64,000 nt of DNA from Obrimoposthia wandeli (Eukaryota). The notes below the pieces were generated by a model. That model was given only the letters and a program-made list of their open reading frames with translations. It searched no databases and was not told where the DNA came from. Below, piece after piece: positions 1 through 64,000 of the stretch; positions within the stretch are counted from its first letter, which is position 1, and every line of letters begins with the position of its first letter. A program made the position numbers and the translations under genes. The stretch is taken from assembly GCA_977020255.1 (NCBI GenBank), contig CDROCS010003949.1, positions 372,001-436,000 on the forward strand. Reading direction: 5' to 3'.

Positions 1-1119
1 AAAATATATTCTTATACTATTGCTTTTTTGTTTCACTTAATATTGAAACTAATGTAATACATTTTTAAAATTTAAATGATTAACTACTCTTAATTACCTT
101 ATAAATTCGTCTTGATAATTATTTCATCTTTAGTTAACATCAAAGTAACTCCATATAAAATATATTTTTTCATTTAGAATTGTTTAAAAGTACATCAAAA
201 TATGAAACCTTTAGCAACGTAGCATTAAAACAATATTATTATGTATAAATTTATTACTTTGATATATTAATATTTCTGATAATGTTTTGGGAAGCTAATT
301 TTTAACATTGTTCAAGGAAATTAATTTTGAAAATATTTTGTAAATGTTAAGAATATTTGTTGATTTCCACTTTGACAACTTAATTGTTAAATTATTTAAA
401 TCAAGCTACTGTATATTTGATTATATCCGTTAAACCTCACAGTATATACATTCACTACTTTGTAAATAGTTTGTTTATTTTCTGTCGAAATGAAAATTGA
501 ATATATTTGTGTATTTGCTGATGTTGATATTGAAAAATAATTAACAATACTGTATAACTTCATTTACGTTATTTTCCCTTACTGTTTCTTTATATTTTCA
601 ATTTTAATCTTCATCTATAAATGTGTAGTAAACAATAGTAAATAATTAAAATAGTAATGGGTAATGAAATTTTTTTAAAATTTTAAATAATACACTTTTT
701 TATAAATTAGGGGTATAAAAATCGTTGTGGTGAATATAATAATAATTTCATTATTTAACTTTTTATATTTGGGTTGTTTAAAAAGTTTCAATAATTGACT
801 CTGCATTAACGACTAATAAGGATAGTTATCAAAGGTGGAAATCACATATTTTTATAATATTTTAAAATTTACTTACTTATCCTAAAAGTTTTTTTAATTT
901 TCACTTCGATAACTTCCCTTATAATTAGTTATTCGTAAAAAACAATTATAAAAAATGCATCTTTACTTCTTGACTCAAAAGATACGATATAAGAGTCGAA
1001 CCCCAAGTTTACAAAAGGAAACAATTTAATTCACTTTCAACTTGGAAATTCTGCTAAACTCGCATAGATGTGAGATTGAAAAAGAGATCGATTGAAGTTA
1101 GACTAATACTGTCGATTAT

Positions 1120-1190
1120 CGTGATACATACGGTTGAGTGTTGTCATGAATCAATACAGAATGCTTCCGTTGAATAAACTTTCAGAAGTG
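1120..1190 (-). pseudogene. possible Tc1/mariner transposase remnant
   Basis: Minus-strand translation KFIQRKHSVLIHDNTQPYVS resembles the mariner LLHDNARPHV motif; flanks are degenerate and no TIRs were seen. Confidence 0.25.
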
Positions 1191-2605
1191 AACCAATTTC
1201 TGACACATCAGTTGAAAAAACTCGTTGTAGAAAGAATCATCGAAGAACAATATGTATATCCTCCAAAGTTGCTGTCATTACCACTTGAGATTTGAATAGG
1301 CGTGTGATATTTGTATAACTTGCCGGTTTTCTTCTGGTAAGACACACAAATTGATCAATGAAGAAACCATCGTATTTGGTACTCACTTTGAAATCGGACT
1401 TTTGAACTTAAACTTTTTATGTAGAAAATCCATAACTAGAGATAGAGCAATATTCAAAATTTATGAAATAAGCCCTAACATTATTCGACTATCTACATGA
1501 ACTATTTTATTTATTTACTCTACATTATGTTTATTTGAAACAATAATCAGCTTACAACATGGGGAAGAATCCTCGAATGATATCTCGATACCTTTTCATT
1601 TCCTGTATGGTTTTATGTACTATATTTAATGAAAGGTATAAATGCATGAAACCTTTTACAAAATATAAAGACGAAAAACAATAATTCCTCCTTTGAACGG
1701 GCTTTGGAACTAAAAATTCAATTTATTAATCACTTGTCACAAGTTTGATTAGTACTGAATCTGACACCACTGACAATAATTATAATTCTGTCTGACTATT
1801 ATATAAGCATACATTCACACGCACACATATATACATGTGTACTATCACAATACACTTTAAATTACATAATAATTCTTCTTCGGCCTAATTGTGTTCAAAT
1901 TAAATATCATTCAAAACTAATTAGCTATTATTCATCAATAGTTAGAATAAAGAAAGAATGATTTATTTTGGTTCATTCCATTTCCTTTTATATCCTAAAT
2001 TCAAAGGTTTGGTATTATTTAAGTAACTGCCCAATTTGATTTGAAAATTGTAATATTGATTATGGATATTTAAAGTATTATTATTGAGGAGAAACAAATT
2101 AACTTAATAATAAAAATGTCATGCCTACTATTAAGATTCTTTCACATGATTGTCTATTTTTTGTCTATTTACGCATTGCATAACTTCGAATTGTATCAAA
2201 TGTTATTAGAAAAAGCACAATAACTTCATTATTCATAGTTTACAGTTAATGCAATAAAATTAAAAGGAAATAAATGCAGAATATAAATCAACAGGAAAGG
2301 TAAAATTACGTTTTTTTGTTGATAAAAATGCCTATTTTAATAAACTAACAATTTGTGCTGAAACAATTCTCAATTCCCTAAGGTACTTTTCTACTTTCAA
2401 TATGAACTGGTTGCTTACGGGATTTGTTCTTTTTCTATGTTTTTTTCCAACTTAGCTGAAAAATGATATTATGGAATTATGGGATTTATGTTTTATTGAT
2501 ATCTATGAAATGGTAAAAGATTAAAATTATCTATTTTAACTCTTTGACAGTCCTGTTTATCAAGCTGCAAGTGACATTTCGTTTTTTTGAAATGTCTAAA
2601 TACCG

Positions 2606-3241
2606 AAAATAAAAATACAGTAAAATTACAAGTAAAATATTGTTTTTGTTGTGTAATTTTAATAGTGAATTATTACAAAATATTATAAATCAAAATTAGA
2701 TATAGTTATATTCACCTAGCATATTTGATTTTACTGTCCTGGTCTGAATTGAATAATAACGACAAATAAGGGACTTTTATAACATTAATTTGTGACTAAT
2801 TCTTTAATGAGATCTTCTTAGAGTTCTGGATGTAAGCTTAATATTTATTTTAAAAATAATTATTTCGATGCTTTTATTTCTTCTATTTACAATAAATTAA
2901 AATAATATATAAAATTAAGTTTAAAAATAAAAATACAGTAAAATTACAAGTAAAATATTGTTTTTGTTGTGTAATTTTAATAGTGAATTATTACAAAATA
3001 TTATAAATCAAAATTAGATATAGTTTTATTCACCTAGCATATTTGATTTTACTGTCCTGGTCTGAATTGAATAATAACGACAAATAAGGGACTTTTATAA
3101 CATTAATTTGTGACTAATTCTTTAATGAGATCTTCTTAGAGTTCCTGATGTAAGCTTAATATTTATTTTAAAAATAATTATTTCGAGGCTTTTATTTCTT
3201 CTATTTAAAATAAATTAAAATAATATATAAAATTAAGTTTA
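2606..3241. repeat. 318-bp tandem duplication (2 copies)
   Basis: 2606-2923 is repeated at 2924-3241 with about 5 substitutions counted by eye. Confidence 0.95.
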
Positions 3242-3938
3242 ATTTTTTTCTCATGTTTTGTTTAAACACGACGAGTTTTCACGGTAAAAATATTTATTTT
3301 AAATTATAAATACATGACTAAATAAGTAAACTCAATATACATCTACATATATCACTGCGAATAGCAAATTCGATATTATAAAATCCAAGAAACGTTTTGC
3401 GACTAAGTATATTATTTTTTAAAACATTGTAATTAATAATACCGTAAATCTAAAGAGATATTATGTCCGAGAAAGGAATGACCACAATTCAAATTTAATA
3501 ATATATATAATAGATTTATTTGTCCAAATTTTTTATAATATAGATGTACAGTTATCTTGTTATATCACAAATAATAAATTGCAAAATGCAAGAAACATTT
3601 TACAACGAGCAGAGGATTCCAAAAACGTTATTGCCCTTAATAATACTGCAAATCTAAAGATAAATTCTTGTTCAAGCAAGTAATGATCCATAATTTGACC
3701 TATCATATATTTATTAGATAATTTTTTGTCATTTTTGTTCAATAAATTTGTTTATGCAATAATTAGAAATATTTTTAAGCAAATTGACAAGGAACTGTAT
3801 TTTATAATCGTAAGTTATTTTATATTTGCTTTGATTTTCGTTTAACGTAAGACTATTTGTATGAAAATTTCAAAAACTTTAAAAGTTTTAAGCATTAGAA
3901 AAGATCAATTTTAACATATTTCCTATATTTGGGTAATT

Positions 3939-4420
3939 ATGCAAGAATATTTCATTGACTTTGAGGCTTTCATTAAAAAATGGAGATTACATTAAAACAT
4001 AATTATGTATTATGGATGTATGTGATATTTTTCATCCTTTACATTTTATATTTCATGTAGATATCCCATTTAGGTCTTTAGATTATAAGAATAAATTTAC
4101 TAATTTATATCTCACTAAATATTTTCATTTATTAAAATGGATAGAAGGAAGAAAGTCTTTTTCCGAAATTTGTATTTTTAATAAAATTAAATCGAATTTT
4201 GATATAGAAAATAAAAAATTTTATGTTGTATATAAAATGAAGGACAAAAAGTACAAGTCATAAAAAAATATTTTCCAAAATTAACATTAAACAATTTTTA
4301 TATTTCACATGATCATATATTAAAATTTTCAATAAATATTTGCTGTCCCTATCATGATCATGGTGAGCAATGCGCATATGAAAAGTGTATAAGTCTATCT
4401 TATTATTACCTGACATGTAG
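3939..4420 (+). pseudogene. Polinton DEDD/DnaQ-like small protein, frameshifted
   Basis: MQEYFIDFEAFIK..., FHLLKWIEG and C-terminal CPYHDHGEQCAYEKC align with the intact ORF at 58790-59281. Confidence 0.8.
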
Positions 4421-4618
4421 ATAAACAATCTTTCTAATTGAAGAAATACATTCAATAAAAATTATTATTTCAGCCAATAATATAAGATCATGTGTGTATC
4501 AAATTTAGTATATTAATCTCAGTTTTTTCATTTCAATCCCCTATTTTTGAAATTAGGAATATGATAAGAACCTTGTATATTTATATTCTTTAAATAATAT
4601 TTATTATTTTAGATTACT

Positions 4619-5160
4619 TGCAACTTGTTCTCAGTGTATTGTGGTGCTTCAACTTTACATGGAGGAGAACCCTGCAATACGATACTATCTGCATATTATC
4701 ATACGTCTAATGTGCAAATTTGTTACGTCTGCCCATTCTACAGAACAATGAAGGACAAGGAGTATCCGGTTTCTTTGATGAACATCAAGCTCACTTGTCA
4801 AACTTCACAGTCAACAACAGGAAAAAGAGCATCATCCGATTGGTGCGCAATTCTTTGAATGGTCTTGTCCCTGTTCCAGCACCAGCAGTTACATTCCAGC
4901 CTGCCTTTGGTCCAGAAATAACCCCGTCTATCGCCTCTCTTGTATCTGCGTTTGTAGTTGACTCATCCACTCAACTCTCGAACAATGACTGGATGGATCA
5001 AATCACCCAGCCATTATTCGAGATAGAGCAGCCTCAGTGGAGCGACAACAGCAGGTTAGACAAAATCGATGAATCTGCTTTCCAGCTAACCGATGATAGC
5101 TGGATGAATGCTATCGACGAAGAAGACTTCCAGCCAGCTGCTGTTGAATCGGCTTTATAA
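4619..5160 (+). pseudogene. Cys/His-rich (zinc-binding-like) protein with Pro-rich and acidic tail, one frameshift
   Basis: CNLFSVYC...QICYVCP...FFDEHQAHL aligns with CNIYKTPC...QFYVCPQC...FMNQHRDHL at 59473-59650; splice acceptor at 4611-4612. Confidence 0.65.
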
Positions 5161-5516
5161 TGTTTTAGAGGTCAATATTTGTTATGATTTTTAATAAAAT
5201 TAAAATTAAATAGATCATATTAATTATTTAATATTACTTATTTTATCAGGAAATTCCTCGAGATCATTGATGACGTCCTCTACTACGCGCGCAATGATCA
5301 ATCTAACATGAGTGCCTACACATCGATGTTCACACGCCTTAGAGGTAATGTTTAAACGAAACATATTTTATTTAATATATATTATTCAGCAGATGCATCA
5401 TCAATCTTCACAACAGTCGCATCCCAAACTTTCTTGATTACAATGCCACATTCATCGATGGTGGACCAGGGTTGACTTTGACCGGCTTAAAAGGTTAATT
5501 ATAAATTATATAATAT

Positions 5517-7382
5517 ATGTTTTTTCCAACATCTGCGTCTTCAACGCCATCCCCATCAGTGGTAACATCAGAAGCTACTGAATCCAGGGTGGCTCCAGCC
5601 ACTTCTCATTTACGGCTTACATATAAACACATTAACAACTTGAGTATTAATGTATTCAAATATAATACCGACATCCCTGTTAATGTAACAGAGGAAGATA
5701 TTCCTAAAAAACATTTTGTAGATGTAATTTATAGAAGCACAAATGAGGGGACTCAGGTCAACTTAATTTTGCTTAAACACAATAATAAATTATATCATGC
5801 TACAATTCTCAATTTAGATCATCTTCTAAATTTAGATAATGGAGCCTTACCTGTTAGGATAAGGTATACATGGTGTCATATATGCATGGATTCCGATCCG
5901 AGCTCTATTATAGCAAACATTTCACGTTATGTAAACTGAATCCTGATGAAAATACGCTATATAGGATGCCTAAGGATAATAATATTAAATTTATGGATTG
6001 TGCAAACTGCATACCCGTTAAATTCAGGGTGTATGTTGATTTTGAATACATTTTAGCATTGTACGACCAGTATGAGAGTATCCACTTACCGGCTACGGCA
6101 GGACTAATATTCTTAGTCCCCAATATAACCCAGTATCATGAAGTTTCCGGTTCAAATTGTATTTTAGATTTCATGTTAAAATTAGAGAAACTAGGAACCA
6201 CAATTGTCAAACCGTGGTATAATCTTAAGGCTCATCAAGCTATGATAATGACTTCCAAAGACTGAGTTAATTTTAATTCTAGTATATCTTGTTATTTGTA
6301 TGCTACCCAGTTTAAGTTAGTCAGAGATCACGATCATGTTACAGGGCGATACATGAGATCAGCGTTCAACCTTTGTAACCTTGACGTTAACTCTCTCAAA
6401 ACCACCCATTCCCATCGGGTTTCATAATCTCAAAGGATATGATCTGCATCATATACTTAAATACTCGTTGGATACATTAAGCTCATGGGAAATTTCGTCT
6501 ATACCTCAAACTTCAGATAAATATTTTTCTTCAACTGTATATACTGAATTATGCAATTTAAGATTTATAAATTCTTTGCCATTTTGGATTGGATCTTTAA
6601 AATGTTAAAAGCGTCTTTAAATGCATGCCAATTACACAGTGTGCATATATATCCCTCTTAATGTGCATGATAAACTAGATGATCTTCCAGTAGCACCTGT
6701 TCATCAATGTCCACCTAATTCAAAGATTAATAAATTACTGTTAACCCATGAAGACAATTTGAATTGGTGCATTGGCAGGTTCTCAAATTCTACTTAAAAT
6801 TGGAAGTGAAATTCATTCAAAATCATTGGGTTGTAAGCTTTAGTCAAAACTTTGTGTTTAAAGACTACATTGAGAAGAATTCGAGTAAACGATCGGGTAA
6901 AAAAGTTAAAAGTAAACGTATCTTTTGTAAAACTGTAAAGGACCTGTGGAAACGTATTTGTCTAGGGTTTTACAATGATGAGCGCCAACTAATAACATGA
7001 CTTACTTGATACCAATAAATATCCCGCTAATCATTCTCGACACTCTATGAGTTTAAAGGATATTATCGGGAAATTTAGGGATGAAAGCAAGGATCAGGTT
7101 TCGTATGATGATTGTATTTTCCTACACCCTAAATGCTACAGTTTAATGCATCTAATAATGCATGTTCAATTAGAGCAAAGGGTGTTGGAAGAAACAATCT
7201 TACCCATGTGACCTACCAGATTGTTTATGATACTGGGTGTATTGAAATCGTTGAACAAACTAGATTTATTTCAAGAGCCCATCAACTGAATTCCCATAAG
7301 TCAACCAAAATCAATTTGAGTAGTAATGACGACAAGCGCTTTTAAGTAGAAAATCCTGGCTTATGGACACTTCCAAATTTAA
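5517..7382 (+). pseudogene. polB: Protein-primed family B DNA polymerase, fragmented (element A)
   Basis: Motifs SINVF, VYVDFE, RDHDHVTG, FHNLKGYDLHHI, DKLDDLPVAP, KFRDE and DDKR in broken frames, with large deletions. Confidence 0.9.
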
Positions 7383-7666
7383 ACCGTTTTCTTAATTTAA
7401 TTTATTTTGTTTAGTTTATTAAAATTTTAGATCCATATGGCACTTTTACTTTAACATTTTGTTATTTCGATAAATATTTAGGTTGATCGTTATCTTTGCT
7501 GACAGATCTCTTGGTGATATTTTGCTGAATTAATGTATATTAAAAAAGCCTTTCGTCTTTTATTATTATTCATATTTTGCCTTTATATTTTATTCAAATG
7601 TTGTGAGGTTTTAAAAATAATTCAATATAAAAACATGTTTTAAAAATAAATTATTATAACAACAAA

Positions 7667-7915
7667 TTAACCGTTTTGCAACGATAACCATAAAATACAT
7701 AAATTTTCACATTTTCTCATTGTCTGATCCTGGTATTGTATCTTGTTGTAAAATACTCTTCTTTGTACATTTTGAACAGTCGAAACAAGCTTCTGTGGAA
7801 GATACGTTGCAAGTGGATCACATACATGCATTGTCCACTCTTTAACACCTCCAGGTTTAAAAAAAGAATCATATCAATATTTTCTCTGTTGATTCTTGTA
7901 TTATCATTGAACTAA
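7667..7915 (-). pseudogene. Adenain-like cysteine protease remnant (element A)
   Basis: Reverse complement is similar to the protease at 49076-49456, including the splice acceptor. Confidence 0.75.
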
Positions 7916-7920
7916 ATTAA

Positions 7921-8445
7921 AATCCGGTGCTAATATGACAATTCTGTTTTTGTTGATTTGTATTTCCGAATCAAATACTCCGTAAATAAGCATTGTGGCA
8001 GGATTTGTTAAAGCTGCATTGACATATTAACACAGGAAATTAAATATTTAGGTTGTTCAAAGAAGTTTAGTCTCATAGACCCACACATTTCGTAAGCTTT
8101 AGGCTCTACAATCCATTCTTTGCGAGTTGCAGCCGTTTTATCAAAACCAATGGTTGCCAAATTAGTATTTTGAGTATCAGTACTATAATTCAATAGACTT
8201 TCAATCAAAGCTTTATGAGCATAGGAAGAAAGTCCACCTTCAATTTTTAACATTATTAAGCGTAACAACGGCATTTTTAAATAAAGAATTAAAGAAGTAA
8301 TTAACAGATGTTAAATATGCATTTATCGCTAAATAAGTACCATTGTGATGTGTTACTTTAAGTTGAACATAAAGCAAAGTATAATTCAAATGTAAATAAT
8401 CACTATTGGAACCATTAATATTAAATTCTAAATAGGTCCAGTGGT
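7921..8445 (-). pseudogene. Major capsid protein remnant with internal deletion (element A)
   Basis: ORF 8008-8274 (KIEGGLSSYAHKALIESLLNYSTDTQNTNLATIG) is nearly identical to the MCP at 47845. Confidence 0.9.
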
Positions 8446-8454
8446 TTTTTTCTT

Positions 8455-8960
8455 GGCTTTATATGTGAAATATATTAATTGTCCGAAATAGTCTTTAATA
8501 TTTACTTCAATATTGTTTATAGATAAGAGAGTAACTGTAATATACATTGGTTGATCTATACGAATAACGAGAACTTCCCCAATTTTAGTTTGACTTTAAG
8601 ATATCAATATTGTTCTCAAAAGAAGTTCTCGCATTTGTCTACAAGTGTTGATTCTATTTAACTAGTTTAAATATATAACTGATAAAAGCATTTAAAGATT
8701 TTGCCTGGTTTTTAGTTTTTATGGGTTTTACTGTATGTGTTTCAAAGGTATTTCGTTTCAAACCAAGGTTTTTAGCGAGTTTATCATCAAAGGAAAGCCG
8801 TTTTATATTGCTCTTTACTATAAGCGTCAACTTATTTCTTCATTATAAATTTACATAAATTCACTTGACTATTTATTTTATAAAAACCATTTCAGTTCCA
8901 GTACATTTTTAGCTATTGATGAATTAATTTCCCCAAATAAACAACATACGGCTAAATGTA
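8455..8960 (-). pseudogene. Minor capsid (penton-like) remnant (element A)
   Basis: Reverse complement matches 46930-47400. Confidence 0.8.
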
Positions 8961-10475
8961 ATCGAAAGTGCTGCAAACTTAGTTAGTACTTGGTGCGTTT
9001 AATAAATAATGAGACTACAAGGTTTATTATAAATTAAAGAATATATATATAAATAAAGATGCATAAAATATTATAAGTAGTTTTTTGATACTCCTACAAC
9101 ACCATTTAAATCATCCAATCATTTATCATATTGATGAATAAAAAAAATTAGGTATACCTTTCAAAGTATCTTACAAGCATACAAAATATTATTTGGAAAA
9201 AAGTATTTTATGCATAGTTTTAAAATTTATTATAATTTGTTACATTTTCTAGTTGTAAGACCATATTTAGGTACAGAATCATGTGTTGAGAGTGCGTATA
9301 ATATTATGAATAACCAATTTAAATGTGATGGACAACACTGTATCTCTCCCTACGTTATCAGCAGATAAATTCATATTAAATGTAGTTTAGAAGTTGAATT
9401 ATAGTACAGGCCTATATTTAAGAAAATGATATTACTTGACAGCGAACCCTGAAAGGCTAACACGAGGAGAGGCAGAGAGCTGAAAGGGTGAAAGAGAAAG
9501 AAGTTTCAACATTAAAAAACTCAGAGTCAAGCTCGAAACAGAGTTTGAATGTCGGCATTGGAGTAACTGCCACAGTAATTATAGTGGTAGGTATCTGCAC
9601 TTCACTTGATACAAAACCACACGCAGTCGGCAGCTAGTGAATCGATTACAAGCTTAGGTAGCTGCTTGTTGTCTGGCCACCCGGAATCCGAGATAGTATT
9701 GACGTAGATATCATAGCTTAGCATTTCTCCACATTTCTCGACGATATGACGTTTGTTTGCACATAATAAGAAATCCTATGAGAGTCGATGGGAGAGATCA
9801 TTTTATAAGGGATGTTGATGACCTGCAGGTCGACTCACCGTACCGTTATTGGATGCTCGCAATTGAGTTTAAGTTTATATTTATGAAATTTGAAGTTATT
9901 TACCTGTCGGTACTGACTCAAAATAAGATGTAAAAACGTATCTGGCTTTCAACTGGAATACTGTTTTTCAGTAATGAACGAACATAAAATACAGGCCAAC
10001 TTAGATAATTTTCATTAAAAGATCTAAAATTGGAAAGGAAACATATAACTTTAAATCAGTTTACAATTACAAAATATTACAAAAATAACGTTTTTTTCAA
10101 AGTAGGGCATCATATGTTTTTAAAACTAAAATGCTCCTACTTTTATTGTTGATTGTAGATATTAAGTAAGTATTATCCATTCTGACATAGATATGGGATC
10201 ATTCATTAGTTGTAACTAACATTATTTACAGTATTATTAAAGCTGTCATTTATTCCAATCACCATCATCAACTTATTCACTTAGCAATTTCATAACCAAA
10301 TCAACCAAATTTATATGACTATTATATAGCCCAGACAGCGTTGAGATATTTTGGTATCTCATTGACTCGTTTGAGTTAATTGATTATTAAGCAAATTTGC
10401 TGAATCAGCAATTAATTATTATTTAAAACATTACTTAGACGTTTTGTTACAACATAAAACCAAAAAGTAAACCTG

Positions 10476-10675
10476 AGTAGGTAGATGTGTCCGGTCTAAT
10501 CCACCCCTCCCCCCGGGGGGCTACCACTGTCATTTAAAACCGTGCATGTGTGTAGAGTGAAATTTCGTGCATGAGTGTGTGGAGTGAAAGTTTGTGCATG
10601 TGTGGAGTGAAATTTTTCTTTAAAAAAAGCAACGAATGGGGGAGGGGTGGATTAGACCGGACACATCCATCTACT
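10476..10675. mobile_element. 200-bp non-coding mini-Polinton (TIR-only element)
   Basis: Begins AGTAGGTAGATGTGTCCGGTCTAATCCACCCCTCCCC and ends with its near-perfect inverse; same TIR family as element C; exact 6-bp TSD AACCTG at 10470-10475 and 10676-10681. Confidence 0.95.
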
Positions 10676-12870
10676 AACCTGTACATAAATAAACTTAAAT
10701 TACCCGTGTCATAAAACCTGATTCTCGGTTCTGAAACCATAATAAACTACACAAACGTTTAGATATTCCTATTGAAATAATTATGTTTGTGTAAAGTGTT
10801 TTAGAAAATTTGATATGCGAGAGTCTAAAATATATATAACTAGATAATTCCTATTAAACGTTATCTTGCACTTTATTGTCCAATATTTACTGTCACTAAT
10901 ATCTAAACAACATTTTAAGAGACAAATTATTTAATGAATAAATTAAATAATTTCCATGAAATTCATACTTTTAATTGTACGTTTTAAAATGTGATTTTAA
11001 AGTAATATTACTTATGTTAATAAATTCATAATAAAATTTCAGAAGGACGAAAATTTGACTATTTTTTTTAAACCAATTTAGATTGTGAAAATGAAAAATA
11101 ACAAATAAATATATATTCTTGAATTTTTTATAATAATAAATCCAATATTGTTAAATAGCTGTACTTAACATTTTTGTATCCACATAAATTGTTCAAGTCG
11201 CAGTTATAGTCAACTATATTTTAGTGTTTAGCTGTATACACTTATTTAGACTACAATAATTCAGGTCTTGTGGCGCAAGCTGTACACAACTGTTATGTAA
11301 AATTACATTCAGGTTTTATTAAAATCGAAACAAATCTTTCCCACATCTGATGTACTGTATTCATACTGTTTAACTATTAAATACTTGAAGTATAAGTAAC
11401 CGTAGATAGTTACTTGCAGAAGAAAATAATTAACCAAAAGTCCAACTTGGAAAGTGTGTAGTTAAAAAATTGATGTAGAACATGGTTATATGGTCAGCTG
11501 TTAGACATGTATATGAAAGTTTTTGTTCAAAAAAGACAAGTTAACGGATTTGGAGTAAGTAGACTATTATATTTGACTGTCTTTTGTGATATGATGTTTA
11601 TTTTATAACATTGTTAATTTATTACTACGAAATTTTAGATTTTTATTATTTTTGTCTTTAATGTTTTATCCAGTTTTGAAGGAACCTTTCATTTCTTTGT
11701 GACTACCAATTGTTAATATTCCTCAAAGCACACTTAGGTTAATAATGTATTTTAACAATGTTAAGAACCAGTTCAAAAAAGACTGATTATTTCTTTGGGA
11801 AAAGTTCACAAATACTGTCCTCAATTTTGAATGAAAGAAATTACATTGCTTTAAATAAAATTATGAAATTATTAGCTATAAAAGTTTAGATATGGTCATC
11901 AAAAAACTACTCCAGCTTATGTACACTTGAATAATGTTTTTACTGAAAACTGATCGTATATCTGATAGTAAATTTTAATTTATATATTTATTTTGAACGT
12001 TTAATTGCAACATTTATATCAATCTAGAAAATTTTATAAGTTTATTATGTTTGATTAGATAAATAAATTTACTTTAGAAGTGGTTCTTTCTGATTTTGAT
12101 GAAGGGAATGTAGTAGGTATGTTGGAAGTTGATTTATCTATCGGAAAGGTGAGCAGGAAAATAAGATGTTAAAGGTTTTTTCAAAATTGGTGAGACAATA
12201 TAAGAATATTGATAAGGTTAAAAGAGGGTTAGAAGAAGATGAGGCTTCAAAAAGAATCACAAAGAAGTAAAATACAGATCTGATAGAAGTTTAACGAATA
12301 AAAAGGATTAAAGCGTATCTAAATAGCTAAATTGAAATGTTTTAAACATTTAAAAAAGTAATTATATAAAAAACTATATAATAATAATGTACTTTCAAAT
12401 TGTATTCTAAAAGTTAAATGAATCGTCTTAATCATTAAAAAATTATTGATATTATTTCATTTTTAAAAAAATCATGTAATACTGACTAACTCGAGTTTTT
12501 AGTCAGATTTAAAAACCTACAATTATGCTAATCAAGTTCAATACGACATAGTTCGGGGATAATTATTGTGAAGCAATTACCCGGGATCTGATCTTAAATC
12601 TGCATTGGGAACATGAATTACACAGCCCACAACAGGCATGTTTCTTCTGTGTCTACAATTTGTGTTCGCACAACACTCCCTCTGCCTATTCGTTCGTCGT
12701 TCTGGCAATAGTCATCTCGGTTCTGTGGTATTCTGCGATAGTCATCTCAGTCCTGTGGTATTCTGCAATCTGAAAAACAATAACAATAATCTTGTCTATA
12801 TATCTATATCTCTCTCTCTTTCTCTATCCGTGTACGGCTTAACGATATCGATTCCAATCGATACAGTTCT

Positions 12871-13236
12871 ATGGGAAACATTACAAAACTGTGTCGTCAG
12901 AATGACGAAGAAGAGCTGTTTGTCACCTCCAAGCTGAATCCGGATGTAATGCAAGATGTATATCATGCATGGAAAAATGTATCCATCCAAGATGAAACAA
13001 GACTGCCGATGAAGCATGCTCTACAGACTCCTCGAACATCTTCACAGCGTGTCGACGAAGATGAGAACATTCTCCATCATACACCCTATTACTTTTTGGT
13101 GCAAAATCCCAACTTTGCCGAAGATCATCTGTATATCTATGACGAAGAAGACGAGTACCGGGATTTGCCGATGGATCCTGATGATTGGAGCATCTCGGAT
13201 ACTTTCAGCGACGAAGAATCCATCAAACTTCCCTGA
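12871..13236 (+). CDS. hypothetical acidic protein (121 aa)
   Basis: Open 121-codon ORF in a locally GC-richer island with an acidic C-terminus; no family recognised. Confidence 0.3.
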   Translation: MGNITKLCRQNDEEELFVTSKLNPDVMQDVYHAWKNVSIQDETRLPMKHALQTPRTSSQRVDEDENILHHTPYYFLVQNPNFAEDHLYIYDEEDEYRDLPMDPDDWSISDTFSDEESIKLP

Positions 13237-16200
13237 CTGGTGCTACCGTATTTGAATATCAATCGTCGACAATATACGCTGCTCAATGTGATACACTGGT
13301 CATGTCAACACTGCTACTGGCTGAAAAGATACGATTTCTTTAGATATACATGGTGAACAGTAAAATTCATTTTTATATCACTTTACTTTTTAAATTTCAA
13401 ATCCTCCAATGATGTCCTTTAAAAACCAGATTTTTAATATTAATATTTTCTTTTCCTAGGATTTTATTTCACATCAATGAAAAACACAATGAAAACTCTT
13501 TCTTTGCCACTAGAATTTAGAATAATTAATCCATTGCGAACATTTGAGAATCTAGATTGATATCTAAATCATAATTCAAAGAGAAACCCAGGTGCACGTA
13601 TGTCAGTAAATCTTGTAATGAGATTTTTATTGTCAGGTCTATTGAACAAAGTCCTGGATTTTGGGGTCAGATAATTTGTTAAAACTGTTTAAACATTGAA
13701 ATCTCTTTTATGTCAACAACGAATGCTGAAAAAATAAAATGAACAAAGTTAGAATGATAAATTACTTTTTTATATTTACATTTATTCAACACGAAATTAA
13801 AAGTTATATTAACAAGAAACAAACATTATATATTATATGATAAACGTCTTTTAAATTATAATATTTCCTTAACAGTTTAATAATGTAGAAATTTTGTCAT
13901 GCCACAATATATATACCCTGTGTTTACCGTGTTAAAAAGAGGGAAATAATTGTGACAAAATACCTTCATATGGGTCTAAGTTTGATCGAAATATACGCAA
14001 TATGGTAAATCCAGGTTTATACAAAAGTTATTTCTAAAGTGGGCAATGTATTTTGTTTTAAGAAAGGTCTATTTAAATTTTGAGATTAGTTTACAACTAA
14101 ATTAAATGTTTAATATATTTAATGCTATATTTTCTTATTTATTATATACATAAATATTGTAACTTCGTACTTATAAATGTATTCCTAAGAAATTTCGGGA
14201 GAAATTTGTTATCACAATGTGTTGTAAATGTTTTTCAAAATATGAACTCATATAACTTTTTTTTAATCTTAATTTGATCATTTAAATACAAATTATTTGT
14301 TTTGTGTTAAAATTTTTAGGTATTGTAAATGGTAAAATATTTTTATTCTCAATAATCTTAAACTACATTATTTGTATAAGTTACACTTTGACTTAAAATT
14401 TAAACTAAAATTAAAGTTATATAAGGCATATATATATATATATATCATATATCATATAACGTATATATTTTAGTATCATCTAATTTACCTATGATGATAT
14501 AACGCACATTTCAGAACAAAGTGAAATTTTTCTTCCATTTAATTAACATAAATCTAAACTGAAAATGTCTCTAGAATGAGTTTATTAATCAAGCAATTAT
14601 TTCATTTTTCTTTGAATTTTTAGCTTCAATTTATTTGATTATATAAAAATTCTAATATATGTAATTTGCTTTATTGACGAAAGTAGATTAGTTTATCCTA
14701 GATGTGTTAGATAATTTACAGAATTCTACAATTACAAGTAAATTTCGTTTTGTAACATCCAATCAACAATAAGTTTCATTTTCAATAACAATTATAATTG
14801 ATTAGGAAGAAGATTTAAAATAATTTCACTCATTCGAGAGGGAAAATGAGTTATTCAAATTTACTGGTTAATGCTAAATATTTTACTTGTTTTGCTTACA
14901 TTTGATGTATTAATATAAAACGTGTATTATTTATTTGTATTAATTGTTCTTTACTACGTTTTTTACTGTATGATAAAATGCATCTATTTTAAAAAAATAA
15001 TTGCTTTAGACTGGATATAAAACACGCTTTTCAAGTCCCTTCAGTGTATAGATCATATTGTATAATTTATCAATACTTATTCAATGCTTAAAATGAGTCT
15101 TTCGATGTGTTAGTAACATTTTATAATATCCAGGTTTCATTTAAACTATTTAAAATGCATCAAATAATGTGTGTACATAAATATTTTTAAACAGATTGTG
15201 AGCACTATATTTGAAAATCATTTACAACACATTGTGAAAACAAATTTATCTTTGGAATACATTTATAACTACGAAGTTACGATATATATGTATGTTAGAT
15301 TAAGGAAAATTGAATAAAATTAATAAAATAATTATTTATATTAAAAAAAGTTTAATCTTAAAATCAAAGGTAGAAATGAATTTAAATAGAAAATTAAAAA
15401 TAAATTGATTTTAGAATAAAATATTGAATTAAAATAAAGTAGGACCTTGAAAAGCTCGTGGGAAAATGTGTGTGAAATGAGTATAACAGTGCGACGAGGG
15501 GCCGAGGAAGATAAATCTAGTGGGGGAGGATGAGTGGATTTCGAAAAGAAAGTTGGGCTTTAGTTAAGCAAGAAGAACGAGAACATATTAGTCGCGCAAC
15601 TCAAACTCCATTACTTCGCGAAGAAGCACTCACACAGGAATACTCCTAGACACAGCCGCCATCTCCCATCTTCAGAGGCCGCGAGAAGCGAGAAGTGAGA
15701 GGTGAGTAAATTTTATATATACAGTGAAATTAATGCTCAGTTATAGCAGAAATATATCAGAATAGCAGAAAAATTCGGAACTACAGATATTCAAATTAGC
15801 AAATTCGGAACTACAGATATTCAAATTGAACTAATGAGCAAAAACACAACTTACATAAAGTACATTTTGAGTAAAGACGAGTTGAATTTTAAGTACATTT
15901 TAAGTAAAAGACGTTGAATTATAAGTACATTTGAGTAAAACGACGTTATTGAATTAGTCAGCATTAACATATTAAATTAAAGAGTTAGATAGACGGGTAG
16001 AAAATCACGGGGAATAATTTGAAGGATGATTATAGCAGGAGGCGTATAAAAGTATATGCATAGAAATGTTTCAACCCTATTGTGTATTCTGTTGTAATTT
16101 TAGGAAGTTTTAAGTGTGCTAAGATAAATATAGTTATTTTAGCAGAATCGATAGAAGATTCATTCCGAGTTAACTTCTTTGTGAAATTCGTGTGCCCCCT

Positions 16201-19200
16201 AACATATAGATTAACCGAGGGACAACCAGCGAGACAATATTCCACGTGCTGACATATTCAGATGAGTATTGTCTACGTCAATTGGTACCGGCTCTGTTTC
16301 GTCGATAATCGATCTTGGTGTTGTCAGACCCTTCCGGCATATTACGTATTACATGATCATTTTTGTAACGGTATTAGTGTGAAAAAAAGTGTGAAATAAT
16401 ATAAGATGGTTATTATTTTATATCGTTGATATTTCGTTTTTCTGTTATATTTCAATATGGTTACCAGGCGTTACTATTCCTACAAGAATAAATGACACTA
16501 CATTCAAATAAATGACACTGAATTTGCAAGTCCCAAACGATATTTACATGCAGACAGTGCAATGTGGGTATTCATCCAAAATACTTTGCAGCACATCATA
16601 TTTAGCCAATATTTTGACATATTTTGACAATATCATTCGAAGACATTCATTACTACACTTCAGTATTTTTAAATAAAATTTATTTTTTGTTAGAAACAAA
16701 TACATTTTGCCGGATTTAATCTGAATTTTGAAAATTCTTATTTGCTTACATACATATGGAAATTAAAAATTATATGACGAGCATTACGCAACACTCACAA
16801 AATAATAAACATTACTATTAAAATATTTGTAAAGGTTTGACGAAAGACTGTCTCATCTTATACACAAATATGTATTTGTTTTATATTTATATTGATAACA
16901 AATGTAAAGCATGCATATATATACAAAATATACACCTACTGAGAGAGAAAACTGTACGAAGTCATTTGATTTTGTGGCTCAATAGTTTTCTTTCTAATCT
17001 CATAGAGTGTCATATACAAGGCCATGTCAAGACAAGAATACAATTCGATTCCTTTCTGCGTCGTGTATGTCTGAAGAGTTTCTGCGCCGATTCCGGTTGT
17101 CGTATGATCAATGGGTGGTTAGATAGGATCCCCGTTGTTCTCGTCGTCAACACATCGTAGTTTGGCCAGAATGACTTGAATGATGTTGGTATCGATTGAC
17201 AAATAGTTATCTTATTAACAGCTGTCAAATTAATTTTCTTCACAATGTATCGTTATTATATTATGTTTTTCTTCTGATTTCAGCATCTATAGCCGTCGGC
17301 AACAGGGAGGGTAGCTAAGGTATCTAAATCAAATCAAATCAAATCGAATTTTAAAACTATGAGAACAAGACAGAAGCAATGTGAATAGCATTAAGAACTT
17401 TCAAGGTTAAATTGAGCAGAATTTGAAATTGATTAATGCAAATGTGATATGCAGTGAAATGAAAGGGTTTATGTTTTACCACGACATACATGGTGAATGA
17501 TTTAATCTAGTTATAGTTTAAAAGTTTAAAAAACGTTTTTAAACCTTCAGTACATCGATTGAAAAAAATACAATGGTTTAATAGACTGCAATTGAATTAT
17601 TTTACCAACTTTACATGAGCATAAATAATTCATCGTAGCCTGAGTATATAAATCAAGAAAATGTATCTTCTATTGTTCCCTCACTTAGAACAACTTTCAA
17701 TTTACATTATTGAAGACTTAAACATACGAAACTATCTGAAAATTAAATTAAATATATCATTTAATGTGCTGAATACACTAGTGTAAAAATTGACTTTATA
17801 GATATATTTTTATTGATTCATTACCTACAATTTATACAAAAATTGACATAAACCGATGTGAAATATAAAAAAACAATGTTAATAAAATCACCCGTTTATT
17901 CCTGACATTAAAATAATATGTAAAAGTGCTAAACTGTATTTATTATGCTCCGAATACTTCAATCAAAATTAAAATAAATTTATAATTACTCTAAAAATTC
18001 GAATGAACTATAATAATTACAAATGAGCACTTATCGTCAGATTATCGAGCGATTGATAACTGTTGAACTAACTTATACTTTTATGCTCAGAAACTGAGAT
18101 CGATTTATGCACAAGTAAACATGTTGAAATGTAAATGGAAAATTAATTTTTTCATTTTACATTTGTAAATATTTTAATTTGTTCAAATTTGTTCAAATTT
18201 TTAGAAGAAATTATTTTAAATTCAGAGTTTTTAAAATTGAAACAATTATGATTTTCTGGGATATATTGAATATTTTTTCAATTCAAAGATTCCAAATATG
18301 GACAATTCAAGAACTGATTCAAATAGTTTTATTGATAGCAAATTAGCAGCCAGTTTCTTAAGTCAGGATAGACTTGCTGAAGACTAAATGTACAGCACAC
18401 TAGCAGACAAAACAATGAGAAAGATATCAACAAAGTTCAAAGAAAGTTTCACTTTAAAACCTGACAGTCAGGAAGCACAGCAATGGGAACATTGAAAGAA
18501 TTGCTAAGATTTAAGATGACTGTCCAGTTCGTGAGTAGAGATTAGGACAAATATGTTGGTTTCGGGCTACAAAACCAGAAGTTATATTTTATCCCATTTT
18601 AAGTCTTATTTTCGTTATAAAATGGTTCAGAAAATAAACAAAGTCGAAACCTTTCATTAAAAAAACAATAAAAAGGATTAATATATTGAGGCATATTTTT
18701 AACATTGCACCATTTACATCTTCTTAATAAAATTGTATTAATAAATTTCAAATTAATACATAGTTAAATAATAAAGCATTATTTCACTGTGGAATTAAAA
18801 AGACATTTCGTTCTCTTCTGAATCCATTTACACAGAAATTAGACTTAAAGTTGGATAAAGTATAAATGGTGGATCAAATTAAAATATCGAATGTCTTGAT
18901 CATTATTATGTCACTCGATCGGCGGCCTCAATATACAAACAATTATTTCGATCTTTAATAAAATTTTGATTTTCGTTCCATAATACACTATTAATAGATC
19001 AAGCTTTATTAAAATGTTAAACAATACTTTTAGAATATTTTCTACTTTTATAATTCAAGTCTATTTACTAATTTATTAATGAAAATATTTGCTACACAAG
19101 TTTTCTCCTTTAGTCTACTTATTTAAATAGTGGTATATTATATTTATTTATATTACCATTTAAAAAATATTTTAAAAAATCTGGGCAATAAAGCGAAATA

Positions 19201-21829
19201 CTTTGTAATATATTATCTTTTAAAAATTATTTCAACTATATCGGAAAAATAAACTTTCTAAAAGTATTCATTGTTTATCAACATTTTCATGATCATATAT
19301 TAATTATCATTGTATAACCTTTTTTATTATCATTTAAAACATTAAATAATTGAAAGTCAATAAATTCTTCAAATAAGGACAGCACAACAATTTGGTGTTG
19401 TAAATGGATCGCAAATATTATTTTTATTAATTAATTGTTACATCCACATTTGTAGGTGTTAAATTAAAATAGTAAGTTTGCATTTTAAATTAAACATAAT
19501 AATTATTAGTCAAAAGAAGAAAAAATTTAATTAGCAGCTGTGTGTAAACAAGTATGGCGCATCGGGGAATGCAATGTTGTAAATTGACAGCATTCATAAT
19601 AAACTTTGTTATTTGAGAAAATACGATAAATAAACTAAACTGCATTTAAATATACTTGCTCGTTCTTTATATTCAAATTTTCAAATATGTTGAACATTCA
19701 CTTTGAACAACATATTTTCCGAGAGTATATTATTGGGTTTTAAATTATTAAATGTTCTATAATAGTCCTACAAGCTCATATTAACCCGAATTGATCAATT
19801 ATATATTCATAGAAATATTTTTTAATAAAAATTCATGTATACCTAATTTGAAATGTTTCATATTTGACAAATTTAACAGTTACATTTTAAACCCTATTAA
19901 AATGCACAAACAGTAGACTAAAAGTACACATATTGGCTAAGTGACGTGACCATAATTTTTTGAAAGTTAACAGTTTTTCTATAAAATATTAAACCGAAGT
20001 TGAATTATTTACACCTTACTGACTTTTGTACAATTAATAAGTAAATTTATAATGAAAAAGGTCAACTGTACCCTTTCAAAAATTATTGTTATGTTACTTA
20101 GTAATACGATAGTTTTGTGGCTTTAATATAATCTAAAATGCAAATGTTGACTTTGTCTTAGAGAACCATTACAAATGAGTTATAAATTAATATATATATT
20201 TAAAAGTGTTTCTTACTCGCTGGAAACTTCGGTTAATATGAGCTTGCCGAGGAATGAACTTCCTACATGCATAATTAATATGAGAATTGTGCAACGATGA
20301 AGCTAATTTACCCAAGTTTTTTAATAAATTTTGTACTACGTTACTAACCGAATAATGTGGCCGAGTAAATTAATCCTGACGTCGTTTTTGATGTCTAAAA
20401 AAACCAATATACTGTGTGAAAACTCTAACGGTAGAGATTTAAAATGTATTAAATCAAAAAATTAATTTTGAAAACTATTTTATTTTTAATCAAAATTGTT
20501 AAATTAGAAAAAATGAAGTTAAATAAATAATAATAAATAACCTTCTAAATTGAAGATAATAAATTTTAAAAAATTATTTAAAATAAATATTTTCAATTAA
20601 AATACTAATTAAAACGATCTCCGGCCGATTCTGCACATGCTGCAGTTCATCAATTATCCGACCTCAGGATTTCTGTAGACATCACTGTAAGTATATAAAG
20701 CCAATACTTGCCATTTTTGGCGCAAATAGTTAGGATCACAAATTTTAGACGAAGGATTGTACTTGATAGACTTGTGGGTTGACAGGTGAAGTAAACTGTA
20801 GTAAAGTTAAGAATGAATTTTAGAAAAAAACAGGACTGTCAAGCATTAGTAATAATCCTAATTCTAGTGAAGATTCGAGAAGAAATAGATTGCAGGGCTA
20901 AGCGAGGAATATTGAAGACAAAGGATCACTTGGCACCACGGAATATTTGAAGATACGGAACCGATATTATCAAGGTATATCGGAGGAAGCATGGATGACA
21001 GTTCATCAATCGAAATTTGACGACACACAAATAAAGAATCGGTGGGTAAAACGAAGTAAAGAGTTAATACATTAATTGAGATTTAAAGCTAAAATGTTAA
21101 TAGAATTGATTTTGAAATAAAATTTAAGTAAAAAAAAAGATTTTGAAGTAAAGCTACCATTTGAAGAGTTTAGTGAAAGTTGTCGTTGACGTAAATTTTA
21201 GTGAATTTTTCAGTTAATTCTGAGAAAAAATACAAATCAGTTAGTATATTAAAGCGTAGGAAGTGTCACCATCATGATTTTGAGAAGTGTATACGTTTTC
21301 TGTTAAATATCAAAGTTAAGTATAGCAATAAATCATTCCAAGACTAAATGATTAATCCTTTTGAAAAAGTCGTTTTGGTAACAAAATAAGTGTTGAAACA
21401 TCACTAGTTTATAGAGCCAGGAACCATCCCTTGGGCCAAGAGTTAACCAACGAAACGATAGTCCGAGCCCTGATATATTCAGAAGATTATCGTTGACGCT
21501 GATTGAATCCAGCTTAGGTTTGCCTATTTCTGGTCTCGGTTTTGTCAGACAATGTTTTAATTAAAATCAAAAATTTGACCTAGACGGCTTATTAAATTAA
21601 TCCTACACAACACTACAATATTAGGGACCCTCACGTTATCCTGAACAGACTCTTTGACACAGCACAAAAAATCCTTCGGGGACTAGGAAACACCTTCAGA
21701 GACTAAGATTGGTAGGCCACATCCATCTATAAGCCAATTCGCTACAGAACTCACGTTGGGGGCCTTCATACGAGGATTCTAAGTTTTAATAGAAAACACC
21801 AACAAAATACAGTTATTATAATTATTATC

Positions 21830-22640
21830 AGTAGGTGCATGTGTTCAGTCTACTCCATCCTACTCGGGAGGTACCCATGTCCTTTAAAACTGTGTATATG
21901 TGTGGAGTTATATTTTGTGCATGTGTGTATAAAGATATATACAAAGAAACATACATACATTTTCCAGCTGCACAAGAGCAGTTTACTTGCGGCGGATGGT
22001 ACATGAGTCGAGTTGGCGATCTGAAATTGGAAAAATTAGCGCACAGGATACTTGAATTTTATCAAGAGTGATTTTGAGCAGGTCCCTATGACTCTTGGCT
22101 TACCATTTAGCTTTTGAAATTCCCCAGTTTGCCGACCGCTTGCCAACCGTACCAAAACACCTCCATTAAATCACTATATAGGACTTTATGAATAATATAA
22201 AGTACGTATAAGTGTTTTTTAAATCAACTCCCCCACACCTCTCCTTCCACAACCACAAAATACTAATTGACCCCATTTAAGACCCCTTAAAACTAGAAAT
22301 GTCATAGAGCACCCATGTAGTGCTCAAATGTTGGAGAGGGCTATATCAGGGCCAAAGCGTACCCTTTGTGCTCGTGGTGGACCTCTGAGCAAAGCAATAT
22401 ACATATCAAAAATATTTTTTGTTCAACTAAGATTTTACAGAGTTTATCATCAAAGGAAACCTGTTTTATATTGTTTTTTACTGTAAGCTTTCCATTATTT
22501 AATTTTACACATTTATCCAAATATCCACTGAATTCCTTCATTATAAATATACATAAATCAAATTCGCTATCTATTTTATATTCTTTTGAAAACTTTTTTT
22601 GTTCCAGTACATATTTAGTTTTATTTTCAGTTAACAACAG
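21830..22640. mobile_element. Polinton terminal relic (degenerate TIR, subterminal region, minor capsid fragment)
   Basis: AGTAGGTGCATGTGTTCAGTCTA at 21830; 21950-22330 resembles 27500-27900; 22260-22375 resembles the reverse complement of 51480-51590; ORF 22341-22637 (-) matches the minor capsid (FSKEYKIDSE...VSFDDKL). Confidence 0.8.
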
Positions 22641-22689
22641 TTGTTGTCTACCCCACCAGGAACATTTTGCTCGATCTCTGAGAAAATCT

Positions 22690-23250
22690 CTAAATAATGG
22701 AAACTACCTTGACATTGAGCAAAATCTGTCAACTTCCTCTCGGATCATTTGATTTTATTGCAAAACAGAACAGGGTTATTCAATTTCTACAATTTGTCCA
22801 AAATTGATACATTTAATGGTTGATAAGGTTCGATTTACAATTTGAAGACAAATTAAACAATCAAAGTATTTTTCTTTCTTTGTTGACTGTTCGCTATGTT
22901 GATAAAGATGCTAATGTTCAGGGAACGATCTTAAAGTTCTTTGTTATTGATCATTTGAACACATTTTTCAAAATGTTTTGGGCACTTTTGATGAGTTTGC
23001 GTTAGACATTATGGATTGCAGAGCTCAGACATGAAAATGCGAGCGACATATCCGGTATACATTGTGGATTGTAAGCTCGCATCAAAGAAACAAATCCTCT
23101 TGTTTGATTCATACCTCTTGTTGCATATCTTGGATTTTATTGATGTATTGATGCGAATTCTCATCTAGAAGCAGCAAAGTTTCGGATTTGATATAGAAAC
23201 ACTTTCTATTTGCATGTGCATCTCCGAAACGCTGGGAAAACTAGTAAGTG
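22690..23250 (+). pseudogene. hAT-superfamily transposase remnant (ZMYM1/DUF4371-like type)
   Basis: Broken-frame motifs NNGNYL, LTVRYVDKDANVQ, LDIMDCRAQT-ENASDISGIHCGL*ARIKETNPL and ASPKRWE match the typical GQxYDNAxNMSG...GLQARIKExNP region. Confidence 0.75.
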
Positions 23251-26200
23251 GTCTTCCAGCTGCAGAAATAACTAAAGTTCGAAATCCCTTAACGACAATT
23301 GAATATGAAATGATTGTAAAAGTAAAGAAAACATCTCGTTTCTAATGATTTTCAATAACAATTAATCAAGAACCAGAAAGAAAATGGCTGTTTTGAAGAA
23401 AATGGCTCATCAAAGTTTTGTGTTGAAAACTACATTGTTAAATTTGTCCACCTACTCAGTTGACATTCTGAGTAAATCTATTTTTAAAAAAAAGTCTTTA
23501 ATTTAACAAAATTCTTTTTCAAACTTGTTTTCTGAACAATTATGTCAACTTATTTAAAACCATTAAATATTAAATTATCATTTTGTTGCTTGATAATGTT
23601 TTCAGCGTACTAAACGCCCTAAATCCGATGTAAAAGTCAATAAAGTCCAAAAAAATTATTCTCGTTAAATATCACCTGTAGGACAGAAACTTCTCTACGA
23701 TTGCGAAGGATAATAGAGATTTATTGAAACCATTTGTGGATAATAGGAAAAATGTTGAACAGAAATAAAAGCAAGAAATCAAAATACTCTGATTTTATCA
23801 AGTCATTTTTTATAAAATCCTATAATTATTACATATAATATAAAATAGCCGTTGGAAATTTCTGCATAAGACAGTTACATAAAATGTTTGCCCCAAAATC
23901 TCATTGACGTGCACCGATTAATTTTTGATATGTTTAACTTTTTTCATTAGATAATGCGCCCGTTATCGATGAAGTTATAGAGTAAATAAATTGAAAATTG
24001 AAAATCTGTATTTCTCCTAAGTAGAAATTATTAATCGAATTATATTGACAAATCGTAATTTTAGCCAAGATGAATTTCTTTTCGGTATTTTCAGAACCAA
24101 ATAAATTAATAATAAAACATTTTCAACACTAAATATAACTTTCGTAAATATATATAATCGTTTGATGGTGTTTTTTTACGATACATCATAAATCACATTT
24201 GTACCTTTTTTCTGGTTACTTACAGGAGGAAATTATAAACCAGTCTGAATGTTTATGGGCAGGCTAATCATAAATTAACCCACCGGCAATATATCAGAGC
24301 ATAAGAGCACTTGATTAGTTGTTAACTGTCAACATGTCTCTCGATTTCCACTTCACATTAGTCACCTACTTTCTAGCAATTTGCCTAATAATAATATATA
24401 TTTTCCTTACATGCATCAAGAAATATAAAATGATGATTTTAAAAAACCGTGTTACAATCGATGTTTTATATTTTTTACTTTAAATTTCTAAGTGAAGTAT
24501 CTTTCAAATAATTTTTAAATCCTTACTATTTATAACTACCACCTTGTATATTCTCTAAAAGATATTATTATCTTCATAACGATAAGTAAAAATATTCAAA
24601 AAGAGCTTGTAATGGCAGAGCGCTACTTCTAACAATGTGGAAGGCAGTGTTATTGTCTATTATACCTATTTTATAATATTGTCATATCGCGAAATATTCA
24701 CTAATTTAACAACATTTAATATTGTATATCATTTAATTTTAGATCTAAATTTAGAAATAAAAAGTTTTCACGTGGTATTTATTAAAATATCTTGTTGTTT
24801 ATATAATAGCTTTTTATATAATGTACTTTTTTTTGCGAAATATTCAAAATAGCGTAGAAGTATTATATGTGCCCTTGTAATAAATTGTATTTTGTATTTT
24901 TTTTTAAATATTATTTTAACATATTTAAACAAATGTAATACAACGTTAATACGATTTTCATATTATTGTCTAATTTGGTAACCATAACAGCGATGTAGAA
25001 TGAATTTGTTAAAATAATTCTTTTAAATTTTGTTATAAATCTATTTTTTTATTATTTATAATAATTACGTAACGCAGCCAGTTGGAAAGCTATCTGTACA
25101 GGACTCTAGTTTAACATCATCAAGTATCTGAGATTGTCAAAATATTGTTTTACAGAAATAAAGTGACAAAAGTTTTATTTATGCTCACTTTGCTTATAGT
25201 TGGGAAAAAATTATGTGTATTATTTTTATTTATAACATGATAAAATAATTTAGGAAAATGTATTTTACAATTCTAATCATACACTTTTATTAGCATACAA
25301 GCCCCCTTCGATAAATACAATTTTGAATATTGTTACAATTGTTAAATATCATTAATTGTTATATATAATTAATATAAAAGTTATTTTTTAATGATACTAA
25401 CGAATTTTTTTTTATACTAATAAAGTTGCTAACTGAGTTTTATATAATATTGCCTTTCTATTTATTTCCGAAGAAAAATCTTTACAAATTCATTTATTTA
25501 TACCAAAAATCTAATTATTTTTTTTCTTTCTAAGATGCTTTACAGTATATCGACTCTTTCTTTCTAATTATATTTCTTTCTTGCTTTTATTTTAGTTATG
25601 TTAGAAATTATTATGTTTTATTTTATAAATTTCGCAATTTTTAAGCTTTTCACAGCTCTTCTTGAAAACGTAAATTTTCTATTTAAATGCGAATCACATT
25701 TTATATAAAACACTTTTTTATACATGGTTTTATTCGCCAGTATCCCAGAAAGGATCATCCCTCTCAAGTTGCAACATGGGCAGGAGCTCAGCTGTTGCTT
25801 TCCTTGTCTCTGTTATCATTTTATTGACGATACAGCATCTCTTGAGTGACTTAAATCCATAGAAGGAAAAAGAAAATCTACTTACGTACATCAGGCATGG
25901 AAGCTGCATGTATGCTTAAATAAATGTAATATGTGAACTTATACATAAGTCATGCTTAAACCTTTTGAAAAGATAGTAGGGCAGCTTACATGCAGATAAA
26001 TGCTCTTACATTTTTTTATTTTCACTTACTTTTCAATAGCAAAGGAGTTTCTTAACTTTTTCAAGTTTTAAACATATTATTTGCTCTAATTTGCTAAGGA
26101 AAAAATAAGTAAGTTTCAAATTTTTTAAAATTGCAACAAAGATTGAAGTATTGAAATCAACACTGAAATTTAGTTTAACGTATAAATTTTAGAAACAAAA

Positions 26201-27923
26201 TCTCAAAATCAAAATATAGTTATAAAAATAAGTCTGGTACCGAATTAGTTTCAATATTATTTAGGACACTTAATGAAATATATTGGTAAAATTCCTTCAG
26301 TTTCTTCTTAACTTATTCTATAAAGTTTCCTTGTCTACGAATTTATTTGAGGAAGGCTTGTGAAATGAGTCCATGAAAACGTTAAGTATTGATGATATAA
26401 TTTTCCTTCATGAGTCCGGCACATAGAAATTAATTTATTCAATTTTCATAATATTTTTAACATATTTAATTGATTTAAAATATTTTACTCTGGCTTTTCA
26501 AAATGAAAAATCAGTATTAACTGCCCTTAATCAATGAGGTTTTAATTTCATTTATGTTAATTTGAAATATACTCAGAACTTCGGAAAATTAAACGATAAA
26601 TATTTCTGTGTTAAATTAAGCTGATATTGATTTGAATTTTCTCGGTACTTTTTTTAAAAAACAACATAGTAACATACATTACTGTCATTAGCTCAGTATA
26701 TACAGAAATTTGATACGAAACACGTATGTGAGAATGACTTTTTCATTGTTACCAGAGTTTCTTTTCTGATCGGCATGAAGTCTTTGTCACTTAACTGTCG
26801 TCGCCGAGTGTGAAATCACTGTTTGGAATGTTCTTGAAAATAAATTTCATGGCCAATTAGGGTATAGTTTTGTGTTGATTTTATAGATAAAGTCTACGTT
26901 TTCCAAGCACATAGATTTCATTAAAAATCATATTTTCGTGAATTTATACAATTTGTTATAAAACTGTTTGAAATTGTAGACATTTGTAATAAAGATTCAT
27001 CTATAATCATATATCAAATTACATTTTGCAATATCTTTTCAGAAGTTTAAACATTGCAATACTTCTGAAATTCAAAGCTAATAATATTAAAGGATACAAA
27101 TAAATTACAATAGTTATTCAAAAAAAATACACGAAAATAATAGTGTGCTAACTTTTATCAAAGTTATTTTAAATTGAAACTCGGAAATCACGAGATATCC
27201 TGGCCCCGAATATTACAATGCCTTTGAGAGAGCTTTGATTGATAAATTTAGACACACTCTCTGATGCATAGTCTGAATAATTTACATTGATTGTGCTTTC
27301 TTGTGAGCTATCACTCATGCTATCAATTAAATTCACAATATTATGATATCAAGATACACGAATTTCCATGACTTAGTATATGACCACAAGTAAGTGGATG
27401 TGTTCTGTCTAATAGACCCCCTTTTCCATCCACTGTACATGTACATGTGTGTATAGAGTATGTATGTATGTAAAAATCTATAAATGTCCAGAATTTTTCA
27501 AACTGAGACATTCATACACTTTTCAACCACACAAGAGCACTTCACGGGTTGCAGATGGTACAACGGTCAAGGTGACGAAGCGAATTGGAAGATTAAGTGC
27601 ATAAGATAGTTTGAGAATGTGCTACGATTCTTGGTTATTTACGGAAATGCACAATATGTCAAAATAATACGTCTTCGCGTTTACTGACTGTACCATACCA
27701 CCATCACTAAACCACTATACGAGACTTTATTAAAGTGAATTATAAGCTAGAAAGTAAATTATACGTGTTTTTAAAATCTTAAATTCCACCATGCCCACAT
27801 TCAGAGCACAAAATATATTGTGAGCCAATTTTAAAGTCTCACAGGCTTCTAAACGTTGGGGTTCAAAGTGCACTCCTCGCGTTCAAAGGGACATCTGCAC
27901 TTCACTCGAAGGGTCATAATGGC

Positions 27924-28149
27924 TGTATAATCTATGTACGTCATAACATAATCCATGTAAATATCCACTGCTACTATTGTGGTGGTTTCAAATATCAAAA
28001 ACATAGAGATAACAATTTTTAACTGTATTTAATTGTACAAACTTTCTAAAATAAACGTACATGCATATTATAAAAATCAATACACAACATCAATCATAAT
28101 TTTTCATTAATATCATTTTAATATATTTTCCTAATTACATTTTTCTCCA
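27924..28149 (-). repeat. 3' LTR
   Basis: Direct repeat of 33851-34076, roughly 95% identical by eye. Confidence 0.95.
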
Positions 28150-28241
28150 TACTCACCACCTTGATTTAACTAGATCTAAACAAAAAAATCTTTCATTAAC
28201 ACCTGAAGACTTATCCAGAGAGGTGGCCTAAACTTACTACT

Positions 28242-31200
28242 TTAAGCTCCCTGCTCTCCGCTTAATCTACACAAACGTACAATCGATTTTGTCACTATCT
28301 TGTCTTCACATAACAGTTTCACTACCCTTACTTTTTGGTCATCTCCTTTACAGATCTCCCAGACCTTTCCTAACGGCCATTTTCCTCTTTCAGTCGTCTT
28401 TTCTAGGATCATAACAATATCATTAACCTTAAGATTATTTTTCTTTTCCAGCCATTTCTGTCTAACTGCCCACATAGGGACTACTTCTTCCATCCATATT
28501 TTCCACAATCTTTCCACGATATCTTGCATCAATCTCCATCTAGCTCTCCAAAATTTTGTGTTGCCGAGTAGGATGTCATTTGCCACTCCATCTAATCTTT
28601 AAAAAATATTAGGCGTCCAAGCCCTAAGATCCTCTCCATTTCCGCCAACGTAACTCAAAGGTCTATTAGTCACCAGGTTCTCCACTTCAATCAATACGGT
28701 GTTGAATTCTTCATTTGACATTTCGGCATTTTCCATCACCTTCCTCATCGCTCACTTTACGGATTTTATCATAGCCTCGAACACTCCACCGAAGTGTGGG
28801 CTATTTGGTGGATTGAATATCCATCCTATCTCTTCCTTAAGTAATTCTCTCTTCAGCGCATATCCATCTATCTTTATATCTCCAACCTCTCTCGCGGCAC
28901 CTTTGAAATTAGTGCCTTTGTCAGAAATTATAACTTCCGGTCTACCTCTACGTCCCATAAACCTTTATAGAGCTCTGATGAATCCATCCGTGTCCAATCT
29001 GTACGCCATCTCGAGCTCTTGTTTGTAAACAGGTAAATAAACATATATACCGTTTTTCTCTTACTTGCCTCCTTCCTTGCTTAGTCAAGAAAGGACCGGC
29101 GAAATCTACTCCCACTCTCGCAAATACTCTGAGTGGCTCTTCAAACCTTACCGTGGGTAGCGGAGCCATCATTTGCTGCATGCTTTGAGCCTTAGCTTTT
29201 TTACATAATATACATTCGGTTTCGACTTTTCTTATTAATTGTCGTGCTTTTATTATCCATAAATTCTTCTGTAGCTGATTCAATAAATGTTGAACTCCAG
29301 CATAATGATAATTTCTATCGTGCAGGTTTCTAACGATTAACTTCGGCAACCATCCTTGTCCATCAATTATTATCGGAAACTACTGATCGTAGCTTTAAAA
29401 ACTCTGCATTTACCAATCTAGAACTCGATCTTAATGCACCTCGTTCATCCAAACACAGTTTTAATTTTAATATCGTACTACATCGTAGAGTCTCTTTTTT
29501 GTTCACTAGATCCTGTCTTTCTTTCATAAAACATCTCTGTTGATGATCAATGATCAATTTTTCCATCGCATTCTTTAATTCTTCTACCATTAGTTATCCA
29601 TATACCCGTGATTCCTTCTTCTCTTGACAGTTTCTGATAAATCTATTCATCCAAAAACCTTTCTTAGTTTCATTAAATTCGAGTATCTTTAGATTTCTAA
29701 TCTCTCTTGTTTTACTTGGTTGACAAACAACGTAATTTTCATTTCTGCATCTTCCTTCTTCTTAAACTTCTTATTTATTGGCCACCTTGTAGGTTCAGAC
29801 TTTAAATACTCTGGTCCTTCCCACCACTTAATTGTAGACGCATATTCATTTGCACTCATTCCTCGTGATAACATATCGGCAGGATTTTCCTTCGTTGGCA
29901 CATATCTCCATTGACGAATATATGTATCTTCCTGTATTTTTCCCACTCTATTTGCGACGAATGGCTTATATTGTCTCCCTTGTTGTTTGATCCACCATAA
30001 TACATCTTCGCTATCCGACCAAAATTGTATATCTTTAACATTTTCATTCCATGATTTTGCTGCTACTTTAGCCAATTTTACTTCTTCAACTGACGCCATT
30101 AATTCTAATCTTGGAACACTAATTGTTTTTAATGGTGTGACTTTCGCTTTTGCAACAATTAATATTACTTCCACCTTTTCAGCTTCCTTTGTCCTTACAT
30201 ATGCAACTGTACCGAAAGCTTTTATGGATGCATCTACAAAACATGAATTTCCATTTCCTTATTCTTTGCTATTTTTATCCATCTGGTTATTTGAAATTTC
30301 TGCAACTCTTCACATTGCATAAGCCAATCCATAACTTATTTTTTCATATTTCCTCCTATTTTTTGGTCCCATTCTATTCCTTTCAACCATATCTTCTGCA
30401 TTAGCATCTTTGCTCTTATTGTGAATGGACTGACAAATCCTAATGGGTCGAAAACAGTTGATAAAATACTAAGAAACTCCCTCTTGGTTATTTCAGATCG
30501 GTATTTGATCTCACTTTGAAAAGTAAAGTAGTCTTCACTTGAATTCCTTGAATTCCTAACGTCTTTACTTGTCGTATTCCATCTTCAATCTGAAGTATTT
30601 TTGCTTGATCAGCTGTGAGGATTAACTGATTCACCTTTTCACTACTAGTGATCCATTTTTTAGCTTCCATCTTCGCCCCTCGCCATATTTCTTTTAATTC
30701 CTTAATGGTCTTGGTTGCTTCTTCTTCTGTATCCACCGAACACAATTTGTCATCCATATATGTATTTTCCAAGATTAGCCTTGTACTAGATGGATATTTT
30801 GTCAGAAACCGTTCTGCATTTTCTCTAGTCACCATTTGTGCTAAGAAAGGTGAGGCATTTAATCCAAATACCACTCGTTCGTATTCAAATGTGGTTATTT
30901 CTCCTTTATCGTTACTCCATAAAAATCTTAACCATTACGGCCTTGTCCACTTTCACCCGGAAATACATTTCAGTAATGTCACAGACTAAAGCTATTCTAC
31001 TCTTACGAAATTTCAACATACTCTCCATCAAATCTTCCTGCAACTTAGTACCACAGTTTATGTAATCATTAAGACTCTTCCCATTATTCATTGCCGCTGC
31101 ATCAAACACGATTCTCACCTTTGTAGTTTGTTGATCCCATTTTACTACTGGGAAATGTGGTAAGTACTACTTGGTATTTTTATCTTCTTCTGGTTTTACC

Positions 31201-32012
31201 TCATGTATATAACCTTTTCCCTTCTGTTCCTCGATTATTTTTGCATACTCCTTAGCTAAAACCGGATCTTTGTTTAAACGATTGTGTAAACTTTGCAATA
31301 TCTTTATCGCCATTTGTTTATTAACTTCAAGTTCCATAACCTCTTCTTTCCATGGAATTTTCCCTGTATATCTTCCTTCTTCCATTACCATCACCTTAGC
31401 ACTACTTTCATACATTCCTTTTTCATATTTCGTCATTGTATTACGTTCTTCGGGTAGATGTTATATTTCCCAAAATCGACGTAGTTGGTCATCTAACTTG
31501 GTGTTACTAAAATAACTTATAATGAAATTTATTTGGTTGTTATATATTTTTCCTGAATTGGCCTTTCCCATACATGTATACCCTAATAGTGTCATTCGTG
31601 CAATCGGATCCTTAAACCCTCTCCATCGTTCTTCTAGACATTTACGCATCTCTATCAAATCTGCACCGATCAGCATCTTTACTGCTCTCTCATTATTCGT
31701 AGATGGAAAGCGAATATTTTGTAAATGCTTTGAATTCTTTCCTTCCTCATTCCAATTTACTACTCGTAAATCTCCAGTGACTTCTTTTATTGCCAATGCT
31801 TCTACATTTCGTCGAAAGGATCCACTCAAAATTTGTATCTGGAAAGTCACTAACCTACTTTCTAAATATTTTGTTCTTCCACCAATCACTCCAATTGAAG
31901 TAACATTATTCACTCCTTTTAAACCTAAATAATCAGCTGCTACCTGACTGACGTAGCTAACGGTGCTTGTATCATCCAACAATGCATGTATCTTAATTCT
32001 TAACGGTGTCAT
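28242..32012 (-). pseudogene. pol: BEL/Pao pol (aspartic protease, RT, RNase H, integrase, DUF5641-like tail), many stops and frameshifts
   Basis: ALLDDTS (PR); RIVFDAA, FGLNASPFLA, YMDD (RT); DAS, PRLELMA, WSDS, NPADMLSRG (RH); CILC, GVDFAGP, SDKGTNF, PHFGGVFE (IN); WPLGKV. Confidence 0.95.
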
Positions 32013-32059
32013 AGGCCTCTGATGACAACCCCAGATTATATATTTATCTTAGAGGCTCT

Positions 32060-32835
32060 GATTCCAAATATTGTCACAGATGCAACAGTTTACTTGTTTT
32101 TTCAGCTTCTACATTTCCTATTAATTCTTCAAATACCACCCGTCAACTCTCATACTGGTTCAGTTTTCCATAAAATAAAGGCAGACTAAGCTTCTTAAGC
32201 CTTGCCATCCCCTTATTAGTACTGATGGGTCTTCTGTAGAGAAAAGACTCGACTTCTTGTGCCTTCTTCTTTCCAAGCCTTCCCTTCCGAAGCTCCATAA
32301 TGTTTTGACTCATTATTTCGTATTTCTTCTTCATCTCCTCCAGTTCTTCATTTAGTATTTCTGCCTTCTGCTTATAATCATTTTGTTCTTCTTCAATTTT
32401 AAGTTCTTTCATGAAGCATGAACACACTTCATACGCCTCTTCATATTTATCTAAACATCGAATCTACTATTCATTCCCTGTTGAACTTAAGAACATGTTC
32501 CTAGCTCTCGTCATTTTACTTTTCAGCACCCTCTTCTGGGAATATTTCTTCTCCATTCCATCCATCCCTCCTTTTAAAGCTAACATCAACTGAATGTTAG
32601 CACTTCCTTTTATATTGTAATTCATTAATGTATTTCTATCTTTCAACAGCTTACCTGTAAATATCAATTTCTGTTGAACTGGGGGAATACCTTCTTTCTC
32701 TTGAATTTGTATTTTTAATTTTTTGATAGTGTCGTATGATCGACTATCTATGGTTATTGTTTTTCCGGTCAAGGTTTTAATAAATATTTGAATATATTTT
32801 GACTTGATCTTCTTTTTCTTTAGGACCGAGTCCAC
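32060..32835 (-). pseudogene. Ubiquitin/NEDD8-like domain fused in frame to a BEL Gag N-terminus
   Basis: QIFIKTLTGKTIT...EKEGIPP...LALKGG then MDGMEKK...; same frame as ORF 32143-32427 (LKKLSLPLFYG, DUF1759-like), separated only by TAG TAG at 32469-32464. Confidence 0.8.
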
Positions 32836-33094
32836 AAAACAATCTTCAGCCGTCTTTATTTTATTTAACCTTGCGACCTAATCCGTCGACATTCTCTAAA
32901 TAACTTATGTCTGCTAATGTTAAAAATATTGGTATTTATCCCCAAAAAAAACCTTTTGATCAAAGTGGGGGTTACAGATGAAAAATATAAATTCAAGGAT
33001 GCTTTTAAATTAAATTTTTGGGTTAGAAAGGGTGGTGGCCTTTTTACCACTTGGGCGCCACCATTTTACAAAAACTTATTTAATAGAAGGGTGG

Positions 33095-33931
33095 TCAAAT
33101 TGGTCCTTTGATCAAATGGGCGTCACCAATTCCCGATGGAATGTAAAAAATGTAAATCAATGTACTATTCTCACTTAACACATCTTCAGCTTGTTCACGA
33201 TCACGCAGATATAGTTGAAACTCCAGGCATTGATTCAGCTGCTTTTCACGGTTCAGCCAGGCATCATTTAACTGTTCTCTAACATCAGCGATGCCCTGCG
33301 ACTTCTCTTTGATTTCGCCTTCTGCATAGTGACCAGTTTTCAGCAATTCGTTACCTAAATCTTCGAATGTTCCAGACCTAGCTTCGATTTCAGCTTGATG
33401 TTCCCTATGTCTCTCGAATAAAGCTTCAGCGACAGTGACGTCTTTTGCAAGTTTATCTGAGTTCACGAGACCCGTAATTGTGTTTATCCATGATATTAGA
33501 TATCTATAGTCGGCCAAAAACGTCTGCAAATCAATGGAGTTGAACAACTTAGACTTGTAGTCTTCCGACTTCTTTGTCAAGGCATTCCAAAGCTCATTGA
33601 TCTCTTCTTGGTGCTGACAATTACCTTCAGCTTCATTTTGATGAGTCTGCACCAACTCTGCAACCTTGGAATCCAAAAGCTTTATCCTCTCTCCCAAAGC
33701 TACTAAGTCGCGCTCCAACACATCGTGTTTTCGGAACAACCTCTGCACAGACGTCAAATCTTTATCAACGTCATCAGTATTCAGTCGCGAATCTTTTTCC
33801 TCAATCCATTCTTTAGCTTCTGTGAATATAACCACGCTTTCTGCTACCAATGTATAATCCATGTACGTCATAACATAATCCATATAAATATACACTGCTA
33901 CCATTGTGGGGGTTTCAAATATCAAAAACAT
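33095..33931 (-). CDS. SPTAN1: Chimeric ORF: LTR/PBS-derived N-terminus plus an intronless alpha-spectrin fragment (about two spectrin repeats, ~33823-33185)
   Basis: EAKEWIEEK...DLTSVQRLFRKH...GLVNSDKLAKDVTVAEALFERH...QCLEFQLYLRDREQAE closely follows the central repeats of alpha-spectrin as recalled; 278 codons without a stop. Confidence 0.85.
   Translation of the reverse strand: MFLIFETPTMVAVYIYMDYVMTYMDYTLVAESVVIFTEAKEWIEEKDSRLNTDDVDKDLTSVQRLFRKHDVLERDLVALGERIKLLDSKVAELVQTHQNEAEGNCQHQEEINELWNALTKKSEDYKSKLFNSIDLQTFLADYRYLISWINTITGLVNSDKLAKDVTVAEALFERHREHQAEIEARSGTFEDLGNELLKTGHYAEGEIKEKSQGIADVREQLNDAWLNREKQLNQCLEFQLYLRDREQAEDVLSENSTLIYIFYIPSGIGDAHLIKGPI
33830..33849 (-). promoter_or_regulatory. 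Primer-binding site, initiator tRNA-Met-like
   Basis: TGGTAGCAGA(AA)GCGTGGTT lies 1 nt after the 5' LTR end and is complementary to a ...UCUGCUACCA tRNA 3' end. Confidence 0.7.
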
Positions 33932-34076
33932 AGAGATAACCTTCTTTAACTGTATTTAATTGTACAAACTTTCTAAAATAAACGTACATGCATATTATAA
34001 AAATCAATACACAACATCAATCATAATTTTTTATTAATATCATTTTAATATCATTTCCTAATTACATTTTTCTCCA
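33851..34076 (-). repeat. 5' LTR
   Basis: Direct repeat of 27924-28149. Confidence 0.95.
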
Positions 34077-35679
34077 CTGGCTCTTCGGGCATGCGGTGAT
34101 CTTCTGAGCTTTGTGATATATGATGAAACCAGAGTCAGTATTTCAAAGTTCACGGACACCTGTGAAACAGGCTTGGAAAGTAAAGGCAACGAATGAGATT
34201 GAATTTAATTTTAAAATCATATGTTTTTAATTATTTTTCTTCAGAAAATTCAAATTGTACCATCAATGGAATCAAAAATCATTGTAAGCCAATGTAGCCA
34301 GGAGCTTCCACGAACTCAACTGCGATATCTAATTTGCTTTGGACTGCAACTGGTAAAATGATTTCGTATGTGAAAAGGTAATATGCATTTTTTTCATGCA
34401 TGAATCAAACCAGGTGCAATACGTGCAGAAGGTGCTTGGAGAAGCTTCTCTTATTGCACAGAAGCGAAAACATTGGGCAATGATTCACAAAGACCGGAAT
34501 TTGAAGGTGAGCAAGAAGATTCTCTTGGCAAAGGAGATAGCGATCGCGAAGCAGAGGTAACAACTCTCAGCCAGAAAATGAGGTGAGCATGGGAAGATAC
34601 CATGGCTGATACCACACATCATGCTGCATCATTAAACAGCCAAAATTTGCAGAAAACCTTGGTTGATGTAGGGTTGGATACGTTCTTGATGGAACTAGTC
34701 ACTCCTCAACCGCAACAGTACAACTACATCAGTATCCTTTTTTCAACGGCATCAGCAGCACTCATACCATCAAAATCAACAGTACCCCATACATTCAACA
34801 AATGGACTTCCTGTCTATTTATGAGGAGGTTTGTCAACGATGGTAGGTAGAAAGAGGTTAGACCATTTTCTTTATAAGGCTTCACCTGAAATCCAAAGAG
34901 TAGATGGTGCTACTATTCAGTAGCATCTGAATAATATACACCTAATATTAAAGGTGCTCGTTTGAAAGAAAATTTGATTAATGTGTCAGTAGATTCAAAT
35001 ATTTAGTATCTTTTAAAATCTGAGGTGATCAAATTATGACAGGCTAAATTTCAATTTGGCACAACGGTAGAGTTTTAAAACATCAAAATGGGATGAAAAA
35101 AAAATCTAATTATAGAGAGTTAAGTAGTGAATTCACAATGTGAGCTTCGTTCACTGACATCATTTGTCTTTCAGGGAGCTCATACATTCCTTCACCAACA
35201 TCTCTTCGACTCTCACGTTACATTGTTAATTTACAAAACAGTGATAGCCTTTGCGTATTTGAGATCTAATTACTGATCATAGAGAGCGTGCAAGTAAATA
35301 CTTATTTTTGAAATGATTAACAGTATCATGGAATGAATAAAATTCTGTTAAATTAACTGAAATATCTAAATTTGAACACATGAATAATTTGAAGAGAAAT
35401 TTATTTAAATATTATACAGATGCCAAAGAAAATTTAACAGAGTAAGAATTTTTTAAAAATCCTTTCGTAGATTTACATTCGTGTTTTATAAGAGCTAAAA
35501 TGAAGGAACTCTGATCAAATTAATTTTTCTTGAACACTAAACTTAATTTCACTATGCTGCAATTCCGTATTTAAATGACTTTTAAATCTCGAGATAATAG
35601 AGCCATACCCGTTAAGACAAAGTGTAAGTAGTATCATAGATGTCTACATGGATTAAGATCTTAGATCTCATTCAGCAAA

Positions 35680-37195
35680 CACTTTATATTATTTACACTG
35701 AATCCTGATGACAATACGTTGTTTAGTATGCCCAAAGATAAATATATAAAATTCATGGCTTGAGCAAAAATACATATCCGTTGAATTCAGAGTTTTGAAT
35801 CAGTTTTGGCTTTGCACGACCAGTATGAGAATATTCATCTTCTGGCTTTGGCAGAACTATTATTCTTATGCAAAAATACAACTCACTATCATAAATTTTC
35901 CGGTACAGATTGTATTTAAAATTTCGAGAGTATACGTCTTCAAGACTATAATGAGGCTCGTACATTTTGAAAGAGTAATTGTCGATAGCTTCTATATTAT
36001 ATGCTTTATTATATGAAGTTAGGCATTTATCTTTTAGTTGATGTGTTTCAGTTCTTTAGTGTAAAATCTTTAGCAAAGGATGGGCTAGATCCATTGCATT
36101 TCTTTAGTTTACCTAGTCGTTCATGCGCAATTGCAAAAAAACTCTTCTGATTAATGTTGAGTTACTGCAATATCACGTGATGTATCAAATGTATGACTTT
36201 GATATTTGGTGGAATGAATTTTGTCAACAAACATAATGTTGTCAAAAATCAATCCATGGTGGTTTTGTACATCAACATTAATAATTTTTATCGGTGGTCA
36301 CTTACTCAACATATACAACATTTCAACTTAAAGTGAGTGTATGATAGGAAAGAGTTGAATAAGTTGATGACAGATTTAGCTACTGTTGATACAGTTTCAT
36401 CAAATGTCGGTTATTTGGTTGAGGTTGATTTAACAATCCTTCGTAATGTACACGACAAGTTAGATAATTTTCAAGTTGCACCTGTTCATCAATGTCCACC
36501 TAATTCAAAGGTTATGAAATTATTGCTAACTCATTATGAAAAGTTAAATTATGTAGTACATTGGCGGTTTTTTCCATTATATTTAAAGCTGGGAGTGAAA
36601 GTCACTCGAATTCATCGGGCTATAAGCTTCAGTCAAAACTTTGCGTTTAATGACTATATTGAAAAGAATTCGAGAAAACGAAATTTGACTACTAACAAAT
36701 TCGATTGATATTTTTACAAGTTAAAAAGTAATAATCTCTTTGGTAAAACTGTAGAGGACTTGCAGAAACGTATTTGATTACGGTTTTGCAATGATACGCG
36801 TAAGTTAATAACATATTCTAACAAGTACAACTTCAAGCTTAGTTTTACAATTGCAGATGACTTGATAGCAGTGCTATTAGGAAAGCAGAGTATTTGACTC
36901 GATCGACCGAGTTATATAGGTCAAACGGTTTTAGACATTTCGAAACTCTGAATCTATGAGCTCCAATATAGAGAAATATCAACACGAATTCAATTGTGGG
37001 ATCAAAATTGCAGCTGGGGACACTGACTCTTTCTTTTTAAAATGTAGGAATGTTAGTTTACAAAGCTAATTATTAACTGCAATGTTTAAGGATAACTTAT
37101 TTGATATCCATAAATATCCCTTAAATCATGAGTCGTAATGACAAGCGCTTTTTGGTATAAAAGAACGCTACCCTGCTTATAGACACTTCTGAATT
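35680..37195 (+). pseudogene. polB: Protein-primed PolB remnant (element B)
   Basis: DGLDPLHFFSLP, VGYLVEVDL, KLLLTH, NNLFGKTVE, DRPSYIGQ and AAGDTDS in broken frames. Confidence 0.9.
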
Positions 37196-37469
37196 TAAAC
37201 GGTTTCCTTTATTTGATTTATTTTTTAGTTGATTTAAAATTTAGATCCCAATGGCACCTTTAGTCTAACTATAGGTTTCGATACATTTTTGGTTTGGCCT
37301 CATTTCTCATAATTTCTGACAGATCTACGTATTATGGGATATTTTATTGTTGAATAAATGTATATTACAAAACGTCTTATGCCTTTAATATTATTCATAT
37401 TGTGTAGGGTTTAAAAAAATCAAAAAATATATGTATTTTAAAATTTTTATTATAATAACACATTATTCG

Positions 37470-37745
37470 TTTTGAAACTATAACTATCAAATCCATAAAT
37501 GTCCACAGTTTCTCGTTGATTGAATCCTGGAATTTTATCATGTTATAAAATACTCTTCTCCGTTCTTTTTGAACAGTCGAAACAAGCTTGTGCGGATAAT
37601 TGCAAGTGGATCAAATACATGTATTAACATTACACTCTTTAACATTAATAGCTATCCAGTGTTCTCCTGATAAATTTGAAGTACGAGTATTGATAATGTA
37701 GCCTCCAGGTTTGAAAAAAAGAATCATATCAATTAGATAAACTCC
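37470..37745 (-). pseudogene. Adenain-like protease remnant (element B)
   Basis: Reverse complement matches 49200-49450 (GEHW region, RNCGHL). Confidence 0.8.
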
Positions 37746-38279
37746 ATTAAAACAAATGTTAAGAATAAACATTGGTTTTTAAACTCATTGAATGAAATAC
37801 CATTGTTTATATTTTTTATTTAGTTGACCCAAATTTTGAATAATCGATTGTGTATAAGCCAGGGCATAAACCTTACCTTCAAAATTTGTTTTATAGGTTT
37901 CGCAATAATCACGGTGTATTGAAAGTATCACTGAATCCACATTTATATGATAAAATTTTGTAACATCTATCGCATAATTTCCTAGAAACTTTGCAATTTT
38001 TTAAATGATTTTTTTAAAGTTGGCTAATCTTACATAACCAAATATTTTATTCTTATAAAAAACTTGCGTACCCATACCCAATGAGTATGTTATAACTTAA
38101 TTTCTCTAATAGGATAATAATCTTTTTTTCCATTTCTATATTATGTGACATTAAAACAGATTGCTGGGTTTTAACTCTAGTGGACATCAAGTTTTGCATC
38201 CAAAATATCAAGTCTATGTTTTAATTATTTAGTTATTTTATTCAATTTATTATTTTTTAAACTAATATGAACATCAACA

Positions 38280-38799
38280 TCAAATTTTAAATATTTAGGT
38301 TGCTCAAATAAATTTACTCTCATGTACCCACGCATTTCGTAATATTTAGAACCTGCAATCCAATTTTAGCAAGCTATAGCCGTTTTTATCGAAACAAATT
38401 GTTACCAAATTAGTATTTTGGGTATCAGTACTATAATTCAATAGACTTTCAATCAAAGCTTCATAGAAGAATTCCCACCTTCAATTTTAACATTATTAAG
38501 AGTAACAACGGCATTATTAAATAAAGAATAAAATAAGTAATTAAGATATGTCACATCTACATTATCTGATAAATTAGTACCATCTCGATTTGTTACTTTT
38601 GATTGAACATAAAGCAAAGTATCATTCAAATCTAAATAATCAATTTTGAAACCATTAATATTAAATTCTAAATCGGTTCAGGTTGTTCCCGAAACTGAGT
38701 TAACAAGAAATATATTTTTCAAGTTAAGCATTATATACCACAATTTGTTTGTGGCAGTGGTTTATCAAAAATACCTTATTTAGTTTTAGCGCAACTCAT
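38280..38799 (-). pseudogene. Major capsid protein, N-terminal half (element B)
   Basis: ATGAGTTGCGCTAAAACT start at 38799 matches 47845; 3' half deleted. Confidence 0.85.
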
Positions 38800-39179
38800 T
38801 TTACAAATATTGTTCCTTCAACTTTCATTTAAACGTTTGTTTATTGCAAAATTTTGCTTCTGTTTACGTTTAAATCTTTTTTCTTTTTGACTTTTACTTG
38901 ATTTATCTTTTTTTTAATTAAATTAGCAACGTCTGATAGAACATTATCAAGTTCATTAAGTGCATACTTCTTAAAAGTTGGTATTAATTTATTATCCTTA
39001 GATGAAAGGTAGTCCTTTCCTAATTTTGATATAAATCGCCCGAGTCTCTTCAAAAGAGGAACGGCAAATCTACCTATTGTTCTAAACCAACGGGATCCAT
39101 ATTGCTTACCAACAAAATATGGCTATTCATCACCTTGTTGGCTATTACTATATGCTTTAATTCTTGTCGAATTTGTCAT
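38796..39179 (-). pseudogene. Virion core/cement-type protein remnant (element B)
   Basis: KRLGRFISKLGKDYLSSKDNKLIPTFKK matches 47471-47848. Confidence 0.85.
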
Positions 39180-40219
39180 TTCGTTTTCTTAAATGTTTTG
39201 TTAAACTTGTCTTGTCTCCATATGTAAAATCCCTTAATTCTTAGGAATCATCTCTACATTTTGCTTCAATATAGTTCATAGATAATAAGGCAAACTTGAA
39301 GATACATTGGTTGATCTATAAATTCTATACGAATACCGACAACTTCCCCAATTTTAGTTTGACCTTCAGATATCCAAATTGTTCTCAAAATTGGTATTCG
39401 CAGTCTTCCTACAAGCGTTGGTTCTATTAAACTAGTATAAATATATAACTGTTTAATAGCATTTAAAGGTTTTGCCTGATTTTTAGCTTTAATGGTATTA
39501 CTTTATGTGTTTCAAAGGTATTTCCTGTTAACCCAAGGTTTTTAGCGAGTTTATTTTCAAAGGAAACCCGTTTTATACTGCTCTTTACTGTAAACGTCAA
39601 TTTACAATTTTTTAATGTTACACATTTATCCAAATATTCACTAAATTTCTTTATTATAAATTTACATAAATTCACTTCACTATCTATTTTATAATCTTTT
39701 GAAAACCTTTTCTGTTCTAGTACATTTTAAAATCTAGTATTAGTTAGCAACCGTTTGGCTACTCTACCATGAACATTTCTAACCGATTTACATAAAACAA
39801 TATCTTGTTTAAAATTACCTATCGGATTTTCGTTATCGAAACCGAATTGAAGAGCTTCTTTTTTATATTCAAATGTCAATTGATTAAGTTCTAATAGACT
39901 TTTATATACTATTTTTTAAAATTTCAAATAATGCTTTCACTTCTTTATCTATACAATCGAAATATAATTTTCAGTTATTGTAACACCCAATCACAACATT
40001 ATATGTTTCATCATTATTATTTTCTTTTGAAAATGAAATATGAAAGTTTTGCTGATAGTAATTGGATAATAATAAAAGTTAATTCTAATAAAGCCTCTTC
40101 CCATTCTCTTTGAAGATTTATAGAATTTTCTCAATCAATAATAAAGCTACTAGCATCATTATTCTGCTGAGTCTTTGCACATATGTTAGTAGGTAAAACT
40201 ATATATACAAAGATTTCAT
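39170..40219 (-). pseudogene. Minor capsid (penton-like) remnant (element B)
   Basis: ORF 39463-39675 and flanks match 46443-47493. Confidence 0.8.
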
Positions 40220-40860
40220 ATTATATACGATGTTGATATCCAAGTAGGATCTCAATAACTATGCCATTTAACAAAGTATTGTTTATGTTTACTAGTACCC
40301 GTAGATTTTAATATTTTTTGAATACGGAAAACGCTATGTTTATTTGATATTACTTGTAGTTCTTGCTTATAAAATTTGCCATGAACGATATTATTGTCAG
40401 CATCTTTAATAGTATACATTATTGGATTACTCTTTTAGATCAATTTTACTTATACGACATATTTCATTGTTTTTTTTAATTGGAGTAGAGCTAATTTAAA
40501 AAACTCTAACATATTAATTTTTTTCTATTTTGCTTTACTAATAATTTTTATCTTATTTCTGTTTATCCATATATTCATAAAACATCTACCGATCTCATTC
40601 CCTTGAAACTCATATGATCAGAGTGGTTATATGCATGTATTATTTTGGCAAAACTTTGATTCACTTTTTATCTCCTTCTTTTATGAAATACTTTTAGTCG
40701 TTTTCTTAAAGTATGATTAAATCTATCTAATAATTCTGTTCTGTATTGCGAAGAAACCGAGAATTGGATTAAATTACTTTGTTTAAATAATGATTTAACT
40801 TGTTGAGTATACAGTTTTTTTCTTAAGTCAGTTTTCACATTTTGCTTAATGTCATATTTT
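40216..40860 (-). pseudogene. Integrase-chromodomain remnant (element B)
   Basis: Reverse complement matches 45800-46446. Confidence 0.8.
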
Positions 40861-40952
40861 AAAATTTCTGTTAATTACATGTTAAAATATATTTGTATTC
40901 ATTATTAATAGAAGAGTATAGAAGCATCTCCATTTGTTCAAAGCTTTAAAAT

Positions 40953-41048
40953 CAGACATGCTTCTTTGTATTTTCACCATTTAATAAAAAATCATTAAAT
41001 ATGAAAACAATCATTTTAAAATGGTGAAAATACAAAGAAGCATGTCTG
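40953..41048. repeat. Perfect 30-bp inverted repeat with a 36-nt spacer
   Basis: CAGACATGCTTCTTTGTATTTTCACCATTT (40953-40982) and its exact reverse complement (41019-41048). Confidence 0.9.
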
Positions 41049-41454
41049 CTGTTAAATATTTTTTATATTCGAAGCTATATACGAATTTATTTACTTCGAA
41101 CTACAGAGTTGATTAATTTATTAACTTCTATTTTTAGCTGTTTCTTTTTTTCTCGTTCTCGTGGATTTTACTTTTACTTTGCGTTTACGTTTTACTATCA
41201 AATTTTTAAAAGGTATTGCAAGTTTATTTGTTATAATGGTTCTCTGTTTGTTTATAAACAGTTACTCCCTTTTAATTAAGTATATATATGTTGGGAATGA
41301 GAAAATATATTTGTTTTTTTGGTAATTTAAAATATAGAATTTTTGTATTAATTATTTTTGGTGAAAAAATATTAATTTTTAGTTTCAATTATTTCCTTAA
41401 TTAAAATTAAAAATCTTAATGCACTTTGTAATTTTTGTTATCTTTTTGTTGTTT

Positions 41455-41675
41455 CAGTCCCCGACCGGCTTAACCGGTTTCGCCTTGTCGGGTTCTTCAG
41501 CGGGACGGCAGATTTATCTCTGGCTTCGCGGTGGGCAAAATGCCCGCGAAGTCAGAGATAAAAAAGAAAAATAGATTAGAAGAACACTTACCTGCATAAA
41601 GTCGTCCAGGTTGCACAGAGCTACCCCACTTCCGCGATCTGCCTTGGCGCGGGAAGCAGAGCTCCGGACCTCCTT
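41455..41675 (-). mobile_element. GC-rich structured element (Penelope-like pseudo-LTR or retrozyme-like), split by element C and continuing at ~51747-51960
   Basis: Abrupt GC-rich island with a hammerhead-like motif, a ~24-bp hairpin (41513-41562) and a minus-strand GTAAGT donor; similar composition continues on the other side of the CTCCTT TSD. Confidence 0.45.
41457..41506 (-). ncRNA. Type I hammerhead ribozyme-like motif (probably decayed)
   Basis: Minus strand GTCCCG-CTGAAGA-ACCCGACAAGGC-GAAA-CCGG TTAAG CCGG-TC-GGGGAC: intact core, 5-bp stem III, GUC cleavage triplet, 5-bp stem I; mismatches at the 10.1/11.1 and 1.1/2.1 pairs. Confidence 0.6.
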
Positions 41676-41767
41676 AGTAGGTGGATGTGTCCGGTCTAAT
41701 CCACACCCACCCCTACTGTCCTTTAAAACCGTGTAGGTGTGTGGAGTGAAATTTCGTGTATGTGTGT
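41676..41767 (+). repeat. Left TIR of element C
   Basis: Inverse of 51645-51740. Confidence 0.95.
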
Positions 41768-42069
41768 CTCCATTCCACTCAAAGGGGGGAAGGAAGGGGT
41801 ACCCCCCCCACCATATTTGTTAAACTTTTACCATGAATCTCAAAAGTGGTTAGAGAAGACCACGAGAATCCATATTGACCCCGACGGCTTTTCGCAGACG
41901 AGATTTCAAATATTACTACTATTTTTAAGAAAGATTTTAGATTAATAAATTACTACATGTTAAATATCTATGTCAGTTTTAGAATTTAGAGGAGAAAAAT
42001 CGGTCAGATCTATATAATTTAGAGAAGCAAAAACAAAATACGAGACAAAATTATTTTTCAAAATATTTA

Positions 42070-42475
42070 TTAAACATAAAACAACATATTGGCTTCACTC
42101 AAAGTCCAGAGAGGCTGCATTTTCCCGTCATCAGCAAAATATCCATTCAGACGTATTGAGATATTCCATAGTTCTTCATCTAGAATTGGAGCAATCAAAT
42201 ATCCTAGATCATCTTTAAAATCCAGACTGGGATCAGTTTCAAGCTCGAAACAATTTCCTTCATATACATAATCAGGAATGTAAAATCCCAAAATATTTTT
42301 CAGTTGATCAAAATCAGTTGTTGTTAAAATTTCGATGAGATATTTTTTCTCCACTTTTGATATTTTCACAGGATTCATAACTAGTAAAAATTTGATGCCT
42401 CTTTAATATAATACATAGTTTTCTTTTTGAAATTCTTTCTGGATAATAAAAATTTGCTACACATCTCTTATCCAT
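42070..42475 (-). pseudogene. Unknown Polinton accessory gene, one frameshift near 42380
   Basis: MDKRCVANFYYPERISKRK... (ATG 42475, TATAAACA box 37 nt upstream) continues into the 102-codon ORF 42070-42378. Confidence 0.55.
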
Positions 42476-42707
42476 TCTAAAATAAGGAAACTGATTAAAA
42501 ACAATGTTTATAAAAAAGACACATAAGATACAAATAAGATACAAATAAAACTGATTATTAAATGAAAGAAACATAGTAAAACCGATTACAATTTATTACA
42601 CACAAAAGTTAAAACATAGAAATATGAGCACGTTCAATTTTCCACATTGGCAACTTTGTTCCCATTTCATCTTTCTTGTAACCATAAAGTCGAATTGTTA
42701 GAGTCCA

Positions 42708-43085
42708 TTACTTCTTTTTCGGAAACGCATCAATATCAACATATCTTCCATAGTCATCTAGAAATGCTTCATCGGCTCCTCGGATATAAAATTCGTTCTT
42801 ATTGAAAGTAAAATTCGGAACTGCCTTTTCTATTTTCTGTTTAAGATATTGAAAATCAGGTTTTTGAATACCTGATAGATAGTAGCTGAACTTTCTTCTT
42901 TCAATTGTCACAGGATTTACTAAAGCAATCAGCTGAGCCTTCTTCAAGAATCTGACTTTGTATTTGAAATATTGTTTCACTTCTTCATACATATCCTTAT
43001 CCGATTCTTCAAACATTTCTTCGTCATCGCTTAATACCCGTTGGCTATCATCCATTGTTGATAATTGTCTTTGATATGAATGCAT
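42708..43085 (-). CDS. Unknown Polinton accessory protein (125 aa, acidic N-terminus)
   Basis: Open ORF; TATAAAAG 38 nt upstream on the minus strand (43123-43116). Confidence 0.7.
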   Translation of the reverse strand: MHSYQRQLSTMDDSQRVLSDDEEMFEESDKDMYEEVKQYFKYKVRFLKKAQLIALVNPVTIERRKFSYYLSGIQKPDFQYLKQKIEKAVPNFTFNKNEFYIRGADEAFLDDYGRYVDIDAFPKKK

Positions 43086-43334
43086 TTACTGTGATTTGTC
43101 CTCCAATGGCGCATTCTTTTATACTAATTTCTAACAAAGACATGAATCTCATTGGTTAATATAACTAAAGCATTGAATTTGATTGGACTAAATCTATATT
43201 AAAAATCAAAATTGATTGGAAGAAATATATCATCCAATTATAATAGGTTTGCAAGATAATTACAAGAAACGTGCAATAAAAAAGCAGGTTCAGACATATA
43301 TAAAGAAGATTTTACAGAATACAATTTCAGTCTA
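43086..43334. promoter_or_regulatory. Bidirectional Pol II-type promoter
   Basis: Outward-facing TATA boxes (43123-43116 minus; 43299-43305 plus), Inr-like TCAGTC at 43327-43332, and five CCAAT/ATTGG boxes (43103, 43151, 43182, 43215, 43234). Confidence 0.6.
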
Positions 43335-43822
43335 ATGAAACTCGTAAATATAAATTATAAAGGTAGAACAGAAGATGATGTTTCGTACTTACCATTCAAT
43401 GAATGGAAGCCGAGACAATATGTAGAAAAGTTTGACAATTTCACAGTTGTTATTTTTCCTACAGGTTAGTTTTTTATTTTATTTTTATATTGAATTCTTT
43501 AGGAAATTGTCGTGTTATGGGATGCAAAATACCAATGCTTGGGTTCAATTTACCATTTGGAATTCAAATCACTGCAATACAATCAATCACGATTTCGGCT
43601 AATCTCGGGAAACAGATAAATCTTTTTAAAACTGCAGAGAAAATGAAAGAAGAATGCATGTTTGAACCAGAAATTTTTCCTGCTCTCAGTTATTTGAAGT
43701 TTAAACCGCTATGTGTAAATATATTTTCCAGTGGTAAAGTTATGATATTGGGATTGAAAAATTTTGATTATCCAGACATAGTTGATTTGATTTTAGAAAA
43801 TATATCTTATTACATCTTGTAA
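43335..43822 (+). CDS. TATA-binding-protein-like protein (~149 aa, 2 exons: 43335-43464, 43503-43822)
   Basis: A 38-nt GT-AG phase-1 intron joins TVVIFPT-G-NCRVMG; second half FEPEIFPALSY...VNIFSSGKVMILG matches TBP repeat 2 (YEPELFPGLIY...LLIFVSGKVVLTG). Confidence 0.85.
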
Positions 43823-43865
43823 TCTTTTTTCTATAAACAAACCCCGTTTAAACTTATTGTTTCAA

Positions 43866-44138
43866 ATGAATAATACTATAAATAGAGACAATGAAGTGGA
43901 TCGGCTTGCCGATGAAATATTTTCTGGAAAAATTAGGGGTAAAGAAATTTTATCAGAATTAAAAAATAATGATATAACAAGAGATAACATTGAAATATTG
44001 GTTAGATCACACGTTATTCGAGAATTTAGAAATCGTACACAAATAAATAAAATTATAGCCAAATATTCATTAATTAATTTTTGTATTTCATCTACAATAG
44101 CTCTAACATTGTACATTTCAATAAGGAAACTTCTATGA
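43866..44138 (+). CDS. Unknown small protein with a hydrophobic C-terminal segment (90 aa)
   Basis: Open ORF; YSLINFCISSTIALTLYISI could be a membrane anchor; TATAAACA 34 nt upstream. Confidence 0.6.
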   Translation: MNNTINRDNEVDRLADEIFSGKIRGKEILSELKNNDITRDNIEILVRSHVIREFRNRTQINKIIAKYSLINFCISSTIALTLYISIRKLL

Positions 44139-44175
44139 TAATATAAACAATATTAAAAATGAAAGAGTATATGCA

Positions 44176-44823
44176 ATGGAGCTAAATAATAATGCTGTAT
44201 TTCAAATAGTTGGCCCAAGTGGAAGTGGAAAGACACATTTCGTCTGTAAATTGTTGCAAAATGAATCTCTTTTCAAATCTAGTTTCAAAAATATTTATTG
44301 GCATCATAGTGGAGGAGTGGAAAGCGGGTTAACCAAAACAAAAGTTTGCAAGTTGAAGGATATAAAATTTATTGAAGGATTTGATGCAAATTGGTGTGAA
44401 AGATTGAAAAAAGAAGATGTAATAATAATTGATGATTTGTATGAGGAGGCTAACAAGGAATCGGACGTTAATAATTTATTTACAAAGATTGCAAGACATT
44501 GTGAAGTTACAGTTATATTTATCACTCAAAATCTGTTTCACCAAGGAGGTCACCATAGAACAAGAAATCTTAATGTACATTACTTAGTTTTATTTAAAAA
44601 TCCTAGAGATCAAACAGTTGTTGATTTTGTGGCCAGACAGGCATTTCCTCAAAATAAGAACTTTCTAAATGATTCATTCCACGATGCTGCTAAACAAGCA
44701 CATGGGTATATATTTATTGACTTTACACAAGCTTGCCCAGATGATTTACGTGTTTTAACAGACATATTTAATTCTAAGGGAGTAACTGTTTATAAACAAA
44801 TAGAGAACAATTATAAAAAATAA
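44176..44823 (+). CDS. A32/FtsK-like DNA packaging ATPase (element C)
   Basis: Walker A GPSGSGKT, Walker B VIIIDD, ITQNLF, HYLVLFKNPRD. Confidence 0.95.
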   Translation: MELNNNAVFQIVGPSGSGKTHFVCKLLQNESLFKSSFKNIYWHHSGGVESGLTKTKVCKLKDIKFIEGFDANWCERLKKEDVIIIDDLYEEANKESDVNNLFTKIARHCEVTVIFITQNLFHQGGHHRTRNLNVHYLVLFKNPRDQTVVDFVARQAFPQNKNFLNDSFHDAAKQAHGYIFIDFTQACPDDLRVLTDIFNSKGVTVYKQIENNYKK

Positions 44824-44830
44824 ATTCGCA

Positions 44831-44971
44831 ATGCCTTTTACAAAGTTGATAGTAAAACGTAAAGTAAAATCTAAGAAATCAAAAAAAAGAATCATTAAGA
44901 AAAAAGAAGTGAAAAAATTAATCAAATCTGTAGTTAAAAATAAAAAAAAACTTAAATGGCTTCGAATATAA
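44831..44971 (+). CDS. 46-aa Lys-rich basic peptide (putative DNA-condensing core protein)
   Basis: MPFTKLIVKRKVKSKKSKKRIIKKKEVKKLIKSVVKNKKKLKWLRI; not in the supplied ORF track; homologous to the N-terminus of ORF 54169-54597. Confidence 0.65.
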   Translation: MPFTKLIVKRKVKSKKSKKRIIKKKEVKKLIKSVVKNKKKLKWLRI

Positions 44972-45001
44972 ACAATATTTAAATTGAACCTTTTTATTAA
45001 A

Positions 45002-45331
45002 ATGAAGAAAATACAAAGAAGCATACCCTATTTTAAAGCTTTAGTCAAAGCCTCTTCTAATAAGAGAATGATTATTCTTAAAGCATTCCCATCCTTTGTT
45101 GTAGATGATTTATTGGAAGTTTTATATAATATAGTTTTGGGTCGAGTAAAAGTTGGAAATCGGAAAAATATATTAAAGAAATATAGAAAAACTCTTATAG
45201 ATATTGCTAATGTAAAAAGTAAAAAAAGGAAACGAAATATTATTCTTAAACAGAATGGTGGTTTCATAGGGGCTGTTATTCCAGTTGTTGCTTCAATTAT
45301 CAGTAGTATTATAGCTGCGACACGTTCATAA
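45002..45331 (+). CDS. Basic virion protein with a C-terminal QxGG-amphipathic helix
   Basis: Ends KQNGGFIGAVIPVVASIISSIIAATRS; homolog at 54169-54597. Confidence 0.8.
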   Translation: MKKIQRSIPYFKALVKASSNKRMIILKAFPSFVVDDLLEVLYNIVLGRVKVGNRKNILKKYRKTLIDIANVKSKKRKRNIILKQNGGFIGAVIPVVASIISSIIAATRS

Positions 45332-45359
45332 ACAATTATTTCTAAAATCAGCTAAAGAT

Positions 45360-45578
45360 ATGGGTGCTAGCCCTTCTTTACCTAAACTTAAATTTTCTTT
45401 CTATTCAAATTGTTGTAATGGAGAAGATATGGTTCAATCCAAAAGATCCAATTGGCTACACAGGAGTTTCAAAATTAGCAAAAAGAACAAAACAAAATTA
45501 CAAGAAAACGCAGAAATGGCTGAGCGATTAGTTAGCCTACAGTATGAACAAGCCGATGAGAAGAAGGTTTCCAACTAG
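45360..45578 (+). CDS. Overprinted ORF with an N-myristoylation-like start, overlapping the integrase 5' end (72 aa)
   Basis: MGASPS...SNCC; conserved counterpart at 54640-54873; CATAAACA box 33 nt upstream. Confidence 0.6.
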   Translation: MGASPSLPKLKFSFYSNCCNGEDMVQSKRSNWLHRSFKISKKNKTKLQENAEMAERLVSLQYEQADEKKVSN

Positions 45579-46446
45579 AGCTTACAAAACCAGCGGTCCT
45601 AATAATTTATGGCAAATGGATTTGATGGTGATGATCCCATATTCTTCCATTAATAAGGGATATCGATATATTTTAACATGTATTGATGTATTTAGCAGGT
45701 TTGCTCGTGCAATTCCAGTTAAAGCAAAGTCTTCAATAGCTATGCTTGAAGCCATTAAAGAAATATTAAAAGAGGACATTCCACAAAATGTGCAAACTGA
45801 TTTAGGAAAAGAATTTTATAATAAGCAAGTTCAATCATTATTTAAACAAAATAATATAAATCATTACTCTGTGTTTTCACAATAAAAAGCAGCAGTAGTA
45901 GAAAGATTTAATCGTACTCTAAGAGATCGAATAAAAAAGTATTTCACAAAAGAAGGAAATAAAAAATGGATCCAAGTTTTACCTAAAATAATACATGCAT
46001 ATAATCACTCTGAACATAGAGGTCTCAAGGGAATGAGACCTGTTGATGTTACTAATAAAAACTATATGGACATTTGAATGAACAGGAATAAAAAAGATAA
46101 AATTAAAAAAGCTAAATATAAGAAAAACGAATATGTTCGAATTTCGAAAATTAGCTCTTCTCCATTTATTAAAAACTTTGATCAGAATTGGAGCGATGAA
46201 ATATTTTGTATAAGTAAAATTGATCAAAAGAGTAATCCAATAATGTATACTATTAAAGATGCTGACAATAATATCGTTCACGGTAAATTTTACGAGCAAG
46301 AACTACAAGTAATATCAAATAAACCTAGCGTTTTCCGTATTCAAAAAATATTAAAATCTAAAGGTACAGGTAAACATAAACAATACTTTGTTAAATGGCA
46401 TGGTTATTCAGATCCAACTTGGATATCAGCATCTAATATAATATGA
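45418..46446 (+). pseudogene. Retroviral-like (rve) integrase with C-terminal chromodomain, premature stops (element C)
   Basis: MEKIWFNP, WQMDL, LTCIDVFSR, QTDLGKEFYN, VERFNRTL, YFVKWHGY; stops at 45529, 45883 and 46075. Confidence 0.93.
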
Positions 46447-47493
46447 ATTCTATGTATATGGTTTTACCAAGTAACGGATGTCCGAAGACTCAACCAGATA
46501 ATGACGCTAGTAGCTTTATTATCGATTGGGAAAATTCTATAAATCTCCAAGGATAATGGGAAGCGGCTTTAACAGACTTTCCTTTTTATTATTCTCCAAT
46601 TACTATCAAAAAAAACTCACATATTTCGTTTACAAAAGAAGTTGATCATGAAAAAACACCTGAAGTTGTGAAGTTGTAAAGGACAATTCTATTACAATTG
46701 TATAGATAAAGAAGTGAAAGTAATATTTGAAAATAACAAAGTCAGATTTAAAAATCGATTAAAATTTCTTCAAGTTATTAAAATTAATTTTGAATCTAAA
46801 AAAGAAGCTCTTCAATTCAGTTTTGATAGTGAACAAACAGTAGCTCGTAATAAACGGGATATTATCTCATCTAATTCGGTTAGAAATGTTCCTGGTAGAG
46901 TAGCAAAAGTGTTGTTACTTGAAACGAGACCAAAGACTGTAGTGGAACTGAAAACGTTTTCAAAAGATTATAAAATAGATAGTGAAGTGAATTTCTGTAA
47001 ATTAATACAGAAGGAATGTAGTGAATATTTGGATAAATGTGAAACATTAAATGGTAAATTAATGTTTACAGTAAAGAGCAATATAAAACGAGTTTCATTT
47101 GATGATAAACTCGCTAAAAACCTTGGTTTAAACAGAAATACCTTTGAAACCCATACAATAAAAACCATAAAAGCTAAAAATAAGGCAAAGCTTTTAAATG
47201 CTGTTAATCATTTATATATTTATACTAATTTAATAGAACCAACGCTTGTAGGAGGACAGCGAGTTCCACTTTTGAGAACAATATGGATATCTAAAAATGA
47301 AACTAGAGATGGGGACACTGTCGGTATGTGTATAGATCAACCAATGTATCTTCCAGTTTCTCTCTTTTCTATAAACAATATTGAAGTAAATATTAGAGAT
47401 GATTCCGGACAACTAATAGATTTCACGTACGGGGCCAAGACAAGTTTAACAATACATTTAAGAAAACAAAATGGCGAATCCAGCAATAATTGA
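46443..47493 (+). pseudogene. Minor capsid / penton-like protein, frameshifted (element C)
   Basis: MYMVLPSN start, WEAAL, YIYTNLIEP..VGG...PLLRTI, INNIEVNIRD...G, LTIHLRK. Confidence 0.88.
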
Positions 47494-47848
47494 AGCTTAT
47501 AGTCAAAGCCAACAAGGTGGAGAATTACCATATTTTGTTGGTAAACAATACGAATCTGGCTGGCTTAGAACATTAGGTAGATTTGCCTTTCCTCTTTTAA
47601 AGAGACTCTGGCGATTTATATCAAAATTAGGAAAGGATTACCTTTCATCTAATGACAATAAACTAATACCAACTTTTAAGAAGCATGCGCTTGATGAACT
47701 TGATAATGTTTTACCTGAAGTTGCTAATTTGATTAGAAAACGTAAATCAAATAAAAGCCAAGGAGGTAGTGGATTTAAAAGTAAAAAGAAGCTAAAAATT
47801 AATATAAACAAACGTAAGAAAGTTGAAGGAACAATATTTGCAAAATGA
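47471..47848 (+). CDS. Virion core/cement-type protein between penton and MCP (125 aa)
   Basis: QQGGELPYFVGKQY.SGW...LGRFAFPLLK, basic C-terminus; conserved in B and D. Confidence 0.85.
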   Translation: MANPAIIEAYSQSQQGGELPYFVGKQYESGWLRTLGRFAFPLLKRLWRFISKLGKDYLSSNDNKLIPTFKKHALDELDNVLPEVANLIRKRKSNKSQGGSGFKSKKKLKININKRKKVEGTIFAK

Positions 47849-49074
47849 GTTGCGCCAAAACTGAATTATGTATTTTTGATAAACCGCTTCCACAAGTAGT
47901 TGTAGATAATGCTTCCTTTGAAGAAATATTCCTTGTTAACTCAGTTTCAGGAACCACTTTAACCGATTTAGAATTTAATATTAATGGTTCCAATAGCGAG
48001 TATTTAGATTTGAATGATACTTTGCTTTATGTTCAAATAAAAGTATTAAATCGGGATGGTACAAATTTAGATGAAAATGCCGATGTAACACCTATAAATT
48101 ATATATTTAATTCTTTATTTAATGATGCCATTGTTACTCTTAATAATGTCAAAATTGAAGGTGGAAATTCTTCCTATGCTCATAAAGCTTTGATTGAAAG
48201 TCTTTTGAATTATAGTACTGATACTCAAAATACTAATTTGGCAACCATTGGTTATGATAAAACTGATGCAATTCGCAAAGAATGGATTGCAGGTTCTAAA
48301 GCTTACGAAATGTGTGGGTCTTTGAGATTGAATTTATTTGAACAACCGAAATATTTAATTCCCGGTGTTAATGTACATCTTCGTTTGAAACGTAATAAAT
48401 GGAATTTTTCTTTGAAAAGCACGGACATTCTAAAACCTAGACTTGATATTTTGGATGCAAAATTGTATGTTTGAAGAGTTAAAACCGAGCAATCAGTTTT
48501 AATGGCACATAATATAGGAATGGAAAAAAACAATGCTTGTTATCCTATTAGAGAAACTAAACTTATATCTTATTCTTTAGGTACGGGTACACAAGCTTTT
48601 AATAAGGATCAAATTTTTGGTGATGTATGATTACCGAAATTCATTTTAATTTCTTTTCAAAAAACTGCAAAGTTTCTAGGAAATTATACGACAGATGCAA
48701 CTCAATTTGACAATCTTAATGTTGGTTCAGTGACACTTTCAAGAAATACTGATTATCGTGAAACATATAAAACAGAATTCGAAGGTAACGCTTATGCTTT
48801 GGCTTATACCCAATCTATTATTCGAAATTTGGGTCAACTAGATAAAAATATAAACAATGGTATTTCTTTCACTGACTTTAAAAACAGCTGCCCGTTCTTC
48901 ACATTTGTTTTGGCACCAGACTTTGATATAAACCAATGTCAACTACCAAAGAATGGAAATTTACGACTAGAAATTAAGTTCAATGCAGCTTTAACAAATC
49001 CTACTACGGTGCTTATTTACGGAGTATTTGATTCGGAAATACAAATCAATAAAAACAGAACTGTCATATTATAG
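47845..49074 (+). pseudogene. Double jelly-roll major capsid protein, two in-frame TGA stops (element C)
   Basis: One frame throughout: ELCIFDKP, YLDLNDTLL, QPKYLIPGVNVHLRL, FTFVLAPDFD, GNLRLEIKF; stops at 48472 and 48628. Confidence 0.92.
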
Positions 49075-49075
49075 A

Positions 49076-49456
49076 ATGGAGTAAGACATATTTTAAATTT
49101 ATATTTATTAATTTTTATTTAGTTCAAAACAAGTAAAAGAATCAGCAGAGAAGGTCCTGGGTGATAAATTCAATGGAGTTTATCCTATTGATATGATTCC
49201 ATTTTTTCAATCTGGAGGTTACATTATCAATACTCATACTTCGAATTTACCAGGAGAACATTGGATAGCTATTTATGTTAGAGAGTGGACAATACATGTA
49301 TTTGATCCACTTGCAATGTATTATCCACACAAACTTGTTTCAACTATTCAAAAAGGACGAAGAAGAGTATTTTACAACAAGATACAATATCAGGATCCTG
49401 CGACGAGAAACTGTGGACATTTATGTATTTTATGGTTATCGTTGCAAAACAATTAG
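49076..49456 (+). CDS. Adenain-like maturation protease, 2 exons (49076-49080, 49123-49456)
   Basis: ATG GA|GTAAGA...TTTAG|T TCA gives MDSKQVKES...; catalytic H (GEHW), D (FDP), Q and C (NCGHLC). Confidence 0.9.
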
Positions 49457-49729
49457 TGTTATAAAAATAAAAATTTTAAATGTTTTATTTTGAATTATTT
49501 TTTAAATTTCTAAAAATATAAGGGTAAAATAATAAAAGACATAAGACAATTTTTTTTAATACATTTATTAATCACAACATCACAATGAGATATGTCAGCA
49601 AAGATAAGGCATAATAAATAAGGTCCATCCTAAAAAAGTATTGAAATAACAAATAAGTTAGAGTCTAAGTGCCATAAGGATCTAAAATTTTAAAAAACTA
49701 AACTAAAAAAATCAAAAAATGAAAACCGT

Positions 49730-50530
49730 TTAAATTCTGAAGTGTCCATAAGCCAGGCTAGCGTTCTTTTCTACCCAAAAGCGCTTGTCATCATTACTAC
49801 TCAAAGCGATTTTGGTTGATTTATGGGAATACAGTTGATGGGCTCTTGAAATAAATCTAGTTTGCTCAACGCTTTCAATACACCCAGTATCATAAACTTT
49901 CTGGTAGGTGTCATGTGTAAGATTGTTTCTTCCCACACCCTTTGCTCTCATTGAACATGTATTATTAGATGCATGTAAACTGTAGCATTTAGGGCGTAGG
50001 AAAATACAATCATCATACGAAACCTGTCCCTCGCTTTCATCCTTAAATTTCCCGATAATGTTCTTTAAACTCATAGAGTGTAGAGGATGGTTAGCGGGAT
50101 ATTTATGGGTATCTAGTAAGTTGTCCCTAAACATTGCTGGTAATAATTGATTATTTAAACTAACATTCCTACATTCTAAAAAGAAAGAGTCAGTGTCCCC
50201 AGCTGCGATTTTAATCTCAAAATTAAATTCTTGTCGGTATTTCTCCAATTCTATGTATTGAAGCTCATACATTCTGAGTTTAGAAATGTCTAAAACCGTT
50301 TGACCTATATAACTCGGTCGATCGAGACAAATACTCTGTTTTCCTAATAACACTGCTACCAAGTCATCTGCAATTGTAAAACTACGCTTGAAGTTGTACT
50401 TGCTAGTATATGTTATTAGTTTACGCTCATCATTTTAAAACCGTAGACAAATACGTTTCTGCAAGTCCTCTACAGTTTTTCCAAAGAGACTATTACTTTT
50501 TAACTTGTAAAAATCTCGATCGAATTAGAG
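49730..50530 (-). pseudogene. polB: 3' fragment of protein-primed PolB (element C)
   Basis: DRPSYIGQ, AAGDTDS, GKFKDE, FLRPKCY, MRAKGV, DDKR; the 5' part is absent. Confidence 0.92.
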
Positions 50531-50531
50531 C

Positions 50532-50930
50532 GTCCAATGAGAGCGGGTTAATCAAATAATTTATTTGAAAATCAGTAGGCTTTTCTCAATTTTTTAACTA
50601 TGTTTGAATGCTGGAATGTCATTGGATAAAACATATTTTATTCGAAAATATATCACTAAACTTTTGTTGTCCAATGAGAGCGGGTTATTCAAATAATTTA
50701 TTTGAAAATCAGTAGGCTTTTCTCAATTTTTTAACTATGTTTGAATGCTGGAATGTCATTGGATAAAACATATTTTATTCGAAAATATATCACTAAACTT
50801 TTGTCGTCCAATGAGGGCTGGGTATTCAAATAATTTATTTGAAAATCAGTAGGCTTTTCTCAATTTTTTAACTATGTTTGAATGCTGGAATGTCATTGGA
50901 TAAAACATATTTTATTCGAAAATATAACTA
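50532..50930. repeat. 3 x 137-bp tandem repeat
   Basis: Units start at 50532, 50669 and 50806; each contains TCCAATGA and its inverse TCATTGGA. Confidence 0.95.
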
Positions 50931-51156
50931 TTTTCTTAAGATTTTCTTAAGATTTTCTTGTATAAGTTTAACGTCCAATGAAAACGTATTATTCAAAGAA
51001 TTTATGTTATTTTCTTAAATTTTGTTAAGATTTGGATTTAAAATAGTAATATTTTCTTAAATTTTGTTAATATTTGGATTTAAAATAGTAATATTTTTTT
51101 GACTGTACATGTTTGGATGGTATAAAAAATTCATGAACTCATTTCAGTTCAAGTTA

Positions 51157-51269
51157 AGGTCATTACCTTATGAGGTCATCATCGTGAGGTCAAGGTCATT
51201 TAAGGTCATCATGAGGTCAAGGGTACAAAGTTGTCTAGGTCATCATGAGTTCAAGATCACTTAAGGTCA
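51157..51269 (+). promoter_or_regulatory. Cluster of eight co-oriented AGGTCA hexamers
   Basis: At 51157, 51173, 51187, 51193, 51203, 51214, 51237 and 51264. Confidence 0.5.
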
Positions 51270-51644
51270 TGATGACTAATTTGATGACTCATCAAATAAA
51301 AATGCAAATTATTTCGAATTTATGTAGTTGATTATTTAAAAAAATTTTGTGACCCTATATATGTATCTTTCTTATAAAGAAATTTTTTTTTATGACCTTG
51401 TATATATGTATGGATTTAAATTTTTATAAGGAAAATTTTTTCGCGCCCGCGAGCCTGTATTTATTACTCGTTGATCCACCGCGGGCCCTTAGAGCACGCT
51501 TTGGCCATTTTTTTGGCCTCTCAGGACCTTAATCAAAATTTTGGGAGCATTATGAGATTTTAAAATTTACAGGGTGTTAAATGGAGTTTGTTTTTTTTTT
51601 GTTTTTTTTTTGAGTGTTTGAGATGGGGGGGTAGAAAATTTTCT

Positions 51645-51740
51645 ACACACCTACACGAAATTTCACTCCACACACATGCACGGTTTTAAAGGACAGTAGG
51701 GGGGAGGGGGTGTGGATTAGACCGGACACATCCACCTACT
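51645..51740 (-). repeat. Right TIR of element C
   Basis: Inverse of 41676-41767, followed by the TSD CTCCTT. Confidence 0.95.
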
Positions 51741-52023
51741 CTCCTTCCATACCTTCATCGCTCGGCAACCTCCGATGTCCAGACCGCCTTCCTTGGATGC
51801 AGTCCTGTTTTAATGGTACATCAGAGAGACTGTGTGTACAGCACAAATCGATATTTCCAATGCAGTTCAATTTCACAGTCTGTCGGCTAATATCTCCCTA
51901 TCTCTGCCATACGCACTCTGTTAACTGTGGCTGACTGTGTGTATGTACTTCTTGGATAACAACACAATTTAATCGTCACACAAAAATAAAATTACGAATA
52001 CAAGTGGATTTTGCTATTATCTG

Positions 52024-52135
52024 AAATTGAAAACAAAAGTTGAAAGTTATTGAAACTATTATCATAAATTGAAAACAAAAGTTGAAAGTTATTGAAACTA
52101 TTATCATAAATTGAAAACAAAAGTAGAAAGTTATA
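52024..52135. repeat. 42-bp tandem repeat (~2.7 copies)
   Basis: AAATTGAAAACAAAAGTTGAAAGTTATTGAAACTATTATCAT at 52024, 52066 and 52108 (partial). Confidence 0.9.
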
Positions 52136-52668
52136 TCAATTTATCTGAAATATAACATATATTCAAACACATAAATCATCAAAACAAGCTTGTGTAAAGT
52201 CGATAAATAAGTAATCATGTGCTTGTTTAGCATACCCTCAGCCATGATGCTAATAAATATTTTGAAACTGGAATTGAAAAGCGTTATATTTTGTAACATT
52301 TCACATAAAAAATGTGTCTTTTCACTTCCACTGGCTCCAACTACTTGTTATACAGCATTATTATTCAGCTCCATTTCATATACTCTTTCATTTTAATAAT
52401 CTTTAGCTCAAGTAGGGGGATGTGGCACTTCTGGCACAAAAAGTATGAGAGAAGGGGGGTGCCAGCATAATTGAAGGTGTGTATGATGTAATAACATGTG
52501 TGTATTACGCCATAAGTATGTTTAAAAACTCTAGACTATGAATATTTTATTGAAACAATTTTGTATAATATATCTCCTCATACTTGTATTTTTCTTATTC
52601 ACTCATGTGATTTGCATTTATATTGATTTATTTTATATAAACAAAGCTTATTTAGTTCTAATATAAAG

Positions 52669-53431
52669 ATGAATGAAGTGATTGTTGATGATGATGTTCC
52701 AATTAAATCTACTCCAGATAATGTGTCTCATACCGCAATCAAAGTAATTCCTTATTATATAATATAATCTAAATCTTTAAAAGATGGAAAAAGTAAATGA
52801 AGAATCAGAATCAGAAGCAGTGACACCGCCAAGAACAGAAGATGCTATGGTTATTGAAGAGCATCGATTGAAATTTTTAAATGGATTAGATTTAATAGAG
52901 CATATAATAACCGATGCTTCTAGTATGGAAATGAACCATATGAGACGTCTTTTTAATAGATTGTTTAATTTTAGATATTGTCAACTTTATAAAGAAAACT
53001 TAGTCAGGACAAAAATGAGTGAAATTCTAACAGATAAACTTTATATTGGTAATTATCGTGATGGGTTTGATGAAACTAGTCTACTCAAATCCGGATTTAC
53101 TCATGTTATCAATACATCTCATTCAGATCATATTCAATATAAAGAACTAAAGTTTACATCTGTTTTCATCAAAAAGAGAGAAACAGTGATGAAGTATTAT
53201 AAACTAACTAATAGTATTATTCAGGAAAATATCGAAAACGGAGGAAACGTTTTAGTTTATGGACATTATGGGATTGATCTCTCTGTGGGTATTGTAATCG
53301 CATTTTTATCTCTTTCTATGCCTGTTAGTATTGTTTCTCACCTTGTTAAATCTAGGCGTAGTATTGCTACACAAACGGATATTATGTGTTCTCAAATCCG
53401 TCTTTTTAATCGATTCTGTGAATCTATGTAA
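52669..53431 (+). CDS. Dual-specificity-phosphatase-fold protein, predicted inactive; probable 2 exons (52669-52743, 52784-53431)
   Basis: LYIGNY, GFTHVIN, GGNVLVYGHYGIDLSVGIVIAFL (canonical VLVHCxxGxSRS), VKSRRS; 40-nt phase-0 GT-AG intron candidate; TATAAACA 33 nt before ATG 52669. Confidence 0.8.
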
Positions 53432-53524
53432 ATGTTTGTTTATGAACTGTCTATGTTTTATAATAAATTACTTTTGATATATTTATGTCTTATAAACATT
53501 AACCTATTACACTGATTGTTTAAT

Positions 53525-54172
53525 ATGGAATTGAAAAATAATGCGGTTTTCCAAATTGTAGGACCTAGTGGTAGTGGGAAAACTCATTTTATTTGTAAAT
53601 TACTTCAAAATAATAAATATTTTAAATTCAAGTTTAATAAGATATATTGGCATCAGGGTGGAGATGGCGAAGCTGGACTAACAAAGATGGAATTTAATAA
53701 AATAAAAAATATAAAAGTTATAAATGGGTTTGATGATAATTGGTCTGATCGATTACAACGTCATGATGTTATTGTTATTGATGATTTGTATCAGGAAGCA
53801 AATAAAGAGAGTGATTTCAATAATTTATTCACTAAAATAGCAAGACATCGCGAAGTGACTGTTATTTTCATTACACAAAATCTATTTCATCAGGGTGGTA
53901 ATCATAGAACTCGTAATTTAAATGTACATTATCTTGTTCTTTTCAAGAATCCACGTGATCAAACTGTTGTTGATTTTGTTTCACGTCAAGCCTATCCGAA
54001 TAATAGAAATTTCTTAATCGAATCATTTCAAGATGCTACTACTACTCCTCATGGATACATTTTCATTGATTTTACTCAAGATTGTCCCGATGAATTAAGA
54101 ATTAAAACTGATATATTCAATCTTAATGGTATTAGCATCTATAAACAAATGAAAAAACAAGTTTCACGATGA
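53525..54172 (+). CDS. A32/FtsK-like DNA packaging ATPase (element D)
   Basis: GPSGSGKT, VIVIDD, ITQNLF, HYLVLFKNPRD. Confidence 0.95.
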   Translation: MELKNNAVFQIVGPSGSGKTHFICKLLQNNKYFKFKFNKIYWHQGGDGEAGLTKMEFNKIKNIKVINGFDDNWSDRLQRHDVIVIDDLYQEANKESDFNNLFTKIARHREVTVIFITQNLFHQGGNHRTRNLNVHYLVLFKNPRDQTVVDFVSRQAYPNNRNFLIESFQDATTTPHGYIFIDFTQDCPDELRIKTDIFNLNGISIYKQMKKQVSR

Positions 54173-54597
54173 TGACTTTCAAAAAGGAAATTATTAAACC
54201 TGAAGTTAAGAGATTATTTAAATCAGTGCTAAACGAACGAAAAAATATGAAACAAATAGTTGTTCCGAAATCAGATAAGAAATCTAGGAGTATTGCCTAT
54301 TTCAATTTTCTTATGCGTGCACCCACAAATCGACGACCTGCTATTCTTAAATCTTTTCCTACGTTTGTAATTGATGATATGCTACATATGATTCAGAAAA
54401 TAGTTTCCGGTAAAATATCTGTTAAAAATCCAAATAAATTAAAACAGCATAAAAAGCCACTTCTTGATATGTTTCAAGCTAAAACACAAGCTGGCAAGCG
54501 TAAGTTATTGTATAAACAGAGTGGAGGATTTCTTGGTTTTCTAGTTCCTATAGTTGGCTCTATACTCGGAGCAGTTGCTAGCAGATTAATAAAATGA
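54169..54597 (+). CDS. Basic virion protein with a C-terminal QxGG-amphipathic helix (142 aa)
   Basis: Ends KQSGGFLGFLVPIVGSILGAVASRLIK. Confidence 0.82.
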   Translation: MMTFKKEIIKPEVKRLFKSVLNERKNMKQIVVPKSDKKSRSIAYFNFLMRAPTNRRPAILKSFPTFVIDDMLHMIQKIVSGKISVKNPNKLKQHKKPLLDMFQAKTQAGKRKLLYKQSGGFLGFLVPIVGSILGAVASRLIK

Positions 54598-54639
54598 TGG
54601 TTATAAACATGTATTTTGAGCTAAAAACATTAAATTTGT

Positions 54640-54873
54640 ATGGGTTCACTTCCATCTATACTGAAGTTCAAAATAAAAATCAATTCATCCTGTTGTAATG
54701 GAGAAGATATGGTTCAATCCAAGTCATCCCGTTGGTTATACTGGAATTTCAAAATTAGCAAAAGAAGTAAAGAAGACAAAAAAGGAAACCAAAACATGGC
54801 TGGGAAATCAGTTAGCGTACAGTTTAAACAAACCGATGAGACGTCGTTTTCCAACGAGATCATACAAGACTAG
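54640..54873 (+). CDS. Overprinted ORF with an N-myristoylation-like start (77 aa)
   Basis: MGSLPS...SSCC; homolog of 45360-45578; TATAAACA 38 nt upstream. Confidence 0.6.
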   Translation: MGSLPSILKFKIKINSSCCNGEDMVQSKSSRWLYWNFKISKRSKEDKKGNQNMAGKSVSVQFKQTDETSFSNEIIQD

Positions 54874-55736
54874 TGGACCTAATGATTTATAGCAAGCTGA
54901 TTTAATGGAAATGATTCCATATGATCGTATTAATGATGGATACCGATATATTTTAACGTGTGTTGATGTTTTCAGCAAAACAGCAAGAGCTATACCATTA
55001 AAGTCAAAATCAGGTTCTGACGTACTGAAAGCAATGAAAAAATTATTTTCAGACGTGAAACCAGTTAATTTTCAAACCGATAAAGGGAAGGAGTTTTACA
55101 ATAAAAATGTTAGTAACTTATTGAAGAAACATGGTATTAACCATTATTCTGTGTTTTCTCAATATAAAGCAGCTTTAGTAGAACGGTTTAATGATTAAAC
55201 TTTAATCGAACATTGAGAGATCGTTTGAAAAGGTATTTCACTAATATCGGAAATAAGACATGGATTACCGTTTTACCCAAAATAATACGAGCATATAATC
55301 ATAGTCCACATAGAAGCTTAGATGGAAAGAGACCAGTTGACATTTCTGATAAAAATGCAATGGAAAGTCTCAGCGTAATAAAAAACAGGTTGTAGAGAAA
55401 CCGAAATATAAGATTGGAGATTATGTTCGAATATCACAAATAAGTACTACTCCTCTTATAAAGAATTTTAAAGAGAATTGGAGTGATGAGGTTTTCCAAA
55501 TAACTAAAATTGATACTAGTCATAACCCGGTAATGTATTTCATTGAAGATGAAACAAATAATGAAATTAGTGGCAAGTTTTATCATGAAGAACTACAAGT
55601 ATTACCCTCAAAGCCCAAAGTATATAGAATTCAAGAAATAGTGAAAACAAAGGGTCGAGGAAAGCATAAACAATATCTAGTTAAGTGGCATGGATAAACT
55701 GAACCTAGTTGGATATTAGCTTCTCAAATAGAATGA
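54698..55736 (+). pseudogene. rve integrase-chromodomain with stops and frameshifts (element D)
   Basis: MEKIWFNP, TCVDVFS, QTDKGKEFYN, VERFN, YLVKWHG. Confidence 0.93.
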
Positions 55737-56761
55737 CTTCAATGTACGTTGTATTACCAAGTAATGGTTTGCCATTAACTCAACCGGATAATAATGCAAG
55801 TAGTTTCAAAATTGATTATCAAAGTTCAATCAATTTACCGGGAGCTTGGGAAGCTGCTCTGACGGAATTTTCATTTAATTATTCTCCTTTATCTATTAAA
55901 TGGGGGTAAATTATAGATTATGTTGTACATAAATCAATAAAAACTGAAGTTGAAGCTGGTTTGAAAATGAAACAAGGAGAATTTTTCGTCAAGTATATAA
56001 CTCCAACTAATAGTAAATATGTCATTTACCTAAGCGGTGAAGACAAAATACGTATAACTCGCACTATGGGACAAGCTTTCAATTTAGAAATTGATAATAA
56101 AAGTTTAGCATTAAGTTACGGTATGAAAGAAGCTGCTATTGAAAGTATGTTTTATGAATCGGAATTACCTAATCAAATATATGATTTACCGACTTTAAAG
56201 ATAAAGATGCATCATTATAATCAAGAGGATGTACGTGAGCAGTATGCATTCAAAAATGATTGCTTATTTTCCAATGTTGAAAGTCTTTGTAAATATTTCT
56301 TGAAAAATATTGATAATATATTTGAAAGCTTTTATGTTAAAAATGAAATGATTGAGTTTAAATTGAAATCAAATATAAAAGAAATAAATATGGATAAAAA
56401 TTTAGCTACAATTATTGGATTCAATGAAAACAGTTTTAAAAATCTTAATAAAGTTTTCCAAGCATCTAATCGGGCAAAGCTAAGTAATGCATATAATCAG
56501 ATTTATATTTACACAAGTATTACTGAACCGATATTCGTAGGTGGAAATAGGCTTACATTAATAAAATCTATTTGGGTTCAACAGGAAAAGCACAAGTATG
56601 GAAATGTTATACATATCCCAATTGATAATCCAATGTATATTCCAGTAAGCTCAAGCTTTATAAACAATATCGAAGTTAATATTCGGGATGATTCTGAAAG
56701 ATTAATTAAATTTTCATTTGGAGCTAAAACAAGTTTAACAATACATTTTAGAAAAATATGA
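55733..56761 (+). pseudogene. Minor capsid / penton-like protein, single premature TAA at 55907 (element D)
   Basis: MTSMYVVLPSNG...WEAAL in the same frame as ORF 55961-56761 (YIYTSITEP, INNIEVNIRD). Confidence 0.88.
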
Positions 56762-57120
56762 TTGATGCGAGTATTGTAAATGCATATAGTAAACCGATGT
56801 AGGGAGGAGAACTATCTTATTTTGTGGGCAAACAGTACGGTTCAGAATGGATGAAAACACTTGGTCGCTTTGCTTTCCCTATTCTTAAACATATTGGTCA
56901 ATTCATTGCTAAAGTAGGTTCTAAATATTTATCAGGTGATGAAAAATTAGTTCCAACACTCAAAAAGGCAGCTTTGGATGAGGTGGATGGAATTTCTCCT
57001 GATTTAGCTGATTTTCTAAGAAAGAAAACTCAATCTGGAACAGGTTATAAACGAAGAAAAACTACAAAGAAAATTATAAACAAACGATTGAAACTAGGTG
57101 GAACAATATTTAAAAAATGA
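56758..57120 (+). pseudogene. Virion core/cement-type protein, one premature TAG (element D)
   Basis: MIDASIVNAYSKPM*GGELSYFVGKQYGSEW...LGRFAFPILK. Confidence 0.85.
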
Positions 57121-58346
57121 GTTGTGCTAAATTTGAATTGTGTATTTTTGATAAACCACTTCCTCAAATAGTTGTGGATAGTGCTTGTTTTGAAGAAATA
57201 TTTCCGACGAATACAGTAACTGGTGCAGCGAGTCCCGATGTGGAATTCAATATCAATGGATCAAATTCACAATATCTCGATTTGAATGATACTTTATTGA
57301 CGATTAAATTAAAAGTTATAAAGGAAAATGGAAAGGCATTACAAGCCACGGCTGATATTGAAGCAGCGGATTTCATGTTTCATACTCTTTTCAAGGATGT
57401 AATTCTCAGTCTTAATAACGTTAAAGTTGAAGGAAATAATATCAGTTATACTCATAAAGCAGTAATTGAAACCCTATTGAATTATGGAAATGATACGAAA
57501 TCAATTAGTTTAGATGCTATTGGATATGATAATAATTCAGCGAATAGAAAATCATGTATTCAAAAATCGAAAACGCTAACCATGTGCGGTAGTCTCCATT
57601 TAGATTTCTTCAAACAACCAAAATATCTTCTACCTGGAGTTAATGTGCATCTTCGAATGAAGAGAAATTCAGCTGGATACAGTGTAAGTTGTGCAAATAC
57701 AATTCTACCTGCAATTGAGATTCTAGAGGCTAAATTACTGATTAGAAGAGTAAAAGTTGAACCTTCCGTATTGATTGGACATCAAATAGGTCTCGAGAAA
57801 CATAATGCTTCTTATCCAATTAGGAAAACAAATATAATTTATCATGCTATTCCAAGCGGTTCCCTCTCATATAATAAGGATCAAATATTCGGAGATATGC
57901 AACTCCCAAACTTTGTTTTGATTGCGTTCTAGGAAACATCGGCATTTGGTGGACATTCTGCAAAGGATATATCTCTATTTCCTAATATGAATGTTAGTTC
58001 AATTAAACTTGCTCGCAATATGGATTTCCGTGAAGTATATACTAATGACTTTGACGATGATGATTATGTCATGTCTTATGTCCAATCACTAATAAGAAAT
58101 CTGGGACATTTAGATAAGGATTCCAATATTGGTATTTCCATGACTGATTTCAGAGATAAATATAGTCTTTTCACATTTGTTCTTAGTCCTGATTTTGATA
58201 TTAATCAAGCTCAAGTTCCAAAGCAGGGACATCTAAAAGTAGAAATTAAGTTTAAGAAAGCCCTAATTAAACCAACAAATATCATCATCTATGGAGTTTT
58301 TGATTCTGAGATTCAAATCACTAAAGGTGGAAGTGTGATAGTATAA
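57117..58346 (+). pseudogene. Double jelly-roll major capsid protein, single TAG at 57930 (element D)
   Basis: ORFs 57117-57932 and 57987-58346 share a frame; same motifs as the C MCP. Confidence 0.92.
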
Positions 58347-58377
58347 ACGGAAGAAAGTACGCTGAAAAATAATAATA

Positions 58378-58753
58378 ATGAAGTAAGAATATTAATTTAT
58401 ATAATATAACTAATTCTAGTTCAGATGAAATACTAATCAGCGGCAGAAAACTTCTCGACAGTAGATTTATTGGAGTCTATAGTCTTGATAATATCCCGGA
58501 ATTTACTCGAACGGAAGGATATATCATTAATACACAGTCATCGAATTTGGCTGGAGAACATTGGATAGCAATACATGTTGAACCAAAAGAAATTTTTGTT
58601 TTTGATCCCTTTGGGTTTTATTACCCATCAAAATTAGTATCTGCAGTGCTTGATTCTTCAAAACAAGTACATTTCAATAAGAAACATTATCAAAATGTTT
58701 TAACACAGACATGTGGACAACTTTGTCTGCTATGGTTAAAGTATAAACATTAG
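58378..58753 (+). CDS. Adenain-like maturation protease, 2 exons (58378-58382, 58420-58753)
   Basis: ATG AA|GTAAGA...CTAG|T TCA gives MNSDEIL...; GEHW, FDP, YQ, TCGQLC. Confidence 0.9.
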
Positions 58754-58789
58754 ATATAAACAATTTCAAATAAAATAAATTGAACAAAA

Positions 58790-59281
58790 ATGTCTGTTTA
58801 TTTTATCGATTTTGAAGCTTTAATAGATTCAAATAAAGAAGTCGTAATTAAAGAGCTATGTATTATGAATGTTGATAATATTTTGTTTCCTAAACATTAT
58901 GTATTTAAAATGAAACCTATGTGGAACAAAATGGATTATTTTACAAACAGAATCAATAGATATTTAGTCAAAAGATTTCATTATCTAAAACTAGTTGATG
59001 GTAATAGTTTCTTTAATCCAATTGAAATAAATCGATCAATTAAACGAGACTGTGATTTAGATAAATCTATTTTTTATGTTATTGATAAATATAATGGCTT
59101 TAAATTTCAAACCTTAAAGAAATACTTTCCTGAAATGAGAATTATAAATTATTCAAAAAGTTTAAAAGAAATTATTTCATCTAATATTAAATGTCCGTAT
59201 ATTGAACATGGATCGCACTGTGCATATAAAAAATGCTTTGCTGCATGTCTTGATTTCAAATTAACTATACTTAATAAATAA
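58790..59281 (+). CDS. DEDD/DnaQ-like small protein with a C-terminal CxxxxHxxHC motif (163 aa)
   Basis: YFIDFEA...IKELCI resembles an ExoI motif; open ORF; homolog decayed in element A. The fold assignment is tentative. Confidence 0.65.
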   Translation: MSVYFIDFEALIDSNKEVVIKELCIMNVDNILFPKHYVFKMKPMWNKMDYFTNRINRYLVKRFHYLKLVDGNSFFNPIEINRSIKRDCDLDKSIFYVIDKYNGFKFQTLKKYFPEMRIINYSKSLKEIISSNIKCPYIEHGSHCAYKKCFAACLDFKLTILNK

Positions 59282-59375
59282 TTATGTAATAAAAACCCAT
59301 ATTTTTATAAATACACACACAAAAGTATGCATATTTTAATTCTATACATGCTGACCTGTTGCGTCACATCATGCA

Positions 59376-59406
59376 TATAAAAGGATGCGATTGTATTTGT
59401 TCAGTC
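59376..59406 (+). promoter_or_regulatory. Canonical TATA + Inr promoter of the PolB transcription unit
   Basis: TATAAAAG at 59376-59383, TCAGTC at 59401-59406, ATG at 59422. Confidence 0.6.
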
Positions 59407-59421
59407 TTTTACTTTTCAATT

Positions 59422-62400
59422 ATGAACAACGTAAGTTTTATTTCCTAATTTTATATTTTATATTTTATTTAGTGTAATATTTACAAAACGCCATGCTATG
59501 ATGTACGTCATGAGCAGTGCAAACAGAAGATGAAGTCGTACTACGGAAGGAATATGAACCGGTGTCAGTTCTACGTCTGCCCGCAATGTGAAACTGCTGT
59601 TGAACAGGAGTGGACCGATTTCATGAACCAGCATCGTGATCATCTGGCGTTCTTCCAGACAAGATCCAAGCGAGATATATTTTTATCATCACAACAACAA
59701 AAGACAAAATCATCAGTTCCTGCCAATGTTTTATCCTGCTGAGTTCCTGTAACTGCTTCTCCTGCTCCAGTTCCTGTCACTGCTTCTCCTGCTCAAGTTC
59801 CTGTCACTGCTTCTCCTGTTACTGTCGCAGCTTCTCCAGTCACTGCTTCTCCTGCTCAAGTTCCTGTTGCAGCTTCTCCTGCTCCAGTTCCTGTCACTGC
59901 TTCTCCTGCTCAAGTTCCTGTCACTGCTTCTCCAGTTCCTGCTGCAGCTTCTCCAGTTCCTGATGCAGCTGAATATGTTAGTAGAATTCCCACTATTTTA
60001 CCAGCACCTACCCGCAAGCGAAGTGTTATGCCCACTTAAGGTAGCTCTGCTGCAAAATTTACTAGATTTGATCGTATTAGGCGTAAGATGGGATTAAGAT
60101 GGACTTTGGAAACTTTATCATTAGATGTTTCTAATGATAATATGACTGATTTAGTGGTTCCGGATAGTATTTTAGTTCAATTAAGGGATTCTATGCGGAA
60201 ATATTCTACGTGTAAGGTCCAATTCGGAGTGCGTATCGAATTCATGAACGAATCCGAGAGACGCACTTGGAATTTTTCTAATAAAGGACTTCCCTTCGAT
60301 GATGGATTCATAGAAGCGGGAGTTGGGTTAATCAAGAAGAAGATTGAGAATTACTCACAGTGTGGGAGTAATTGGACAGTGAGTAGGTTCCTAGAGATTT
60401 CGTTTGTTGTAACAAAAACAACAACGATGAACTATCTCCAGGGAAGTAGTTACATTCCTACTCCACCATTGTTAGCGCTCTCACATTGTGTGATAAATGT
60501 GCAGAACACTAACAACTTTTGCTTTTTATATAGCATATTAGCTTTGCTTTTCCGCGATGTATTTCGCACTAATCCTCAACGGGTTAATCAATATGATGGC
60601 CTGTTGAGTGAATTAGCTTTTGAGGAGGATGAGATGCCGATGCGTCTATGTAACATACCGCGATTTGAGAGAAAGAACCCTTCGCTCTCAATCAACGTAT
60701 TTACTTGCAATAGCTTCGCGAATGGACAAACGGATAGGGACATTTTCAAAAATCCCTATGTGGATGTTATTTATAGAACTTCAAATCAGGAGGCTAGGCC
60801 AATAAACCTTCTTCTTTTAGAAAATAATGACAATTTTCATTATGTGGCCATTCCTAAACTCAATAGGTTACTGAATTATAGGAATAAAGGTGTATCGAAT
60901 TGCATCCGGTGTACTTGGTGCCATAAGTGTCTCCACGGGTTCCGGAGACCGATAAGTTACGCCAAGCACGTTCCACTCTGTAGGATGAATTTGGAGCATA
61001 CAACACTCTATTCAATGCCTACAGATAAGTATATTGAGTTTACGGACTTTTCCAAGACCATTTCTCTTCCGTTTGCTGTTTACGCGGACTTTGAGGCTGT
61101 GCTGCCACCACATGGGATTCATCATCAGATCGAGCTCCCAATCGCGGCCGGTATGCTCATGTCTCCCGTTGCAGCTACGATCGGGTACACACACAATTAT
61201 TCGGTTTTCACAGGAGAATCTTGTGTTGTTTTCTTTCTACAAAAATTGGAGGAATTGGCAAAACAATGCTGCAACAATTTGTTACCTGTGTAAGAAGAGG
61301 CTAGTTAACAAAGTTCGAGATCATGATCACATGACGGGCGAGTACCTCGGAGCAGCGCATTCAAAGTGCAACTTGTCAAGGAGACTGAACCGATCCTTCC
61401 TGTGATTTTTCATAATTTGATGGGATACGATATGCACCACATACTTAAGCATGCGTTAAGTCAATTTCCGCACTGGAGTATCTCTGTCATTCCTCAATCG
61501 ACAGAGAAATTTCAAGCTATGTTGGTGCATACTGATGGAGTCTGTATTCGGTTTATAGACTCATTACAGTTTTTGAACAGCGGACTTGGGAAACTGGTCG
61601 AGAATCTGGGTTTCACTCCTCTGACACATTCTGTTTTCCCACAACATTTGGTAAGCAGCAAGGGCATCTTTCCCTACGATATGGCTGTGTCAGAGACTGC
61701 TCTCCGTGCTATTACAAGTTTGCCACCAAAATGGAATGAGAAGATCAAGCCGATAGAGTACGAGATGGCAAAGAAGGTTTGGACTCAAAGCGGCTGCACA
61801 TCACTCTGGGACTATATGCTGGTGTACATGAAGATGGACGTCTACCAGCTTGCTGACGTTTTCACGGCATTCCGAAGCAAGGCCATCGCAGATGACGGAC
61901 TGGAGCCACTCAATTTCTTCTCCATACCTTGTTTGTATTTTTCACTAAGTAAATTTAGCAACTTTTAGTAATTTATTTCCATTAATTTATTTTAGTTAAT
62001 GCTTTGTAAATAATTGATTAAATATGTTTTAGTAGTTTGTCTGTATTTATATTTACTTTCTTCTCACAGGACTGACTTTTGCGAGTGCATTCAAGTCGCT
62101 GCTTCGTCCGGATTCCTCTGATTCTACTGTTGCTTCCACCTCTGCTGCACTTCCTGCTCCAGTTCCTGTGCGAGTCAAGCTAATCCAAGATCCGGAGATG
62201 TCCAGTCTCTTCCGGTCTGGGATTCGCGGGGGTATGACATTTGTTAATGAACACCGCGTTGACGTCATCAATGGTACAGAACTTTTGTACATTGATGTAA
62301 ACAATTTGTACGGGTGGGCTATGTCTCAGTTTTTACCTTGTGGTAACTTTTACTGGGTGACTGATCGGTTAGAGTTGGGGAATATTATTTCCAGCTTAAA

Positions 62401-63532
62401 ATCAGTAGATTTATCCTGTAGTCGCTTCGCTCATTTATTGGAAATAGATTTATCCATTCCCAACGAGCTTCATAATAAATTCGACGATATTCCCCTTGCT
62501 CCCATTAAACAGCGTCCATCAGGGTGTAAGACTGAAAAATTGTTATTAACACATTACCCTAAGAAACATTATGTTGTGTATTCTAGATTGCTACAAATGT
62601 ACGTTAGACTTGGTGCTAAGGTAGATTTTGTATACAGAGCAATACAGTTTGAACAAACTAATGTTTTTTCAAAATATATTGAGGATAATTCTCTCAAAAG
62701 AGCTGCGGCTACAACAGATTTCGAGCGGGATTATTATAAACTGAAGGTGAATTCATTATTTGGGAAACTCATTCAGAATCTAATGAAAAGAATTAACCTT
62801 CGGATTTGTAATACTCCACAAAAGCTTGTTACCTATTGTAGTAAAGCGCACTTTCGTAGGACAATCGAAATCGATACAGACCTTATCGCAGTTCTACTGA
62901 ATAAGGAAAATATCATTTTGGATCGTCCTAGTTACATGGGCCAGGTGGTTTTAGATTTAAGTAAACTTCGTATGTATGAGTTACAATATATGCAGTTGGA
63001 GAAATATCGAGTGCAATTTAACTGCGATATTAGAATTATAGCGGGTGACACTGATAGTTTTTTCTTGAAGTGTAATAATGTAAATGTTCAAGAATCATTG
63101 TTACCTGCTATGATTGCTGATGGGCTGTTGGATACCTCGAAATTTCCAGAAAATCATCCGCTTTATACGACACGCAATACAGCGATAGGTAAATTTAAAG
63201 ATGAGAGCAAGGGACTGTTTAGCTATAAGCAAGGGATATTTCTACGTCCAAAATCATATAGCTTAGAGACTACAGAAGGAGAATCACAGATGAGAGCGAA
63301 GGGTATTAGTCTCCAACAAACGAACATACGACATGCTAATTACCTAGCAGTGTATGAGACTGGGATTAGTGAGCGAGTGCAACAACAACGCATAAGCTCG
63401 ATAAATCACCAACTTTTTACTATTCATTTGAGTAAAATTGCACTGAGTAGTGCTGATGATAAACGTAAGTGGGTTGAAAAGAATCGATCGGTTGCCTACG
63501 GTCACTTTTTATACCCGGATGAAATTGTTTGA
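59422..63532 (+). pseudogene. polB: Spliced protein-primed PolB unit: Cys-rich N-domain, Pro/Ala/Val/Thr repeat, OTU-like Cys/His region, EndoVII-like Zn module, exonuclease and polymerase
   Basis: Introns 59431-59472 and 61931-62069; one frame from 59473 to 61293 with stops at 59740 and 60037; motifs NNFCFLYS, FHY, VYADFE, RDHDHMTG, FHNLMGYD, YIDVNNLYG, KLKVNSLFGK, AGDTDS, DDKR. Confidence 0.93.
59743..59970 (+). repeat. Coding minisatellite encoding (P-A-P/Q-V-P-V-T-A-S)n
   Basis: Repeated CCTGCTC(C/A)AGTTCCTGTCACTGCTTCT units, in frame with the flanking ORFs. Confidence 0.85.
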
Positions 63533-64000
63533 TCTTTTTATTTGTACTTTGTTATACTTATATTTCTTACCCTCTTCTTTGTGATTGTAAGTAATATATT
63601 TTGAAAGTAAATAATGTCTTGATTTTATTCTTATTTACAACTGTGTATTAACTACTATTTTCTTTAAAAATTATACTTAAAATAATATACATTAATTTTG
63701 ATTTAACGAGTAATATATTTCTATGTAAAAGTTTATTTCTAAAAAATTCAATGTAAATTATTATTCTGAAAATTTATAAGTTAAAACTTTCTTTATAAAA
63801 ATGTTTAATTAAAAAAAAATAAAAAATTTCTTTGTAAATTTTAATTGTTTTAAAAAAAAATTGCAGAAAATTTTAAAAAATTCGCAAAAATTTAAAGATA
63901 AAAACAAAAATTAAAAATGTCAAAAATTTTGAATATTAAAACAAAAATTCGAATAGTAAAACAAAATTTTGGCACGTGGCGTTGTTGCCGTGGCAACACC

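Follow-up and report, generated by a model that had tools for sequence, protein, structure and literature searches.

A conserved TATAAAC(A/G) box ahead of the virion genes of a Polinton clade, a candidate late core promoter

In a clade of Polintons, two members of which (C and D) lie in the 64,000-nucleotide stretch of Obrimoposthia wandeli DNA analysed here (the window), the genes for packaging, putative capsid proteins and the integrase are nearly all preceded by a single TATAAAC(A/G) box. From sequence comparison, we think it probable that this box is a conserved variant of the TATA box, serving as a late core promoter that is recognised by a TBP-like protein which the element itself encodes, acting with host Pol II. 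Its reading as a core promoter is strongly supported by its conservation, by codon-level constraint, by strand bias and by an ATG boundary near +30. A role of the TBP-like protein at the box would be consistent with a remodelled DNA-binding face and a box-free promoter of its own.

Elements C and D and their boxes

Polinton C (41676..51740, + strand) is bounded by terminal inverted repeats and has the target-site duplication CTCCTT; its PolB is mostly deleted and stops interrupt several genes. Polinton D (52411..64000, + strand; duplication AGCTCA) has a right terminal repeat that ends 254 nt past the window, and this copy has lost nearly all of the TBP-like gene that is carried by 7/7 other D copies fetched. 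Terminal inverted repeats with a 6-bp target-site duplication are present in both, with both ends beginning AGTAG, and the gene set includes a type B DNA polymerase (PF03175, E 1.8e-9), an rve integrase (PF00665, E 7.1e-14), a packaging ATPase (PF04665, E 2.2e-6) and an adenovirus-like protease (PF00770, E 3.4e-6). The putative double and single jelly-roll capsid proteins gave no Pfam match, and the capsid, PW-like and PZ-like labels are our assumptions from size and gene order.

All 18 pairs of box and start codon listed in the preliminary description were recovered in place, with the same spacing from box start to ATG. On the minus strand of C, a TATAAACA box (42505..42512) lies 37 nt before the ATG at 42475. 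Plus-strand boxes follow at 43832..43839 (TATAAACA, 34 nt before ATG 43866 of a 90-aa gene without assigned function), 44142..44149 (34 nt before the A32-like packaging ATPase at 44176, with ATGs at +17 and +29 bypassed), 44791..44798 (within the end of the ATPase gene, in the Y-K-Q frame; the lysine-rich ORF of 46 aa whose ATG comes 40 nt later is also present in six relatives) and 44967..44974 (35 nt before 45002, a 109-aa gene that we take to be PW-like). The CATAAACA box at 45327..45334 holds the upstream stop codon and lies 33 nt from a Met-Gly ORF (45360) and 91 nt from the integrase ATG (45418); another CATAAACA, at 46375..46382 in the integrase chromodomain, is followed after 68 nt by the putative minor capsid gene (46443). 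Boxes in the minor capsid tail (47370..47377, I-N frame) and the PZ-like tail (47803..47810) stand, respectively, 101 nt before the presumably PZ-like gene at 47471 and 42 nt before the putative major capsid gene (47845). The C protease lacks an exact box, as had been noted: a degenerate TATAAACC (48927..48934, + strand) lies 149 nt before ATG 49076 with a 3-codon upstream ORF between, and other host families have TATAAACA at the equivalent site. A box at 48849 was considered as the promoter of this gene and rejected because three ATGs intervene.

In D, all on the plus strand, boxes occur at 52636..52643 (33 nt before 52669, the predicted exon 1 of a DSPc-like gene ending at 53431), 53491..53498 (34 nt before the ATPase), 54602..54609 (38 nt before the Met-Gly ORF at 54640, with the integrase ATG at 54698), 55665..55672 (CATAAACA, 68 nt before the putative minor capsid gene), 56659..56666 (99 nt before the PZ-like gene) and 57075..57082 (42 nt before the putative major capsid gene, with a second box, TATAAACG, at 57046). 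The TATAAACG box at 58342..58349 lies over the capsid-gene stop codon, 36 nt before protease ATG 58378 (PF00770). Two boxes at 58742 and 58755 (58742..58762) lie 48 and 35 nt before 58790, a 163-aa gene that we call exonuclease-like from a motif. The extra copies reported at 54511 and 58742 are both present. That at 54511..54518, in the PW-like tail, is unlikely to serve 54640 because ATGs follow at +83, +86 and +98; in L021 and L025 an extra ORF at this place is served by a box 79–86 nt upstream of it.

Some gene starts needed revision. The box at 54140..54147 is followed, after 29 and 32 nt, by two adjacent in-frame ATGs of a 142-aa gene with lysine-rich and PW-like parts, and the second ATG, rather than the first as described before, is the more likely start. 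The ATGs at 45360 and 54640 are correctly placed, and each opens the small Met-Gly ORF, the integrase ATG lying 58 nt later in the +1 frame. Judged from GT..AG signals, 52669 looks like exon 1 of the phosphatase-like (DSPc-like) gene, and the ATGs at 58378 (D) and 49076 (C) resemble tiny first exons of the protease. Among the joints listed from four contig runs of one sample, which held 166 further joints, 0/15 had GT..AG ends.

Conservation, codon usage and the position of start codons

ATAAACA occurs 49 times in the window on both strands, about once per 2.6 kb and close to the once per 3 kb estimated earlier. Positions 1–41676 hold 10 (C/T)ATAAAC(A/G) matches, 6 of them within stretches similar to C, and at least 4 of these 6 map onto orthologous box sites of older relics. 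The late clusters show a strand bias, with 9 sense and 1 antisense in C, 12 and 1 in D, and 0 and 0 in the D PolB region. Among 122 de-duplicated upstream regions from 47 metagenomic loci, which share ancestry and so are not independent counts, 104 contain (C/T)ATAAAC; the mean was 5.0 and the maximum 12 in 200 shuffles, and the antisense strand had 0, bearing out the enrichment over shuffled sequence that had been proposed as a check. The box precedes the capsid gene in 30 of 33 distinct relatives; none was found there in L046, L048 and L052, loci too short to judge the presence of the TBP-like gene. Host copies have it before the ATPase (33/34), the major capsid gene (34/35), the PZ-like gene (36/38) and the minor capsid gene (35/35, 19 of them as AATAAACA).

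As background, 20 host loci with a total of 133,422 strand-bases contain (C/T)ATAAAC(A/G) 27 times, which gives P ~0.015 for a match in a 75-nt stretch. A thin control of 12 host genes with an ATG (8 histone H3, 4 TBP-family), leaving out 3 histone loci without ATG and 10 bacterial-looking HSP20 loci, had no box within 160 nt. Avoidance of (C/T)ATAAAC inside genes was weak (5 against 8.1 expected).

The box fits the TATA register T1-A-T-A-A-A-C7-R8. Position 8 is A or G in 110/113 boxes and position 1 is loose, which is the behaviour of a TATA box according to the available part of PMC13566119. Among best matches with at most one mismatch, 5/107 differ at positions 2–7, and the box persists in loci of about 29–45% GC, which likely come from different hosts.

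Most boxes lie in the tails of upstream genes, and 13 of 113 include a stop codon; the motif might then reflect constraint on the encoded protein, or mark the 3' end of the preceding gene, given that TATAAA resembles polyadenylation-signal variants. We regard this as highly improbable. Ile-Asn is written ATA AAC at 4/140 internal sites, against 30/32 PZ-like tails and 17/22 capsid tails, in keeping with the earlier remark that the AAC codon is kept where box and gene overlap. The box is found in all frames and outside annotated genes (56 in the I-N frame, 15 in the Y/H-K-Q frame, 13 with the stop codon and 29 outside), and its distance to the PZ-like gene shifts between lineages from 33 to 116 nt. 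It also precedes genes without a co-oriented upstream gene (L011 1990 and L011 PolB), and cleavage after boxes deep in a reading frame would remove the stop codon. The idea that late genes share 3' ends was unsupported, as AATAAA is not depleted inside them (71 observed against 58 expected, 8 loci).

The position of start codons argues for a core promoter. When the search for an ATG begins at box+X, the first one reached is the in-frame start in 58/113 cases at X=8 and in 105–108/113 at X=30–33; in the window this rule holds for 18/18 pairs, including 7 with ATGs before +30. Up to +32, ATGs are frequent (43/1443, 20/888 and 17/441), and from +33 to the start codon they are nearly absent (2/2359), which would place the start site near +30. 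Transcription would then begin at the spacing usual for a Pol II TATA box. A pyrimidine-purine initiator gave no clear peak at about +30.

The same boundary bears on the alternative, raised in the preliminary description, that ATAAACA is a Forkhead (RYAAAYA) consensus, which would make the box a site for a host activator. ATAAACA fits that consensus, but a sharp limit at +30 to +33 suits a core promoter, and neither the tolerance nor the two orientations expected of such a site are seen: ATAAACA occurs in 95 of the 122 regions against 2 for GTAAACA, 2 for GTAAATA, 4 for ATAAATA and 2 for antisense ATAAACA, and the consensus-breaking ATAAACG in 16. We therefore consider a Forkhead site very improbable.

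The TBP-like protein and the early/late division

The TBP-like gene of C (43338..43822, + strand; PF00352; predicted short intron after codon 44) has a canonical TATATAAAG and TCAGT upstream. Head-to-head with it is a 125-aa gene (42708..43085, − strand) with no usable match in the Atlas, preceded by a canonical TATAAAAG and several CCAAT boxes, and a canonical TATAAAAG with TCAGT (59376..59405, + strand) stands before the predicted first exon of D PolB (ATG 59422). The canonical TATA elements described earlier are thus present at all three genes; a clear initiator accompanies them at two, as stated before, namely the TBP-like gene and D PolB. Upstream of the TBP-like gene, the TATAAAC box occurs in 0/51 regions and a canonical TATA in 37/46 host copies; the latter is absent within 130 nt in 9/46 host copies, L003, L011 and L029, and within 100 nt in L115. 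In L011 the gene starts 2 nt after an ORF that has a box.

A late-promoter cascade had been proposed from this contrast. Its core-promoter part is strongly supported by conservation, codons, strand bias and the ATG boundary, but a strict early/late split is not clean: in L011 and L018 a box stands 48 and 34 nt, respectively, ahead of PolB, and the phosphatase-like, exonuclease-like and integrase genes, which are non-structural, also lie behind one.

The TBP-like protein is ~150 aa long, its closest full-length homologues having 146–157 aa. The predicted model of homologue P0086 (pLDDT 93) has the two-lobed TBP saddle fold and matches 1QN3 end to end with the TBP core (Z 12.7, rmsd 2.6 Å over 146 residues). 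Against TBPs generally it gave Z 10.5–13.1 and rmsd 2.5–3.0 Å, the next family reaching Z 6.1, and an Atlas search matched TBP clusters only. At DNA-contact positions (Arabidopsis numbering, 51 homologues), V29 is N in 46, in a first-strand register taken from sequence and profile alignment and one off the structural aligner's first pair; V80 is R in 49, T82 is M in 51, N117 is S in 50, V119 is T in 41, and L163 is N in 51, a match with a one-residue gap ambiguity. The hydrophobic TATA-contact surface of TBP is thus replaced by conserved polar changes at V29, V80, V119 and L163. Three of four intercalating phenylalanines are kept (F74, F148 and F165), with no conserved F57. The EPE[IL]F stirrup, which we take to be the TFIIB contact, is conserved. 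The L72 position is I, L or V in 23, 15 and 11; the Leu retained in 15/51 counts against an altered reading of C7 by this protein.

Among outside relatives, three with the box are near-complete (L003, L011 and L115), and each encodes the TBP-like protein; in L115 boxes persist even though the V80-equivalent is His, not Arg. The distant Polinton L118, whose TBP-like protein falls outside this family by tree topology, has no positioned box, and no replacement motif was found in it; the co-occurrence rests on this one negative element, scans of viral contigs for negative controls having returned only L118 and one non-Polinton TBP.

We propose that host TBP would transcribe the TBP-like gene from its canonical TATA/CCAAT promoter and would bind TATAAAC less readily, because C7 is proposed to need a Hoogsteen pair to clear Leu72; the available part of PMC13566119 has C7 slowing but not preventing host TBP binding. 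The viral protein, with its altered DNA-facing residues, would then bind the box and recruit host machinery through the retained C-terminal stirrup. RNA would start about 30–32 nt from the first T, giving leaders mostly <15 nt, and the first ATG encountered would be used, the integrase being reached by leaky scanning past the cap-proximal Met-Gly ORF.

A different possibility, which we rate as unlikely but deserving of weight, is that the box is a deliberately weak TATA for host TBP or a TBP-related factor, so that late genes come on as template number rises after replication and the viral protein is, for example, a decoy. Host TBP can bind a C7 box via a Hoogsteen pair (PMC13566119 and PMC8643651, in their available parts; PDB 1QN3), the inferred spacing is that of ordinary Pol II, and the type of box before PolB differs between lineages. 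Two canonical TBPs, both keeping canonical residues at the compared DNA-contact region, and two divergent TBP-related genes are present in the host. Yet there are many ways to weaken a TATA box, and positions 2–7 hardly vary; the box persists across loci of about 29–45% GC, likely from different hosts; and the DNA face of the viral protein is altered yet nearly invariant in the 51 homologues.

Virophage promoters are read by giant-virus machinery, and reading of the box by a helper-virus factor would have precedent in virophages and, in the literature available in part, in some Polinton-like viruses. Predicted spliceosomal introns, CCAAT boxes and canonical TATA elements point instead to the host's nuclear Pol II, and a TBP-fold protein is among the element's own products, which together make a helper highly improbable. 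For reading by the TBP-like protein with host Pol II, we would give about even weight to its wider form: a widespread Polinton clade with a self-encoded early-to-late switch, in which one ~150-aa TBP derivative and a TATA changed at a single base direct host Pol II to some ten overlapping, nearly leaderless virion and packaging genes.

Comparison with known systems

C and D share with Polintons, Mavericks and adintoviruses their terminal repeats, 6-bp duplication, PolB, rve integrase, A32-like ATPase and C5 protease, the feature set given in the available part of PMC8097293. In the literature searched we found no promoter motif or early/late programme for these elements, and no paper describing the box or the transcription of animal Polintons; the Fig. 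5 legend of PMC8502044, in the part available, has the gene label 'TBP' for MELD viruses with adintovirus-like PolB. A conserved candidate promoter of the virion module, with its candidate reader, bears on an old question, namely whether animal Polintons form virions and by what means. The box also helps to annotate the elements, fixing start codons and pointing to small genes missed by homology (the lysine-rich ORF and the Met-Gly ORF over the integrase start).

With canonical TATA boxes (TATAWAWR; adenovirus major late promoter variants) the box shares the 8-base register and the inferred start-site spacing. It departs from that consensus in C7, which is fixed here and rare in canonical boxes; a C7 variant has been crystallised with plant TBP (PDB 1QN3; PMC8643651 and PMC13566119, available parts). 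Compared with cellular TBP, much of the helical part of the N-terminal lobe is missing from the Polinton protein, as are many of the conserved contacts, and a natural TBP with altered DNA contacts and an apparent matching site is relevant to TBP specificity generally.

The beta/gammaherpesvirus late system (EBV BcRF1, KSHV ORF24, HCMV UL87) likewise has a one-base TATA variant at structural-gene promoters, although its TATT motif is changed at position 4 (T) and the Polinton TATAAAC(A/G) at position 7 (C). The herpesviruses and the Polintons each encode a TBP-fold protein with polar residues at DNA contacts, the Polinton protein at the same three positions (yeast V122, V161 and L205) as ORF24 in the available part of PMC12529657. 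ORF24, however, has 752 aa, a Pol II-binding domain, five partners and all four phenylalanines, whereas the ~150-aa Polinton protein consists of the TBP fold only and lacks one of these; accessory ORFs scanned gave no Pfam match to herpesvirus vPIC factors. Because fold similarity of the model to BcRF1 is weak (E 8e-3), we treat the parallel as an analogy. If the self-encoded switch is real, these 'transposons' would have been selected for a regulated particle-making phase and would represent an independent reinvention of the herpesvirus late-promoter strategy.

The elements and the placement of the box

Polinton C occupies positions 41676-51740 of the window and is bounded by the target duplication CTCCTT. 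Polinton D starts at 52411, ends 254 nt past the window and has the target duplication AGCTCA; it sits within an older C-like element, now decayed, that runs along the minus strand (window 52141-52396; 264-3013 of locus L057). Pfam matches were obtained for PolB, an rve integrase with a chromodomain, an A32-like ATPase, a C5 protease, a DSPc-like gene and a TBP domain. There were no Pfam matches for the proteins labelled major capsid, minor capsid, PW-like, PZ-like and exonuclease-like, labels that we assume from size and gene order. Older Polinton relics lie at 4003-8882, 22428-22691 and 34968-40933, several retaining the box at orthologous sites, and one D copy (L066, 2679-7309) holds about six tandem copies of a segment spanning the PW-like gene, a small Met-Gly ORF and the integrase start. 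The host assembly carries a very high Polinton load: a first look for the D ATPase gave 41,336 candidates, and the top 150 of these have 95-100% identity. The window also contains, on the minus strand, retrotransposon-like fragments (28242-33931; DUF5641 and, weakly, DUF1758) and a spectrin-repeat exon (33095-33931). HSP20 matches elsewhere in the assembly (L135-L144) look bacterial, with IbpA-like starts and Shine-Dalgarno-like motifs, which suggests contaminating contigs.

The Met-Gly ORF (45360-45578 and 54640-54873) has a Cys-Cys motif and overlaps the integrase start. It is conserved in seven metagenomic relatives (L001, L003, L005, L007, L011, L015 and L017), the integrase ATG always lying 49-61 nt downstream of its start in the +1 frame. 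It has no Pfam match, and its product would resemble a myristoylated membrane peptide. In the host elements, short GT..AG introns are predicted near the starts of the protease, phosphatase-like, PolB and TBP-like genes (window 49076, 58378, 52669, 59422 and 43469; host copies L060-L113). Families C and D share the codon position of the TBP-like intron, which is missing from several relatives.

The preliminary description had paired 18 boxes with downstream ATGs, and all 18 were found at the same coordinates when the window was re-checked. In host loci (C/T)ATAAAC(A/G) has a background of 27 per 133,422 strand-bases, and the placement in the window is therefore not due to chance. We gathered 56 metagenomic loci through a capsid-protein alignment and retained those genes whose start could be placed and which had 120 nt or more of preceding sequence; removal of near-duplicates above 80% identity left 122 upstream regions from 47 loci. 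The top 7-mer was ATAAACA (95/122), and (C/T)ATAAAC was present in 104 regions, compared with a shuffle mean of 5.0 and none on the antisense strand. An unbiased best-match scan found exact TATAAACA in 75 of the 122, one mismatch in 32 (18 at position 1, nine at position 8, five inside) and two or more in 15. The box precedes the capsid gene in 30 of 33 relatives, the three misses having 25-37% identity to the reference. Host-genome copies carry it ahead of the ATPase (33/34), major capsid (34/35), PZ-like (36/38) and minor capsid (35/35) genes; these copies cover seven to nine sequence clusters per gene. Because of shared ancestry, neither the metagenomic nor the host counts are independent trials. 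The suggestion that the motif is a Forkhead site is disfavoured, as Forkhead variants occur at background level in the 122 regions, with hardly any occurrences on the antisense strand.

As judged from sequence, the box is a signal at the level of DNA. The codons ATA AAC are used for Ile-Asn at 30 of 32 PZ-like tails versus 4 of 140 internal sites (the latter not de-duplicated), and at 17/22 capsid, 15/36 minor-capsid and 6/8 protease tails. By place, 56 of 113 boxes lie in an I-N frame, 15 in a Y/H-K-Q frame, 13 over a stop codon and 29 outside annotated genes, and the site shifts between lineages.

TATA-like behaviour

The box has A or G at position 8 in 110 of 113 cases and is loose at position 1; both features fit the rules for TBP sites given in PMC13566119. 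According to the same paper, C or G at position 7 requires Hoogsteen pairing in order to keep clear of Leu-72.

Counting from 8 nt after the box start, the first ATG proves to be the in-frame start of its gene for 58 of 113 boxes, a number that rises to 94 from 29 nt and 105-108 from 30-33 nt and stands at 96 from 34 nt. ATGs occupy 2-4% of positions as far as +32 and two of the 2359 positions beyond, a count that omits in-frame ATGs by construction and includes out-of-frame ones. The first-ATG rule holds for all 18 window pairs, seven of which contain 10 ATGs before +30. The modal box-to-ATG distance is 33, and two of 113 boxes lie less than 30 nt from the assigned ATG. This pattern points to a start site that would fall near +30 to +32, giving very short leaders; no initiator peak was seen near the predicted start in the metagenomic upstream regions. 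The box is very likely a core promoter.

A TBP-like protein as candidate reader

The best mechanism, which we hold to be somewhat more likely than not, is that the element's own TBP-like protein would read the box as a late promoter. Its gene is almost entirely gone from the window copy of D and present in all seven other D copies examined, and also in L003, L011 and the outside contig L115. A model of one homologue (P0086; pLDDT 93, from a 10-sequence alignment) can be superposed on cellular TBPs along its full 146 residues, with Z of 12-13 for most, and has reduced helices in the N-terminal lobe. Across 51 homologues the contact residues at V29, V80, T82, N117, V119 and L163 (Arabidopsis numbering) are altered yet nearly fixed, and L72 is I, L or V in 23, 15 and 11 of them, with the first-strand register taken from the sequence/profile alignment, the structural aligner's first pair shifted by one, and a one-residue gap ambiguity at L163. 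One of the four phenylalanines is absent. Both host TBPs retain canonical contact residues. The family of short TBP-like proteins is a large one (P0089-P0237; clustering at 50% identity gives 56 representatives with E up to 1e-30), and 71 of 78 rows in the tree stand apart from cellular TBPs with support of 100/99. The protein of L118, a distant Polinton, falls outside it on a long, unsure branch, and L118 has no positioned box, a single negative case. L115-L118 are Polinton-like contigs that had been placed in bins of bacterial genomes and of a giant virus.

None of the 51 regions upstream of the TBP-like gene contains the box; among the 46 host copies, a canonical TATA stands there in 37, often with CCAAT. 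Two minus-strand genes at 42070-42475 and 42708-43085, distant paralogues (26% identity) with no assigned function, are preceded one by a TATAAAC box and the other by a canonical TATA; in L003 and in D copies, their homologues are neighbours of the TBP-like gene. The early/late cascade proposed in the preliminary description would not be a clean one: PolB of D has a canonical TATA, but the box precedes PolB in L011 and L018. Several relatives lack a canonical TATA ahead of the TBP-like gene, which in L011 lies directly 3' of a box-driven ORF. In L115 the V80 position is His and TATAAATA lies upstream of the exonuclease-like gene. AATAAA is not depleted within late genes. The box might instead be a weak TATA element; because PMC8643651 and PMC13566119 describe binding of C7 boxes by host TBP, we retain this explanation, which we regard as less likely, beside the reading by the element's own protein.

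Relation to known systems

No description of the motif in Polintons was found in the literature searched, which excluded subscription journals, Repbase and bioRxiv supplements. By term look-up, 'TBP' and 'TATA' are absent from PMC11161782, 10.1101/2023.08.22.554363, PMC8097293, PMC11296320, 10.64898/2026.10.13.758929 and 10.64898/2026.06.19.733378. A figure legend in PMC8502044, on MELD viruses with adintovirus-like PolB, bears a 'TBP' gene label, so a TBP gene in such viruses has already been noted; the part of its supplement that was searched gave no match.

Three of the contact positions altered in the Polinton protein are also polar in KSHV ORF24 (PMC12529657; see also PMC4893493 on the herpesvirus late system). 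The proposed Polinton box system would resemble the herpesvirus TATT system in its mode of action, without belonging to it.

Follow-up and report, generated by a model that had tools for sequence, protein, structure and literature searches.

Among the closest described counterparts of the gene analysed here, a reduced TATA-binding protein (TBP) gene in a Polinton element (mini-TBP), are the viral TBPs (vTBPs) of herpesviruses, i.e. ORF24 of KSHV, BcRF1 of EBV and UL87 of HCMV. Both are viral TBP mimics with a more polar DNA face, and the TATT(W)AA late promoters of the vTBPs (PMC12529657) have a parallel in the likewise non-canonical TATA-like late-gene word paired with mini-TBP. ORF24 is a protein of 752 amino acids with four intercalating Phe residues and no TFIIB-contacting glutamates, which binds RNA polymerase II itself and needs five viral partners (PMC12529657), whereas mini-TBP is a bare 150-amino-acid domain with three Phe residues that keeps the glutamates. 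Thus, it is not the large multidomain protein with a Pol II-binding N-terminal domain that defines a vTBP, and there is no sequence kinship beyond the fold (Foldseek E 1.4e-3 for BcRF1). Large DNA viruses also encode the TBP fold (ASFV B263R-like, phycodna-, mimi- and ascovirus proteins; BFVD; locus L031), but their TBPs mostly have 186–500 amino acids with both repeats complete, unlike mini-TBP, and that of L031 groups with eukaryotic TBP and not with the mini clade. Large DNA viruses with TBPs bring their own RNA polymerase. On the cellular side, TRF2/TLF (TBPL1) is a paralogue that has lost intercalating Phe and acts independently of the canonical TATA box (PMC10005294, PMC3142196); it belongs to the host, has its helices complete and binds TFIIA, and the mini clade stands apart from the host paralogues sampled.

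Adintoviruses, Polintons and MELD viruses share a polymerase, an rve integrase, an FtsK/A32 ATPase, adenain, hexon, penton and inverted termini (PMC8502044). A MELD-virus figure legend in that paper (Starrett 2021) bears the label ‘TBP’, which could denote either the clade described below or a full-size kind; the accessible part of its text mentions neither a mini-TBP gene and how widely it occurs nor a reduced fold or a promoter word, and there is no TBP among the text labels of its Fig. S2. The statement in the first-pass annotation that TBP lies outside the canonical Polinton gene set thus stands for the gene set, although the label was already in print. A literature search for TBP genes in Polintons, adintoviruses or Mavericks, with subscription journals and Repbase outside its scope, yielded no description, nor did one for Polinton late-gene promoters with TATA; none of the matches listed for TATAAACA dealt with Polintons (related papers cited in this context are PMC6066478 and PMC10675990). 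The anatomy of mini-TBP and its promoter link therefore are apparently undescribed in print.

The window, i.e. the whole stretch of 64,000 nucleotides analysed, contains mini-TBP within Polinton copy C, the features of which are as follows.

41670–41675, no strand: left target-site duplication, 6 bp, CTCCTT
41676–51740, no strand: Polinton copy C, 10,065 bp, with inverted termini starting AGTAGGTGGATGTG at 41676 (plus) and 51740 (minus)
42711–43085, minus: divergent neighbour gene, ending early in copy C, canonical TATAAAAG upstream
43335 (ATG) to 43820–43822 (stop), plus: mini-TBP gene, 149 codons after removal of 38 nt
43335–43464, plus: mini-TBP exon 1, strands S1, S3 and S4 of the reduced N-terminal repeat, with N5, N7, P26, Q28 and F41
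43465–43502, plus: mini-TBP intron, 38 nt, GT-AG, phase 1 in a Gly codon, in-frame stop inside
43503–43822, plus: mini-TBP exon 2, S5 with R47/M49, then the complete C-terminal repeat
43866 (start), plus: 90-amino-acid ORF
44176–44823, plus: A32-like packaging ATPase, Pfam Pox_A32 E 2.2e-6
45002–45331, plus: protein-X-like gene
45532–46446, plus: rve integrase with chromodomain, Pfam rve E 7.1e-14, Chromo E 3.1e-6; two frames in copy C
47471 (start), plus: 125-amino-acid virion-cassette gene
47845–49071, plus: major capsid gene (double jelly-roll), weak Pfam DJR-like match, E 0.04; broken in copy C
49112–49453, plus: adenain-like maturation protease, Peptidase_C5 E 0.034 (D homologue 3.4e-6)
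49733–50434, minus: C-terminal remnant of a protein-primed DNA polymerase, 53–58% identical to the polymerase frames of L038/L056
51741–51746, no strand: right target-site duplication, 6 bp, CTCCTT

By its inverted termini, target duplication and gene content this element is a Polinton, as had been proposed. Integrase, ATPase, protease and capsid genes are present, with weak Pfam matches for the capsid and the C protease, and the polymerase is partial, copy C having lost most of this gene; the family-D polymerase matches PF03175. The capsid assignment draws on synteny and on 57–61% identity to a single open frame in L038, L056 and L066, and 6-bp target duplications flank two further copies (L101/L102 and L103). 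The divergent neighbour belongs to a family of about 115 amino acids that adjoins mini-TBP in 22 loci (including L032–L050 and L069) and may bind single-stranded DNA or act as a cofactor; neighbour genes of mini-TBP gained no Pfam or PHROG names, and an Atlas search retrieved TBP clusters with the mini-TBP homologue P0011 and nothing with the neighbour family. Copy C appears to have inserted into, and so split, a decayed C-like Polinton of greater age on the minus strand (35500–41290 and 52166–52405, with ATPase pieces on either side), a third decayed C-like copy lies at about 5500–8900, and nested elements occur throughout the genome. Three 137-nt repeats lie near the right end of copy C (50499–50926), and the region 28200–34100 holds decayed BEL/Pao-like retroelement pieces (minus) between 226-nt direct repeats (at 27924 and 33851), which enclose a ubiquitin-like (32470–32877) and a spectrin-repeat frame (33098–33955).

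Copy C is one of many. All 150 scored matches of a mini-TBP search in genome G000, taken from 32,249 first-look candidates (a figure that is not a copy number), were 100% identical, so family C is abundant there. The window's copy of a second family, D, begins at the following feature, where it is cut inside the gene.

52517–52626, plus: 3′ remnant of the family-D mini-TBP gene

Four other D copies (L093, L096, L098, L108) carry mini-TBP ahead of a phosphatase gene. The first-pass annotation had cautioned that D uses the same box with no TBP-like gene visible in its part of the window; D does carry the gene, with its 3′ end in the window. Further inhabitants of these elements are a dual-specificity phosphatase gene (52784–53431, Pfam DSPc E 2.3e-9), located between mini-TBP and the ATPase gene in D and F elements; a 27-nt tandem array ahead of the D polymerase gene (59715–59998); and a DEDD-like protein with conserved Cys/His (58790–59281; also in L053, L056, L061 and others), which often adjoins mini-TBP, is absent from C, had no Pfam match and resembles the ‘MAEL’ gene of adintovirus maps, as labelled in PMC8502044 Fig. 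S2. In 20 further stretches retrieved with canonical TBP, a mini-TBP match was always present (20/20), accompanied in 19 by another element gene of the query set. The host TBP and several paralogues were also found (L111, L112, L113, L114, L115, L116); one paralogue adjoins TBP on C238 in head-to-head or tail-to-tail orientation, and two others are intronless and divergent, one of them next to Polinton fragments.

An important question is whether the proposed 38-nt intron is genuine. Eight candidate splice forms leave an open frame, which alone therefore cannot choose between them, and homologues were used instead. Intronless homologues that align to both exons cross the junction without a break (P0002, VIFPTGNCRVMG), and the junction motif is present in 110 of 120 homologues. 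Among 30 other family-C copies, selected for 100% identity across the 105 codons of exon 2, the intron varies from 35 to 56 nt (38 nt in 19), i.e. its length is not kept in frame, with GT at 28 and AG at all 30 of the splice ends. The same phase-1 Gly codon is interrupted by sequence-unrelated introns in families D, F and G and in a decayed family in L102, and the family-E gene (L095) is intronless. Such intronless homologues and unrelated introns at one codon confirm the 38-nt intron at the level of sequence comparison. Four unlabelled sequencing runs of one sample behaved as DNA, and the joints listed for them do not include this intron. A two-piece mini-TBP match in L090 (762–1198), with a gap elsewhere than the G000 intron, may represent a second intron position.

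The spliced product contains both TBP half-repeats, as the first-pass annotation had read it from the letters: besides the read-through of homologues, exon 2 matches Pfam TBP with 46.4 bits (cut-off 22.9, E 3.7e-12) and solved TBP structures by sequence (best E 3.7e-14), and the fold of P0011 extends over both; exon 1 alone had no TBP match in Pfam. The motifs EIFPA, NIFSSGK and VIFPTG are there as described, with three of the four Phe residues and a shortened N-terminal repeat. Exon 2 ends after 105 codons only in the window copy (109 in 25 and 114 in five of the 30 others), so that 149 amino acids is slightly below the usual length of the family.

Structure was predicted for the homologue P0011 rather than for the spliced protein of the window itself (AlphaFold2, 116 sequences, pLDDT 96, pTM 0.84). 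Over its full 150 residues this model aligns with the TBPs of yeast and human (Z 13.9, rmsd 2.5), true TBPs score Z 11–14 against a next unrelated fold at Z 6.6, and the top 44 Foldseek matches are all TBPs, which bears out the TBP-like fold. Relative to cellular TBP (PF00352; yeast 7o4i_O, human 5fur_A, Sulfolobus 1mp9), the modelled saddle spans the whole length of mini-TBP with Z 12.8–13.9, at 21–24% identity and with about 150 instead of 180 residues. Common to both are F190, P191, F207, the TFIIB stirrup glutamates, F116 and N69 (yeast numbering). In the model, however, the N-terminal helices H1 and H2, strand S2 and the N-terminal stirrup are missing: this repeat consists of S1, S3, S4 and S5, with no helix before residue 86 and 19 residues from S5 to S1′ against 32 in canonical TBP, whereas the C-terminal repeat is complete. 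Thus, in contrast to the two helices and five strands per repeat of canonical TBP, the N-terminal repeat is predicted to retain its DNA-facing strands and to have lost both helices and one Phe. N-terminal H2 is where TBP binds TFIIA, TAF1, Mot1 and Brf1. More generally, many partner interfaces of TBP lie on the convex-side helices (PMC3142196).

The DNA face itself is altered. With yeast numbering taken via the canonical TBP P0205 (offset 41), which reproduces the numbers in Table 1 of PMC12529657, the residues of the window copy correspond as follows (yeast = window).

N-terminal repeat: N69 = N5, V71 = N7, L114 = V39, F116 = F41, V122 = R47, T124 = M49
N-terminal repeat, register inferred: F99 = P26, A101 = Q28
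C-terminal repeat: N159 = S71, V161 = T73, E186/E188 = E98/E100, F190 = F102, P191 = P103, I194 = S106
End of C-terminal repeat: V203 = C114, L205 = N116, F207 = F118, V213 = M124, T215 = L126

Across the clade the equivalents of F116, F190 and F207 are kept in 99–100% of homologues and the E-x-E stirrup glutamates in 96% and 100% of 116, whereas canonical TBP has four Phe residues and the first of these is replaced by an invariant Pro (in the probable register). Mini-TBP thus has the TBP fold without being a canonical TBP. About eleven DNA-face positions are changed: V71N, F99P, A101Q, V122R and T124M in the N-terminal and N159S, V161T, I194R, V203C, L205N and T215L in the C-terminal repeat. 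Most of the new residues are 90–100% invariant in the clade, and the DNA-face residues 97–100% in 116 homologues. Exon 2 of the window copy encodes E98, E100, F102, P103, C114, N116 and F118 in its C-terminal repeat, and has S106 where 112 of 114 homologues and five other G000 copies have Arg. The changed positions are listed TBP DNA contacts (PMC12529657, Table 1); V122, V161 and L205 are also polar in KSHV ORF24 (PMC12529657), and the altered specificity of yeast TBPm3 at base 2 goes back to three positions, I194, V203 and L205 (PMC1636458). The DNA face thus is remodelled in both repeats, including the three TBPm3 positions. This disagrees with the suggestion that the protein diverges mainly where it faces the altered 3′ half of the box, although the missing first Phe and the Arg at V122 do sit over that half; in TBP, Phe193/Phe210 kink steps 7–8 of the TATA box (PMC3142196).

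Which DNA could such a face read? The window holds 24 copies of the word TATAAACA where 10.2 are expected, and none of 100 shuffles reached 24; the word lies 34–48 nt ahead of the ATPase, capsid and other starts in both C and D.

43297–43304, plus: canonical-type TATA box TATATAAA, 38 nt before the mini-TBP start
43832–43839, plus: TATAAACA, 34 nt before the 90-amino-acid ORF at 43866
44142–44149, plus: TATAAACA, 34 nt before the packaging ATPase
44967–44974, plus: TATAAACA, 35 nt before the protein-X-like gene
47370–47377, plus: TATAAACA, 101 nt before the 125-amino-acid virion-cassette gene
47803–47810, plus: TATAAACA, 42 nt before the major capsid gene
53491–53498, plus: TATAAACA, before the D ATPase
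52636, 54140, 54511, 54602, 56659, 57075, 58742 and 58755: further TATAAACA boxes in D

The mini-TBP gene itself is preceded by TATATAAA, likely read by host TBP; in 30 other C copies its upstream region has TATATAA in 26 and TATAAACA in none. A canonical TATA also precedes the gene in the six G000 family copies checked, but in only two of ten outside relatives. The TATA-less upstream regions (L034, L035, L038, L039, L042, L072–L083) contain TTGTTT(T/A)A 40–65 nt before the start and TCAT(A/T)AT near it, which may represent a reversed box-like word or another core element.

For a survey, 24 loci were assembled (17 distinct ones of 59 metagenome loci, four G000 stretches and L137–L139), of which 22 were tallied, the contrast loci L138 and L139 being left out, with TATAAAC[AG] scored within −130 to +45 of the gene start. 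The box precedes 58 of 79 ATPase, protein-X, integrase, penton, capsid, protease and MAEL-like genes and none of 22 TBP and polymerase genes (Fisher p 1e-10, which is optimistic since the loci are related). By gene, this amounts to 13/15 for the ATPase, 10/10 for protein X, 4/10 for integrase, 4/9 for penton, 9/9 for the small virion gene, 10/11 for capsid, 3/6 for protease and 5/9 for the MAEL-like gene, against 0/18 for TBP and 0/4 for polymerase. The predicted co-occurrence of mini-TBP and TATAAACA is thereby borne out. Like the word of the vTBPs, this non-canonical word stands before presumed late and not presumed early genes. By analogy, mini-TBP would work like a herpesvirus vTBP without being one, since size, Phe count and TFIIB glutamates differ.

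The box also has the geometry of a promoter element. In 54 kb of cassettes from 11 loci it shows 56 sense and 1 antisense occurrence, whereas the control words TATAAATA (7:7) and ATAAATA (23:29) are balanced in the same cassettes; 47 of 64 plus-strand TATAAACA sites are no more than 130 nt from the start of a long ORF, and the preferred distance to the start is about 33–45 nt. Protein constraint was considered as a cause, as the capsid-gene box lies in frame in the upstream gene, but the ATPase and protein-X boxes are mostly intergenic, so that this cannot be the general cause. At position 1 of 68 sites there are 54 T, 10 C, 3 G and 1 A before the fixed core ATAAACA, and many of the 21 ‘late’ genes without a strict box have C or G there (CATAAACA or GATAAACA).

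Beside TATAAACA, itself a Forkhead site, GTAAACA is the other common Forkhead word. A fixed core with a variable first position could point to a host factor, Forkhead or host TBP/TFIID, as the reader of the box, with mini-TBP doing another job; a FOXF1 reporter makes use of TATAAACA (PMC11536904), and there is a crystal structure of wild-type TBP on a C(−25) TATA variant (1qn3). However, the 56:1 sense bias and the 33–45 nt spacing fit a core promoter, GTAAACA occurs near the start in only 3 of 17 cases and mostly within conserved codons, and an element with a full-size TBP (L138) has no box excess, which makes this reading an unlikely one. That mini-TBP is an architectural DNA bender for replication, integration or packaging seems very improbable to us: TBP folds are found in replication initiators (RepDE, Z 6.6) and mini-TBP adjoins the ATPase or a gene family that may bind single-stranded DNA, but the window site list has no TATAAACA in the copy C termini, boxes precede gene starts, the stirrup glutamates are conserved and the best folds are true TBPs (Z 11–14).

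The gene is widespread. A profile of five mini-TBP sequences recovered 796 proteins at E<=0.001, a set that takes in canonical TBPs; nearly all of the top 120 are 144–170 amino acids long (median 150) and consist of the TBP domain only, and 48 clusters at 50% identity score E<=1e-30. Metagenome loci with mini-TBP show a Polinton core gene in 23 of 59 cases, many of those without a visible one being short, and in 15 of 21 among loci of at least 3 kb. Three layouts occur, with mini-TBP before the ATPase, after the protease and DEDD/zinc (MAEL-like) gene, or between those two (L137). In a tree of 65 rows (27 homologues, six G000 exon-2 pieces, two loci, 15 helix-keeping relatives and 15 others), the 35 mini rows fall on one side of a branch with SH-aLRT 96, in what is a quick tree with long branches and a root that is not clean; they are sister to the helix-keeping group (joint SH-aLRT 99) and apart from eukaryotic and host TBPs (99). 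A constraint grouping the G000 mini-TBPs with host TBPs, represented by single exons or one intronless paralogue, was rejected (p-AU 8e-8), and exon 2 has dN/dS of 0.07–0.20 in 5 of 15 family pairs, the other ten being saturated at synonymous sites. Mini-TBP is thus a large, Polinton-linked clade of about 150 amino acids under purifying selection between families and not derived from host TBP; the host-retrocopy origin that the first-pass annotation wished to see checked is excluded by the separate clade and the rejected constraint, and sister families also have the gene. Individual copies do look expendable, in that the window copy ends slightly early in a partly decayed element and both exon 1 and its donor are intact in only 19 of the 30 other C copies. 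That the gene is neutral cargo or a recent host TBP retrocopy is nonetheless scarcely credible given the clade, the selection and the hundreds of homologues, and is refuted for the lineage, single decayed copies being neutral after insertion.

Contrast elements bear on whether box and protein belong together. L137, found through its ATPase alone, has mini-TBP and seven TATAAACA boxes, all sense (0/200 shuffles). The distant Polinton L138, whose contig belongs to an assembly labelled as bacterial, encodes a full-size, four-Phe TBP of 185 amino acids in canonical layout (11568–12122, minus); it has no excess of TATAAACA (3 vs 2.4 expected) and a modest one of TATAAAAG (6 vs 2.3; 5/200 shuffles). 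Its partial relative L139 is not a tidy case: a single TATAAACA precedes its polymerase frame, and neither its ATPase nor its penton gene has one. L086 encodes a helix-keeping TBP of the sister group with the new DNA face (43% to P0225) beside a distant Polinton-type ATPase, with CATAAACA at −37. At least two kinds of TBP thus exist among Polinton-type elements, and the order suggested is canonical face, new face with helices, then loss of helices, each stage being represented by one element. Viral-contig scans with ATPase, capsid, an ATPase alignment and a helix-keeping TBP alignment gave no relative or only a giant-virus TBP, a pattern scan gave four loci, none with Polinton genes, and queries of G000 with distant capsid, full-size TBP and helix-keeping TBP revealed no other group. 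With only two contrast elements, and none of them TBP-less, the box may mark a lineage rather than a protein.

Overall, we consider it probable that mini-TBP is the Polinton's own late-promoter factor, predicted to bind TATAAACA before packaging, integrase and capsid genes. Mini-TBP and polymerase would be transcribed first by host machinery from box-less promoters. The remodelled, more polar face, with Arg at V122, Asn at V71 and L205, Cys at V203, Arg at I194 and Pro for the first Phe, would then prefer YATAAACR, with C at position 7; the retained stirrup glutamates would recruit host TFIIB and hence RNA polymerase II, and the loss of the N-terminal helices would remove convex-surface host contacts, leaving a free factor outside TFIID. 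The outcome would be a two-step early/late switch. Several points speak against the late-factor reading: host factors could read TATAAACA, family C has Ser at the I194 position yet the same box, canonical TATA precedes the TBP gene in few outside relatives, and no strict box precedes 21 of the 79 ‘late’ genes. The loss of one Phe and both N-terminal helices with the TFIIB glutamates kept would also suit a role as decoy or repressor, in which mini-TBP would titrate host TFIIB away or obstruct host TATA promoters, much as TRF2/TLF sequesters TFIIA; TLF lacks TATA binding and can repress through sequestration (PMC3142196). A decoy, however, needs no invariant new DNA-face residues and leaves the shared non-canonical box before late genes only unaccounted for. 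As the main role this is quite improbable, but a decoy effect could accompany late-promoter activation as a side effect. More tentatively, and with rather less than even confidence, we propose that a large, old Polinton lineage runs a herpesvirus-style late switch with one 150-residue factor, i.e. an orthogonal TBP–promoter pair whose face was remodelled to read YATAAACR before helix loss and which escapes host regulators while recruiting TFIIB.

The status of Polintons as viruses is debated; with a dedicated factor and word, this question and that of how capsid and integrase genes are timed become testable by means of one small protein and an 8-bp box. Mini-TBP, which naturally lacks the N-terminal helices and is substituted at TBPm3 positions, also tests which parts of TBP are needed for initiation and how TATA specificity can change. 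With many copies in an animal-type genome, its expression could also reach host TATAAACA sites. If the late-factor reading is true, this would be an independent origin of the herpesvirus-type viral-TBP late switch with the opposite design, TFIIB contact kept and convex surface dropped. Under the more tentative proposal of an orthogonal pair, no smaller TBP than mini-TBP would be known to work, and a timed viral programme would appear to have been retained in these ‘transposons’.
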